NCBI GenBank assembly: GCA_951406725.2
Contig: OX597839.1
Span: 32,116,001 to 32,180,000 of the forward strand
Direction: 5' to 3'
Length of the DNA stretch: 64,000 nucleotides
Origin: Octopus vulgaris
Lineage: Eukaryota
Shown here in pieces: positions 1 to 64,000 of this stretch (the stretch's first letter is position 1; each line of letters begins with the position of its first letter). The position numbers and the translations under genes are program-made. The notes under the pieces were generated by a model. That model was given only the letters and a program-made list of their open reading frames with translations, had not been told where the DNA came from and searched no databases.

Positions 1-1171
1 TACTTAAATCAGAAACAATTATTGTTATCATTATTATTATTTATCAAGGCTGTGAGCTAGCGGAATCGTTAGCATACTGGATGAAATGCTTAGCAGTAGT
101 TCGTCTGTCTGCACGTTCTGAGTTCAAATTCCGCCAAGGTCGACTTTGCCTTTCATCCTTTTCGATAAATTAAGTACCAGTGAAACACTGGGGGTCAATG
201 TAATCAACTCATCTCCTCCCCAAAAATTGCTGCCCATGTGGCAAAATTTGAAACCATCATTATTATTAAGGCAGCAAGCTGGCAGAATCATTAGCTCGCC
301 AGGTAAAATGCTCATTGGTATTTCACTTGCCACTACAGTCTGAGTTCAAATTTTGCCAAGGTCAGCTTTGCCTTTCATTGCCTATCACTACATTCTGAGT
401 TCAAATTCTGTCGAGGTCGACTGCCTTTCATCCTTTTGGGGTCGATAAATTAAGTACCAGTTGAGTACTGGGGTTGATGTGAACAACTGTTCACCCACCC
501 CACAAAATATCCTGGCCTTGTGTCTGTAGTAGAAAGGATTATTATTGTTATTATTATTATTCATAGCAGGTGTTATTTTATTTTCAGTCCTAAGCTCTCT
601 TCAAAACTACCACAATCCAATTTTTTACCCCTTCACATGTAACATATTTAAAACTCTTGAAAGTGCAAGTCTCTTTCTTTCACTCTCAGCACAATAGAGA
701 CGTCGACATTTGACCCTTCTGTCATCATTTGTACTTCAAATTCAGTTCCTCCTCCATGCTCTCATGCATTGGACTGACTGACAGTGCAGCATATTAAAAT
801 TTGATGAAAGGAAGAGCATCTGATGGCAAAATAGAAGTCAACCCTTGCACAGTAGTAGATGGGACACAGGGACATAGCACAGCACATGCTGCTTGCAACA
901 CTACTGTGTCTCACCCTGTTTGATTAACCAATGCTTATCAGAATCTCCAGTACAGTCCTCAGGTATGCAGAGACAATGTTTACCTGCAACTGAAGATCTG
1001 TCAGATACGTAGTTTCTTTCTTGATCCAACTCCTTGAAACTGTTTTCTTGTAATATTTTGTTTGCCATGTTTTTCTGTCTTCTATAAAATAACCAGAACT
1101 TGTTTTTCTCGGTTGCTAACTTTTTAAACTTAGATTATCAATTTCTTTCCGAACGTTTTTCTCCTTCACAG

Positions 1172-1301
1172 GCTACCCTTGAAGAAATAAACAATGCTTT
1201 CCGGCGACTCAGCAAAATATACCACCCTGATAAACACCATGGGGATTCCGAGAAAAAAAAAGCTGAAATCATGTTTTCTAAGATCAAGAAAGCCCATGAA
1301 G
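1172..1301 (+). CDS. DNAJC11: DNAJC11 exon (J-domain, HPD)
   Basis: cacag|GCT...GAAG|gtaag; [43 protein letters not shown]. Confidence 0.95.
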
Positions 1302-4300
1302 GTAAGAACTGACAATAGATGGAGTTTTTTTAGTCTTTTGTTGGCCTCAACCATTATTAGATACCATCTATGATGGGGCTGTGCCTTCAAGAGTTTGGTC
1401 AACCATATCAACACACCATCCGATCGTGGCCGTTCGCCAGCCTCGTCTGGCACCTGTGTCGGTGGCACATAAAAAGCACCATCTGAGCGTGGCCGTTCGC
1501 CAGCCTCGTCTGGCACCTGTGTCGGTGGCACATAAAAAGCACCATCCGATCGTGGCCGTTCGCCAGCCTCGTCTGGCACCTGTGTCGGTGGCACATAAAA
1601 AACACCATCCGAGCGTGGCCGTTCGCCAGCCTCGTCTGGCACCTGTGTCGGTGGCACATAAAATCACCCACTACACTCTCAGAGTGGTTGGCGTTAGGAA
1701 GGGCATCCAGCTGTAGAAACACTGCCAGATCTGACTGGCCTGGTGCAGCCTTCGGGCTCCCCAGACCCCAGTTGAACCGTCCAACCCATGCTAGCATGGA
1801 AAGCGGACGTTAAACGATGATGATGATGTAACGAGTAAAAGGGGAAACTAGGATCTAGCATTTCACTGCTGGACCTATCTCTTTTCATTACTTACTGAAG
1901 CTGTTCGCTCCCTTCTAGAGCAAGGGCCATCAAAGACTCTGAGCTGTCATTTCTGCTTCCCTCTGGTTGGATCTCTGCTTCTTCAGTTCTGCCTCATTAT
2001 CCCACTTCATATATTCCTTTCAGAAAAGGCCTTCTTCTCTCATGTCTTGCTGGTTTTCAATTGTCATTGTTGTTTCTGTAACTCGGCTTTTTTTCTAGGT
2101 GAGGATCTTGGCCCTATGCAAACCCATTTTTTACCTCTGGGGAGAGGGCTATCCTTATTAGTTTGGTCTCAGTCTTTCGACCCCTGTCCAGCATGGGAGG
2201 TCCTACCAGGAGCGTGCACTCTGCAGGCATTGTTCTCAGGGTCCTTAAAGCATACATGCCACCATACCCCTAAAAGGACTGGACCTTGTGTTGGATCTCC
2301 CTTCATATCTGAAGGTTTTTGGTCAAACCACCAATTCATTGATGCTGCCATGCTATTTCTAACACTGACCAAGCACTCTGTCGGCTTTGATACTTAGTTT
2401 TGGGCCAGCTGAGAGCATTGCAGTTATGTGAGGTTAGGTGCCTCCCATACAAGGAATCAAACCCATGACCTCATAATCAAGAGTCCAGCTGCCTAACTAC
2501 CGGGCCATGTTTGTATTTCGTTTATTTATTAATAGATGGCAGATTGGTGAAGGCTCATGGCTTAGTGGTTAAGGTGCTGCACTTACAATTTCAAGGTCAT
2601 TGGTTCAATTCTCAGACCAGACAGCATGTTGTGCTCTTGAGCAAAATACTTCATATCACTTTGCTCTGTAGGTGGGAGAATTGCAGAATCATTGGCACAT
2701 CAGCAGAAATGCTTTATGGTATATCTTCCAGCTCTCTGGATTCTGAGTTCAAATCCCACCTGCCTGCAGAAGGCAATGGGAAATCACTCCAGTATTCATC
2801 ACAAGTCTTGTTATGGCTGCTGAAGTTCCAGTAATCTACTTAACAGGAGAGAGTACAGACCTTCTTAAGTTATATAGAGGAGTACTAGAGAAGATTCACA
2901 TACACAGGACCTGCCTAAGGGCAGAGCACCACTAGACTAGACTAGATATAATATTGTGGGTTCAATTTCTAGGCCAGGCAGTGCATTGTAACCTTGTACA
3001 AGGGACCTCATTTCATGTTGCTCCAGTGAAAATGAGTACTAGGGTAGTCTTCTCTCTCGCTCCAGCTACCACATCCTCAGTATTTCACTGAGTCCTGGTT
3101 AGGAGAGAGGAGAGGGCATTAGTGTCTGCTCACTACTACATTGATACTTTAAACCAGTGGTTCCCAAACCTTTTCAGGCTTCCACCCCCTTGGTTATAAG
3201 GCCACATACCTAGTGCCCTCCACCCCACTCACCATCACAGACAGAGACCATTTTCTGCAATAAATTCAAAACAACAGTGAAAAGAAAGAGGCTTGGAGAA
3301 GCCATTATGAAAGACTGCTAAATGAGGAGAATGAATGGGAGGAGGAGAGCCTGCCAAATGTTGACCCAGTAGAGGGACCAGCTACCCGAATAGACAGCTC
3401 CCTTGTAGATAAGGCAATTAAGGATATGAAACCAGGCAAAGCCCCTGGCCTATCAGGAATCACTGCTGAGATGCTTAAAACAGCTGGCTATGTGGGCCAT
3501 GCCATAGTCACCCGCATTGTAAACCAGGTAGTTCACAATGGAGCCATACCCAATGACTGGTGCAGCAGTACCATAGTCAACTGCTACAAGGGTAAGGGTG
3601 ATGCTCTAGATAGAAATAACTACAGAGGTATCAAACTGTTGGACCAGGTGATGAAGGTCTCAGAGAAGGTCATAACCAATCTCATTAGGGAGAGAATTTG
3701 TTTAGATGAAATGCAGTTCGGTTTTGTACCAGGTAGAAGCACCACTGATGCTATATTCCTGGTCCGACAACTGCAGGAGAAGTACCTAGCTAAAGATAAA
3801 CCCCTCTACATAGCTTTTGTAGACTTGGAGAAAGCCTTTGACAGGGTTCCCCGTTCCCTTATCTGGTGGTCGATGCGGAAACTGGAGATTGAAGAATGGC
3901 TAATAAGGGCTGTACAGGCTCTATACAGAGAGGCTGTTAGCAAGGTTAGGATTGGCAACGAATATAGTGAAGAATTCCGAGTAGAAGTAGGTGTGCACCA
4001 GGGCTCAGCCCTCAGTCCCCTTTTGTTCATCATAGTCCTTCAAGCAATAACAGAGGAATTCAAAACGGGATGCCCCTGGGAGCTCCTCTATGCCGATGAC
4101 CTAGCTCTCATAGCAGAATCACTACCGGAACTAGAAGAGAAATTTCGGGTATGGAAGCAAGGGTTGGAATCAAAGGGCCTTAGAATAAATGTAGCAAAGA
4201 CCAAAGTATTAGTAAGCAGCAAGAGGTACTCAACACACATCCCCTCGGGTAGGTGGCCCTGCTCAACCTGTAGGAAAGGTACAGGTAGAAACTCCATAAG

Positions 4301-7300
4301 ATGCACCCAATGTAAGTTATGGACACATAAGAGGTTGCAGCAACATTAAAGGGAAATTAACAGATAAGATAGCTTTCATGTGCGGCAGATGCACAGGGAC
4401 AATAGACACAACAGACACTCAGAAAACAGATTCCATCACACTCCAGGGAGAGAAACTAGAAGTAGTTGATAGTTTCCGCTACCTGGGAGACCAAGTTAGT
4501 AGCGGAGGTGGATGCACAGAGAGTATCACCACTAGAATACGAATAGCCTGGGCAAAGTTCAGAAAGCTCCTACCCCTACTGGCAACAAAAGGCCTCTCCC
4601 TCAGAGCAAAAGGTAGATTGTATGATGCATGTGTGCGAACTGCCATGCTTCACGGTAATGAAACATGGGCTGTGACTGCAGAAGACATGCGTAGACTTGA
4701 AAGAAATGAAGCTAGCATGATCCGCTGGATGTGTAGTGTCAGTGTGCACGCAAAACAGAGTGTAAGTATCCTGAGAGAAATGCTGGATATAAGAAGCATC
4801 AGATGTGGTGTGCAAGAGCGACGCTTGCGATGGTATGGTCATGTGCTGCGGATGGATGAAGAGAGATGTGTGAAGAAGTGCCACTCCCAAACAGTTGAAG
4901 GTATCAGGGGGGAGAGGTAGACCCAGGAAGACATGGGATGAGGTGGTCAAGCATGACCTCAGAGCATTGGGCCTCACTGAGGCAATGGCGAAGGACCGAG
5001 ATCTCTGGAGATATGCTGTGACTACAAAGACCCGGGCTGCTTTCTGCAGCAATTCCACATACCCCCTACCCATTCTAAGTACCCCGGATCCCCAAAGTAC
5101 CCCGGATCCCCAAAGTACCCTGGATCCCCAAAATACCCCGATCCCCAAAGTACCCCGGACCTCGTTGCCCCCGTGCCGCTGACACGTTAAAATGCTCGAA
5201 CCGATCGTGACGATGCCGGACCCTCCGGCCCCTGTGCAGGTGGCACGTAAAAAGCACCCAATCCACTCACGGAGTGGTTGGCGTTAGGAAGGGCATCCAG
5301 CCGTAGAAACTCTGCCAGATTCAGACTGGAGCCTGGAGCGGCCCCTGGCTTCCCAGACCCGGTCAAACCGTCCAACCCGTGCTAGCGCGGAAAGCGGACG
5401 TTAAACGATGATGATGATGATGATGATGACATCCATTGCCACTCCATTTTTCTTCAAAGCCCCGAGGGTGGTACCACCCACTTTGGGAACCACTGCTTTA
5501 AGCAATTAGTGACAGCATAGTCCAAGCTACCAAGTCCCTACTTTTGCTTATGGGTGATGGCTAAGCATTTATATAAACGTGTGTGTTTGAATATTGAATT
5601 TGCATAAGGCTCTACACCCTCTCATTATTTTCAGATTTTGGCACAAGGCCAGCAATTTTGAGGGAGCAGGGTGGATAAGTTGATTGTATCAACCTCAGTG
5701 TTCAACTAGTTTTTATTTTATTGTCCCTGAAAGGATGAAAAGCAAAGTTGACCTTGGTTGAATTTGAACTCAGAACATAAAGACGGATGAAATTTCACTA
5801 AGCATTTTTGCCCAGTTTGCTAATGATTCTGCCAGCTCATTGCCTGACTCTGTCTTCATATTAAAATATCATTATCATCATCTTATGTCCATGATCCATG
5901 CTGGCAGCATAGGTCTGACCTAAAATTAGTGATTTTCTCCATTCTCTCAATGATATACTGATTGTTGAAGGGGCCTCATGGAGGTAAAGTGGCTGAGTTC
6001 CTTTTGAGTGCTGGGCCTCATGGAGGCAAAGTGGCTAAGTTCCTTTTGAGTGCTGGACCTCATGGAGGCAAAGTAGTTGAGTTCCTTTTGAGTGCTGGGC
6101 CTCATGGAGGCAAAGTGGCTGAGTTCCTTTTGCGTTCTGGGCCTCACGGAGGCAAAGTAGTTGAGTTCCTTTTGAGTGCTAGGCCTCATGGAAACAATGA
6201 CCAAGACCTTTAGCATTATGTAATGCTTGAGAAGACCCATCAAGCTAAGCAAAATCACAGTCATGGCAGATACCGGTGTCATGCAAATTGGCTCTCTAAT
6301 GGCACCTGTACCATTAGCACGTAAAAGCACCCATTGCACTCTCAGAGTGGTTGGTGTTAGGAACGGCATCCAGCTGTAGAAATCCATACCAAATCAGACT
6401 GGAGTCTGGTGCAGCCTTCCAGTGTGCCAGCTCGGTCAAACCGTCCAACCCATGCCAGCATGGACAACAGACGTTAGATGATGATGATAATGATTATTAT
6501 TAAAGAAAAGTAACAAGTTGAGATCTTTTTTGCTTACATCCGGAATTTTCTTCTCTGTTTCAAGTTCTGTCAGACAAACACACAAGAACAATATACGATA
6601 TATACGGCGAAAAAGGACTGGAATGCGGAATGGAGGTATGTACACATCTCTTTTGTTTATTTTGTCTTCAATCGTGTCAGTCATTTGACTGTGGCCATGC
6701 TGGAGCACCGCCTTTAGTCGAACAAATCGACCCCAGGACTTATTCTTTGTAAGCTTAGTACTTATTCTATCGGCCCTTTTGCTGAACCGCTAAGTTACAG
6801 GGATGTAAACTCACCAACATTGGTTGTCAAGCAATGGTGCAGTACTTATTCTATTGGCCCCTTTTGCTGAACCGCTAAGTTACGGGGATGTAAACTCACC
6901 AACATTGGTTGTCAAGCGATGGTGCAGGGGACAAACAAACAAACATATACATACATGTATACATATATATATAGTTGGAATTTACAAAGACAAAGACAGG
7001 TGTATAAACAACAAACAGGTCTATTAGTTTAACGCTCAGGAAGATGAGAAAGTTGATGGGTTTCTTTCAGTTTCCATCTTTGGTCGGCCCAAGACTATAG
7101 AAGTTGCTTGCCCAAGGTGCCATGCAGTGGGGCTGAACCCAGAACCATGTGGTTGGTAAGCAAGCTACTTACCACACAGCCACTCCTATCTTTTTCATAT
7201 ATAATAAATCTGTTTATTATATGTAATAATCCTTGTTTAAAATTTTGGCACAAGGCCAGCAATTTCGAGAGTAGGGGTTTACTCATTTCATTAATCTCAA

Positions 7301-10300
7301 AAGGATGAAAAGCAAACTCGACCTCAGTGGAATTTTAACTCAAGACATAAAGACAGATGAAATGCTGCTAAGCATTTTGCTTGGCATGCTAACGATTCTT
7401 GTGGGATAAGATTATTGTTTCAAGTTTTGACACAGGGCCAGCAATTTTAGAGGGAGAGACATTAAACGATGATTATGATGATGAAAGTATTATATATATT
7501 TCTTTATTGCCCACAAGGGGCTGAACATAGAGGGGACAAACAAGGACAAACAAAGGGATTAAGTCGATTACATTGACCCCAGTGCGAATCTGGTACTTTA
7601 TTTATCGAACCCGAAAGGATGAAAGGCAAAGTCGACCTCGGCGGAATTTGAACTCTGAACGTAACGACAGACGAAATACCGCTTAGCATTTTGCCCGGCG
7701 CTCTAACGTGTCTGCCAGCTCGCCGCCTTAGTATTATATATGCAAATTGGTTAATCCAGTTTCCTCTTAATTAGCAATATGCCTGGAAACAGTTAAAGAT
7801 TGTGTAGGGTCTCTAAGGAAATCTTAATACAAGATGCATGGCTATACTGTGGCCTTTGCTTTTCACAAATAAATTGCATTTCACAGATGTGATGTTTGCA
7901 TTCATCATGCTATGCTAAAAGAATCAATAAGATGGATGCTGGTGCCACCTAACTGGCTCTCGTACCAGTGGCACGTAAAAAGCACCATTCGAGCGTGGCC
8001 GATACCAGTGCCACCTGAATGGCTCCCATGCCCGTGGCACGTAAAAGGTATCCATTCTCGGAGTGGTTGGTGTCAGGAAGGGCCTCCAGCTGTAGAAAAC
8101 CTTGCCAGATCAGATTGGAGCCTGGTGCAGTCTCCCGGCTTGCCAACCCATACCAGCATAGAAAGCGGATGTTAAACAATGACGATGATGTGCAAGACAA
8201 CTGACGTCGACAAAATTCTACTAAAAAATCTTCTGAGGTGATGGCCACAAACCAATGCCTAAAAATAAAAGAATAAAATTCGCATCACCCTGGTTGTGTC
8301 TCTCACCAATATTTCCAAGGGAGTTGACTCTGCTTGTGGTTGTCTCCCTTGCATCATTATATTCTGCTATTAAATCGTTTTACTAATACAGCTATGTCTG
8401 TTGCGTAATGTTATCAGCCGATTATTATTTTTATATAGGAGCTCATTCTCTTAAATGATTCCATTCTCTTTTATGTTTATGTATGTGTGTGTGTGTGTAT
8501 ATCTATATATATAAAACTCTAGTTGTGTAAGTGTCTGTCCCCTTCGATTTAGATTCCTAACTACTCCCACATTTTGCGGTGCAGTTTAACCAAATTCGGG
8601 TATCTTATAGTCGTGATTAATATCGAGCCCGTCTGAGTATTAGCGTGCGTCTACGATGAGTCTACGATTTTAAAAATAATTTAACATAATTTTTTATTCC
8701 ATTTTAATGCATAATTTTTCGTGCATCGATGGCGGCGGAGTTGGCGTCCACGCTCAAACACCTGCACCTGTGTTTGCTTCTCCCCTCCCTCGTGAAGCTG
8801 TGGGGAAGGGAGTGTAAAGAAATCAACGTCGTAAAGCGTTGTCATGGAGACCAGCGTTCTTTTAGAACGACTTCATGGCTTGAAGACACTGAGTCAACGA
8901 TTTAAAAAAAAATTATCATAATTTTTTATTCCATTTTTAATGCATTTTTTTGCTATAACTCTCTAAAAATGCTTATATAGTTATTTCCCTTACAAACCCG
9001 AGCAACGCCGGGCGATACTGCTAGTATATATATATTTCGTTTTGGGATTTGGTTTGCAAGATTCTTTATATGAGTTCGTGTGTTGAAGCATATTCTGTTG
9101 TGTCTGGGGAGAGTCATTCTCTTTTGGTGCCTTATAATCTAACACACTCACCGGTTAATTTCCACTTTTTTCTTATTTTTATTTTCCTAAAATGTTCGTT
9201 GCGCCTTGCAACCTTTTCAATGTGTGTGTGTGTATCTGTCAAAGTACATTTTGAAGAATTGAAAAATCCCGTCTATATTTGATTAACTTGTTGGTATCTT
9301 TCCAGCCTTATAATTTAAGGTCTCGGGAGAATAACTCTTTTAGCGTTTTTAATTTTTTACTTTTTCGTTTTCCGTTTACTGTTTCTTTTAACATTCCGTG
9401 TTTTCTATCTGCTTCCTTCTCAATTTTTCGCGTTTTTTCTCTCATTCAATGTTCAGTTCGTTATGGTATGTGCTTTCCGTCTGATAAATATATTCGAGTT
9501 GTTCTCTCCATTTCTGTGTCTAGCCCCCGTCGGGCAATAAAGAAACTGGTATTTCTCAACATATGAAACTATTAATCTTTATATATAAAAGTGAAGTTGT
9601 GTGAGTGTCTGTCTCCTACGATTTAGATTCCTAACTACTCCCACATTTTGCGGTGCAGTTTAACCAGATTCGGGTATCTTATAGTCGTGATTCATATCGA
9701 GCCCGTCTGGGTATTAGCGCGCGTCTACGATGAGTCTACGATTTTAAAAATAATTTAACATAATTTTTTATTCCATTTTAATGCATAATTTTTCGTGCAT
9801 CGATGGCGGCGGAGTTGGCGTTCACGCTCAAACACCTGCAACTGTGTTTGCTTCTCCCCCTTCTTCCCTCCCTCGTGAAGCTGTGGGGAAGGGAGTGTAA
9901 AGAAATCAACGTCGTAAAGCGTTGTCATGGAGACCAGCGTTCTTTTAGAACGACTTCATGGCTTGAAGACACTGAGTCAACGATTTAAAAAAAAAATTAT
10001 CATCATTTTTTATTCCATTTTTAATGCATTTTTTTGCTATACCTCTCTAAAAATGCTTATATAGTTATTTCCCTTACAAACCCGAGCAACGCCGGGCGAT
10101 ACTGCTAGTATATATATATTTCGTTTTGGGATTTGGTTTGCAAGATTCTTTATATGAGTTCGTGTGTTGAAGCATATTCTGTTGTGTCTGGGGAGAGTCA
10201 TTCTCTTTTGGTGCCTTATAATCTAACACACTCACCGGTTAATTTCCACTTTTTTCTTATTTTTATTTTCCTAAAATGTTCGTTGCGCCTTGCAACCTTT

Positions 10301-11782
10301 TCAATATGTGTGTGTGTGTATCTGTCAAAGTACATTTTGAAGAATTGAAAAATCCCGTCTATATTTGATTAACTTGTTGGTATCTTTCCAGCCTTATAAT
10401 TTAAGGTCTCGGGAGAATAACTCTTTTAGCGTTTTTAATTTTTTACTTTTTCGTTTTCCGTTTACTGTTTCTTTTAACATTCCGTGTTTTCTATCTGCTT
10501 CCTTCTCAATTTTTCGCGTTTTTTCTCTCATTCAATGTTCAGTTCGTTATGGTATGTGCTTTCCGTCTGATAAATATATTCGAGTTGTTCTCTCCATTTC
10601 TGTGTTTAGCCCCCGTCGAGCAATAAAGAAACTGGTATTTCTCAACATATGAAACTATTAATCTTTATATATAAAAGTGAAGTTGTGTGAGTGTCTGTCT
10701 CCTACGATTTAGATTCCTAACTACTCCCACATTTTGCGGTGCAGTTTAACCAAAACCGGGTATCTTATAGTCGTGATTCATATCGAGCCCTTCTGGGTAT
10801 TAGCGCGCATCTACGATGAGTCTACGATTTTTAAAAAGATTTACCATCATTTTTTTCCATTTTAATGCATTTTTTCGCTATTATATAAGGGAAGTAACTC
10901 TCTAAAAATGTCTACGATGAGTCAACGATTTAAAAAAAAATTTACCATAATTTTTTGCTATTTTTTGGCTATAACTCTAAAAATGCTTATATAGTTATTT
11001 CCCTTACAAACCCGAGCAACGCCGGGCGATACTGCTAGTAGCACATAAAATCATGTATTGTGTCTATTAAATGATATTTTATACACACACACACGAGGGG
11101 TTTCCTGAAAAGTCCCTGGCTTTGGGTAAAAGATAATACGGGGGCATCAGTTAATTATGATTTTTATTTAATATTTTCCCCTCTCAGATTCACGCACTTA
11201 TTGCAGTGGTCCTTCGGTTTTTCTAAGTCCTGTATAAGAACTCAAAAGATTGAGCTTCCAACCAGGCCTTTTGTGACGCCCTTAAAGCCAGGAACTTTTC
11301 GTCCCCCCCCCCCTCATATATATGTATCATCAGTTGATATCCATGTTCCATGCTGGCATATATATACTCTTTACTCTTTTACTTGTTTCAGTCATTTGAC
11401 TGCGGCCATGTTGGAGCACTGCCTTTAGTCGAGCAAATCGACCCCGGGACTTATTCTTTGTAAGCCCAGTACTTATTCTATCGGGCTCTATTTGCCGAAC
11501 TGCTAAGTGACGGGGACGTAAACATACCAGCATCAGTTGTCAAGCGAAGGTGGGGAGACAAACACAGACACACACACATACATATATATATATATCCGAC
11601 AGGCTTCTTTCAGTTTCCGTCTACCAAATCCACTCACAAGGCATTGGTCGGCCCAGGGCTATAGCAGAAGACACTTGCCCAAGATGCCACGCAGTGGGAC
11701 TGAACCCGGAACCATGTGGTTGTTAAGCAAGCTACTTACCACACAGCCACTCCTGCGCCTATATATATATATATATATATAT

Positions 11783-11814
<32 letters not shown>

Positions 11815-14800
11815 GGGTACATACATGCATAGACTTAGGCTTTCTGAACAGTTTCTGATAATCAAATTCTTCCCACAAGGCATTATTCCCTCCAAGACCA
11901 TGGTAGAAGTCAGTTGGCAAGAGTGTTGGACAGTGGAATTGAACCTAGAACCACGTGGTTGTGGAATGAACTTCTTACCCACACAATCCTGTCTTTGCCC
12001 ATATGAAGCGTTACTTTTTTTCTAACTGTGAACCCTCAGTGTAGAAAAGAACTGAGGAGCTAATCTTTGATACATGGTTTATTACAGTGCAATGATCTTT
12101 AAACATCCATGTCGACATGATGATTGACATTGTGTGTGTGTAGAGAGAGAGAGAAAGAAAGAAAGACAAAGAGAGCTTGGCCTGTGTGACCCCAGCTCAG
12201 CTCTTGTGCTGGCTTAGCCCTTTAGCATTCAGATTATTCTGTCAAATATAATGCTTATCTATTGACACTGTTTTGAAGTAATCAAGCATTATCTCGTAGC
12301 TTTGAGATTTTGATGATGTGATTGTTTATTTTAAGAATGCGGGCGTTGTGAGTGTTTATTGAGCGAAAACACCTAAAGTTCCACGAGGCTCCGGCAGGGG
12401 ATGGTGGTGATCCCTGCTGTACTCTTTCACCACAACTTTCTCTCACTCTTACTTCCTGTTTCTGTTGTACCTGTATTTCAAAGGGCCGGCCTTGTCACTC
12501 TCTGTGTCACGCTGAATATCCCTGAGAACTACGTTAAGGGTGCACGTGTCTGTGGAGTGCTCAGCCACTTACACGTTAATTTCACGAGCAGGCTGTTCCG
12601 TTGATTCGGATCAACCGGAACCCTCATCGTCGTAACTGACGGAGTGCTTCCACTATTTTAAGAATGACATTGTAGGGTGGGTGTGAGAGGCAGAATCTGG
12701 CTGGTTTGAACATAAAACAGGTAGGATATTTGGGCCAGGTATGGCTGGTTTAAATGCTAAAGAGTTAAGCTATGTAAGTAGTTGAACAAACAACTGTGTG
12801 TGATGATCAGATTTTTGTTGTCGAATAAACATTGCCTCCACATACCTGGAGACTATTCTGTAGACTCCAACGTGCAGTGTTTGATCATAAAATGTGTAAT
12901 GTTGAGGGCTGGATGTGTTGTATTTTCTTCACTCTCCAGTCTATCTCCATGCATGGCTTCGTTTATCTTTTATTCCACGATTCCTTTCCATTTGTCAACC
13001 TCTTATAGGTCATACTACGGTGCTATCCAGCCCATGTCAGCTTCAAAAAGCTGAATTTTAAACATGAAGATGATTACTGGATCAAATGTTGCTGTCTTTG
13101 TTGTTCTTGAAAGCATGACTTGATTTAAAAACAAGAGGGGATTTCTTACAGACCATTTATTTAGGTTTTGAAACCATTCTGGGGAGAATATAAAAAAAAG
13201 TTAATTCCAGCTGGACATCCAGTCTGACTGATTGCAACAGAATAGATTCTGTTAAAGGCATTCACAAACCAAATGCATTGCTGTTGTTTTCGAACTGTGA
13301 GAGGCTTTTAATAGATTGTGTTCAACTCAGAAACTCTTAATCAGAGATTTCCAAATTGTGTGGCCAATAATCTTTAGGCTTGGATAGGTTGAACCTGGTA
13401 AACTTTTATGAATATTTGGTCATAAGGAATGTCTGAGATCTGGAAACTCTGAATGCAGTTTGACATGTGATATTATACTTATTAATTTTGTGTTTGGGTA
13501 AAGTAGATGAATTTTTAATTAATCAAAACTTCCATGCTTTCTGAGATTTGCCAACACTACACCTGATTTTCTCCCCTCCTTACACACACAAGCATGTATC
13601 TGACTCATACATGTTCGCTTTGCAGACATTTCTGCATTACTGCATATGCTTTATAGGCACTTTTGACAAGTTGTGGTGCACCTGAGCACTGTACACAATA
13701 ATTTCATTATTATTATTATTATATTATTATAAAACAGTGACAATCAACAGAATGCAGTGGAAAGAAATTTTAAACTTTGTTTTCTGCTTCGTTTTGACAG
13801 AATAGGTTTACTGTTTTATTTATTTTGTCTGATTGTAAAAATTATATTTTCGCTCTTTTAGCTTGTTTCAAAAACTAAATCACCTGCCGAGATAATTGCA
13901 GAATATGAACGAATACAACGAGAAAGAGAGGAACGAAGATTACAACAAAGAACCAATCCTCGGGTAAGATATCGAATCTTTGGAACCTTGGTTGCTTTGA
14001 GTGTTTTGATAGCTTTCCATCAACGTGCTCTGCTTTTAACCAACAGGAATCGTAGATAAGAGCATTGACTCAACACAATACTAGCCCATCATTATCACTG
14101 GGTACTTGGCCAAAGCAGGGGTCTCCAACCATCGGGCCACAGATCAGTATTGAGCTATGGATTATTTTGATACTAGACCACAAAGTAAATAAATTTTAAA
14201 ATCTTAAAAGTACAATTGGTATTTCAGTTGCCACACAAATTTAAAATGTTATTTTTAAAATGATATTGTGGGGTTGGTGTGAGAGACCAGATCTGGCCAG
14301 TTTGAACATAAAACAGGCAGAATACTTTTGGCCGGTTTAAATGCTAAAGGGTTAAAGTACAATTGGTATTTCAGTTGCAACACAAATTTAAAATGTTATT
14401 TCTATATTTATTGACTATCACCGTCTCCAGGGGCGTTTTTACATTATATATGAATATGTAATAATTAAGTTATATATTTTTATGCTCTTTATTGTTTTGC
14501 TATGTGCATGACCCCCTGGTCCACGAAAAAATTGTCTTGTATGAAATCAATCTGTGGTACAAAAATAGTTGATGACTGCTGCACTTGGAAGTACTGTGTC
14601 TCATATCTAATAGCATATAGACTCATTTTCATCATCATCATCATCATGTTTCCCAAAATTTATTTCAATAATCACACGGCAGTTCCCATTTATGAACAAG
14701 GGCTTGTATCACAGGCTTTAAATGCACCAAAAACTTTTTACCTCAATAAGTGCTACTGAAAATGGGCCGTGTCTAATAGTCTAGTGCAGTGGTTTTCAAC

Positions 14801-17800
14801 CAGGGTTCCGCGGAACCTTAGGGTTCCGCCAGTACAGTCCAGGGGTTCCGCAAGAAGTTACAAAACTGCTAAACTCGGCAGTAATTTTTAATTCTCCTGT
14901 GCAGATATGTGTGCATAAGACTATTAAATTATTGCACAGGGGTTTGAAAAGCACTGCTCTAGTGTGTCTGTTATGCCGTCAAATACAGTACATTACTCGG
15001 CCTCTGTGGCTGTTGTTACAGGTACATAACTCTGAGGCAGGTAACATAACTCTTCTCTAACCGTCTCTGTGAGGTAGAATTTAAGTTCAACTTATTTCAA
15101 AATCGATTGGTTGGCCAATTGGTAGTAGAAGAATTGTTTAATCGAAATGATCTGGCCTGTGATATCAAAATAATGCCATGTCGAAAAAACGAAATGTATC
15201 TAAATGTATTTGTTTATTTCGTTTTTGCATTTGGTTTGCACAGTACATTAAACAAACGATCGATTTATTAGTTGGTTTGATATTTAACCAACTGACTTAC
15301 AGTAAAGAAGTGATAGTGAAGCAGTGCAATGTGTCACTATTAATATTGGCGTAATGACCCTCCCAAGACAATATATGGCTGTTATTGCCCTTATTCTAAA
15401 TATATAAAGAAACTCTAAAAAGTAGAGAAAATTGTGTTTAATAACAATTTCACTTTCCATAAACTTATATCAAAATTTAATTTTCAAAAATGTAATTCAG
15501 AAAGTATTTCAGTTATTTCAATAATTCTCATTGCCATCATCAGTTAAAGTCTTATTTCCTTGTTGGCATGGGTTGGGCAGATTGACAAGAGCTGGTGAGA
15601 TAAGAGATTGCACAAAATTCCAATGTCTGCTTTGATGTGGTTTCTGTGGTTGCATACGCTTCTTAAAGCCAGTCATATTTAAAGAATTTATTGGGTGTTT
15701 TTTTTTTTGTTTTTTCCATTGCACCAGCACCAGTGAGGTCACCAAGTCACATGCAAAACAAAGACTCTCTCAAATGAGTGAAGGAGAAAGTTTTGTGTTT
15801 AAACTGACCATATCACACCCAAATATTCTGCATTTTTCTATGTTCAAACTAACTGGATTTGCCCTCTCATGCCTACCATACAATGTCATTCTAAAATGGT
15901 GCCGCCTGACTGACTCCCATGCCAGTGACACGTAAACAGCACCATTCGAGTATGGTCGATGCCAATGCTGCCTGAGTGGCCCCTGTGCCAGTGGCATGTA
16001 AAAAGCACCCACTACTTTCTCAGAGCAGTTGACATTAGGAAGGGCATCCAGCTATAGAAACCTTGCCAGATCAGATTGGAGCCTGGTGCAGCCTCCTGGC
16101 TTGCCAGTCCTCAGTCAAACCATCCAACCCATGCCAGCATGGAAAGCAGGCATTAAACGATGATGACATCATTGAAATCTTGAAACTGCAAGATAATGCT
16201 TGATTAATTCAAACTGATTTGCATAAATAAAAGGGTTAAAGTATGATAGAGGGACAGAAACAGGTGTCTTGTTGTAGAAGAGATCTATGGCTGTATCAAT
16301 TGGAAGAGAAAGAGGATGACAGTAAAAAATGGTTTTAGGGCAGTTTACAGGAAAATGTTGAAGATTTATTGAAGTTGCAAAAGAAGTTGATTAATGAAAC
16401 CAAAAGTTCTTGACGTATTTGTTGTTATTTGAATATATCTTGGCTGCTTTACCGAAATCTCTTATTTCTTGCATTAACAGGGCACCATCACGATTGGTAT
16501 TGATGCCACAGATGTTTTTGATCATTATGACTTAGATCCAGAAAATGAGTGAGTTCTTTATGATTATTGTACAATCGTTAAATTCCATTTAACGTTGCAA
16601 ATCAGTTTTAATTTTTCTTCAGTTATGCAACGGATGTTTTGTTTTTTTTAATTAGAAAATAACATGAATGTTATAAAATCTCATTTTCTCTCTTCAGTAA
16701 ATTAGTGTATTTCTTCATCATCATTATTTAGTTAGTAAGTTAGTTAATTAATTTTTTTGGCTCAAAAAGCAAAAAGCAAGGCCATGTAGGGGGACATGGA
16801 GTTATGTACAGGGTGGTGTTCATGTAAAGAGTTCAGGCCATTTCTGGTCAAGAGAGGCTTTGAACCGAGCAGTCGTCGACATCTTCACTATCTCGTCCGG
16901 CAGCTTATTCCACGGATCTGCAACCCGGATGGAGAAAGCCCCTCTCCTTCGATTGAGATGAACTCGTCGCAGATAGAGCTTTTTGGAATGACCCCGCAGC
17001 CGACGCTTTGGAGCAGGAGTGAAGAACAGCTCTTTCGAGAGGTTACACTTTCCGCTTATGATGTCGTGAGCAAGAATGAGATCACCACGGCGTCGTCGTT
17101 TTTCTAGAGAATAAAGGTTCAGCCTTTCTTCATAAGACAAATTCTTGAGACCAAGAACCATGCGGGTAACCAGCTTCTGGACTCTTTCGAGATGCTGTAT
17201 GTCTTTGAGGAGATAAGGAGAAGAGGCCTGAATCCCGTACTCCAATATGGGTCTCACCAGCGTAACATAGAGCGGTAGGAATATGGCTGCTGGTGATTAA
17301 TTTTCTGTTCTAGCGTGGATTGGATGGTTTGACAGGAGCTGGCATGGTCAGAGGACACACCAGGTCCCATAGTCTGTTTTGCCATGGCTTCTACGGCTGG
17401 GAGCCCTTCCTAATGCCAAACATTTTACAGAGTGTATTGGGTGCTTTTTACATGGTACCTGTACCCACTGGGGCACCAAGTAGCTTGCATGATGAAAACC
17501 CCTCAACTCTGAGTAGTATTTAGTGAGTGGGCTTTGTGCTAGCTGTGAGATTAATGATATAGAGGGCCAGAGATGGGCATCTTACAGTAGAGTGGATACG
17601 TGGAGACCTCAGTTGGAGAAGAAAGGAGAGTGTATTAGAGAGGAAGGTAATGAGAATGAGTGGATCAAAGTAAAAGAAAGAGGGTGGTAGTGAGAGAGAT
17701 GGTGGCAAAGAATGTATTGGGTGTTTTTTTTTTTGTTTTTTCCATTGCACCAGCACCAGTGAGGTCACCAAGTCACATGCAAAATAAAGACTCTCTTAAA

Positions 17801-18755
17801 TGAGTGAAGGAGAATATTTTGGCCAGATATGGTGTTATGATTTAAGGGATATTTTGCTGCTATTTCTAGCAATCTAACAGACCACATACATGTTCCTCTG
17901 TTGACTCGAGAGAGACTTTGTCGATTGCTCTGTTGAATGTTTCTCCCGGTCCATCTTTGCAGGTCATTCATTCCGTACTTTGAAGTGAGCAGCATGAACT
18001 TGAGCCAGTCAGTAGAGGCACCACTGACCCTCAATGATACGGTCACATTTGGAGGTAACATCGAAGCACAGAATGGAAATGGTAATGGAAACATGTTGAT
18101 GGTTTGGAAGCGGTTATTATCAGACAAATCATGGGCAGAGGTAGATGCTTGCTGCTTCTTCATATTCTTTTCGTCCTTAACCCCAAAGTGTGTTGTTTGT
18201 GTGTAAATTCTCGACATTCTGTGACCTCCTCATCTGAGGAGGTTCGTCTTTCGCTTTGAAATATTCCACTTTATTTTCTTTGTGTCATGTGTTCTTGATG
18301 TATATAGAAATATATAAAACGTGTATTTATTGGTACTAAAGAAAAGATTTGTGTGTTTCAAAGTCACCAGTCATGTGTGTTTATTTGGGGGGAATGTTTA
18401 TATATATGTACATTCATATATATATATATATGCATATATATATAATACATATATATATAAAACACATATATATATATTTATACATACATATATATATATG
18501 TATACATACATACATATATATATATACATACATATATATATATATATACATATATATGTATATATACATACATATATATATATACATATATATACATACA
18601 TACATACATATATATATACATACACATACATATGTATACATATATATATATATTCACATATATGTATGCATATATATATATGTGTGTGTATACATATACA
18701 TACATATGAATGCATATATCTGTGTGTATGTATGCATATATATATGTACATATAT

Positions 18756-18795
<40 letters not shown>

Positions 18796-21700
18796 ACATA
18801 CATCATTGTAAGAAATTGTGGTTTATTGCTCCGTTTATTTATTTTTTTCTTTTGTAGTTGTTATTGTATAAATGACATCTGTCTGTGCCATGTAACTTTG
18901 ACATTTTTATGTTCCTAAAGCATAGAAACTGACGGCCAGTCTGTTACAGTTCTGCTTCTTTCTTAAGTGACTCGTTTCTTGAATGACCCAAGGTAAGACA
19001 ATAAAATAACAAAATAAATCAAACTTTGGTATTCTGGCATCTATCAATGCCACCACAGCTCTTAATCAGCTATGCTTTGTTTTCACTTGTTTCTTTCTTC
19101 CTTCGTATGCTAATGTGGTGTTTCTGTGGAGGTGCAATGGCCCAGTGGTTAGGGCAGCGGACTCGCGGTCATAGGATCGCGGTTTTGATTCCCAGACCGG
19201 GCGTTGTGAGTGTTTATTGAGCGAAAACACCTAAAAGCTCCACTAGGCTCCGGCAGGGGATGGTGGTGATCCCTGCTGTACTCTTTCACCGTGGAAGCAC
19301 AATGGCCCAGTGGTTAGGGCAGCGGACTCGCGGTCATAGGATCACGGTTTCGATTCCCAGACCGGGCGTTGTGAGTGTTTATTGAGCGAAAGCACCTAAA
19401 AAAGATCCACGAGGCTCCGACAGGGGATAGTGGCGATCCCTGCTGTACTCTTTCACCACAACTTTCTCTCACTCTTACTTCCTGTTTCTGTTGTACCCGT
19501 ATTTCAAAGGGCTGGCCTTGTCACTCTCTGTGTCACGCTGAATATCCCCGAGAACTACGTTAAGGGTACACGTGTCTGTGGAGTGCTCAGCCACTTACAT
19601 GTTAATTTCACGAGCAGGCTTCCATCCAATGTGATATTTGAAATGCTTAGACGAGGGTTCACTTTAGTGAAGGCTGCTAAGGTGTATTCTGCAAATATTT
19701 TCTCAAAGTATTTTTACGAAACTTAATGATTTTTGTGGACGATTGAGCACTTGCCTTTCAGATTTGTTTAATTTTTTTGCTTACACAAATATTTCCAGTG
19801 ATGGAAATGATGGAACACATGGGGATATATTTTCATATGCAAGATATTAAAAGAAAAACTAAGCTAAACTGGCCTTCTGTTGATTATGATGACATGAGGT
19901 CATTGCCAGTGCCACCGGACTGGCTCCTGTATAGGTGGCACGTAAAAAAACACCATTTGAGCGTGGCTGTTGCCAGTACTGCCTGACTGGCCCTCGTGCT
20001 GGTGGCACATTAAAGCACCCACTACACTCTCGGAGTGGTTGGCATTAGGAAGGGCATCCAGCTGTAGAAACTCTGCCAGATCAGATTGGAGCCTGGTGCA
20101 GCCATGCTAGCAGGGAGAGCAGACGTTAAACGATGATGATGATGAGGAGCTTCCTGTTGATCCAATCAATGGAACAGCCTGCTCGTGAAATTAACATGTC
20201 AAGTGGCTGAGTACTCCACAGACATGTGTACTCTTAACTCTTTTGTTGCCATATTTCTGTTGAGATGCTGTGTTTCTTTCAATTAATTCTAAATATAAGA
20301 AAGAATTTATTAAAATAACTTTGTTATCATTAAGCTGGTGTTAGGAACATAAATTGTGTCTAAGGTTTGGTGGAAGATTTTAATCCAGAACTTTTGCAAA
20401 CAAGACATTTTTACTACAGAGCCAGGGGCGGTTTCAGCTGAGTTGGTATCAAAAGGGTTAATGTAGTTCTCGGGGAGATTCGGTGTGGCACAGAATGTGA
20501 CATGGTTGGCCCTTTAAAATACAGATGCAACTCATTTTTACTCTGTCTACCTTGCATGCATGGGTAGGACAGGTTACAGGAGTCAATCAGGTAGAAGACT
20601 ACCTTTCTGTTTTGGCAGGGTTTTTACACACCTGCACAGATCACTGTTGCACCGTGGTTAATGAATGCCTCTCATCATGACATAAAATGTCTCAGGTAAC
20701 GAGCATGCAGGCCATCAACAATGGTTGGCGATAAGCTAGGAGTATCAGTAGGAGAGCATCAGTTGCTCTCTTGGCTCCAACTAATTCACTTTTAGCGGAA
20801 TAACACAGTTTTATCCAACATTTATCAAATATCATTTTGATCATCATCGTCATTGAATGTCCACTGTCCCTACTGGCATGAGTTGGGTTGTGTGACCAGA
20901 GGTGGCAAGCTGGGGAGCTGCACCAGACTCCAGTCTGATTTGTCCTGGTCTCTGGATGCCTTTCCTAACATGCCAACCACTTTACACAGTGTGCTGGATG
21001 TTTTTATGTGGCACCACGCAGGCACTGCCATGAGTGCTTTACACACCCAAAGGGATTGGGTCTTAACACCTCTGCTGCAGAGTACAGCTCTTCTATAATG
21101 TTATCTTGCATTAAGTGGCATTTTCCAAATATTTTAACTTCCTTGTTTCATATTTTATTGTCATACCTGTATTTTTTGTGTGAAGCTGTTCTCACTCGAC
21201 CGTAAACACGAGCATGTTTGGGTGAGGGATTTTGCCTTGTTCCTTCGTATTAAAGATTACATGTATTTGATTTCATTGGTGTGTATTCTCATCATTCTTT
21301 ATAATTAAATAATAAGGAATTTTATTAAAAAAAAAAATCATTGAAGTATAAGCAGTTTATTGCTCATAAACTTTGACAACAGACTCTTATGTGGATCCTC
21401 AGCAGAAGGGTCCTGGCTGCTGAGAATAAATACCAAATCTACTAGTGTCGCAAAGCAGGAGCATATCAAGAGGAAAATGAGGGGTGAGGCAGTCTCCCTT
21501 GGGCACAGAATTTCTTCTGGCCTCACCTGCCTGTTAATTAAGGTGGAAGGGGGTACTAAAGGTACCTTTGCCCCAGAGTACTGAGATCCTTTGTATAGAA
21601 GATTATTACTTGAACCACTTCACAAACCTTGAATTCATTTTTTTTTTTCTCTAATTTCTGTTTAATAAAATTACGTTAAATTTTAATTTCAGTTTCTACT

Positions 21701-24700
21701 TTTGTTAAAGCAAAGTCTGAGAAAGAATCAGTGTATAAAAACTATTTTGCTTCTTAGGAAAATCTTAAATTACTTGAATTTAGTTGATAGGATGAGTTTA
21801 TCTGAAGTATTGAAGAAGTTTGTCCAATCGAGTGAGAAAGGGTAACCACATTGTTTTCATGTTCATGAATGTCTGAACAAAGGATAAAACCTTTTTTTTT
21901 TCACACAGGCCCATAACTTTCAGTCAATAGAATGGAAGAAGGGAGATGACATAATGTTGTTCAGCCCTGTCTTTCATCCTTTACTTGGTTCCCTCAGATT
22001 GCCATCATGCTGGAGCACTGCTTTGAAGAATTGTTTAGTTAAATGAATCAAGCCCTGCACTTTTTCTTTTTTAAGCCTGGAACTTATGCTTTCAGCTCCT
22101 TTTTTTTTGTTTTTTTTTCTCCAAACCATTAAACAGGGACATAAACACCCCTATATTGGTTGCCAAGCGATGGTAGGGGACAAACACACCACCACACTTT
22201 CGCATACACACACATTTATATACAAAAGGCTTCTCTTAGTTTCCGTCTACCAAATCCACTCACAAAGCTGTAGTCAACCCTTGCCTAGAGTAGAAGACAC
22301 TCACCAAGTGTTCCTCACAGTGGAAATGAACCTGGAACACTGTAGTTCGGAAACAAGCTTCTTACAACACAGCTACGCCTACACCTATGGTCAGCCTTCA
22401 GCCAGCAGGCTATGGTCAAGGGGTTCCAATTATGCCATTTTCAGGGAACTAAGACTACCTTATCTAATGTAGTCCTAGGATTTCCTGAAAAGACTTGCTG
22501 TTTAGTTTGAAGCAGATTTGGCCACCATTTCTTGAAGATCAACCAGTCTGAAAGGGTCATTTTAGATATTGGTTATGAAATTGCCATGAATAGGAATTGG
22601 AGCTTGAAAATGGACTCAACAAACCAGACCAGCCTCATCTACATTTCGTTTCTTTCAATATTAGTCAACACACCACACACTCACACCATTCACTGCAAGT
22701 CAGCAATTGGGGCTTCTGTGCTGCTGCTTGACCTGTGAGAAATAGCAGCCACATTTCTTAAAATCACACTCTACGATCTTAAAAAAGGGGGAGGGACACA
22801 TTAGATAATAGCCCCAAATACTCCTAAAAAAATTAAGATGAGATAGGCTTGGCTGGACCTCCTTCGATCATGTGCTCAGTCAAGGCCGACATAGAACTCT
22901 CCATCTAGTCTCTATGTTCCTACAGAATCGGCAAACAACTTTTTTTTATCATTATTATTATTATTACTTTGCTTCTTGTAACAAGAATTTAGCACAGACA
23001 AATCCAAAGACCAAGTCATCAGCAAAATATTGGTTCTAATAATAATAATATTTTCTGCTTTAGCACAATCCCTGAAATTTTGAGGGAGGGTTCCAGTTGA
23101 TTGCATCAACTTCAAGATTCAACTGGTGTTTATTTCATTGACCCTGGGAAGATAAAAGTCAAAGTCTTAGTGATATTTGAACCCAGAACAGAAAAACGGG
23201 CAAAACGCTGCTTAAGCATTTTGTCTGGTATCCTAATGGTTCTGCTCAAATCATAATGGTTTTAAATTTTAGCACAAGGCCAGCAGTATCATAGGCCCCA
23301 ATGCTTAACGCAGCGGTTTTCAACCAGGGTTCCGCAAGAAGTTACAAAACTGCTAAAATCGACAGTAATTTTTAATTCTCCTGTGCAGATATGTGTGCAT
23401 AAGACAATTAAATTATTGCACAGGGGTTCCTCGAGCCAGTGAAATGTTTTCTTGGGGTTCCGCTCCAGCAAAAAGGTTGAAAAGCACTGGCTTAACGAGT
23501 ACTTATTTTATCGATCCTGAAAAGACAAAAGGCAAAATCGAACTTCGGTAGAATTTCAGCTCATATGAAGCCGGAAGAAATGCCGCTAAGCATTTCGTCC
23601 GGCGAGCTAATGATGATGATGATGATGATGTTGATGATACTTTGCATTGCTCCTTGGAGACACATTTGTGGCGAGCTATAGATGCCGGGATCGATTATCG
23701 ATTCCTGCTGGTTTTGAAGTGAAAACGTTGAGAAACGAAAATTTACATTTACTAAAATATAAAATATATATCTCATCCGGTGCCCGACCCTTTCTGGTCC
23801 TCTAAATAAAAAAAAGGACAGTCGTGACTTTTCACTGACCCCGTAATATAAATGGAAAGAAACACTTCTGAACACAAGGCAGTCGCTTGATTGCTAGAAA
23901 TAACTGCCCTGCCTTCTTGAAATCATATCGTTTTCAAACAACGACTGAAGTGTCATCACTTATCAAACAAGCCATAACTAATCCATAACACCACCATTAC
24001 TACTACTACTACTACTACTACCACTACCACTACTACTGCTTTTCTCCTCTTTCTCTCCCTCTTTATTATTGTCTGAATGTTAAGGACTCTCTACGTAGTC
24101 GCTCGATTGCTGGAAATAGCAGCCAAAAATGTTCTTCAAGCCGTTTCCCACTGTTTTCTGAGACGGAGACGGTGGATGATAGGATCTCGGAGTGCACTGT
24201 GACTGGGGAAACTGTTAAAAAAAAAAATAATAAAAAATTACGTAGTGGTCATGGCTGGAAGAATGCCTTTGATTACATTTCGTCTGCTCGATCGGACCGA
24301 GTCTTCAAACAACACAACACAACACCACAGCCATCTCGTTATCGAGTCAGACATAACTAATCCATAACCACCACCACCGCCTCCGTCGCCACCGTCCCCA
24401 CCACCACCACCACCACTGCTACTACTGCTGCCACTCCTACTCCCACTCATTCTCTACCTCTTCCTCCTGCCCCCTCTATTATTATTATTGTCTCTATTGC
24501 TAAGATGGCTGACTATCGTGTAACGTGGGATAAAAAGAAAGAAAACCAACTCATCGACTATTTCGAAGGTGCGTACATCGTTTGTTATTCAAATCGTTAT
24601 CGCATTCCTCTTTCTTGCTTCGATGTTTTTCGTTTTGTTGTTCTCACATTTTTACTTTTTTTTCAATTCCCATCCCCCCCCCTCCTCCTTCGTTCTTTCC

Positions 24701-25687
24701 TTTTGCTTTTAACTTTCCATTCGGAAAACTATATCTTTCCTAACCTTTCCTCTCTCTACAACATATATTTCAGACTACCCAGTCTGCTATTTATTTACCT
24801 TTACCTGTGTTTTCATATTCATCTATTTCACCTCACCTATCTAAACCCAGATCGTGTATCTTAATCCCGATTCGAACCCCGATCTCCCTCTCCGTGTCTG
24901 TCCGTTTGCTACTATTTATTATATATATATATGTATATACATGTTTTCTTTCTCTCTCTCCCTGTCTGTCTTCCCCTCTTGGCAGCTCGTCCCTGTCTTT
25001 GGGATTTATCTATTTTACCTCACCTATCTAAACCGATCGTGTATGTCTTAATCCCGATTCGAACCCCGATCTCCCTCCCCGTGTCTGTCTGTCTGCTACT
25101 ATTTATTAAATATATATATATATGTATATACATGTTTTCTTTCTCTCTCTCCCTGTCTGTCTTCCCCTCTTGGCAGCTCATCCCTGTCTTTGGGATCATA
25201 GTCATGCCGATTATTTCCGCAGAGGTGTCAGGGATGGACTCATGAAGGAACTGAGCAACAAACTGGGCTGTGATCGATCCGGGCGTCCTTATACAGGTAA
25301 AGTCTGCTCTCTCTCATTATTTCTATGTAACAAGTCTTCCCAAACCGCTCATTTATTTACCTGTGTCGGTGTGCGAACGAGTCGTTAACAACTTCCCTGT
25401 TGCTAATCGAAGTCGACTCAGCGATTGCACTTTCGATTTCCGGTTGAACCATTTCGTTTCGCTTCAGCTGGTCTTTCGGCAAAGGTTTTTTTTTTCCTGT
25501 TGTTGTCGGATGTCGTTGGCCACAAATGAGTTTTTGCTCGGTTGACAATGTCCTTGGCTAATTTACTGCATCAACACAATTTTCCAGGATGTTCCGGCAA
25601 CCCATTAAACGTTAGCCAATGTGCGTGCGTGTTTGTACACGACCTAGCTTTTCGATTTGCTAAAGTTAGCAACCAAATCCCCTTCAA

Positions 25688-25737
<50 letters not shown>

Positions 25738-27063
25738 TGTATACCATCTTAAAATAAAAGGACACATTAGTTAGTGTAGTCCTAAATTCTCTCGGAAAAA
25801 ATTAGATGGTCACGGTTGGGATGTCTCTAATAACAGGTCTGCATATTCAGAGGTGACCTGTGTCTGGGAAGTACAGACGCACACACATCGACAATGCACC
25901 TTTGTTAATATAAATACGTCCAGGTTAGAAAGGATTGTGTTAACCGGTGACAGAGGTTAATGTCATGATATGCAATTAGGGAAAATATATTTATCGATAC
26001 ATTTTTGAACAGACTAACAAAATTATAAAAAATACCGTCAGTGTCACGTAAAAACAACACAAATCTTATGAAAAAAAATACGAGTGAGTACTCGTAGAAA
26101 ATCCGTGGGTGATATTGCCTTCTGGTTAATTACTTGTAGTTGCAGGAATTAATTGAACAAAATAGACGGCTATAACTAAATATAATTTATACGTGGACAG
26201 TGAAACGTCTGCACACTTCTATTCAATATTCTGTTAAACCAGTGATTCCCAACCAATTTTTACCTATGGGCCCTTTTGGTTGTTGTTTTACTTGAATGGA
26301 CCCTCAAACATTTGATGTTTACAAAAAAATCCGGTTGTATTTTTATGGTTAAATATCATTAGGAATTGAATTTTAAAAAATAGTTAAAACATTTTGTGTA
26401 TAGGCGCAGGAGTGGCTGTGTGGTAAGTAGCTTGCTTACCAACCACATGGTTCCGGGCTCAGTCCCACTGCGTGGCGTCTTGGGCAAATGTCTTCTGCTA
26501 TAGCCCCGGGCCGACCAATGCCCTGTGAGTGGATTTGGTAGACGGAAACTGGAAGAAGCCTGTCGTATATATGTATATATATGTTTGTGTGTTTGTGTGT
26601 CTGTGTTTGTCCCCCTAGCATTGCTTGACAACCGATGCTGGTGTGTTTATGTCCCCGTCACTTAGCGGTTTGGCAAAAGAGACCGATAGAATAAGTACTG
26701 GGCTTACAAAAGAATAAGTCCCGGGGTCGAGTTGCTCGACTAAAGGCAGTGCTCCAGCATGGCCGCAGTCAAATGACTGAAACAAGTAAAAGAGTATAGT
26801 AAAAGCATAAACCAGTTTACTGTACTTTATAAACTGGTTTATACTTTTAGTATAATCTTATATGGACCCTGGTTAAGAACCGCTGGGCTAAACAAGTGCC
26901 TTGTTAATGTTTCCAGGAAATACAGGGGTAGTGAAATCTTCATAACTTGCAGTGTTTCTCATAAGAAATGAGTTGAGCTGACAAATTGCTGTTTTTAATA
27001 AAATTAAGGTAATTTTCAACTTGTCCAACACCATCATGAACAAAGAAAAATTTTAGGGATGCA

Positions 27064-27095
<32 letters not shown>

Positions 27096-30000
27096 TTAGC
27101 GTCCGCTTTCCATGCTAGCATGGGTTGGACGGTTCAACTGGGGTCTGTGAAGCCGGAAGGCTGCATCAGGCCCAGTCTGATCTGGCAATGTTTCTACGGC
27201 TGGATGCCCTTCCTAACGCCAACCACTCCGTGAGTGTAGTGGGTGCTTTTTACGTGCCACCCGCACAGGTGCCAGGCGGAGCTGGCAAACGGCCATGAAC
27301 AGATGGTGCTTTTACGTGCCACCGGCACGGGGGCCAGGCGAGGCTGTTAATAATAATGGAGGGAGAGTGAAAACATTGTCAGTTATATTGTCAAGTAGTT
27401 CTGTCGTTTTGCATTTTATAAATCAGCAGCTCAACCAACTAAAATAACTTCGGTCAGTACTTGGACAAAATTCAGACATAACAAAAGTACTCTTTCAGTA
27501 GGGACAGACGAATGGGACACCACTGCTATTTACATTGGTAGATTGGAATGAAGTTGAAGAAGTGAGGCTTGTGATATAACCCTTTCTATTATAGGCACAA
27601 GGCCTGAAATTTGGGCGGGAGGGGACCAGTCGATTAGATCGATCCCAGTGCACAGCTGGTACTTAATTTATTGACTCCGAAAGGATGAAAGGCAAAGTCA
27701 ACTTTGGTGGAATTTGAACTCTGAACGTAAAGACAGACGAAATACCACAAAGCATTTCGCCCAGCGTGCTAACGTTTCTGCCAGATCACTGCTTTCAGGC
27801 TTCTGATATAATAACATGTTGTGTGTTGGTCCTCCCTCCCTGTCACTACCACCACTGCACTCATATAAGATGAAGGAGGGCTTGATTCAACGTGTTGGAC
27901 ATCAATATTGTCAGCAAGGTTTAAAAGGTGTAACAGGCTGAAACAAACCCCATAAATGAGTCGAGTTACCATTGTTTACCTCGCTGCTTCTGGATAATGT
28001 CCTTTAAGGGTCAAAGATCTTTTGCTTGTTTCAGTCATTAGACCGTGGCCCTGCTGGGGTACTCTCTTGAAAGGTTTGGTCAAACAAATTGACCCCGGTT
28101 CTTAAGTTAATTACTTATTCTATCAGGCTTTTTTGCCAAACTGTTATGGAGGCCTAAGCAAATCAACACTATTTATCAAGTAATGGGGTGACAAACTCAA
28201 CACATACTCAAAGATACATGCATACATATATATTACTCATACACATACAACAGGCTTCACACAGTTTCCATCTACTGAATCACTCACAAGGCATTGATCA
28301 GTCAGCCTTATGAAAGAAAACCCTTGCCCAAGGTACCCTGCTGTGGGGCTGAACTCAAAAGCCTTGTGTTAAAGTGAGCTTTGCTGACCTTCACTTGCTG
28401 TTGACAAACCAAAGCAGGAATTGTTGTTGTCAAGAAATTCTTTTGTAAATGAAAATTTGAGTTTCTTGGACAGTCATTGTTGTCTAGGAACTTATTCTGT
28501 GTCTTCTGGCCTGATTCTGACATCAACATCTTGTCCATCTGAAGAATATGTTGAAAATTCCTTGCCTTGACTCCTTCAAAATCATATTCCAGCTCCATAT
28601 CATTAAGAGGGGTTTTTTTTTCCCCGAAACCATTGGCTAGAAAGCACTGGCACAAAGTCACCCCCTCCCAACTGAGGGGCTTTTGTCTTGCAAATTACTT
28701 GGTGATCCCATCAGTGATGGTGCCACTCTGTAAAGTGGTTGGCATTAAGAAGGGCATCCCACGGCAATGGAGCCTGGTGTGGCTCAGCCTTGCTGGCTCC
28801 TGTCAAACTGTTCAGCTCATGCCAGCATGGAAACTGGATGTTAAATGACGATGATGGCTAGAGTGGTAGTCTACTCTGGCCTTTCAAAGTCCATCCATGT
28901 AGTGACCTCCCCATCACCACCACTTTTTAACATTCATAGTTCTCTGTCGAATTGTAATATTTATTCACATTGTTTTTAATAAATCATGCATTATCTTATA
29001 AATTCAAGATTTTGATGATTTTATTTTTAGAATGGCATTGTAGCGTTGGTGTGAGATGCCAGATCTAGCCATTTTGAACATAAAACAATGTAAAATATTT
29101 GGGTCAGATATGGCCAGTTTAAATGCAAAAGGGTTAAGTGCTGCACATCATGTATTTGTACAGCAGCACTAACGTTGACACAAGTATTCCTTAATTTACG
29201 TCCAGGTGTCAAGACAAAAACACCCATGTAAATGCATGTGTATATGATAGACCCCTTTTTCAGTTTCCCTCTACCAAATTCATTCACAAGGCTCTGGTCA
29301 GCCAATGGCTACAGTAGAAAACACTCAACAAAGGTACTGTGCAGTGGAACTGAACCCGTGACCAAGTGATTGCGAAACAAACTTCTTGACCCCACAACCA
29401 TGCCTGTCTATGTTGAAAATAATAATAATGATAATAATAACATAAAAAGGCACATAAAAAGCACCATCCGAACGTGGCCGATGCCAGCGCTGCCTCGACT
29501 GGCTCCAGTGCCGGTGGCACATAAAAAGCACCATCCGAACGTGGCCGTTGCCAGCGCCGCCTTGGCTGGCTCCCGTGCCAGTGGCACATTAAAAGCTCCA
29601 ACTGATCGTGGCCGATGCCGGACCCCCCCCCCCCCCCGGCACCTGTGCAGGTGACACATAAAAAGCATCCAGCCGTAGAAACACTGCCAGATCAGACTGG
29701 AGCCTGGTGTGGTCCCTGGCTTCCCAGACCCCGGTCGAACCGTCCAACCCGTGCTAGCGCGGAAAACGGACGTTAAACGATGATGATGAATAATCTTAAT
29801 ACTAATGGTTTCAATTTTTGGTACAAGGTCAGCAATTTCAGTGTTCAGTACTTAATTCATCAACTCCGAAAGGATAAGTCAACCCCAGTGGCCTTTGAAC
29901 TCATTTGGAAGAGATGCCACTTAGCATTTTTCCCAGTATGGTAATGATTCTGCTAGCTCAGTCTTGATGATAATTATGAAATAATTACTAATGTTTTAAA

Positions 30001-33000
30001 CATTATAAGCACCAAGCTGTTGTCGATAAGAGCAGCAGGCGTAATACTGTATTTTTTAATATATATTTTGTTTTTAGAAAGACACATCAAGATGAGGTGG
30101 AAAAACATACGTACCACTTACGCCCGGGAGTGTCGGAAATCAGAAAGTCGTGCTGAAGATGGTAGTGACTATGTATCAAAATGGGCTTTCATTGATCGTT
30201 TGGGTTTTATCAAAGACTTCATTAAGTCACGTGCTCCTTACAACTGTTCCAATAACTTCAGGCTGTCTACTCTTACTGCTGTGTCTTCAGACCAAACAGA
30301 TGTTTACCAGGTAAGTGAAGAATTCACTGGAATAATTTACTTTGGGATCAGCTAACTACGTCCCTTTTTTTTGAATTTCAAATATAGGGGAAAGATTCGG
30401 GTGCAGGTGTGGCTGTGTGACAAGAAGTTTGCTTCCTAACCACATGGTTCTGGGTTCAGTCACACTGCGTGGTACCTTGAGCAAGTGTCTTGTACTATAG
30501 CCTCAGGGCAACCAAAGCCTTGCGAGTTGATTTGGTAGACAGAAACTGAAAGAAGCCTGTCGTATATCTGTGTTTGTCCCCTTAACTTAGTGGTTCACCA
30601 AAAGAGACGGATAGAACAAGTACTAGGCTTAAAAGAAATGAGAGTACTGGTATTGATTCAGTCGACTAAAAGCTCCAGCATGGCCACAGTCTAATGACCA
30701 AAACAAGTAAATGATAAAAGTGAATTACAGCTCAATGAGTTAAGTCGAACAGGGTATTCGACCTCTAGCTAAAGAACTAATGGGGTATGATGTTGTGTCA
30801 ATTATTCTGCATCCTGTCCTTGGTCAAGACATTCGACTTGAGAATGGCTACTTCTGTTTAACTGTAAATAAGCTCCCTGGAGTTCACTGACGTAACTAAG
30901 ATGAATTTGGTTTCTCCTTATATGTTTATATATATATATGTGGAGGCGCAATGGCCCAGTGGTTAGGGCAGCGGACTTGTGGCCGTAGGATCGCGGTTTC
31001 GATTCCCAGACCGGGTGTTGTGTGTGTTTATTGAGCGAAAACACCTAAAAGCTCCACAAGGCTCCGGCAGGGGGGGGCACCCCTGCTGTACTCTTTCACC
31101 ACTCTTTCTTCTGTTGGCCTGCTCGCTTAGCCAGCGGGGTGGCGTCATTCGAAGGCTAAAACAATGCGAACGCATTGTGACCAGCAATGTGTAACTACAT
31201 CTGATGGACTAGTTGGTCACGTGATATATATATATATTATTTTTTTTTAACTGGGACAGAAAGATCAAAATAATAAATACAAAAAAAAAGGAAAAGTAAG
31301 AAATAATATTTTCCACTTAGACTTTTGAATTAACTAAACTATAGTGACAAGTGACCAAGACCCTTGGCAATATACCATGCATGTGTAGACTGGTCAAGCC
31401 AAGTGAGATCATAGTCATGGCTGATGCCGGTGTTTTGTAACTGGCCCCTGTGCCAGTGGCACGTAAAATGCACCAGTCCGATCGTGGCCGTTGCCAGCCT
31501 CACCTGGCACCTGTGCCAGTGTCACGTAAAAAGCACCCACTATGCTCTGGGAGTGGTTGGTGTTGGGAAGGGCATCCAGCTGTAGAAACCTTGCCAAATC
31601 AAATTGAAACCTGTTGCAGCTTCTTAGGCCCTAACTTAGATTTGCTACCTGGAGCTAGTTTTCATGTGCAAAAGGTTATGAACTTCAATTTAGTGTTATT
31701 TTAACAAAATGTTTGTATAGGCGCAGGAGTGGCTGTGTGGTAAGTAGCATGCTTACCAACCACATGGTTCCGGGTTCGGTCCCGCTGCGTGGCACCTTGG
31801 GCAAGTGTCTTCTACTATAGCCCCGGGTCGACCAAAGCCTTGTGAGTGGATTTGGTAGATGGAAACTGAAAGAAGCCCGTCGTATATATGTATATATATA
31901 TATGTTTGTGTGTCTGTGTTTGTCCCCCTAGCATTGCTTGACAACTGATGCTGGTGTGTTTATGTCCCTGTCACTTAGCGGTTCAGCAAAAGAGACCGAT
32001 AGAATAAGTACTGGGCTTACAAAAAAGAATAAGTCCCGGGGTCGAGTTGCTTGACTAAAGGTGGTGCTCCAGCATGGCCGCAGTCAAATGACTGAAACAA
32101 GTAAAAGAGTATATATTGGCTTCCTGATCTTTGACTGATATAAAATATTTTCTCAGACTCTTTCAGATGATGACATCGAAGAAGAGGACGACGACGATTT
32201 GGTTGTCTGTTTAACGGAACCATTTAAAGATGACAACACGACTCAGAAATCAAATCACCAGGACATGTGGGACTCGGATGATAAGAAAAGCATCTGGATA
32301 TCAGAAGGGGTGAGCTTGGCGAACAATGCGAGTGATTTGAAAAATATAGACGGGAGCAAAAACAATTTAACTGAGTCCTGGATTGTTCAGGAAAGGGTCA
32401 GTCCCCATCGAGACTGGCGGGTTGAAGAAAGAAATAGTGGGAGTCCTTCAGAAATGTGGAGAAAAGGCAATCGAGAAAGTCATCCGTCAGATGTCGCCAC
32501 AGACAACCTTCATAATAACAACTGTACTGATTCCTCTGGTGACATTCAAGTTGGAAATATCACTTACATGCACAACATTAAAAATCCTCAGTCAGAAAAA
32601 AATAGTCATGGAATTGAAGACTACCAGCAGACGGATACCGTTTCTCTTGCAGAAACATTGTCTTTGAACAATAAAGTGTCTTGGAGTAAAGACAAGGAAA
32701 GTGAACTTATTGCATTTTTTGAAGGTATGTTTTTTTTGTTTTTTTTTTGTCTTTCATTTTTCATACTTGGTTTTACATCTGTTTTTTCAATGGTAGCATG
32801 AGTTAGATGAGTGTATTACCTAAGTATTATTTTACAGGCCCGCATGGGCATTAAATGATGGTACCCTTCTTGTCATTAACCCTTAGCTGTTTTTCAAGTA
32901 AGGGATCTGTTATTCTACACATGTTGAAAGGAGCAAATACCGGTGGAGACTTTGTTGACAGAAGAAATGACAACATCCCTTCTTTGTAGCTCAGAGATTT

Positions 33001-36000
33001 TCAAAAAAGCACAAACACATGCGAGTAAGTGTGTGACTGGCTTCTTCAACCAAATCCACTCCCAAGGGCTTTGGTTGTCCTGGGGCCACAGTAGAAGACA
33101 CATGCCCAAGGTGCTGCACAATAGGACTGAACTTAAAACCATGTGCTTGGGAAGTGAACTTCTTCACCAGACAACCATCATTCATTTCCCGTCAGTCACA
33201 TCTTTACATAATTTTATTTTCACAAGGTGACAGAGTATTAGAGAGGGATGGTTGAACCAAATATTTTATAAGAGGGTTTAGTGTGTAAGACAGGGAGCAT
33301 GGCAGGAGTAGACTAGAGACTCCCTTTGTTTTGTGTTGACCCAAGAACATAGTATTGATAAGAAACCTCAATAATGGTGAAATATTGATATCTACCATTC
33401 TCGGTAATTCCGAGGCAAGTTGTCTCACCTGGTCTCTGACATTCAGATAGTCTTTAACACTTGGAATCATTTGGGGAGCTTTTTCCCAGATGCTGTCTCA
33501 CACCAATTTTGGCATCTAAACAAAACATATACACTGTGTGTGCAACCAATAATATTTACCTTACTAGGGCTCTTTTACTCTTTTACTTGTTTCAGTCATT
33601 TGACTGCGGCCATGCTGGAGCACCGCCTTCAGTCGAGCAAATCGATCCCAGGACTTTTTCTTTGTAAGCCCAGTACTTATTCTATCGGTCTCTTTTGCCG
33701 AACCGCTAAGTGACGGAGACGCAAACACACCAGCATCGGTTGTCAAGCAATGCTAGGGGGACAAACACAGACATACAAACACACATACATATATATACAA
33801 CAGGCTTCTTTCAGTTTCCGTCTACCAAATCCACTCACAAGGCACTGGTCGGCCCAGGGCTATAGCAGAAGACACTTGCCCAAGATGCCACGCAGTGGGA
33901 CTGAACCCGGAACCATGTGGTTGGTTAGCAAGCTACTTACCACACAGCCATTCCTGTGCCTAATTGTAATTCATAATTTAATGTGTGTGTGTGTGTGTGT
34001 GTTCCCTTGCTTTGACATCACATAATAGTTGTAAGGAAATGTCTCCATCATGTAATGCAGTGTCCTTCATTTTGCAATTTCCCATGGAAAACATGTCTGA
34101 TCATGGAGAAATATTACTTTACTTGGTTAGCAACAGGAAGGGCGTCAGACAATAGAAAACTTCACCTACAAATGCCATCAACCATGGAAGAGTGGACTTT
34201 AAAACAACGATGATGATGTCTCAGGTTTTACCTTTAATATATCATTCAAAATACACCTGGTCCCTTCTCCATGTTATTCTGCTGACTCTGCTTCAGGGAG
34301 AGCATTGTGTCCCCTGTCTATTTTAGTCTTTTAATTCACTTTTTGTCTTAAAGCTTCATATTAAAGAAAGTTTTCTCGGTTTTTACAGTTGGGTATCTTA
34401 ACTACTTCATCATTGTCTCTTATTTTCTTTTTTTTTTTTGCTGCTTTCTCAGGTCACCGGTTCCTATGGGACCATTCTCATCCGGATTATTTCAACCGAG
34501 ATCTACGAGACTGTATGATACGAGAGTTAAGTTCTAAATTGGGTCATGATCGAAACGGACAACCTTACACAGGTATTTAGTGTTTTAAATGTCATACTAC
34601 AAGACGTAGCCCCATATTTGTCTAGAAATGGATTGAGCACTACCCTGATCATTCACATTTCTTCCCCCCCCCCCCATAATCACACTCTTTCCTCCTTCAT
34701 GCTCTCTCCTTCTGTCCCCTTCTCAGCCGGATTCTTCTGCAGTTGCCCTCTCTCCTAGGCATTCTATTGATTCTGTTGCCTTGAACAAACAGAGACAATG
34801 GTTAGCAGTGAGGACCCCTTTTTGTCTTGTAGGCTGTAAGGCAGTTGGCAAATGAGCATCGACCCCCATAGGGTTGAAAGGACCTTTTTGGTTCTGTTGT
34901 TTTAAAACCTTATCAACTTCTCCATTGCTGGTGCCAAGAGAAAATGTACTTAGAGCATTATGTAAAGAATTGGTTTGTGTTTGGAAAGGCATTCAGCTGT
35001 AGGGACCATGTCAAAATAAAATGTAAGATGAGAGGGAGTCTTCCAACCATAAAAACCCATTAGAATCTGGATCAAACTGAGTCTGGATGTTGCACCATGA
35101 CAACACACCTGCTCACACGTATCACACCTTGTCCTTGGTTCTTTTGGTAAAGCACAAGACCACACACTAAGTCAGTCCTCCCGACTCCCATCCAGCCCTC
35201 TGGATTTCAGCCCTGCAAATACTTTTTTTTTATCAAAGTTGAAACCTACCCTTGCAATGGAAACTATGCAGTAACTTGAAAATGCATTTTAAGATGCTTT
35301 CTAAAAGTTATAAAAAATAATGGGAAAAGAATGTCAAGATGTTGAGAGTGGTGTCTTAACAGTGGAGGCAAGTATTTCCAAGGAGATGTCTACGACTAAC
35401 TCTTTAGTATTTAAACCAAGCATTTCTGACCAAAATATTCTACTTGTTTTATATTCCAACTGACAGATCCTGCCCCTCACACCTACCCGACACTATCATT
35501 CTTGAAATAAACAGTCACATCAAAATCTCAGAGCTACAGCAGGATTAATTGAAAACAATGGGAATAAATAAGGATTACATTTGATGAATAACATGAATGG
35601 TAAAGGGTCAAAGTGTTGTGTGAGGGGAACAATAGCTTTTTGATGATGAGTCCCTTTTTAGACTTACCTCCTGCGTGTCGTAATATTATCATCATCATTT
35701 AACATCGGTTTTCCATGCTGGTATGGATTGGATGGTTTGACAGGAGCTGGCAAACCAGAAAGCTGCACCGGGCCCCAATTGCCTGTTTTGACACAGTTTC
35801 AATGACTGGATGTCCTTATTAACACCAACAATTTTTACAGTCTGCTGGGTGCCTTTTACGTGCCACCAGTACAGGTGCTTTTTACATGGTACTAGCACAG
35901 GTGCCTTTTACGTGCCACCAGCACAGGTGCCTTTCGTATGACACCAGCACAGGTGCCTTTTATGTGTCACCAGCACAGGTGCCTTTTACGTGCCACCAGC

Positions 36001-39000
36001 ACAGGTGCCTTTTACGTGCCACCAGCACAGGTGCCTTTTACGTGCCACCAGCTTGGGTATCTTTTACGTGCCACCAGCTTGGGTGCCTTTTATGTGCCAC
36101 CAGCACAGGTGCCTTTTACGTGTCACCAGCACAGGTGCCTTTTACGTGCCACCAGCACAGGTGCCTTTTACGTGCCACCAGCACAGGTGCCTTTAGTATG
36201 ACACCAGCACAGGTGCCTTTTACGTGCCACCAGCACAGGTGCCTTTTACGTGCCACCAGCTTGGGTGCCTTTTATGTGCCACCAGCACAGGTGCCTTTCA
36301 TATGACACCAGCTTAGGTGCCTTTTATGTGCCACCAGCACAGGTGCCTTTTACGTGCCACCAGCACAGGTGCCTTTTACGTGCCACCAGCACAGGTGCCT
36401 TTTACGTGCCACCAGCACAGGTGCCTTTTACGTGCCACCAGCACAGGTGCCTTTTACGTGCCACCAGCACAGGTGCCTTTTACGTGCCACCAGCACAGGT
36501 GCCTTTCGTATGACACCAGCACAGGTGCCTTTTACGTGCCACCAGCACAGGTGCCTTTTACGTGCCACCAGCACAGGTGCCTTTTACGTGCCACCAGCTT
36601 GGGTGCCTTTTATGTGCCACCAGCACAGGTGCCTTTCATATGACACCAGCTTAGGTGCCTTTTATGTGCCACCAGCACAGGTGCCTTTTACGTGCCACCA
36701 GCACAGGTGCCTTTTACGTGCCACCAGCACAGGTGCCTTTTACGTGCCACCAGCACAGGTGCCTTTCGTATGACACCAGCACAGGTGCCTTTTACGTGCC
36801 ACCAGCACAGGTGCCTTTTACGTGCCACCAGCTTGGGTGCCTTTTATGTGCCACCAGCACAGGTGCCTTTCATATGACACCAGCTTAGGTGCCTTTTATG
36901 TGCCACCAGCACAGGTGCCTTTTACGTGCCACCAGCACAGGTGCCTTTCATATGACACCAGCACAGGTGCCTTTTATGTGTCACTAGCACAGGTGCTTTT
37001 TGTTTTTGTATGTGTGTTGCATACGTTATATGTATATTTGCATTACTTGTGCACGTGAGTTATGTGTGTCCTTTGTGTATTTTCATGGCAGATGGTTTCA
37101 TACGGCAAAGATGGAAGAACCTACGGACCACTTTTGCTCGAGAGTTGAAGAAGATTGAACACCACAGCAAACACAACCAGGAAACTCCTTACATTTCGCG
37201 GTGGGCACATACGGAACGACTGTCTTTCCTGAAAGATTGTTTAAAAGCACGGGGTCATTTAAAAGTAGTTTCTCGTCTACAGAATAACATAGATGTGTGT
37301 CCTGTGAGTTGGATAATGTTTCTGTTCGGTTTTTAACTCTTACTGCATCATCATCATCATCATCATCACCTTTAGCCTCACTTCAGTTTTTGTATACTCT
37401 TTTACTTGTTTCAGTCATTTGACTGCGGCCATGCTGGAGCATCACCTTTAGTCGAGCAACTCGACCCCGGGAATTATTCTTTGTAAGCCCAGTACTTATT
37501 CTATCGGTCTCTTTTGCCGAACCGCTAAGTGACGGGGACATAAACACACCAGCATTGGTTGTCAAGCAATGCTAGGGGGACAAACACAGACACACAAACA
37601 CATGCGCACATATATGTATATACATATATACGACGGGCTTCTTTCAGTTTCCGTCTACCAAATCCACTCACAAGGCTTTGGTCGGCCTGAGGCTATAGTA
37701 GAAGACACTTGCCCAAGGTGCCACGCAGTGGGACTGAACCCAGAACCATGCGGTTGGTAAGCAAGCTACTTACCACACAGCCACTCCTGCGCCTGCAGGA
37801 GTATGCTGTCAAGTGTCAAAAAAGTTGGCTCATTTTACATTTAATCTTTCTTGGTGGTTATCTTCATCATCGTCATCATCATCATCTGTCTATTTCATTG
37901 CTTGCTTGTGTTGTTGAAGGATGATGTCTTGCCACCTGTTTCCATCACTTGTTGTCTCCTTTGTGAGATTCAGCTCCCTGAAATCGATTCTTAATTCTTT
38001 ATTACCCACAAGGGGCTAAACATAGAGGGGACAAACAAGGACAGACAAAGGGATTAAGTTGATTACATCAACCCCAGTGCGTAATTGGTACTTCTGCCAG
38101 CGGCGAGCTGGCAGAAGCGTCAGCACACCGGGCGAAATGCTTTGCGGTATTTCGTCTGCCGTTACATTGTGAGTTCAAATTCCGCCGAGGTCGACTTTGC
38201 CTTTCATCCTTTCGGGGTTGATAAATCAAGCACCAGTTACGCACTGGGGTCGATGTAATCAACTTAATACCTATGTCTGTCCTTGTTTGTCCCCTCTATG
38301 TTTAGCCCCTTGTGGGTAAAAAAGAAATAGGTACTTAATTTATCGACCCCGAAAGGATGAAAGGCAAAGTCAACCTCAGCGGAATTTGAACTCAGAACGT
38401 AACAGCAGACGAAATACTGCTAAGCACTTCGCCCGGCATGCTTACCGTTTCTGCCAGCTCATCGCCTTCCCTGAAATCGATTCTGTGGGCTCCTTCCACT
38501 TGCTGAAATATTTAAGAGTGGTGAAAATAGCTTGTGTAGTTAAGGAGTTAGATGAGGTCCTTTATAGTGCCTCGTCTTGACCTGTTTTAAAAGCTACCAA
38601 ATTTTAGCTGCTCAAAATGGTGAGAAACATTCCAGTGTTGGGTCCTGTGATTAAAGGCATTTAAGTATAATTCTTTGTTTTGTTTTTTCTTTCTCTCTAT
38701 TTAGAAGTCCCTGGGACTGCATTATTAAGTGTGACTTCAAGCCAGTAGGACACCAGCTTCCCGAACTGTGTGTCACTGTCACCAAATTGACTTTGGTCTG
38801 ACTGGTTCCATGTCACATATTTTATTTGTGATAAAATTTGGGTCATGAAAAAAAATTTTTTATTTGAAAACAAGAGTGGAAAGTTTGGAAGTTGTGTGGA
38901 AGAGTGTGATTTGAAGGAGATTTAACTGCTATTTCTAACAGGTTGAACATCTTTACGTGAATACTTTGTTTTAAAGGCATGAGTGTTACACAATTTCATT

Positions 39001-39967
39001 TTTCCTTCACATTTATATTTTGCTTTTCTTTTTTTTGTACCTTAAGAAATTAATATCTCTGAATCTTTTTTTTTTTATTTTCCTTTTTCCGTATTTATTT
39101 CCAGACTTATTCCTTATCTGATGATTCCGATGTCGGCAACGACTCCATAGCTTGGCCGTCGGAACAGTTTGTCGAAGATGAATCGCCTAATTTTGAACAA
39201 CTCTCAAGAACAAAGCGGCTGGACACCAACCTAGTGATAAACTCCCTCGATTTATTGTCAGACAACAACAACATCGGGGGTGGAGGAGGAGGTGGTGGTG
39301 GTGGCAACGGCGGCGGCGGTGGTGGTGGTGGTGGTGGTGGTGGCGGCAGTGGAGGTAACATTAGTATCAATGGCACTGTACAGAATTTCTCGGCATCAAC
39401 GACGCTAAAGCGATGTCGGTCGGATGATATGGACTTGAAAGACGACTTCCTCAAGGAAGCCTGGAGGATTTTCAACCTGAAAGAACGCCATGACCCCGAG
39501 GACTTGTTCGGTATGCATGTAGCAGGGACATTACGGCGAATGCAACCACTGCAGAGAGAGAAAGCCAAACTAGACATTCAGGGCATTTTGTTACAACACT
39601 GCTTCTCAAAAGCTGATCAATAAATTCCACATATATTTCAATATAAGTGCACTGCCTTAATCAATATTGATGTTTGCTGGTTGAATGTTCATGGGATCTT
39701 TTCTCTTTTTGCATCTATATATTGTTTTGTTTGTTTTTCCCAAAATGTTTTTTGTTTTTTTTTATTATAGGTCTGCTAAATCATCACTGACCAGGATCTA
39801 GACAGCACATGGAAATACATGGTGGACCATTCCATTTCAGAGTTTAGGGTCCAGAACTGAAACACAACATTGGAACCAATGATTCAGTCATCCATACTGG
39901 ACTTAACTCTCAACATCTTCTACAACACCACATTTATCAACCAGTCCCCTGTGTGTGTGTGTGTATG

Positions 39968-40003
<36 letters not shown>

Positions 40004-40548
40004 TGTTAGATAATTAAGTGGCTTGTGGGTTGGCAGTTTAATGCAAGGCATTTATCAAAGTTTCTTTAAAATAATTGCTAATTTTGATAAGAGTATTCCC
40101 TGAAACTCTTTACCTTTAAGTCACTTTTGTAATTTTTCTGATATATATATATATATATATATACCATCCAAACGTGGCTGATGCCAGCGCCGCCTTGACT
40201 GACTTCCATGCTGGTGGCATCTAAAAAGTACCAATCGATCATGGCCATTGCCAGCCATTTCTGGCCCTTGTGCCAGTGGCACGTAAAAAATACCCACTAC
40301 ACTCATGAAGTGGTTGGCGTTAGGAAGGGCATCCATAAAGTCTCTTACAGCTGATTCTAGAATATCTGTGCATATGGTGCATGGGTCATTGAGTAAAGAT
40401 TTCCATTAAAAAAAACCCCCAACTGTTCCATCTTCAGAGAGGAAGAATTAAGGAATATCCTAGCAGTTTCCTGTTTAATTGTCAAAGAGAGAAAGTGCAC
40501 TTAGCACCCGTTCTTATTGCCTTATGGTATTATACAGTTTTTGTCAGT

Positions 40549-40609
<61 letters not shown>

Positions 40610-43600
40610 GCATATATATATACTCTCTTTTACTTGTTTCAGTCATTTGACTGCGGCCATGCTGGAGCACCGCCTTTAGTCGAGCAAATCGACCCCGGGA
40701 CTTATTCTTTGTAAGCCCAGTACTTATTCTATCGGTCTCTTTTGCCGAACCGCTAAGTGACGGGGACGTAAACACACAAACATCGGTTGTCAAGCAATGC
40801 TAGGGGGACAAACACAGACACACAAACACATACATATATATATACATATATACGACAGGCTTCTTTCACTTGCCCAAGATGCCATGCAGTGGGACTGAAC
40901 CCGGAACCATGTGGTTGGTTAGCAAGCTACTTACCACATAGCCACTCCTGTGCCTATATAGATATGTATAATATCATGTGTGCTATGTATTTGAATGTTG
41001 AAATGTTAAATATTTGTGTTGATGAGAACATCTTGAACTGCCTTACTTCACCACACTTGTCTCATTCTTGCTAAATGCCATCTCTTTGTTAACTCATAAC
41101 CCTGTCTTTCTGTTTTCTAAATTTCTTTGATTTGTTGTAGAAGAACCAAGGTTTGAATCTCGCTTAAATGAGCTGCTGGCCAGACTCAGGTCTCTTAGTA
41201 ATTGTCTACTGTTAATGCAGGAACCGAAAGTGAAATAATGAATTTGGTAGAAATCTTTGACTTCCTGGCTGACGAATTATGAGTTTGGGTATAGGTTTGT
41301 CACAAATATACACACATGTATACATAAATACATACATACATACTTATATATATATATGTGTGCGTGTGTATGTATATGTATACTTTTTTGGGTCATTTTA
41401 ACACGAATTATGAAACTTTTGTTTCAACATGATCTGAATGGTTTTACTCTTTTAGAAACACACAACTTTTCTGGTACCAATTCATTTAGTATGTATTTGT
41501 TTTCATTTTTGTTTGTCTTTGATTGTAGTCTTAATCAGTGGTTCTCAGCCATGCTTTACCCATCGACCCCCTTTGATCCCTATTTTGCTCTGGTGGACCC
41601 TCATAGCCATTCAGTGTTTAAAAAGTCCCATCATAGTTTTACAATTAAGTATCATTAGGGATTGTATAAAGGAAATTGTTGAAATATCTTCTGTGGAAGT
41701 ATAACCAATTTATTGGTCATAAACCTTAATAGAAATGTCTTCTGTGGACCCCCAACGGTTGAGAACCACTGGCCTAGAATGTTACTAATGAATGAAATCT
41801 ATATTATTTAGTGTCACATAAACATTGGCCTTCAAACTGTATTAATACGAATGTAGTTGTAACATCAGTAATTAATAATTTACATGATAATTAAAACAGG
41901 TTAATTAGTCTAGTTGTCTTGTCCAGTTATTTATTGTTTGTCTTTTTGTGAAAAAGTTTTTCATTTTTTTTTTGTGTGTGTATGTGTTTTTTTTTTTTGT
42001 CTTGGTATTGAATTACATATTTTGGGTAAAAATGTTGCATTAAATTCTGTTTCCCCTATTTTTAACAGCTTGAAATGAGCAGTGGAAATGGATTTGGGTG
42101 CAGTTTAAAAGGGTTTCGTCGTCTGACAAACACAATGTGAGTAGTTTGTGTACACAACAAGCTTTGTTCCTCATTCTGCATACTCCTCGTCTTCACCTAC
42201 CATCATCCTCATCAACTTAATTCAAACGGGCTACTTTGTGCTTTTTAAGGGTCAAACTTTGCTATCCGATGGTCACTTGATTGGCCAAACTGTTGGATGT
42301 TGTTGTACATCACTGGTCACAGTGTGTTTTGTATTGTCTCCACTTTCGAATGACACCACTCCACTGGTCGCTAGGCAAGCAGGCCAACACTCACCCTGAT
42401 CAGAAAGCCAGTCCATCACAGGGTGACCTGTTTACAGCTGAGTGGACTGGTGCAACATGAAATGAAGTGTCTTGCTCAAGAGCATAATGTGCTCCAATCT
42501 GATCTGGCAAGGTTTCTACAGCTGGGTGCCCTTCCTGACGCCAACCACTCCAAGAATCGGTGCTTTTTATGTGCCACAGGCATGGGAGCCAGTTAGATGG
42601 CACTGGCGTCGACCACACTCGAATAGTGCTTTTTATGTGACACACGCATTAGTGCCATTCAGGTGGCGCTGGCATCAGCCATGCTTGAATGGTGCTTTGT
42701 ACATCCCACCGGTACAGGTGGCACTAGCATCGGCTACGCTTGAATGGTACTTTTTACATGCCACTGGCATGGATGCCATTCAGGTAGCACTGGCATCAGC
42801 CACGGCTACGATTTCACATGGTTCAAAATAAATATAGGTTTTGTGCCCCTTTTTTTTAAGAAGGAGATCGTTATTTCAAGAAGTCAACCCTTTAGCAGTT
42901 ACATTATTCGATCAAAAGTAATCCTTATTTATTCTCCGTATTTTGAATTAATCCTGCATTATCTCATAGCTTTGAGAAGCTATATCTGGTCAGTTTTATC
43001 ATAAAACAGGCAGAATATTTTGGCCGGATTTGGCCAGTTTAAATGCCAAAGAATTAAAGAACGCATATGACATGTATTGTTTCTGGATTTCAGGTATGGT
43101 ACCATTGGCACTGGTCTTTCAATGACATCTAGGGGTTTACGGCCTGGTTTCTCTTCAAGTAAGTCATCAATTTTAATGTCTATTTAATTTTCTATATTGT
43201 TGTTGTTGAACTACAGATCAGCCCCCTGATTCTGTGAACCTATAGTCAAATCATTCCAGCCATGACCCTATCATCTGCTGGGAGGAATGTAGGACTATAA
43301 TATTTGATATGTTCTTCTCTCAGATAGTAGTGTATTATTTGAGGGATATGTGGCTCTTACTTCTAGCATGTCAGCAACCATAGCAAAGCAATGTTACATG
43401 CTTTGTTTGTGAATTATGTGGAACTGTGTGTGTGTTTATGTATACATACTCATGTATGCAAACTTTCTGCATGATGGTATTTATGATACTAAATTAACTT
43501 TTGTTTTCACTTTAAACATATATATATCATCATCATCATCGTTTAGCGTCCGCTTTCCATGCTAGCATGGGTTGGACGGTTCAACTGGGGTCTGGGAAGC

Positions 43601-46600
43601 CAGAAGGCTGCACCAGGCCCAGTCTGATCTGGCAATGTTTCTACGGCTGGATGCCCTTCCTAATGCCAACCACTCCGTGAGTGTAGTGGGTGCTTTTTAC
43701 GTGCTACCGGCACGAGGCCTGTCGGGGCGGCACTGGCAACATTCAATAATAATAAAGGGTAAAATTAATAATTTTACTAAGTAGTTCAGTATGTTACAAT
43801 AACCTTTATTGGTAACCTTATACAAAAATTTTATAATTATAATTAGGGTTCAACAAATTGCTTCACCACATACCGAAATTTAGAAATAGCAGTTAAATAC
43901 TATTCCTCTACCATAAGATATCTCCCAGCCAGCAATACTTTTAATTCATGTTGGCAAAAAGAAAAAATAACGACTCTACCCAGCTTTGATCAACTACATA
44001 CGCGTTTCAGGATTAAAGAGATGTAAAATTTTTATTTGTACTCACTTATTTCCTTCTTCAGTGTAATATTTCAATTGTAAATTTGAGAGTACTTATAATT
44101 AAATATGTATTCAACCAGAAAATACAATTCACTCCTTGATAGTAAACTGCAGTTTCTGCGGGATTACTTGTAACACGCATGGGTGATTGGGGAAGAATGC
44201 GAGTTCTCACTCGTCTGTATAAATTCAGAAGTGCTGGTTTTTGGATATTGGTTATTCAATGTTGAATACTTATTTAATTATAAGTACTCTCAAATTTACA
44301 ATTGAAATATTACACTGAAGAAGGAAATAAGTGAGTAAAAATAAAAATTTTACATCTCTTTAATCCAGAAACGCGTATGTAGTTGATCAAAGCCGAGTGG
44401 ATTCGTTATTTTTTCTCTTTGCCTACGTGAATTAAGAGTATTGCTTAGAAACCATGCAAAACTGCCATTTGGAACCAGGGCAGCTCTCTGGCTTGCCAGC
44501 TCCTGTCAAACTGTCCAACCCATACCAGCATGGAAAACAGACATTAAATGATGATGAAGATGATGGCATACACGATTTGCTTCTTTCTATTTCCATCTAT
44601 CAAATCTACTCAAGGCTTTAGTCTGTTCAGAGCTATAGTATAAGACACTTGCCCATGGTACTGCACCTGTACCTATAGATATATATGTGTGTGTGTGTGT
44701 GTGTGTATAAATTTTTAGTGAAACTGTTTTGAAACAAATTGAACTCTTTTCTTCCACCCATCAATATTTATTGATTTCTGTGATGCATTGATATTTAGCC
44801 TAGCAACTGTATTTTTTTTCTGGTTGTTTTGTAGTGATTGTATCACAGTTTGGCAATGTCCAAGGACGACTGGTCTGGTCAGCTGGAATGACGACAGCAA
44901 TGAGTACCATCATAGTTTATGATTCATTAAAACGACATGCAGTATTTACGGTTCAGGTTTGTAACGAACGTCGTTCTTTCGTTTCAAGGGAGGTTGAATG
45001 TGTGTTGCTGTGAACACTCACATCGTTTGTTGTAGGTTTCTTATTTCTTTATTGCTCACAAGGGGCTAAACACAGAGGGGACAAACAAGGACAGACAAAG
45101 GGATTAAGTCGATTACATCGACCCCGAAATGATGAAAGGCAAAGTCGACCTCGGCGGAATTTGAACTCAGAATGTAACGGCAGACGAAATAACTATTTCT
45201 TTACTACCCACAAGGGGCTAAACACAGAGGGGACAAACAAGGACAGACAAACGGATTAAGTCGATTATATATCGACCCCAGTGCGTAACTGGTACTTATT
45301 TAATCGACCCTGAAAGGATGAAAGGTAAAGTCGACCTCGGTGGAATTTGAACTCGGAACGTAACAGCAGACGAAATACTGCTAAGCATTTCACCTGGCGT
45401 GCTAACGTTTCTGCCAGCTCGCCACCTTGTTTGTTGTAGGTTTCTTTACGAGCCAATTACTGGTATGTGGCATTTATGATGCTAGGAGTAACAAGGGTGT
45501 ATCAGGATAAGTCGGGCAGAGTAAATATTACAGGGTGTTTTTGTTAAATGCACCTGTTTATTAGTTTGTCTCACTGCTGTGTATAGCTTTTGCAGAATCA
45601 TGTGTGCACTTCTGAAAAAAAGACCCCCATTGTGTGTGCATGTTTTATATTCTAATGTAAAACTTTTTTTGATATCTGTTCCCCCAAAAAGGGGGTGAAC
45701 TGACAGAATCGTTAGCATGCTGAGCAAAATGCTTAGCGGCATTTCATCTGTCTTTACATTTTGAGTTCAAATTCCACTGAGTTCAACTTTTCCTTTCATC
45801 CTTTCAGGATTGATAAAAAGGGACCAGTTGAGCACTGGGGTTGATGTAATCAACTGACCCTCTTCTCTGAAATTGCTGGCCTTGTGCCAAAATTTGAAAC
45901 CAGTATTTACTCACTAAGATGTTAGCTTCTTTATATAGAGGCATAACTTATGGTATACTCAGCCATTTGATAGTGAGTACCACCAACAAAAGGTTGATGG
46001 TGGGGAAAGTATCCGGTCTCAAAATTCTGCCTCAAATAATTACAAACCCATTCCAGCATTGGGAAAAACATGTCAGATGAAAGAACTTGTTATAGACCAG
46101 GCATGACTCATTGACTCCTTTGTGGTGCGCAAATATATGAGGACCAGAATGTTTATAGGATTTAACCCTTTCGTTACTGTATTTCTGTGAGATGCTCTGT
46201 GTTTCTTTCTGTTATTCTAAATATAACAAAGAATTTAGTAAAATAACTTAGTTATCTTTCAGCTGCTAGTGCTAGGAACATAAATTGTGACTAAGGTTTG
46301 GTGGAAGATTTTAATTCAGAACTTATGAAAACAAGACATTTGTACCTCAGAGCCAGAGCCGGTTTCAGCTGGGTTGGTAATGAAAGGATTAATTAAGTTT
46401 CATGAGGAATAAAAAATGTCATCTCTCCTGTTTATACGAGTTGAATTGATGTCCTCATCTTGGTTGTTAGTTTCACTGTGCTTCAGGTGTCCTATACTCC
46501 AGCCTTCCACAGGGGTCTCAGGTTCAATTTGGCTGTTGTTGAAGGCTGCAGCATTCAGCAGCTGAAACATGTGTAAGCAACAATCAAGATTAGGACACCA

Positions 46601-49600
46601 GTCTCTGATTAATGTAAAATTTTAAAGAAGGTCATGTTTCAGGCCCTTGACCATTTGATAAATGGCCGAAATCAAAGTGGACAACACCACTTTCTATCTT
46701 TTGTTCTCTCTGAAGACAATTGATACAATAAAAGAGTGGGTCTTTCGTTGTTTCTGATGGAAACTAAGACATCCTGAAATGTTCCCTGTTTCTATTGTTT
46801 GGCTTTTTTTTTTCCTTTCTAGATTGGAATTCCAAATAGTTTTGTTTCATTAAGTTACACACACAAATTTCAAGACGATGATGCTCGTGTGCGAGGTGCA
46901 GTAAGGTCAGTATTATCTCTTTCACAAATAATTAAATGGCTTTTATTCATTCATTTAAGATCTCTTTTTTGGTCTATGGTAACATGGACTATAGAACACG
47001 TCTGGAGATTTTGCCATAAAGGAGGCACACAAACAGATTGTAGTAAACTAGATAATTCGTTTTGAAGAAATTACTTTTCTCTAATTCATAGGTTAATTAA
47101 CGAGGTTGCAATTTTAAGAAAACAGCTAATCTTTTCAATCTATTTATGGCAAGATTTCTTGAAACCAGATTAGAAGGGTTGGAAGTTATTTGGGGTCGGA
47201 TCTTCTGACCAGATGTTCTCCCCTGTCACCAGCCATTGCCGCTTTTCATATTCCAGTTATAATGTTGGCAAAAAGTCTCAAAATTAGCTCTCACTCTCTC
47301 TCACATGGTGACAAAGCAAAACATCAACATACTGGCACTTTTGCTCACACACATATTCATATGAACATATGTAAATATGGGCTTCATACAGTCTCCATTT
47401 ACCAAGTTCAATGACAAGGTATTGTTTGGCTGCAATGATAATAGACACTGGCCCCTAGTGCTGCATAGTAAGGCTGGACTTGAAACCACATTGTTGCAAT
47501 GTAAACTTTTGAACCACACAGCTATGGTTGTGTCCATCCCTATTGGCTATATTTCTCAGCCATACTCCACATGACCCTTGGTGAGTGGGGGTCATATAGG
47601 ATTTTGTTGTTAAAATTTATGTGCAAGAAATTGGTTTATTCTTCAAGACGGACGTTAAACGACGATGATGATGATGATGATGAATACACAAAATATTTTG
47701 ACAATTTTTTATACAGTTTCTAATATCTAATTATTAAAATTATAGGCTTTTCTAAACTTCCAGTGACTATGAGGGTCCAGTGGAGTAAAATAGGAATCAA
47801 AGGTCCCTAAGTAAGAAATGGTTGAGAGCCACAGGTCTAGAATGTCAGTAAACAGTATAAAAGTGTGTGAGAGAGAGAGATTCTTTTTCTGATATGTGAG
47901 CTATATTCCTTTTATGAATTGCATTTTCATTTTGTACAATAAAACAAATTCTAGAAAATAAAGGAAGCCTCAACCTGTGAGAAATAGCAGCAGTAGCTGA
48001 GTTATATAATCAAAGAGTATTTCCAGTCATGACCATCTCATCGCTTTGTGTATGAGGAACTTCACATCTATAGCATCCTTCTTTCCTTTAAGATAGTAGG
48101 GTATGAGTTGAGAGAGATTTGGCTGTTATTTTTAGCATTTGAAGTAACAGTATAGAGCAGTGCTTTTCAAACTTTTTGCTGGAGCGGAACCCCAAGGAAA
48201 CATTCCGCTGGCTCGAGGAACCCCTGAGCAATAATTTAATAGTCTTATGCACAAATATCTGCACAGGAGAATTAAAAATTACTGCCAATTTTAGCAGTTT
48301 TGTAACTTCTTGCGGATCCCCTGGACTGTACTGGGGGAACCCTAAGGTTCCGTGGAACACTGATTGAAAACCACTGGTATAGAGCATTGGCTCTCGACCG
48401 TTTTAATATCTGGGTCAGACCTAAAACCTGAATTTTGGTGGGAAGACTGTTAAGGGCTGCCATAAGGATGCTTGAGGACTGCATGTGGCCCCTGGGAGCT
48501 GCCTTTGAAAACTGCTACTATACAGACTCACAGACTTGTGTTTGTCAATATGATGTCTGATGTATGAAGTGTGTTTGTGGCATTTGTAAAACCTTGCCTT
48601 TAACATGGTTGGGGTTTATCTTCTTTTTTCTTTTTTTTCTTGAACAGAGTTGGTGTATTTAGTACAATCTTAGAATGTGGTGTCGAGAAAAAGATCACCG
48701 AATACAGTACATTAGGAGCGACAATGTTGGTGGGTGTCCCAACAGGAGTAACTCTTCGAATAAAGTAGGTGGCACCCATGTTACTCTTCTCTCATTGTTA
48801 TTCTTTCTCTCTTTCTCACAGTCTCTTGTCCCCTCTGTCACACTCTCATAGACATACACCCTCTTTTTTTCCTTTTTGTCTCTTTTTCTTTCACTCCCCC
48901 ACTCTTCACTCTCTCACCCCCTCATCCTCCTTCTGATGTCCTGATTTGTAATCAAATCTATTTTATTTTTACCAAAACATGTTACATTGCAAAACAGATT
49001 TAATATTTTTTTCTCTTTCCTTGTCTTTTTCTACCAGATTAAGTCGTGGCCGCCAGACGTTCCTCTTCCCCATCCACCTCTCCGACCATTTAATGCCCAG
49101 CGCCATCTTTTATGGAACTGCTGTCCCCTTTATGTTATACCATGCTGTGAAAATTCTCATCATCAAACCATATCTACAGGAGCAGAAGAAAAGGTCAGAT
49201 GATTTCTTTGAAAGGAAACGCTTTATTCCATACGAGTAGTAATAGTAGCAGTCACCTCTGTTGTCTCTCCGGCACCTGTGTCAGTGCCACGTAAAAAGCA
49301 TTTATACTGGCACTATGTAAAGAAACCCATCTGTGCTGGCACCACATAAATGGCACCTGTTCTGGTGCCATGTAAGAACCACACATTCTAGTGTCTCAGA
49401 AGACCCACCCATGCTGGTGCTATATGGAAAGCACCTGTGCTGGCACCATGCAGAAAGCATTGGTGCTTGTGGTGGCACCAGGTAAAAGACACCTGTGCTG
49501 GTGCAACACAGAAAGACAACCATGCTGGTACCGCTTGTTAGCTCCTCATTTTCATGAAAAAAGGGCTATTTATATACACACATCATCATCATTTGACATC

Positions 49601-52600
49601 CACTTAGGAAGGGCATTGAGCCACAGAACCCATGATATATACACACAGACAGACACACACAAACACAGAGCATTTGACGAGCTGGATGTCTCCTATACAC
49701 TCATGTGGGGCTGAGTCAAACTGATATTAAAAGGCAGCAAGCTGGCAGAAACGTTAGCACGCCGGGCGAAATGCTTAGCAGTATTGTGTCTGTCGTTGCG
49801 TTCTGAGTTCAAATTCCGTCGAGGTCGACTTTGCCTTTCATCCTTTCGGGGTCGTTAAATTAAGTACCAGTTATGCACTAGTGTCGATGTAATCGACTTA
49901 ATCCGTTTGTCTGTCCTTGTTTAGCCCCTAGTGGGCAATAAAGAAACAGATATTAAGAATATATGTGGTTCCTACCAAATGCGTTGAGGGCTGCTTTTAA
50001 TGTTTCTTTCGCTTTCTGCATTTCAGAGATATTGAGAAGAAACAAGAAGAGAACAGTGACATTATCCACAAGAAGAAGATGGAAGCTGAAGCTGCGGTGA
50101 GTTTAATGATGTTTGCTTTGTTGTTGTTGGTGCTGTTGTCTGATTTGGACGATTTTTGTCTCAAGAAATTGGGGGCAAAATGTTGATTAACGATTTACTG
50201 ATACAACCTATTAGATATGTTGGGTCTGAGATTGTGCAGAGTGACAGTCCTGGGCAGTGCTTCTCAACCAAGATCCGCATGAGACAAGGGGTTCCATATA
50301 AGATTCTGTTGTTGAAATTTTTGCACAGAAATTCAATTATAATTTTACAATTACACAGAATACCTCAACAATTTTTATTCTATAATTCCTACCTCGTATC
50401 TTAGTGGTTTGCCAAGAGAGACCAATTCAATAGGTACAGGGGGCGATTCATTCAACTATAATTCTTCGGGCAGTGTCCCAGCATGGCCACAGTCTGATGA
50501 CTGAAACAAAAGAATTATAATTTCGTGAGGTGTGGGACACAACCCTGTTCAATGTTAAAAAATTTTCTATTAAAACTTCAGAAAATTTTAATTTTTTCAA
50601 TGTCAAAAATATGATAGGATATTTTTAGACACCAAACAGCTGTGGAGGTCCAGTAGATTAAAATCAAAATCAAAAGGGATCCCATAGGCTGAAAAATGGT
50701 TGACACACTGGTCTTGAGGATGATGCTGTTGTAACTCTCTACCATTCTGATGGTAAGATCCTCATCATGGTCCTTATTGTTTTAACATCTATTTTTCTAT
50801 GCTTGCATTGGTCAGATGAAACTTTTGTTAAAGCAGATATTTCTTCAGCTGGATGCCCTTACTGTTGCCAACCCTCACATGGTTCCAAGCAATATAATAT
50901 TATTTCTCTTCATCTGTCAAACAACAAACAGCTCAGACATACTTTCACAGAGGATTGTAAACAAACAACACTGTTTTTATGAACAGTGGCTTTAGTTTAC
51001 AATCAGCACAAGGGAAGACAGACACTGGTATCTGTGCCATCTATACATTAAATCTCTCAAATGGCGCAAAGCCACACACCCTCAATACTACCCTCCCCCT
51101 TCCAGGTTAAGTGGGGTTTTGTCTTGCAAGGTATTTGGTGACCCTGTCAGTGCTGGTGCCACATAAAAGGCACCCAGTACATTCAATAAACTGGCTGACG
51201 TTAGGAAGGACATCCAACAGTAGAGACCATGCCAAAAACAGACAATCCAACCCAATATTTATCTGCTGTTATTCATAGCTTTATGTGATGTGTTTCAAGA
51301 GCCATTATTCCCCAAAAGAATTACGTATGTGTATGTGTGTATATATATATATATATATTAGTGGTGAAATTCAACTGCTGTTGTTGTGTTTTCAGATCCA
51401 TTTGATGCAAGAAACAGTTCAAAGAGTAATAAAGGAAGAGGATGAGAAATCTGGTCTGCTGATTGTGAAAGCTCTTTATGGGCAACTGTCGGAAAAGTCG
51501 CAAGAGTAAGATATCCATTTTGATTTTTGTCTCAGTACAGGTTCTCATCATCATCATCCTCTTCATCTTCAGAATCTGCTGATGAGATACAAAAGAAAAT
51601 GTCTGTTAGAAGCTAATCGTGTCACATCTTGTGTTTTTACGCCCCCCCTTATAAACCTTCATTTTCTTTTTATTCATATGTTTCTGTGTTTTATTCATTA
51701 ATTTTACATGTGCTGATAAGTGTCCAAACTATGCTGGCATGAGTTAGATGAATACTTATTATTAAAGCATTATTTTACAACTGGATGCTCTGCCTGTCAC
51801 ACACACGTTTTTCAAGTGAGGGTTTTTTTTTTTATTCCCCTTGATTTTGAAAACAAAACCAACATGATGATTTGTAAACGGGGAAATAAGCTGACATTCA
51901 GTCACTTATGATGACAAAATGTGTTCCGGTTGATCTCATCAATGGAACAGCCTGTGTACCCTTACCTGATCAATGGAACAGCCTGTGTACCCTTACCTGA
52001 TCAATGGAACAGCCTGTGTACCCTTACCTGATCAATGGAACAGACGTGTACCCTTAATGAAGTTCTCAGGGAGATTTAGCATGATACAGAGTGTGACAAG
52101 TCTGGCCCCTTTGAATTAAAGGTACAACTCATTTTTGCCCCCTGAGTGGACTGGAGCAATATGAAATAAAGTGTCTTGCTCAAGGACACAACACTTTGTC
52201 CGGAATCAAACTCAGAATTCTGAGCTGGACACACTGACCGCTAAGCCCTGTGCCTCCACAACGGAAGTGGGCAGACGGTCATGAATGAGTGAGTGAGTGC
52301 GTTTAACCTATTAGATTGTCTAGGCCATGTGTGTTTGTATACATGTTTAATATCTTACATTGTAATAATTGATCTATGATACCCTGCAGCTGTGAATAAC
52401 ACCCACCTTTAGATCCTCTAATACCTTCTGTAACAGTGTTACACAACAGCGACTACAAACAGTGGACAATCTCCTATAGTCCAATGTGTTAAGCTTTAAT
52501 ATTTCATTTTATATGAAATATATCTTGCTAGAGAGCTGCAGAAACCATACCAAAGGGGACAATGGAATTTGATGCAGCCCTGCAGCTCAGTGGTTCCCAG

Positions 52601-55600
52601 TCAAACTGTCCTAACCATGCTCACATGGAAAGTCACCGTCAAATGATGATAAAAGTGGGCTGGAAGGAACTTTACTGTTTGATATCAGATATTACATGCA
52701 CCCTTTGATAACTTATATCTACCCCCGGGTACCATGTATTATTTGTACTCCCAGTTACTTGTATCGACCAGACTGTTGGATATTGTTACATGTTGCTTGT
52801 GTCCTCCTATTCCATCTTGGACCAAATTGCTTCACTAATTTATTTTCTCATCATCATGAAGGCCTTCCAAGTGACCCCTTCCAGTCTTTTGGATATCACT
52901 CGGTAACTGCACTGACCAACCTGTTGTCTGTGAACCTTTTGACATGTTGGGTCCAGCTTTTGGTATTCTGTGATCACACCATTCACTCAGCTCCATTCTC
53001 GAATTATTTCATTTCGGATAAACACTAGCAAGGATACTCCTAACATGGACCTTTCCATGGCCTTTGGGTCACAGTGACTCATATTCTTCCCTCTTTATGG
53101 TAGCCTACATCTCACTTTTGTATAAGATCACAGATTGGACAGTGTTGTTGAAGAATCTGTACAGTTTTTTTCCAGCTTTGCTTCAAGCATATCCTTTATT
53201 GAGGTAAACACCTTCCATCCTACCCTTCTTCCCCTTGAAATGTCAGCATATATTCTCTGTGTGCCCCAAGTACATGTACACTTTTAGCTCCTTGGTTTCA
53301 TTGCTTCCTGTTCCCTAATTTCATGTATTATATGTACCCTAATTTAACTCTTGATTTTTTTTTTTTTTTTGACATTTTAACTTTGGCAAGAATTCATTGG
53401 TGAGTTCTCAGTTTGCTCATAACCTGATTCCTTTTGTCTTGCAGTGGGTTTGTTGATGGTAAATACATCGACGTCGCTGTGCCACTTCAGTGCCTTATCA
53501 AGAATTCTTCGTTATTAATTCCTGAAAAGAATAGCAAGGTAAGAATCCGGATTCTAACATTTGGGGGGAAACTGGGACAAAGGGAGTTACACACACACAC
53601 ACACATTAAATTAATTACACTCACACTTATAACCCACAGTTTAAGTTAATTACAAAACACTTAAAAATTAATGCATTGGGAATGGCATTCAGTTGTAGAG
53701 GCCAAGTCAAAGCAGATGACAGAGCTTGGCTGGCTGAGTCCTCTGGACTGACGGCTCTTGTCAAATTGTCCAACCCATGCCAGCAATAGAAAACAGACAT
53801 TAAATCCGGACATTGATGAAAGTCACACATCTCTCTTTGTTTCAAGGCGGCTTAACTCTTTTACTCGTTTCAGTGTTTCGTCTGCGACCATGCTGGGGCA
53901 CTGTCTTTCAAAGGATTTGTGATTCGATTATATTGATGCCTGTACTTGTCTGATCCTTATTTTATTTTGCTTTATTTAGCAGATGGCTAAGTCCTCCTTG
54001 ATATAAAGGGACGTAACTGCATGCCAGAAACCTCTCGTATTTTTGTCAGTACCCTGATGCATGTGTACACACACACACACACACAGACGCACACACTATT
54101 TAGAAATACAAACAAGATTAAGCGTACTCAGTGCATGGGATTGAGTTCATTTATTCTACACAAATTACTGAAAATGCTTCATCTGTCAACATTCAGGGGA
54201 CCAATAGATAATGGGAGGAAAAGGAAATGTAGCTTAATGTGTGTGTGTGTGCATATATGCTAATATTAAACTGTGAGAATGTGTGTTCATGATGGAGACA
54301 AGTATATATATATATATATATTAAGATTTGATCTTTCTATTTCAGACTGGAATCTTAGGGTTCTATGATCCCTGTTTAGGAGAAGAAAAGAGTTTATATA
54401 TCCGATATAAGTTCCGAAATAAACTCCACCACGTAACTTTAGGCGATTGTGAACCTCTGAAAATACCTCTAAAAAGTAAGTCCCAGCTTCGCAAATGAAA
54501 TCTATTCTCTGTGTCGTTATACGTTTAAAGATTACACTTACAACTACCAACGATTATGTTGTTTCATTTTACTAATTTAATTATCCAGCTTATCAATTGG
54601 TTTAAGCTATCTTTTGATCAATTAATTAACCCTTTGCCTGTCCAAAGTATTTTCATAAATTTCTCCTGAATAGTAATATGTATTTGTTTTCGGAGTTATT
54701 GTTTCATAATTTCTGTCTAATGTAAAGCTTTCCTTTAATAAGGCCAAAGTTGCTGGGTTAATTGAAAAAAACAATTGGAATTGCATATCATATATAATGC
54801 ATGGATACCTGAGAAATGTATCCCGTGTGTCACGTGATATACAGGACAGGCAAAAGGATAAGCTTCTCTCAGTTTCTGTTACCAAATCCACTCACAAGGC
54901 TTCGGTTGGCCCAAGGCTATAGAAGAAGACACTTACCCACAGTGTCATACATGTTGTTTAGAAGCATGCTTCTTACCCCACAGCCACGCCTCTGCCTATT
55001 AAGAAAATCCTACATTCCCATTTCATGAATGAAACCCAGGCTGCCTGGTGATCACCAGGAATCCCAACTACCAGATCACTGGTTCCCACCTGGGGTCCAG
55101 ATAAGATTTTGGTCTTAAAGTTGATGTGCAAGAAATTGGTTACAATTCTACAATACAGTAATCCCTCAACTATCGCAGGTGTTACTTTTCAAAACCTCCT
55201 GCAATAGGTGAAAATCTGTCAAGTAGAAACAGTACTGTATATTTTTTATTTTATTTTTATAATTTGTATATATTTATTTTATTATAAATGCAAAACAACT
55301 CTATGGAGGCTTAACCCTTTCGTTACCGTTTTTCTGTTGAGATGTTCTGTGTTTCTTTCAATTCATTTTGAATATAACAAAGAATTTAGTAAAATATCTC
55401 AGTTATTATTAAACTAATGTTAGGAACATAAATTGTGACTAAAGTTTGGTGGAAGATTTTAATTCAAAGCAAGACAAGGCGGCAAGCTGGCAGAAACGTT
55501 AGCACGCCAGGCGAAATGCTTAGCGGTATTTAGTCTGCTGCTACGTTCTGAGTTCAAATTCCACTGAGGTCGACTTTACCTTTCATCCTGTCGGGGGTCA

Positions 55601-56101
55601 ATTAAATAAGTACCAGTTTCGCTCTAGGGTCGATATAATCGACTTAATCTGTTTGTCTGTCCTTGTTTGTCCCCTCTGTGTTTAGCCCCTTGTGAGCAGT
55701 AAAGAAATAAGACATTTGTACTCGGAGCCTGATTTCAGCTGGGTTGGTAATGAAAGGGTTGAATAATAAACTGCAATAGGTGAACCACAATATGTCATGG
55801 GATTACTGTACGCAAAATATTTCAACAATTTGTTTTTTCTTTCATTCAATTCCTAATAATATTTAATTATAACAATATAATGGAATTTTTTAAGCACTGA
55901 ATGACTAGCAGGGTCCAGCTGAGTAAATTAGGAATCAAAGAGGTCCATAGGATAGAAAAAATGTTTGAGAAACTCTGCCCTTGACCAATAAAACATTTTC
56001 TATCAAGTTGAGGTTTTAAATCTAATAATTTTTATTTTGTTATATTTTCAGAACACATTATCAAAGATAACGATGTTAATGGCAAAAGTGGGAAATCTTG
56101 A
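1172..56101 (+). CDS. DNAJC11: DnaJ homolog subfamily C member 11, spliced gene; 16 exons in window, first exon upstream
   Basis: join(1172-1301,6565-6635,13862-13963,16481-16548,17963-18140,42069-42136,43094-43158,44835-44956,46823-46905,48648-48764,49038-49193,50027-50096,51396-51505,53445-53538,54346-54475,56052-56101) = 1614 nt, open to TGA. All introns GT-AG with matching phases. J-domain HPD plus DNAJC11 hallmarks ([56 protein letters not shown]). Confidence 0.96.
1414..1828 (+). mobile_element. RTE 3'-end copy with four internal 63-bp tandem units
   Basis: Units start at 1414, 1477, 1540 and 1603; 3' part matches the LINE tail at 5230-5430 and ends in (GAT)n. Confidence 0.85.
3155..5495. 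mobile_element. hAT-type MITE interrupted by the RTE LINE
   Basis: TIRs CAGTGGTTCCCAAA / TTTGGGAACCACTG; 8-bp TSD ctttaaac / ctttaagc. Confidence 0.8.
3280..5430 (+). mobile_element. 5'-truncated RTE-clade LINE (reverse transcriptase, two +1 frameshifts, (GAT)n tail)
   Basis: ORFs 3426-4349, 4378-4920 and 4895-5182 form one RT: [57 protein letters not shown]. No endonuclease domain. Ends in gatgatgat. Confidence 0.93.
5971..6192 (+). repeat. 42-bp tandem repeat (about 5.3 units) at the 5' side of an RTE 3'-end copy ending near 6490
   Basis: gggcctcatggaggcaaagtggctgagttccttttgagtgct at 5971, 6013, 6055, 6097, 6139, 6181. Confidence 0.9.
6565..6635 (+). CDS. DNAJC11: DNAJC11 exon (J-domain end)
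   Basis: tcaag|TT...GAG|gtatg; [24 protein letters not shown]. Confidence 0.93.
7498..7729 (-). mobile_element. SINE family B
   Basis: ggcggcgagctggcag...gagttcaaattcc (B box)...gcctttcatcctttcgggttcgataaa core; TSD agtattatata; further copies at about 47-545, 45040-45428, 49732-49948 and 57237-58100. Confidence 0.85.
8502..9024 (+). mobile_element. Non-autonomous Helitron copy 1
   Basis: a|TC start, 3' hairpin cccgagcaacgccggg, CTAG|t end, no TSD. Confidence 0.8.
9576..10108 (+). mobile_element. Non-autonomous Helitron copy 2
   Basis: Same termini as copy 1. Confidence 0.8.
10662..11038 (+). mobile_element. Non-autonomous Helitron copy 3 (shorter variant)
   Basis: Same termini as copy 1. 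Confidence 0.8.
11364..11760 (-). mobile_element. tRNA-derived SINE family A
   Basis: Head aggcgcaggagtggctgtgtgg (A box)...ggttcagtccc (B box); many copies in window. Confidence 0.85.
13862..13963 (+). CDS. DNAJC11: DNAJC11 exon
   Basis: tttag|CTT...CGG|gtaag; [34 protein letters not shown]. Confidence 0.95.
14787..14956 (+). mobile_element. hAT MITE
   Basis: CAGTGGTTTTCAA / TTGAAAAGCACTG termini; TSD gtctagtg / ctctagtg. Confidence 0.85.
16481..16548 (+). CDS. DNAJC11: DNAJC11 exon
   Basis: aacag|GGC...GA|gtgag; [22 protein letters not shown]. Confidence 0.93.
16735..17292 (-). mobile_element. CR1-clade LINE 3' fragment
   Basis: RPILEY...LERVQ...LSYEERL...[13 protein letters not shown]...[13 protein letters not shown]; (TAAC)n-like tail. 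Confidence 0.88.
17963..18140 (+). CDS. DNAJC11: DNAJC11 exon (precedes the 23.9-kb intron; ends in phase 0)
   Basis: tgcag|G...GAG|gtaga; [26 protein letters not shown]...[11 protein letters not shown]. Confidence 0.94.
18399..18802. repeat. Compound (TA)n/(TACA)n/(TG)n microsatellite
   Basis: Direct reading. Confidence 0.95.
19127..19621 (+). mobile_element. tRNA-derived SINE family C with duplicated head
   Basis: tggcccagtggttagggcagcggac...ggtttcgattcc head occurs twice; related copies at about 12338-12652 and 30941-31224. Confidence 0.8.
20238..20457 (+). mobile_element. piggyBac-type MITE inserted in a SINE
   Basis: TTAA flanks, C(T/C)CTTT...AAAGGG termini; related copies at 46166-46388 and 55315-55758. 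Confidence 0.7.
23311..23489 (+). mobile_element. hAT MITE (same family)
   Basis: Same termini; perfect 8-bp TSD gcttaacg. Confidence 0.88.
24505..24568 (+). CDS. MADF-BESS exon A
   Basis: taag|ATG...GAAG|gtgcg; [21 protein letters not shown]. Confidence 0.82.
24505..39623 (+). CDS. Nested gene: tandem MADF (Myb/SANT-like in Adf-1) domains plus C-terminal BESS motif, 611 aa, putative transcription factor
   Basis: join(24505-24568,25177-25296,30078-30310,32157-32724,34453-34572,37092-37303,39105-39623) = 1836 nt, ATG to TAA, open, all GT-AG. Two MADF signatures (W..LI..FE.HP.LWD.SH.DY...RWKN.RTT.ARE...Y.S.W...L.F) and BESS-like [36 protein letters not shown]. Confidence 0.88.
25177..25296 (+). 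CDS. MADF-BESS exon B (MADF1)
   Basis: ggcag|CT...ACAG|gtaaa; [39 protein letters not shown]. Confidence 0.88.
26402..26796 (+). mobile_element. tRNA-derived SINE family A (inside a hAT MITE at about 26240-26885)
   Basis: Full-length copy with A/B boxes. Confidence 0.85.
30078..30310 (+). CDS. MADF-BESS exon C (MADF1 end)
   Basis: tttag|AA...CAG|gtaag; [20 protein letters not shown]...[16 protein letters not shown]. Confidence 0.88.
31718..32110 (+). mobile_element. tRNA-derived SINE family A
   Basis: Full-length copy. Confidence 0.85.
32157..32724 (+). CDS. MADF-BESS exon D (acidic/Ser-rich linker plus start of MADF2)
   Basis: ctcag|ACT...GAAG|gtatg; [14 protein letters not shown]...[16 protein letters not shown]. 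Confidence 0.85.
33570..33960 (-). mobile_element. tRNA-derived SINE family A
   Basis: Full-length copy. Confidence 0.85.
34453..34572 (+). CDS. MADF-BESS exon E (MADF2)
   Basis: ctcag|GT...ACAG|gtatt; [39 protein letters not shown]. Confidence 0.88.
35849..37000. repeat. 26-bp minisatellite, about 44 units
   Basis: Unit caccagcacaggtgccttttacgtgc with recurring variants; no unique spacers. Confidence 0.95.
37092..37303 (+). CDS. MADF-BESS exon F (MADF2 end)
   Basis: ggcag|AT...CCT|gtgag; [20 protein letters not shown]...[16 protein letters not shown]. Confidence 0.87.
37395..37794 (-). mobile_element. tRNA-derived SINE family A
   Basis: Full-length copy. Confidence 0.85.
37992..38467 (-). 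mobile_element. SINE family B with an opposite-strand family B copy nested inside (about 38094-38330)
   Basis: Outer 17-bp TSD tccctgaaatcgattct at 37975-37991 and 38468-38484. Confidence 0.85.
39105..39623 (+). CDS. MADF-BESS last exon G (poly-Gly plus BESS)
   Basis: Long pyrimidine tract, ccag|ACT...TAA; in frame with ORF 39234-39623. Confidence 0.88.
   Translation, partial: TYSLSDDSDVGNDSIAWPSEQFVEDESPNFEQLSRTKRLDTNLVINSLDLLSDNNNIGGGGGGGGGGNGGGGGGGGGGGGGSGGNISINGTVQNFSASTTLKRCRSDDMDLKDDFLKEAWRIFNLKERHDPEDLFGMHVAGTLRRMQPLQREKAKLDIQGILLQHCFSKADQ
40552..40606. repeat. (CT)n microsatellite
   Basis: Direct reading. Confidence 0.95.
40621..40956 (-). mobile_element. tRNA-derived SINE family A (internal deletion)
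   Basis: Matches family A. Confidence 0.8.
42069..42136 (+). CDS. DNAJC11: DNAJC11 exon
   Basis: aacag|CTT...AT|gtgag; [22 protein letters not shown]. Confidence 0.88.
43094..43158 (+). CDS. DNAJC11: DNAJC11 exon
   Basis: ttcag|G...A|gtaag; [21 protein letters not shown]. Confidence 0.9.
43993..44067 (-). ncRNA. Minimal type I hammerhead ribozyme motif
   Basis: ATTACA-CTGAAGA-AGGA...TCCT-GAAAC-GC-GTA-TGTAGT on the minus strand. Confidence 0.6.
44309..44383 (+). ncRNA. Minimal type I hammerhead ribozyme motif
   Basis: Stem I ATTACA/TGTAGT, core CTGAAGA, stem II AGGA...TCCA (one mismatch), GAAAC-GC-GTA. Confidence 0.55.
44835..44956 (+). CDS. DNAJC11: DNAJC11 exon
   Basis: tgtag|TG...CAG|gtttg; [40 protein letters not shown]. 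Confidence 0.88.
46166..46388 (+). mobile_element. piggyBac-type MITE
   Basis: ttaa|CCCTTTCGTTAC...GTAATGAAAGGA|ttaa. Confidence 0.75.
46823..46905 (+). CDS. DNAJC11: DNAJC11 exon
   Basis: tctag|ATT...AG|gtcag; [27 protein letters not shown]. Confidence 0.93.
48158..48376 (-). mobile_element. hAT MITE (same family)
   Basis: Same termini; perfect 8-bp TSD gtatagag. Confidence 0.88.
48648..48764 (+). CDS. DNAJC11: DNAJC11 exon
   Basis: aacag|A...AA|gtagg; [38 protein letters not shown]. Confidence 0.94.
49038..49193 (+). CDS. DNAJC11: DNAJC11 exon
   Basis: accag|A...AG|gtcag; [26 protein letters not shown]...[11 protein letters not shown]. Confidence 0.95.
50027..50096 (+). CDS. DNAJC11: DNAJC11 exon
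   Basis: ttcag|A...GCG|gtgag; [23 protein letters not shown]. Confidence 0.93.
51396..51505 (+). CDS. DNAJC11: DNAJC11 exon
   Basis: ttcag|ATC...GA|gtaag; [36 protein letters not shown]. Confidence 0.94.
51938..52056. repeat. 31-bp tandem repeat x4 within a SINE
   Basis: tcaatggaacagcctgtgtacccttacctga. Confidence 0.85.
53445..53538 (+). CDS. DNAJC11: DNAJC11 exon
   Basis: tgcag|T...AAG|gtaag; [31 protein letters not shown]. Confidence 0.94.
54346..54475 (+). CDS. DNAJC11: DNAJC11 exon
   Basis: ttcag|ACT...A|gtaag; [43 protein letters not shown]. Confidence 0.95.
55156..55808. mobile_element. Tc1/mariner-type MITE carrying nested insertions
   Basis: ta|CAGTAATCCC...GGGATTACTG|ta. Confidence 0.75.
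56052..56101 (+). CDS. DNAJC11: DNAJC11 last coding exon
   Basis: ttcag|AA CAC...TCT TGA; (K)[15 protein letters not shown]. Confidence 0.85.
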
Positions 56102-56854
56102 CAGTAATGGCCCTCTAGAAAGAATGGATTGGTTGTTTTGTTTTTTTTTTATATGTATATATATATATTTTGGTTTTAGTAATGTTTTTTTTTTCCCTCC
56201 GTCTCCATAAAAAACTGATCTCAAGTTTGGAAGTAGGGGACATCAACATTGCTTTAGAACTTTAATAATGTTGCCGAGAAACAAATATCTGGCTTCTGCA
56301 ACACCAACAGCAACAACAACAACAATCAACAGTGTTCTGGAGTTGTTCACTTCACCCTGATCGTAGCCCGGAATCTTTTCCCACCCACCCTCCTCACCTC
56401 CCTCCAATTTTTTTTTTTTTTTTTATTCTCTGAGATTGACTCAAGGTGAAAGGAATACCAATGACCCCCACCAGATGACCCCCTGATAGTATCAACAGAC
56501 AATCCTTAACAAAATGGATACTGCTGCTGCCCCTCCGTTTCTACTGCTGAGCTGGTGGCTGGTCAGTCACACTCGGGGTTTATTTTCACTGCATAGAATA
56601 AACTCAGTTTTCGGTCACTTTACCAGCGCAGCCCCTAACATAAGCCCTGGCAAACCTTCCAGACCATTCCATTACCTCCTCCTTCACCTCACACTCCATA
56701 ATTTAATCTTAGACCAAAAAAAATAACAATAGACTGGAAAAAAAAATGATTAAAAAAAAGAAGCTGTTTGCTTCCAACAATTCCCTCCCTTTGTTCCTGT
56801 AGGTCAATCCATGGAGACTCTGACAATAAAAGACAATTTCATATTGAAATGTGC

Positions 56855-56865
56855 ATGTGTGTGTG

Positions 56866-56912
<47 letters not shown>

Positions 56913-57090
56913 GTGTGTATGTATATATATGTATGTATGTATATATGTGTGTATGTATATATATATATGTATGTATATATATGTGTATATATATGTATGT
57001 ATATATATATATATATATATATATGGATGTGTATATATATATATATATGGATGTGTATATATATATATATGGATGTATATATATATATAT
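56855..57090. repeat. Compound (TA)n/(TG)n microsatellite
   Basis: Direct reading. Confidence 0.95.
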
Positions 57091-60000
57091 GGAAGTGCAG
57101 TAGATGGGAATATGAGGGCAGACACTTGCAAAATGTTCATAATCTTTGGACAGGTGGTGAGTGGGGGGTGGATCTGAAAAAGTTATTTGAATAGGTTCAA
57201 CATTGTTAGTTATTTATTATTATTATTATTATTATTGAGGTGAGCTGGCAGAATTGTTAGCATGCTGGACAAAGTGCTGCTAAGCATTTTGTCCAGCTTT
57301 AGGTTCTGAGTTCAAATCCCGCCGTGGTTGATTTTTGCCTTTCATCTTTTCGGGGTTGATGAAATAAGTTGCCGCCTTAACAATAGTAATAATCCTGTCT
57401 GTTGTAGGCACGGGGCCCGTAATTTTGAGGGATGGTGTAAGTCAATAACATTGACCCCGGTGCGTCATCATCATCATTTAGCATCCGTTGTCCATGCTAG
57501 CATGGGCTGGTCACACCATCCAACCCATACCAGCATGCAACAGACATTAAATGAAGTACCAGTCAAGTACTGGGGGGGTCAATGTTTTTGACTTACGCCC
57601 TCCCCCAAAATTTCAGGCCTTGTGCCGATAATAGAAAGGATTATTATTATTATTATTATTAAGACAGTGAGCTAGCAGACTTGTTAGCACACCAGGCAAA
57701 AATGCTTAGCAGTATTTCTTCCAACTTTACGTTCTGAGTTCAAATTCTGCCAAAGCTGACTTTACTTTTCATCTTTTATGGGTCAGTAGAATAAGTACCA
57801 GTGACATGCTAGGGTCAATGTAATTGACTACCCCCTCCCATCAAAATTGCTGGCCTTGTGCCAAAAATTTGAAACCATTGTTATTATTATTATCATGGCA
57901 GCAAGCTAGCACAATGGATGAAATCCTTAGTGTTATTTCACCCGTTGCTACATGAGTTCAAATTCCACTGAGGTGAACTTTGCTTTTCATCCTTTTGGGG
58001 TCGATTTATTAAGTACCAGTTGCATGCTGGGGCCAATGTAATCGACTATCCCCCTCCTCCAAAGTTTCAGGCTTTGTACCTATAGTAGAAAGGATTATTA
58101 TTATTACCTTATAGCTTACGTTTTGTATCTTTTGGGTGACCCTGAATCATCTTCCTAAAGGGCAGTGGTTGTCTTTTGCACTTTCTCCTAAGCAACCTGT
58201 GCTTTGAGCTTTTTTTAAATAAAACTTCAGTTTTTTCCCCCTTTTTTTTTTTTACCTTCAGTAGATATAAAAAGCAATAGTCGAAATTTATATCGGATTA
58301 CACAACAGTTTGAGGGAACAAATGTAGCTCATTAAATTAAAGAAAAAAAAAATTTTAAATAATTAAGGGTTGACCTGCAACAATTTCAACCTAACATTAA
58401 CGACATAAATTTCACCTGTTATGGATGACGTGTAAAGGTTATGGTCCCTGCCTTTTCCTCTAGACTCAGTAAATAAAAGAAAACGTTACACAATCTACAA
58501 TTCACTTTGAATATTTATTTATTTAACAGGATTCTTTTAAAAATTGAATCTATTTTCATCAGTTTTCTGAAGTTGATGAAAGCAGATTTAATTAGCAACC
58601 ATATTTGTTTATTTGGGGAACAAAATATGTGTGGGCAACAGTTGAATGTGTTCTAATCCCTTTGTTTGTGCCCGACCAAATTCCTTGATAGTCATTCTAC
58701 TTGCTCTACCCCTTGTCAGTGCTGCCCACTTATATAACTTCCCTTCTTCCTCCTGGAAAAACACACCACAAAAACAAAAAAATTATCAAAGTAGTTTGGC
58801 CCTGTTAATATTCTAACCCTTTTCTTTCCCCATTTTTAATGAAATACACAGCCCCTCTCCCCTCCCCTCCCCACCTTCCTATGTTTTAATTAGTACTGAA
58901 AGCAATCAAGAATTTGGAAGGATTTGAATGAGCCAATGTTGAAGACATAACTTACCAAAATCTCTTACATAACATTGTGACGGGTTTTCATTTAAAATAG
59001 GAGGTTGTATAGCTTAAAAAAGGGGGACTCTCAGGTGGGATGGTATCAAAAGGGCCAAAGCATTTTATTCTAGGTGCTTCCTTTGAAATAAAGTGTTTAT
59101 GTTTTCCTTAAAGAACACTGCTATTTTTTTTTTTTTTAATAGAGTTATGTGTGTGTGTGTGACATAATGTCAGATATAAGATATATGTTATTTTTGTCTG
59201 ACGTAAAGTATATACTATTTTTAGAACTGAATCTTGTTGAAAACACCTGTATAAACCTAGAATCGTTAAAGCAATCTCCCCGAGACCAACTGTGTCGTAT
59301 TGTTTTATCACCTGACAACTGTTACATATCTTTTCTTTCCCCTCAGAATATCAAATATTTTTGTGGGGAAAATCACCAGCAATAAGAATTTTTTTTTTTT
59401 TTCTCGTTAATACCTGCAACTTGTCTTCTCGACAAAACAAAAAAATCTTTAAATGAAATATTGACTTCCTATTAATTATTTTCTATAACATCTGAAATGT
59501 TTCCATAAAGAATTGGCAGTAGAACTGATAAAAAAAGGGACTAAACACCTTGTGGTATTTCGTTTCTCCCTTTATATTTTGAGTATTAATCTCATTAGGA
59601 TTTATTTAAAGAAATTCTAACCAAGTATTAGAGTTGATAGAATTATTGACCTGTTCTCTCTTCCACATGTAGCCCTGTGCCTCACTTAGGAACCAGTATT
59701 TCGTTAAAGACATACTACCCTATTAATTATTGTATTAATTGCAAGTGCAATTTAATAATTATTGTTTTTAAGAAATCAATTACTCTCAGAGATGGTTCAA
59801 TATTTGGCTGATTTTTTTTTTTTTTTTTTTATTTTGTTGCTAATATTTGTCTCTTGAATAAATTATAATTTAATATCCATCTGTTATCTCTCTGAAAAAG
59901 TCTCACAAATTTATACTGAATCTCTCTCTGCCAAAGATTGTGATAGAAACACAAATAAACAACTTATTAAATTGTCTTTTTAAAACAATTAAAACTCTAT

Positions 60001-60714
60001 CTTAACCACTGGCTTCTGTTTGGCAGTGTCAACTAATTAGTATTATTGCATTAGTTAATTGATGTATTTCACCAGCATCAATCAATTTGGTTTGTTATGC
60101 TATCAGAAACTTAACGAACCTTCTCTATGTATCTCAATTAGTACTGTAGAATAATATGAATTCGTTATCCTTTGCATTTAGTTGCTTGACTCTGTTGGAT
60201 GGTGAGGGAAGGGTCATTTAACATCAGTTTTTTTGTTAATTATTAAACCAGACACCATTATCAGTATTCCTTTTGCTTACACATCAAATAAAATATTTAT
60301 TTTCTAAATTGTTTCCATACGTCTACTTTAGTCTGTCTGTGTGTCTTTAGGTCCATCTCAGTTACTTTTATAATTTCTTCTTCTGGTGTTACAACCCCTC
60401 TTTTGCTGTCACAGAACAATAACCTTTACTTAATTCATTTCAAATCAATCAAGATTTTTTTTTTCCCTCTTAGTTCAGTGGACATTTTTAGTATCTTTTG
60501 CAACAATATTATTCTGATGAAGAAGATAAAACATAAAAAAAAAATATGAAATCTTGAAACAGTTTTTTTTTTTCTTTTTGTTATATTTCCTTTCTCATTT
60601 TTGATGATAGTTTCACACATACATATGTGTGTGTGTGTGTACACGTACATATGTATATATATTTTGTTTTTGTATTTGGTTTGCAAGATTCTTTATGTGA
60701 ATTCGTGTGTTGAA

Positions 60715-61038
60715 GCATATTTTATTGTCTGGGGAGGGTCCTTCTCTTTTAGTGCCTTATTATTTAACACACTCACAAGTTTGATTTCCACTCAGTTATT
60801 TATTTTTTCTAAAATTTTCGTTGCATCTTGCAACCTCTTCAATAGTCATTGACTATCAATTAAATAATTTAATAATATTAATTAGTTGATTCTGGCAAAC
60901 AGTAGAGCCAATGACTATTGAAGAGGTTGCAAGACGCAATGAAAATTTTAGAAAAAATGAGTGGCAATCGAACCAGTGAGTGTGTTAAGTAATAAGGTGC
61001 TAAAAGAGAATGACCCTCCCCAGGCACAAAATATATGC
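60715..61038. repeat. Diverged inverted repeat (about 140-bp arms)
   Basis: 60715-60855 vs 60902-61038; left arm is related to 9035-9220 and 10119-10304. Confidence 0.8.
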
Positions 61039-63073
61039 ATGTACAAACCCACCTTGGTAATACTTGTCCATGTGGTGGAGTTGCACCCCATCAGCCTTCT
61101 TTCCCCACCCACATTCTATCTCCAACACCAACTGGTGCCATGTAAAAGCTGCCGGTCCACTCTGCAAAGCGGTTTCAATTCTCCCAGCTTTTTTGTTACC
61201 AGGTTTCTTTCTGGTGAAATCCACTTCCTTTGTTTCAATTAATTTTGAAAATAATGAATTTAGTAAAATAATTTTGACATTTTTAAGCTGGTGTTTCAAC
61301 ATAAGCTAGTATAAACCAGCTTCACAACCACATGGTTCTGGGTTCAGTCCCACTGCATGGCACCTTGGGGAAAAGTCCTAGAGTTGATTTGTTCAACTAA
61401 AACCCTCGAGGCAGTGCTCCAGCATGGCTTGCAGTCAAAAAGACTGAAACATCATCATCATCATTTAGCGTCCGCTTTCCATGCTAGCATGGGTTGGACG
61501 GTTCGACTGGGGTCTGTGAAGCCGGAAGGCTTCATCAGGCCCAGTCAGATCTGGCAGTGTTTCTACGGCTGGATGCCCTTCCTAACGCCAACCACTCCGT
61601 GAGTGTAGTGGGTGCTTTTTACGTGCCACCCGCACAGGTGCCAGACAGAGCTGGCAAACGGCCACGAACGGATGGTGCTTTTACATGCCACTGGCACGGG
61701 GACCAGGCGAGGCTGGCAACGGACACGAACAGATGGTGCTTTTACGTGCCACCGGCATGGAGGCCAGGCGAGGCTGGCACAAGTAAAAGAATAAAATTTT
61801 GATGGAAGATTATAAATTAGATCACTTTGGAACTGAAAGTTTGTATCGTGGAACCAGGATCAAAATAATTAAGGTAAAAAAACATATTTCTTGAAATTTA
61901 TTTCATGATTCTGAAGAGAGTAAATTGGATTTGAAGTTTGATCTTTTGAATTTGCTATTTGGAATGTGATTGATTGGGATCAATGGTCTGTCATCATCAT
62001 CGTTTAATGTCTACTTTCCATGCTGGCATGGGTCGGATGGTTTGACTTGCCACTCCTCACTCAAACCGTCCAACCCATGACAGCATTGGAAAGCAGATGT
62101 TAAACGACAACGATGATGAAAGACCAGTGATCCATAAATTTATGAAGGAAAGAAGGGGTTGTCTCAAGAATAAAGGACACCGAAAGGCTCCCTGCTTTTG
62201 TCTCATCCCAGGTCAGCCTTTATTCTACAGAATTATGATACAAGGAGTTGAACCTGTATCCATCTCATTTCTATTTCATGCTGCAGCCAGAATATCAATA
62301 TACGTGTGTGCGTCTCTTTTAGATAATAAAGCATGGTTTAAGGAAGAATTGGCTGTTATTTCTAGGATCCTTTGTTAGTGGTTGTAGTAAAGAGTGTTCG
62401 TAAGGCCATGGGTATCTTTTAATAGATGCAGGCATGGCTGTGTGGTCAAGGAGTTTGCTTCCCAACCATGTGGTCTCGTGTTCAGTTCCTCTGAATAATC
62501 ATTTTAGCAATTGTCCTCTGCTATAGGTCTGAGTTGACCAAAGCTTTCGGAATAGATTTGGTAAACTGAAACTGAAAGAAGCCCATTTGTACGTATGCAT
62601 GTGTGTGTGTATGTTTTATCTCATCTTAATATGGCATGGTTGTCGTAAATGAGATTCACTGTCATACAAGCAGGGTTGTTCATTTCCAATTTTCTATGAA
62701 AATGTCCATCCGTGGGGAAATATCAACTGGCCTGGAAACAGTTGATGGGAGGCAACAGGAAGCACATCCAGCCCTGAAAATCTGCCTCGATTTCTGACCC
62801 ATACAACCATAGGAAAATAAATGATAATGACGGTGCAATGCTAAAATTCTGTTGGTCAACTGTTGTGGAAGGATTCTGACCACCCCTCAAGTGACTAAAA
62901 GGTGGACTGACCCATTGTTATAATACAAAGAACTGTGAGCAATTAGCAGTTCACTGTGAACCTCTCATCCAGAGCATTGGGTCTCGTGTAATAGTAGTGA
63001 GTTGTGTATATACTTTCTTTCCCCTTGCTTCATTACATTCTCTATCCAATACAAGGATACAAATACCAGAACA

Positions 63074-63298
63074 GGTGGTGAGCTGGCAGAATCGTTAGCA
63101 CGCCAGGCGAAATGCTTAGTGGTATTTCATCTGCCGTTACGTTCTGAGTTCAAATTCCACCAAATTCCGACTTTGCCTTTCATCCTTTCAGGGTCGATTA
63201 AATAAGTACCAGTTACGTGCTGGGGTCGATATAATTGACTTTATCCATTTGTCTGTCCCCTCTGTGTGTAGCCCCTAGTGGGCAGTGAAGAAATAAGA
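63074..63298 (+). mobile_element. SINE family B in the presumptive CPLANE2 3' UTR
   Basis: TSD aaataccagaaca on both sides. Confidence 0.85.
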
Positions 63299-63330
63299 AA
63301 ATACCAGAACAAAAAATACTTCTCAGTTCC

Positions 63331-63577
63331 TTAAAACACAATCTCCTGGGCAGATTCCATGGGTACTTTAGGTTTTGAACCTTTGGCCGCAAGACTCAAA
63401 TCTCTTGCCCACAGATATTCACAAATTGTAGTCAACACTAATTCCATGGAAGGCACTGATTCCCTTCCCTGGGTTGTGTCTGTTAAGTTCTGAATCTTCA
63501 AAACTGGGATTTCCCAATTCTGTTCAAAATTCTCAATATCTCTTTGAGTGATTTCACTCTCATCGAATTTATCAAAT
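63331..63577 (-). CDS. CPLANE2: Terminal coding exon of a CPLANE2/RSG1-like small GTPase; rest of the gene lies beyond the window
   Basis: Minus-strand acceptor tttttatgtattccttgactccttccag|A. FDKFDESEITQRDIENFEQNWEIPVLKI...VLTTICEYLWARDLSLA resembles the human RSG1 C-terminus as I recall it (FDQYMHTDVPERDLTAFRQAWELPLLRV...ILNGLAEQLWHQDQVAA). Confidence 0.75.
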
Positions 63578-63714
63578 CTGGAAGGAGTCAAGGAATACAT
63601 AAAAAGTTGAGTTTTTAATATCAACAACAGTTAATGGTGTATGAATGAAGCTTAATCTAGCTGTCAGCAGCTGAGATAATCTCTCTCTGCACAAGAATCT
63701 CAGTTTGTCACAAT

Positions 63715-63963
63715 ATAGTTAGTTAACTTTTTGGCTCAAAAAGCAAAAAGCAAGGCCATGTAGGGGGGACATGGAGTTATGTACAGGGTGGTGTTCATGT
63801 AAAGAGTTCAGGCCACTTGAAGTCAAGGGAGACTTCGAACAAAGCGGTCGTCGGCATCTTCACCATCTCGTCTGGCAGCTTGTTCCACGGATCCGCAACC
63901 CGGACGGAGAAAGCCCCTCTCCTTCGATTGAGATGAAATCGTCGCAGATAGAGCTTTTCGGAA
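63715..63963 (-). mobile_element. CR1-clade LINE 3' fragment (same family as 16735-17292)
   Basis: Closely matches 16745-16990. Confidence 0.85.
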
Positions 63964-64000
63964 TATAAACTCGTAATTGTCAATTACACAAGCCTCAGTT

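What the first reader, a model, noticed from the sequence alone, without database searches (positions are those of the whole stretch)
24505..39623. Complete double-MADF + BESS gene nested on the same strand inside a DNAJC11 intron
Seen: seven GT-AG exons join into an uninterrupted 611-aa ORF, entirely within the 23.9-kb DNAJC11 intron 18141-42068, by far the largest DNAJC11 intron here. Established: MADF-BESS proteins (Adf-1, Dip3 type) are best known from insects, MADF/Myb-like domains are related to the PIF/Harbinger accessory protein, and nested genes are more often antisense to the host. Inference: host pre-mRNA must skip seven good exons and the nested gene's 3' end, so the two genes compete for splicing and polyadenylation. 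This could couple a mitochondrial MIB/MICOS-associated co-chaperone to a nuclear regulator.
Basis: partly seen in the sequence, partly recalled or inferred. Interest (0 to 1): 0.75.

Follow-up and report, generated by a model that had tools for sequence, protein, structure and literature searches.

The report
Seven-exon gene inside octopus DNAJC11 intron
A real, spliced, seven-exon octopus gene for a likely DNA-binding regulator lies inside an intron of the mitochondrial chaperone gene DNAJC11 and reads in the same direction, likely from its own promoter; this is an uncommon but known kind of gene nesting, and nothing found here links the two genes' functions.

Summary
Seven GT-AG exons (24505-39623) give 611 aa inside DNAJC11 intron 6 (23,928 nt), on the same strand; DNAJC11 is intact (17 exons, 562 aa). 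Spliced contigs join exons 1-5; joins 5-6-7 rest on contig lengths and RefSeq proteins. RefSeq already lists it as a separate uncharacterised gene in two Octopus species. Both MADF domains pass Pfam; the BESS motif is divergent, below Pfam's cut-off but supported by homologues and a predicted fold. The gene is single-copy and conserved (62% identical distant orthologue), and its two MADF repeats arose by an old internal duplication. It likely has its own promoter: a unique CpG-rich 5' region, and one contig runs unspliced through the AG before the ATG. One public O. vulgaris model fuses it in frame with DNAJC11; no contig showed such a join, so that model is probably an annotation artefact. 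Same-strand nesting with six introns is in the rare tail (fly: most same-strand nested genes have one exon). Interference between the genes is plausible but untested, and mitochondrial-nuclear coupling has no support. No earlier scan note covers this locus. Verdict: real, uncommon, known kind.

The parts
17963..18140 (+). DNAJC11 exon 6 (host; donor GAG|GTAGAT, phase 0)
18141..42068 (+). DNAJC11 intron 6, 23,928 nt, which holds the nested gene
   Evidence: largest of 16 introns
23660..25690 (+). Single-copy, CpG-undepleted region around nested exon 1: likely promoter, 5' leader and first intron (start site not located)
   Evidence: CpG o/e 0.98, against 0.96 at DNAJC11 exon 1 and 0.41-0.48 in the gene bodies; only microsatellite-sized matches elsewhere in the genome
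24488..24504 (+). Transcribed 5' leader directly before the ATG; it ends in an AG that a public fused gene model uses as an acceptor
   Evidence: contig of run X13 covers 24488-24566 with 0 differences; fused model P0011
24505..24568 (+). Nested gene exon 1 (ATG; start of MADF1)
24817..25158 (+). 187-nt tandem duplication in intron 1 that leaves a decoy copy of the exon-2 acceptor at 24986
   Evidence: 3 of 3 exon 1-2 joins seen use 25177
25177..25296 (+). Exon 2, 120 nt, phase 1-1 (MADF1 middle)
   Evidence: PF10545 27.4 bits; spliced contigs
30078..30310 (+). Exon 3 (MADF1 recognition helix and end)
   Evidence: PF10545 31.1 bits
32157..32724 (+). Exon 4 (predicted disordered linker; start of MADF2)
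34453..34572 (+). Exon 5, 120 nt, phase 1-1 (MADF2 middle; counterpart of exon 2)
   Evidence: PF10545 27.4 bits
37092..37303 (+). Exon 6 (MADF2 recognition helix and end)
   Evidence: PF10545 36.9 bits; RefSeq proteins; contig lengths
39105..39623 (+). Exon 7: linker, length-variable poly-Gly tract (39279-39343), BESS-like helices, stop
39619..39624 (+). AATAAA overlapping the stop codon; candidate poly(A) signal, untested
   Evidence: sequence; no other AATAAA before DNAJC11 exon 7, only ATTAAA at 40405, 41890, 42039
42069..42136 (+). DNAJC11 exon 7 (host acceptor)

Best explanation
This is a spliced, single-copy gene for a tandem-MADF protein with a BESS-like tail, a likely DNA-binding transcriptional regulator, nested on the same strand in DNAJC11 intron 6 and likely transcribed from its own promoter. 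Shown: the exon structure, the splicing of exons 1-5, two MADF domains, conservation, and an intact host gene. Inferred for the protein: each MADF binds DNA through a three-helix trihelix-type fold, and the C-terminal helices dimerise or recruit partners as BESS does in Adf-1 and Dip3. Inferred for the locus: polymerases from the nested promoter make the 611-aa mRNA and end near the stop, while polymerases from the DNAJC11 promoter 29 kb upstream read through and splice 18140>42069. Host RNA mis-spliced to nested exons 2, 3, 5 or 6 meets a stop within 6-23 codons and would be removed by nonsense-mediated decay. Some mutual transcriptional interference is likely as a side effect, not a shown function. 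Inferred origin: an intron-bearing single-MADF-BESS gene of ultimately PIF/Harbinger ancestry came into the intron as DNA, not as a retrocopy. It duplicated its MADF module internally before Octopus split from the lineage of the 62%-identical orthologue.
For: ORF and junctions. Separate RefSeq genes in O. sinensis and O. bimaculoides with the same start Met. Spliced contigs: exons 2-5 in 4 of 4 runs, exons 1-2 in 3 of 4. Contig lengths past exon 5 fit exon 6 plus exon 7 as far as 39257-39308 in 5 of 5 runs, which is past the fused model's exit at 39233. X13 reads 17 genomic bases through the AG before the ATG, and none of 4 runs has a loose end there. The distant orthologue P0164 has a short non-DNAJC11 leader before the same Met. 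The 5' region is unique and CpG-undepleted like the host promoter; octopus methylation lies on gene bodies and often spares promoters (PMC9476566, passages). Canonical DNAJC11 with exon 6 joined to exon 7 is on record in O. sinensis, O. bimaculoides, Argonauta and unnamed assemblies. Identity to P0164 is 82% in MADF1, 76% in MADF2 and 95% in the BESS core (36 of 38), against 47% and 29% in the linkers. Both repeats carry a 120-nt phase-1 exon at the same place and group by repeat position in two trees. Three single-MADF paralogues on C25 share the second intron position and phase. Single copy. AlphaFold gives two confident MADF domains and C-terminal helices 560-573 and 577-599.
Against: The transcription start was not located: contigs stop at microsatellites in the leader, and only 1 of 5 runs crosses the AG|ATG boundary. 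In X6 the contig begins exactly at the exon-2 acceptor with no cover on exon 1, which would also fit a second upstream partner. The runs are contigs that drop rare forms and are only guessed to be RNA, although the spliced joins show RNA. A public O. vulgaris model (CAI9741449.1, P0011) fuses the genes in frame, and no canonical O. vulgaris DNAJC11 accession was listed with P0005. The AG before the ATG is a possible acceptor: 4.9 bits on a small 22-site matrix, with about 7% of 1,289 intron AGs scoring higher. CpG richness is not specific to promoters; a young repeat at 8.5-11 kb is richer. BESS is below Pfam's cut-off. Some MADF domains do not bind DNA (CP60; PMC10573801, passages). Nesting in other species is only indirectly supported (same contig, consecutive accessions).
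Confidence: 0.82

Rival explanations
1. Compound locus: DNAJC11 exon 6 is spliced in frame to the AG just before the nested ATG (or to exon 4 or 7), giving a J-domain-MADF-BESS fusion as a regular alternative product; or nested exon 3 or 6 is spliced in frame to DNAJC11 exon 7.
For: All these joins are in frame. A public model uses exon 6>24505 (P0011). X6's contig starts exactly at the exon-2 acceptor. An unchecked scan note (e1-8663591) describes another gene in this genome that swaps transposon-derived DNA-binding ends onto one N-terminus.
Against: X13 reads genomic sequence through that AG, and no run shows DNAJC11 letters at a loose end. Contigs run past the fused model's exit donor CTA|GTGATA, which fits the donor consensus poorly by inspection. 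RefSeq keeps the genes separate in two species. The full fused model would cut the DNAJC11 beta-barrel domain in two. A join to exon 2 would be out of frame.
Confidence: 0.08
2. Independent genes, but the nesting is kept by selection as a regulatory switch: nested transcription terminates or truncates DNAJC11 (as Mcts2 does to H13), tying mitochondrial DNAJC11 dose to this regulator.
For: Mechanism shown at mouse H13/Mcts2 (PMC13309782, abstract and introduction). Six AATAAA lie between host exon 6 and the nested ATG. Selection normally removes intron-bearing same-strand nests (PMC3814207), so long survival invites an explanation.
Against: No expression, 3'-end or perturbation data here. About one AATAAA per kb is ordinary in AT-rich introns. 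Conserved nesting outside Octopus was not shown. Fly nested pairs show no functional or expression coupling on average.
Confidence: 0.15
3. Misassembly placed a separate gene into this intron.
For: The intron is 3.3 times longer than the next largest and is repeat-rich.
Against: In O. sinensis and O. bimaculoides both genes lie on contigs of the same length, and the older O. bimaculoides accessions are consecutive (XP_014784864/5). The window has no N and there is no second copy in the genome.
Confidence: 0.03
4. The ORF is the accessory gene of a recent or active PIF/Harbinger element.
For: PIF elements carry MADF genes (PMC9710019); the genome has 12 DDE_Tnp_4 matches.
Against: Single copy, six introns over 15 kb, domain-restricted conservation, 0 of 12 transposase matches on this contig, and no transposase remnant in the window or 20 kb upstream.
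Confidence: 0.02

Closest known systems
Drosophila MADF-BESS family (Adf-1, Dip3, Stonewall, CP60; PMC10573801, passages read)
   Same: N-terminal MADF, C-terminal two-helix BESS-like motif, disordered linker.
   Different: Two MADF repeats from an internal duplication; BESS below Pfam's cut-off; a mollusc gene, although that paper calls the family insect-specific. Multi-MADF proteins also occur in fish and flies (P0014, P0017, P0022).
Single-MADF proteins with a BESS-like tail of hagfish and lampreys (P0015, P0023, P0024, P0032)
   Same: Sister group of both repeats in two trees (support 96/83 and 92/84); similar C-terminal motif.
   Different: One MADF only, 234-315 aa; genomic context not seen. 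The trees held only 43 and 29 proteins, chosen mostly from the best hits, so the sister relation is a lead.
Same-strand host/nested protein-coding pairs of fly and mammals (PMC3814207, PMC8467205, PMC11694760; passages read)
   Same: A complete gene inside the host's long intron, in the same orientation (29% of fly and 22-26% of mammalian coding pairs).
   Different: Six introns, where 72.5% of fly same-strand nested genes have one exon and the multi-exon ones have a median of one intron; the nested gene here is old and conserved rather than a young duplicate.
Mouse H13/Mcts2 (PMC13309782; abstract and introduction read)
   Same: Nested gene with an intragenic CpG-rich promoter inside a host intron.
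   Different: Mcts2 is an imprinted retrogene with shown interference; here the gene kept an ancestral intron and no interference has been measured.
Domesticated PIF/Harbinger MADF genes (APM, LPM2; PMC9710019, passages read)
   Same: Single-copy, conserved MADF gene without visible transposon context.
   Different: No neighbouring domesticated transposase; direct descent from a particular element was not shown.

Membership tests
MADF-BESS family | MADF domain (PF10545) above cut-off | tested here: met
   132.8 bits, two stretches; four exons pass singly
MADF-BESS family | C-terminal BESS motif (PF02944) | tested here: inconclusive
   11.6-14.0 bits against a cut-off of 21; Atlas first hit is a BESS cluster at 0.89, a lead only; motif shared with 37 non-orthologous MADF proteins among 194 searched, one of which scores 20.6 bits; two confident helices
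MADF-BESS family | BESS-mediated homodimerisation | not tested
   No result; see Tried and rejected
MADF-BESS family | Myb/SANT/trihelix three-helix fold | tested here: inconclusive
   Confident three-helix domains; best PDB rows are Zeste, GT-1 and Sap1 DNA-binding domains, but no Foldseek E<=0.001 and best Z 7.1 (rmsd 4.4, 96 aligned)
MADF-BESS family | Sequence-specific DNA binding and nuclear action | not testable with these tools
   Needs SELEX, ChIP or localisation
Same-strand nested gene | All coding exons within one host intron, same strand | tested here: met
Same-strand nested gene | Host gene intact and spliced across the intron | tested here: met
   562 aa, 0 mismatches to the RefSeq protein; the junction rests on recorded proteins, not on reads laid here
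Same-strand nested gene | Own transcription start, no exon shared with the host | tested here: inconclusive
   Unspliced leader in 1 of 5 runs and no chimeric loose end; promoter-like CpG island; cap site not mapped
PIF/Harbinger transposon (autonomous or recent) | Adjacent DDE_Tnp_4 transposase gene | tested here: not met
   0 of 12 genome matches on this contig; four transposase ORFs find no remnant in the window or 20 kb upstream, apart from one ORF's repeat-like tail
PIF/Harbinger transposon (autonomous or recent) | Multiple copies | tested here: not met
PIF/Harbinger transposon (autonomous or recent) | Terminal inverted repeats and 3-bp target duplication | not tested
   Repeat search covered only 23600-25700 and 8400-11100
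Retrogene | Loss of parental introns | tested here: not met
   Six introns; one position and phase shared with the C25 paralogues

The most novel reading that the evidence does not exclude
The locus is a switchable compound gene. In some tissues DNAJC11 exon 6 splices in frame to the AG just before the nested ATG, joining an Hsp70-recruiting J-domain to a double-MADF-BESS DNA-binding protein and removing mitochondrial DNAJC11 at the same time: a chaperone-transcription-factor fusion built from a transposon-derived gene.
Probability: 0.07. Interest if true: 0.78.

Novelty: new member of a known kind. Interest (0 to 1): 0.36.

Why it matters
Same-strand nested genes with many introns are thought to be purged because they disturb host splicing. 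An old, conserved six-intron example inside a housekeeping gene is a clean test of how a spliceosome passes 15 kb of well-defined exons, and of whether reading-frame mismatch plus NMD hides the errors. It also shows tandem MADF-BESS-type regulators in cephalopods and flags a probably wrong fused DNAJC11 model in public annotation. It does not by itself show new biology; the fusion or switch readings would, and both can be tested with long reads.

Tried and rejected
No run on record as RNA was listed as a holder; 20 of 24 rows held the exon, and the runs laid were marked 'RNA?'. Joint and loose-end tables were swamped by SINE contigs; only the piece table was usable. No cover on the leader upstream of 24488: repeats there were skipped, so it says nothing on the start site. 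The word-index search with P0001 returned only itself (1 of 6,507 candidates), although the HMMER library found 471 relatives. A metagenome scan for the distant orthologue's last exon gave one 24-aa chance-level hit and no locus, so nesting outside Octopus could not be checked; cluster look-ups gave no DNAJC11 piece on the long contigs that hold the orthologue's exons. Foldseek gave no match at E<=0.001. Rfam: 0 matches in the window. The 47 other exon-7 matches in the genome centre on the poly-Gly tract. The CpG peak at 8.5-11 kb was first suspected to be a second promoter; it is a tandem repeat element. My score for the fused model's exit donor was one base off and is not used. Paralogue B was mis-joined and dropped from that tree (29 of 30 proteins kept); its intron position was read. 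Literature: 'MADF'+'octopus' 4 papers, 2 listed; 'DNAJC11'+'nested'+'intron' 4; 'cephalopod'+'nested gene' 4; 'DNAJC11'+'octopus' 0. None of the listings points to this locus. Supplements were not read, and gene tables of cephalopod genome papers could bear on synteny.
Full report
Observation. The seven exons named in 'parts' join over six GT-AG introns into 611 aa with one terminal stop. DNAJC11, rebuilt against the O. sinensis RefSeq protein with 20 kb of upstream DNA added, has 17 exons and 562 aa with 0 mismatches. Its intron 6 (18141-42068, 23,928 nt, phase 0) is the largest of 16 and holds the whole nested ORF on the same strand.

The gene is real and already annotated. A search with exon 4 returned O. 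sinensis LOC115224823. Its cluster of five holds three O. sinensis isoforms that differ only in poly-Gly length, O. bimaculoides LOC106879707, and a 1,044-aa O. vulgaris prediction. Contigs of public runs join exons 2-3-4-5 in 4 of 4 runs and exons 1-2 in 3 of 4. The unaligned remainders of the contigs fit exon 6 plus exon 7 as far as 39257-39308, where the poly-Gly repeat begins, in 5 of 5 runs. The gene is single-copy: exon 3 finds only itself and exon 6, and the tail only itself.

Independent gene or branch of DNAJC11? An AG directly precedes the ATG, host intron 6 is phase 0, and the O. vulgaris model P0011 splices DNAJC11 exon 6 to that ATG and leaves exon 7 at 39233 for DNAJC11 exon 7. 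Four lines speak against that model as the main product. Run X13 reads 17 genomic bases through the AG without a difference, and none of 4 runs has a loose end there. Contigs run on past 39233. RefSeq keeps the genes apart in two species. A distant orthologue has a short leader unrelated to DNAJC11 before the same Met. In addition, the 2 kb around exon 1 is unique and has CpG o/e 0.98, like the host's exon 1 region (0.96) and unlike the gene bodies (0.41-0.48); octopus methylation sits on gene bodies and often spares promoters (PMC9476566, passages). The limits are that only 1 of 5 runs crosses the boundary, the start site is hidden by microsatellites, X6 begins exactly at the exon-2 acceptor, and contigs drop rare forms. 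Canonical exon 6-7 splicing of DNAJC11 rests on recorded proteins from three named species and unnamed assemblies, not on reads laid here.

Protein. Pfam MADF scores 132.8 bits in two stretches. BESS reaches only 11.6-14.0 bits against a cut-off of 21. However, the last 71 aa match 46 of 194 proteins held, 37 of them non-orthologous MADF proteins (E-values for that small set), the Atlas ranks a BESS cluster first at 0.89, a lead only, and AlphaFold gives two confident helices there and two confident MADF domains with disordered linkers. Fold searches put Zeste, GT-1 and Sap1 DNA-binding domains on top without significant scores. Against the distant orthologue P0164 (62% overall, unnamed record), identity is 82% and 76% in the MADFs, 36 of 38 in the BESS core, and 47% and 29% in the linkers. 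DNAJC11 proteins from unnamed records are 84-85% identical, against 93% for Argonauta, so the orthologue is likely from a non-octopod cephalopod; that is an inference, and the two kinds of record were not linked to one organism. DNA binding and dimerisation are inferred from the family (PMC10573801, passages), which also shows that a MADF need not bind DNA.

Origin. The repeats are 54% identical and each is split by phase-1 introns around a 120-nt exon. In trees of 62 domains from 43 proteins and 39 domains from 29 of 30 proteins, repeat 1 of Octopus groups with repeat 1 of the orthologue and repeat 2 with repeat 2, so the duplication is older than that split. The sister group is single-MADF proteins of hagfish and lampreys (96/83; 92/84); the sample was drawn mostly from the best hits, so this is a lead. 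Three single-MADF paralogues clustered on C25 share the second intron position and phase but are not close in the tree. The gene is therefore not a retrocopy. MADF genes are one of the two PIF/Harbinger genes and are often domesticated (PMC9710019, passages; PMC10027918, passages), but no transposase lies near: 0 of 12 genome matches are on this contig, and there is no remnant in 84 kb. Inverted repeats around the gene were not searched.

How the two genes coexist (inferred). Full-length DNAJC11 RNA must pass six nested acceptors that score as well as the host's own on a small matrix. Mis-splicing from exon 6 to nested exon 2, 3, 5 or 6 gives a stop within 6-23 codons, more than 150 nt before the last junction, and would be an NMD target; joins to the AG|ATG, exon 4 or exon 7 stay in frame. 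Exons 2 and 3, the first internal acceptors met, are both out of frame, which could hide errors. An AATAAA overlaps the nested stop codon and no other lies before host exon 7; its use is untested. Interference of a nested promoter with host elongation is shown at mouse H13/Mcts2 (PMC13309782, abstract and introduction) and is plausible here, but nothing measured it.

How unusual. Nested genes are 9.5% of fly genes, and 71% are on the opposite strand; 72.5% of same-strand ones are single-exon and the rest have a median of one intron (PMC3814207, passages). Human and mouse have 76 of 296 and 55 of 248 same-strand coding pairs (PMC8467205, passages); a wider survey of host/nested pairs finds orientations broadly similar (PMC11694760, passages). 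Six introns is thus uncommon but not a new kind. Four paper searches listed nothing on this locus, and the scan's notes hold nothing on it.

Verdict. This is a conserved tandem-MADF, BESS-like gene nested on the same strand in DNAJC11, most likely independent (0.82). A regular J-domain-MADF fusion is not excluded (0.07). Interest 0.36; new member of a known kind.

Noticed in passing
window 8501-11040: Three head-to-tail copies (about 1.08 kb period, the last shorter) of a young CpG-rich element in DNAJC11 intron 3, each ending in a GC hairpin plus CTAG; resembles a non-autonomous Helitron (label recalled, not from a call).
   Followed up: partly
G000:C25:10307261-10346550 (L013-L017): Cluster of three intron-bearing single-MADF genes with BESS-like last exons, one on the minus and two on the plus strand.
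   Followed up: partly
window 39279-39343: GGT microsatellite coding a poly-Gly tract, 10-15 residues longer here than in the O. sinensis isoforms and absent from the distant orthologue; the three RefSeq isoforms differ only here.
   Followed up: partly
P0011 (CAI9741449.1): Public O. vulgaris model fuses DNAJC11 and the MADF gene, and UniRef names it DNAJC11; probably an annotation error.
   Followed up: yes
L025-L027 (G000 C6, C25, C11): Intact-looking HARBI1-like DDE_Tnp_4 ORFs of 305-373 aa; possible domesticated Harbinger transposases and candidate partners of MADF proteins.
   Followed up: no
window 35848-37001: 44 copies of a 26-nt unit directly upstream of nested exon 6.
   Followed up: no
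window 3264-4917: Frameshifted LINE reverse-transcriptase fragment in DNAJC11 intron 2 (RVT_1 106 bits).
   Followed up: partly
window 6565: DNAJC11 exon 3 uses an AAG acceptor, so AAG acceptors like the one before the nested ATG can work in this gene.
   Followed up: no
P0002-P0004: O. bimaculoides DNAJC11 models end in different last exons; these tails were not found at 70% identity after window position 54000.
   Followed up: partly
PMC2151771 (passages): In primates DNAJC11 overlaps a splice variant of THAP3, another gene of a transposon-derived DNA-binding family (family origin per PMC10027918); probably coincidence.
   Followed up: no
L013 (G000:C25:10298814-10303649): Two tandem, near-identical single-frame ORFs of about 610 aa beside the MADF cluster.
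   Followed up: no
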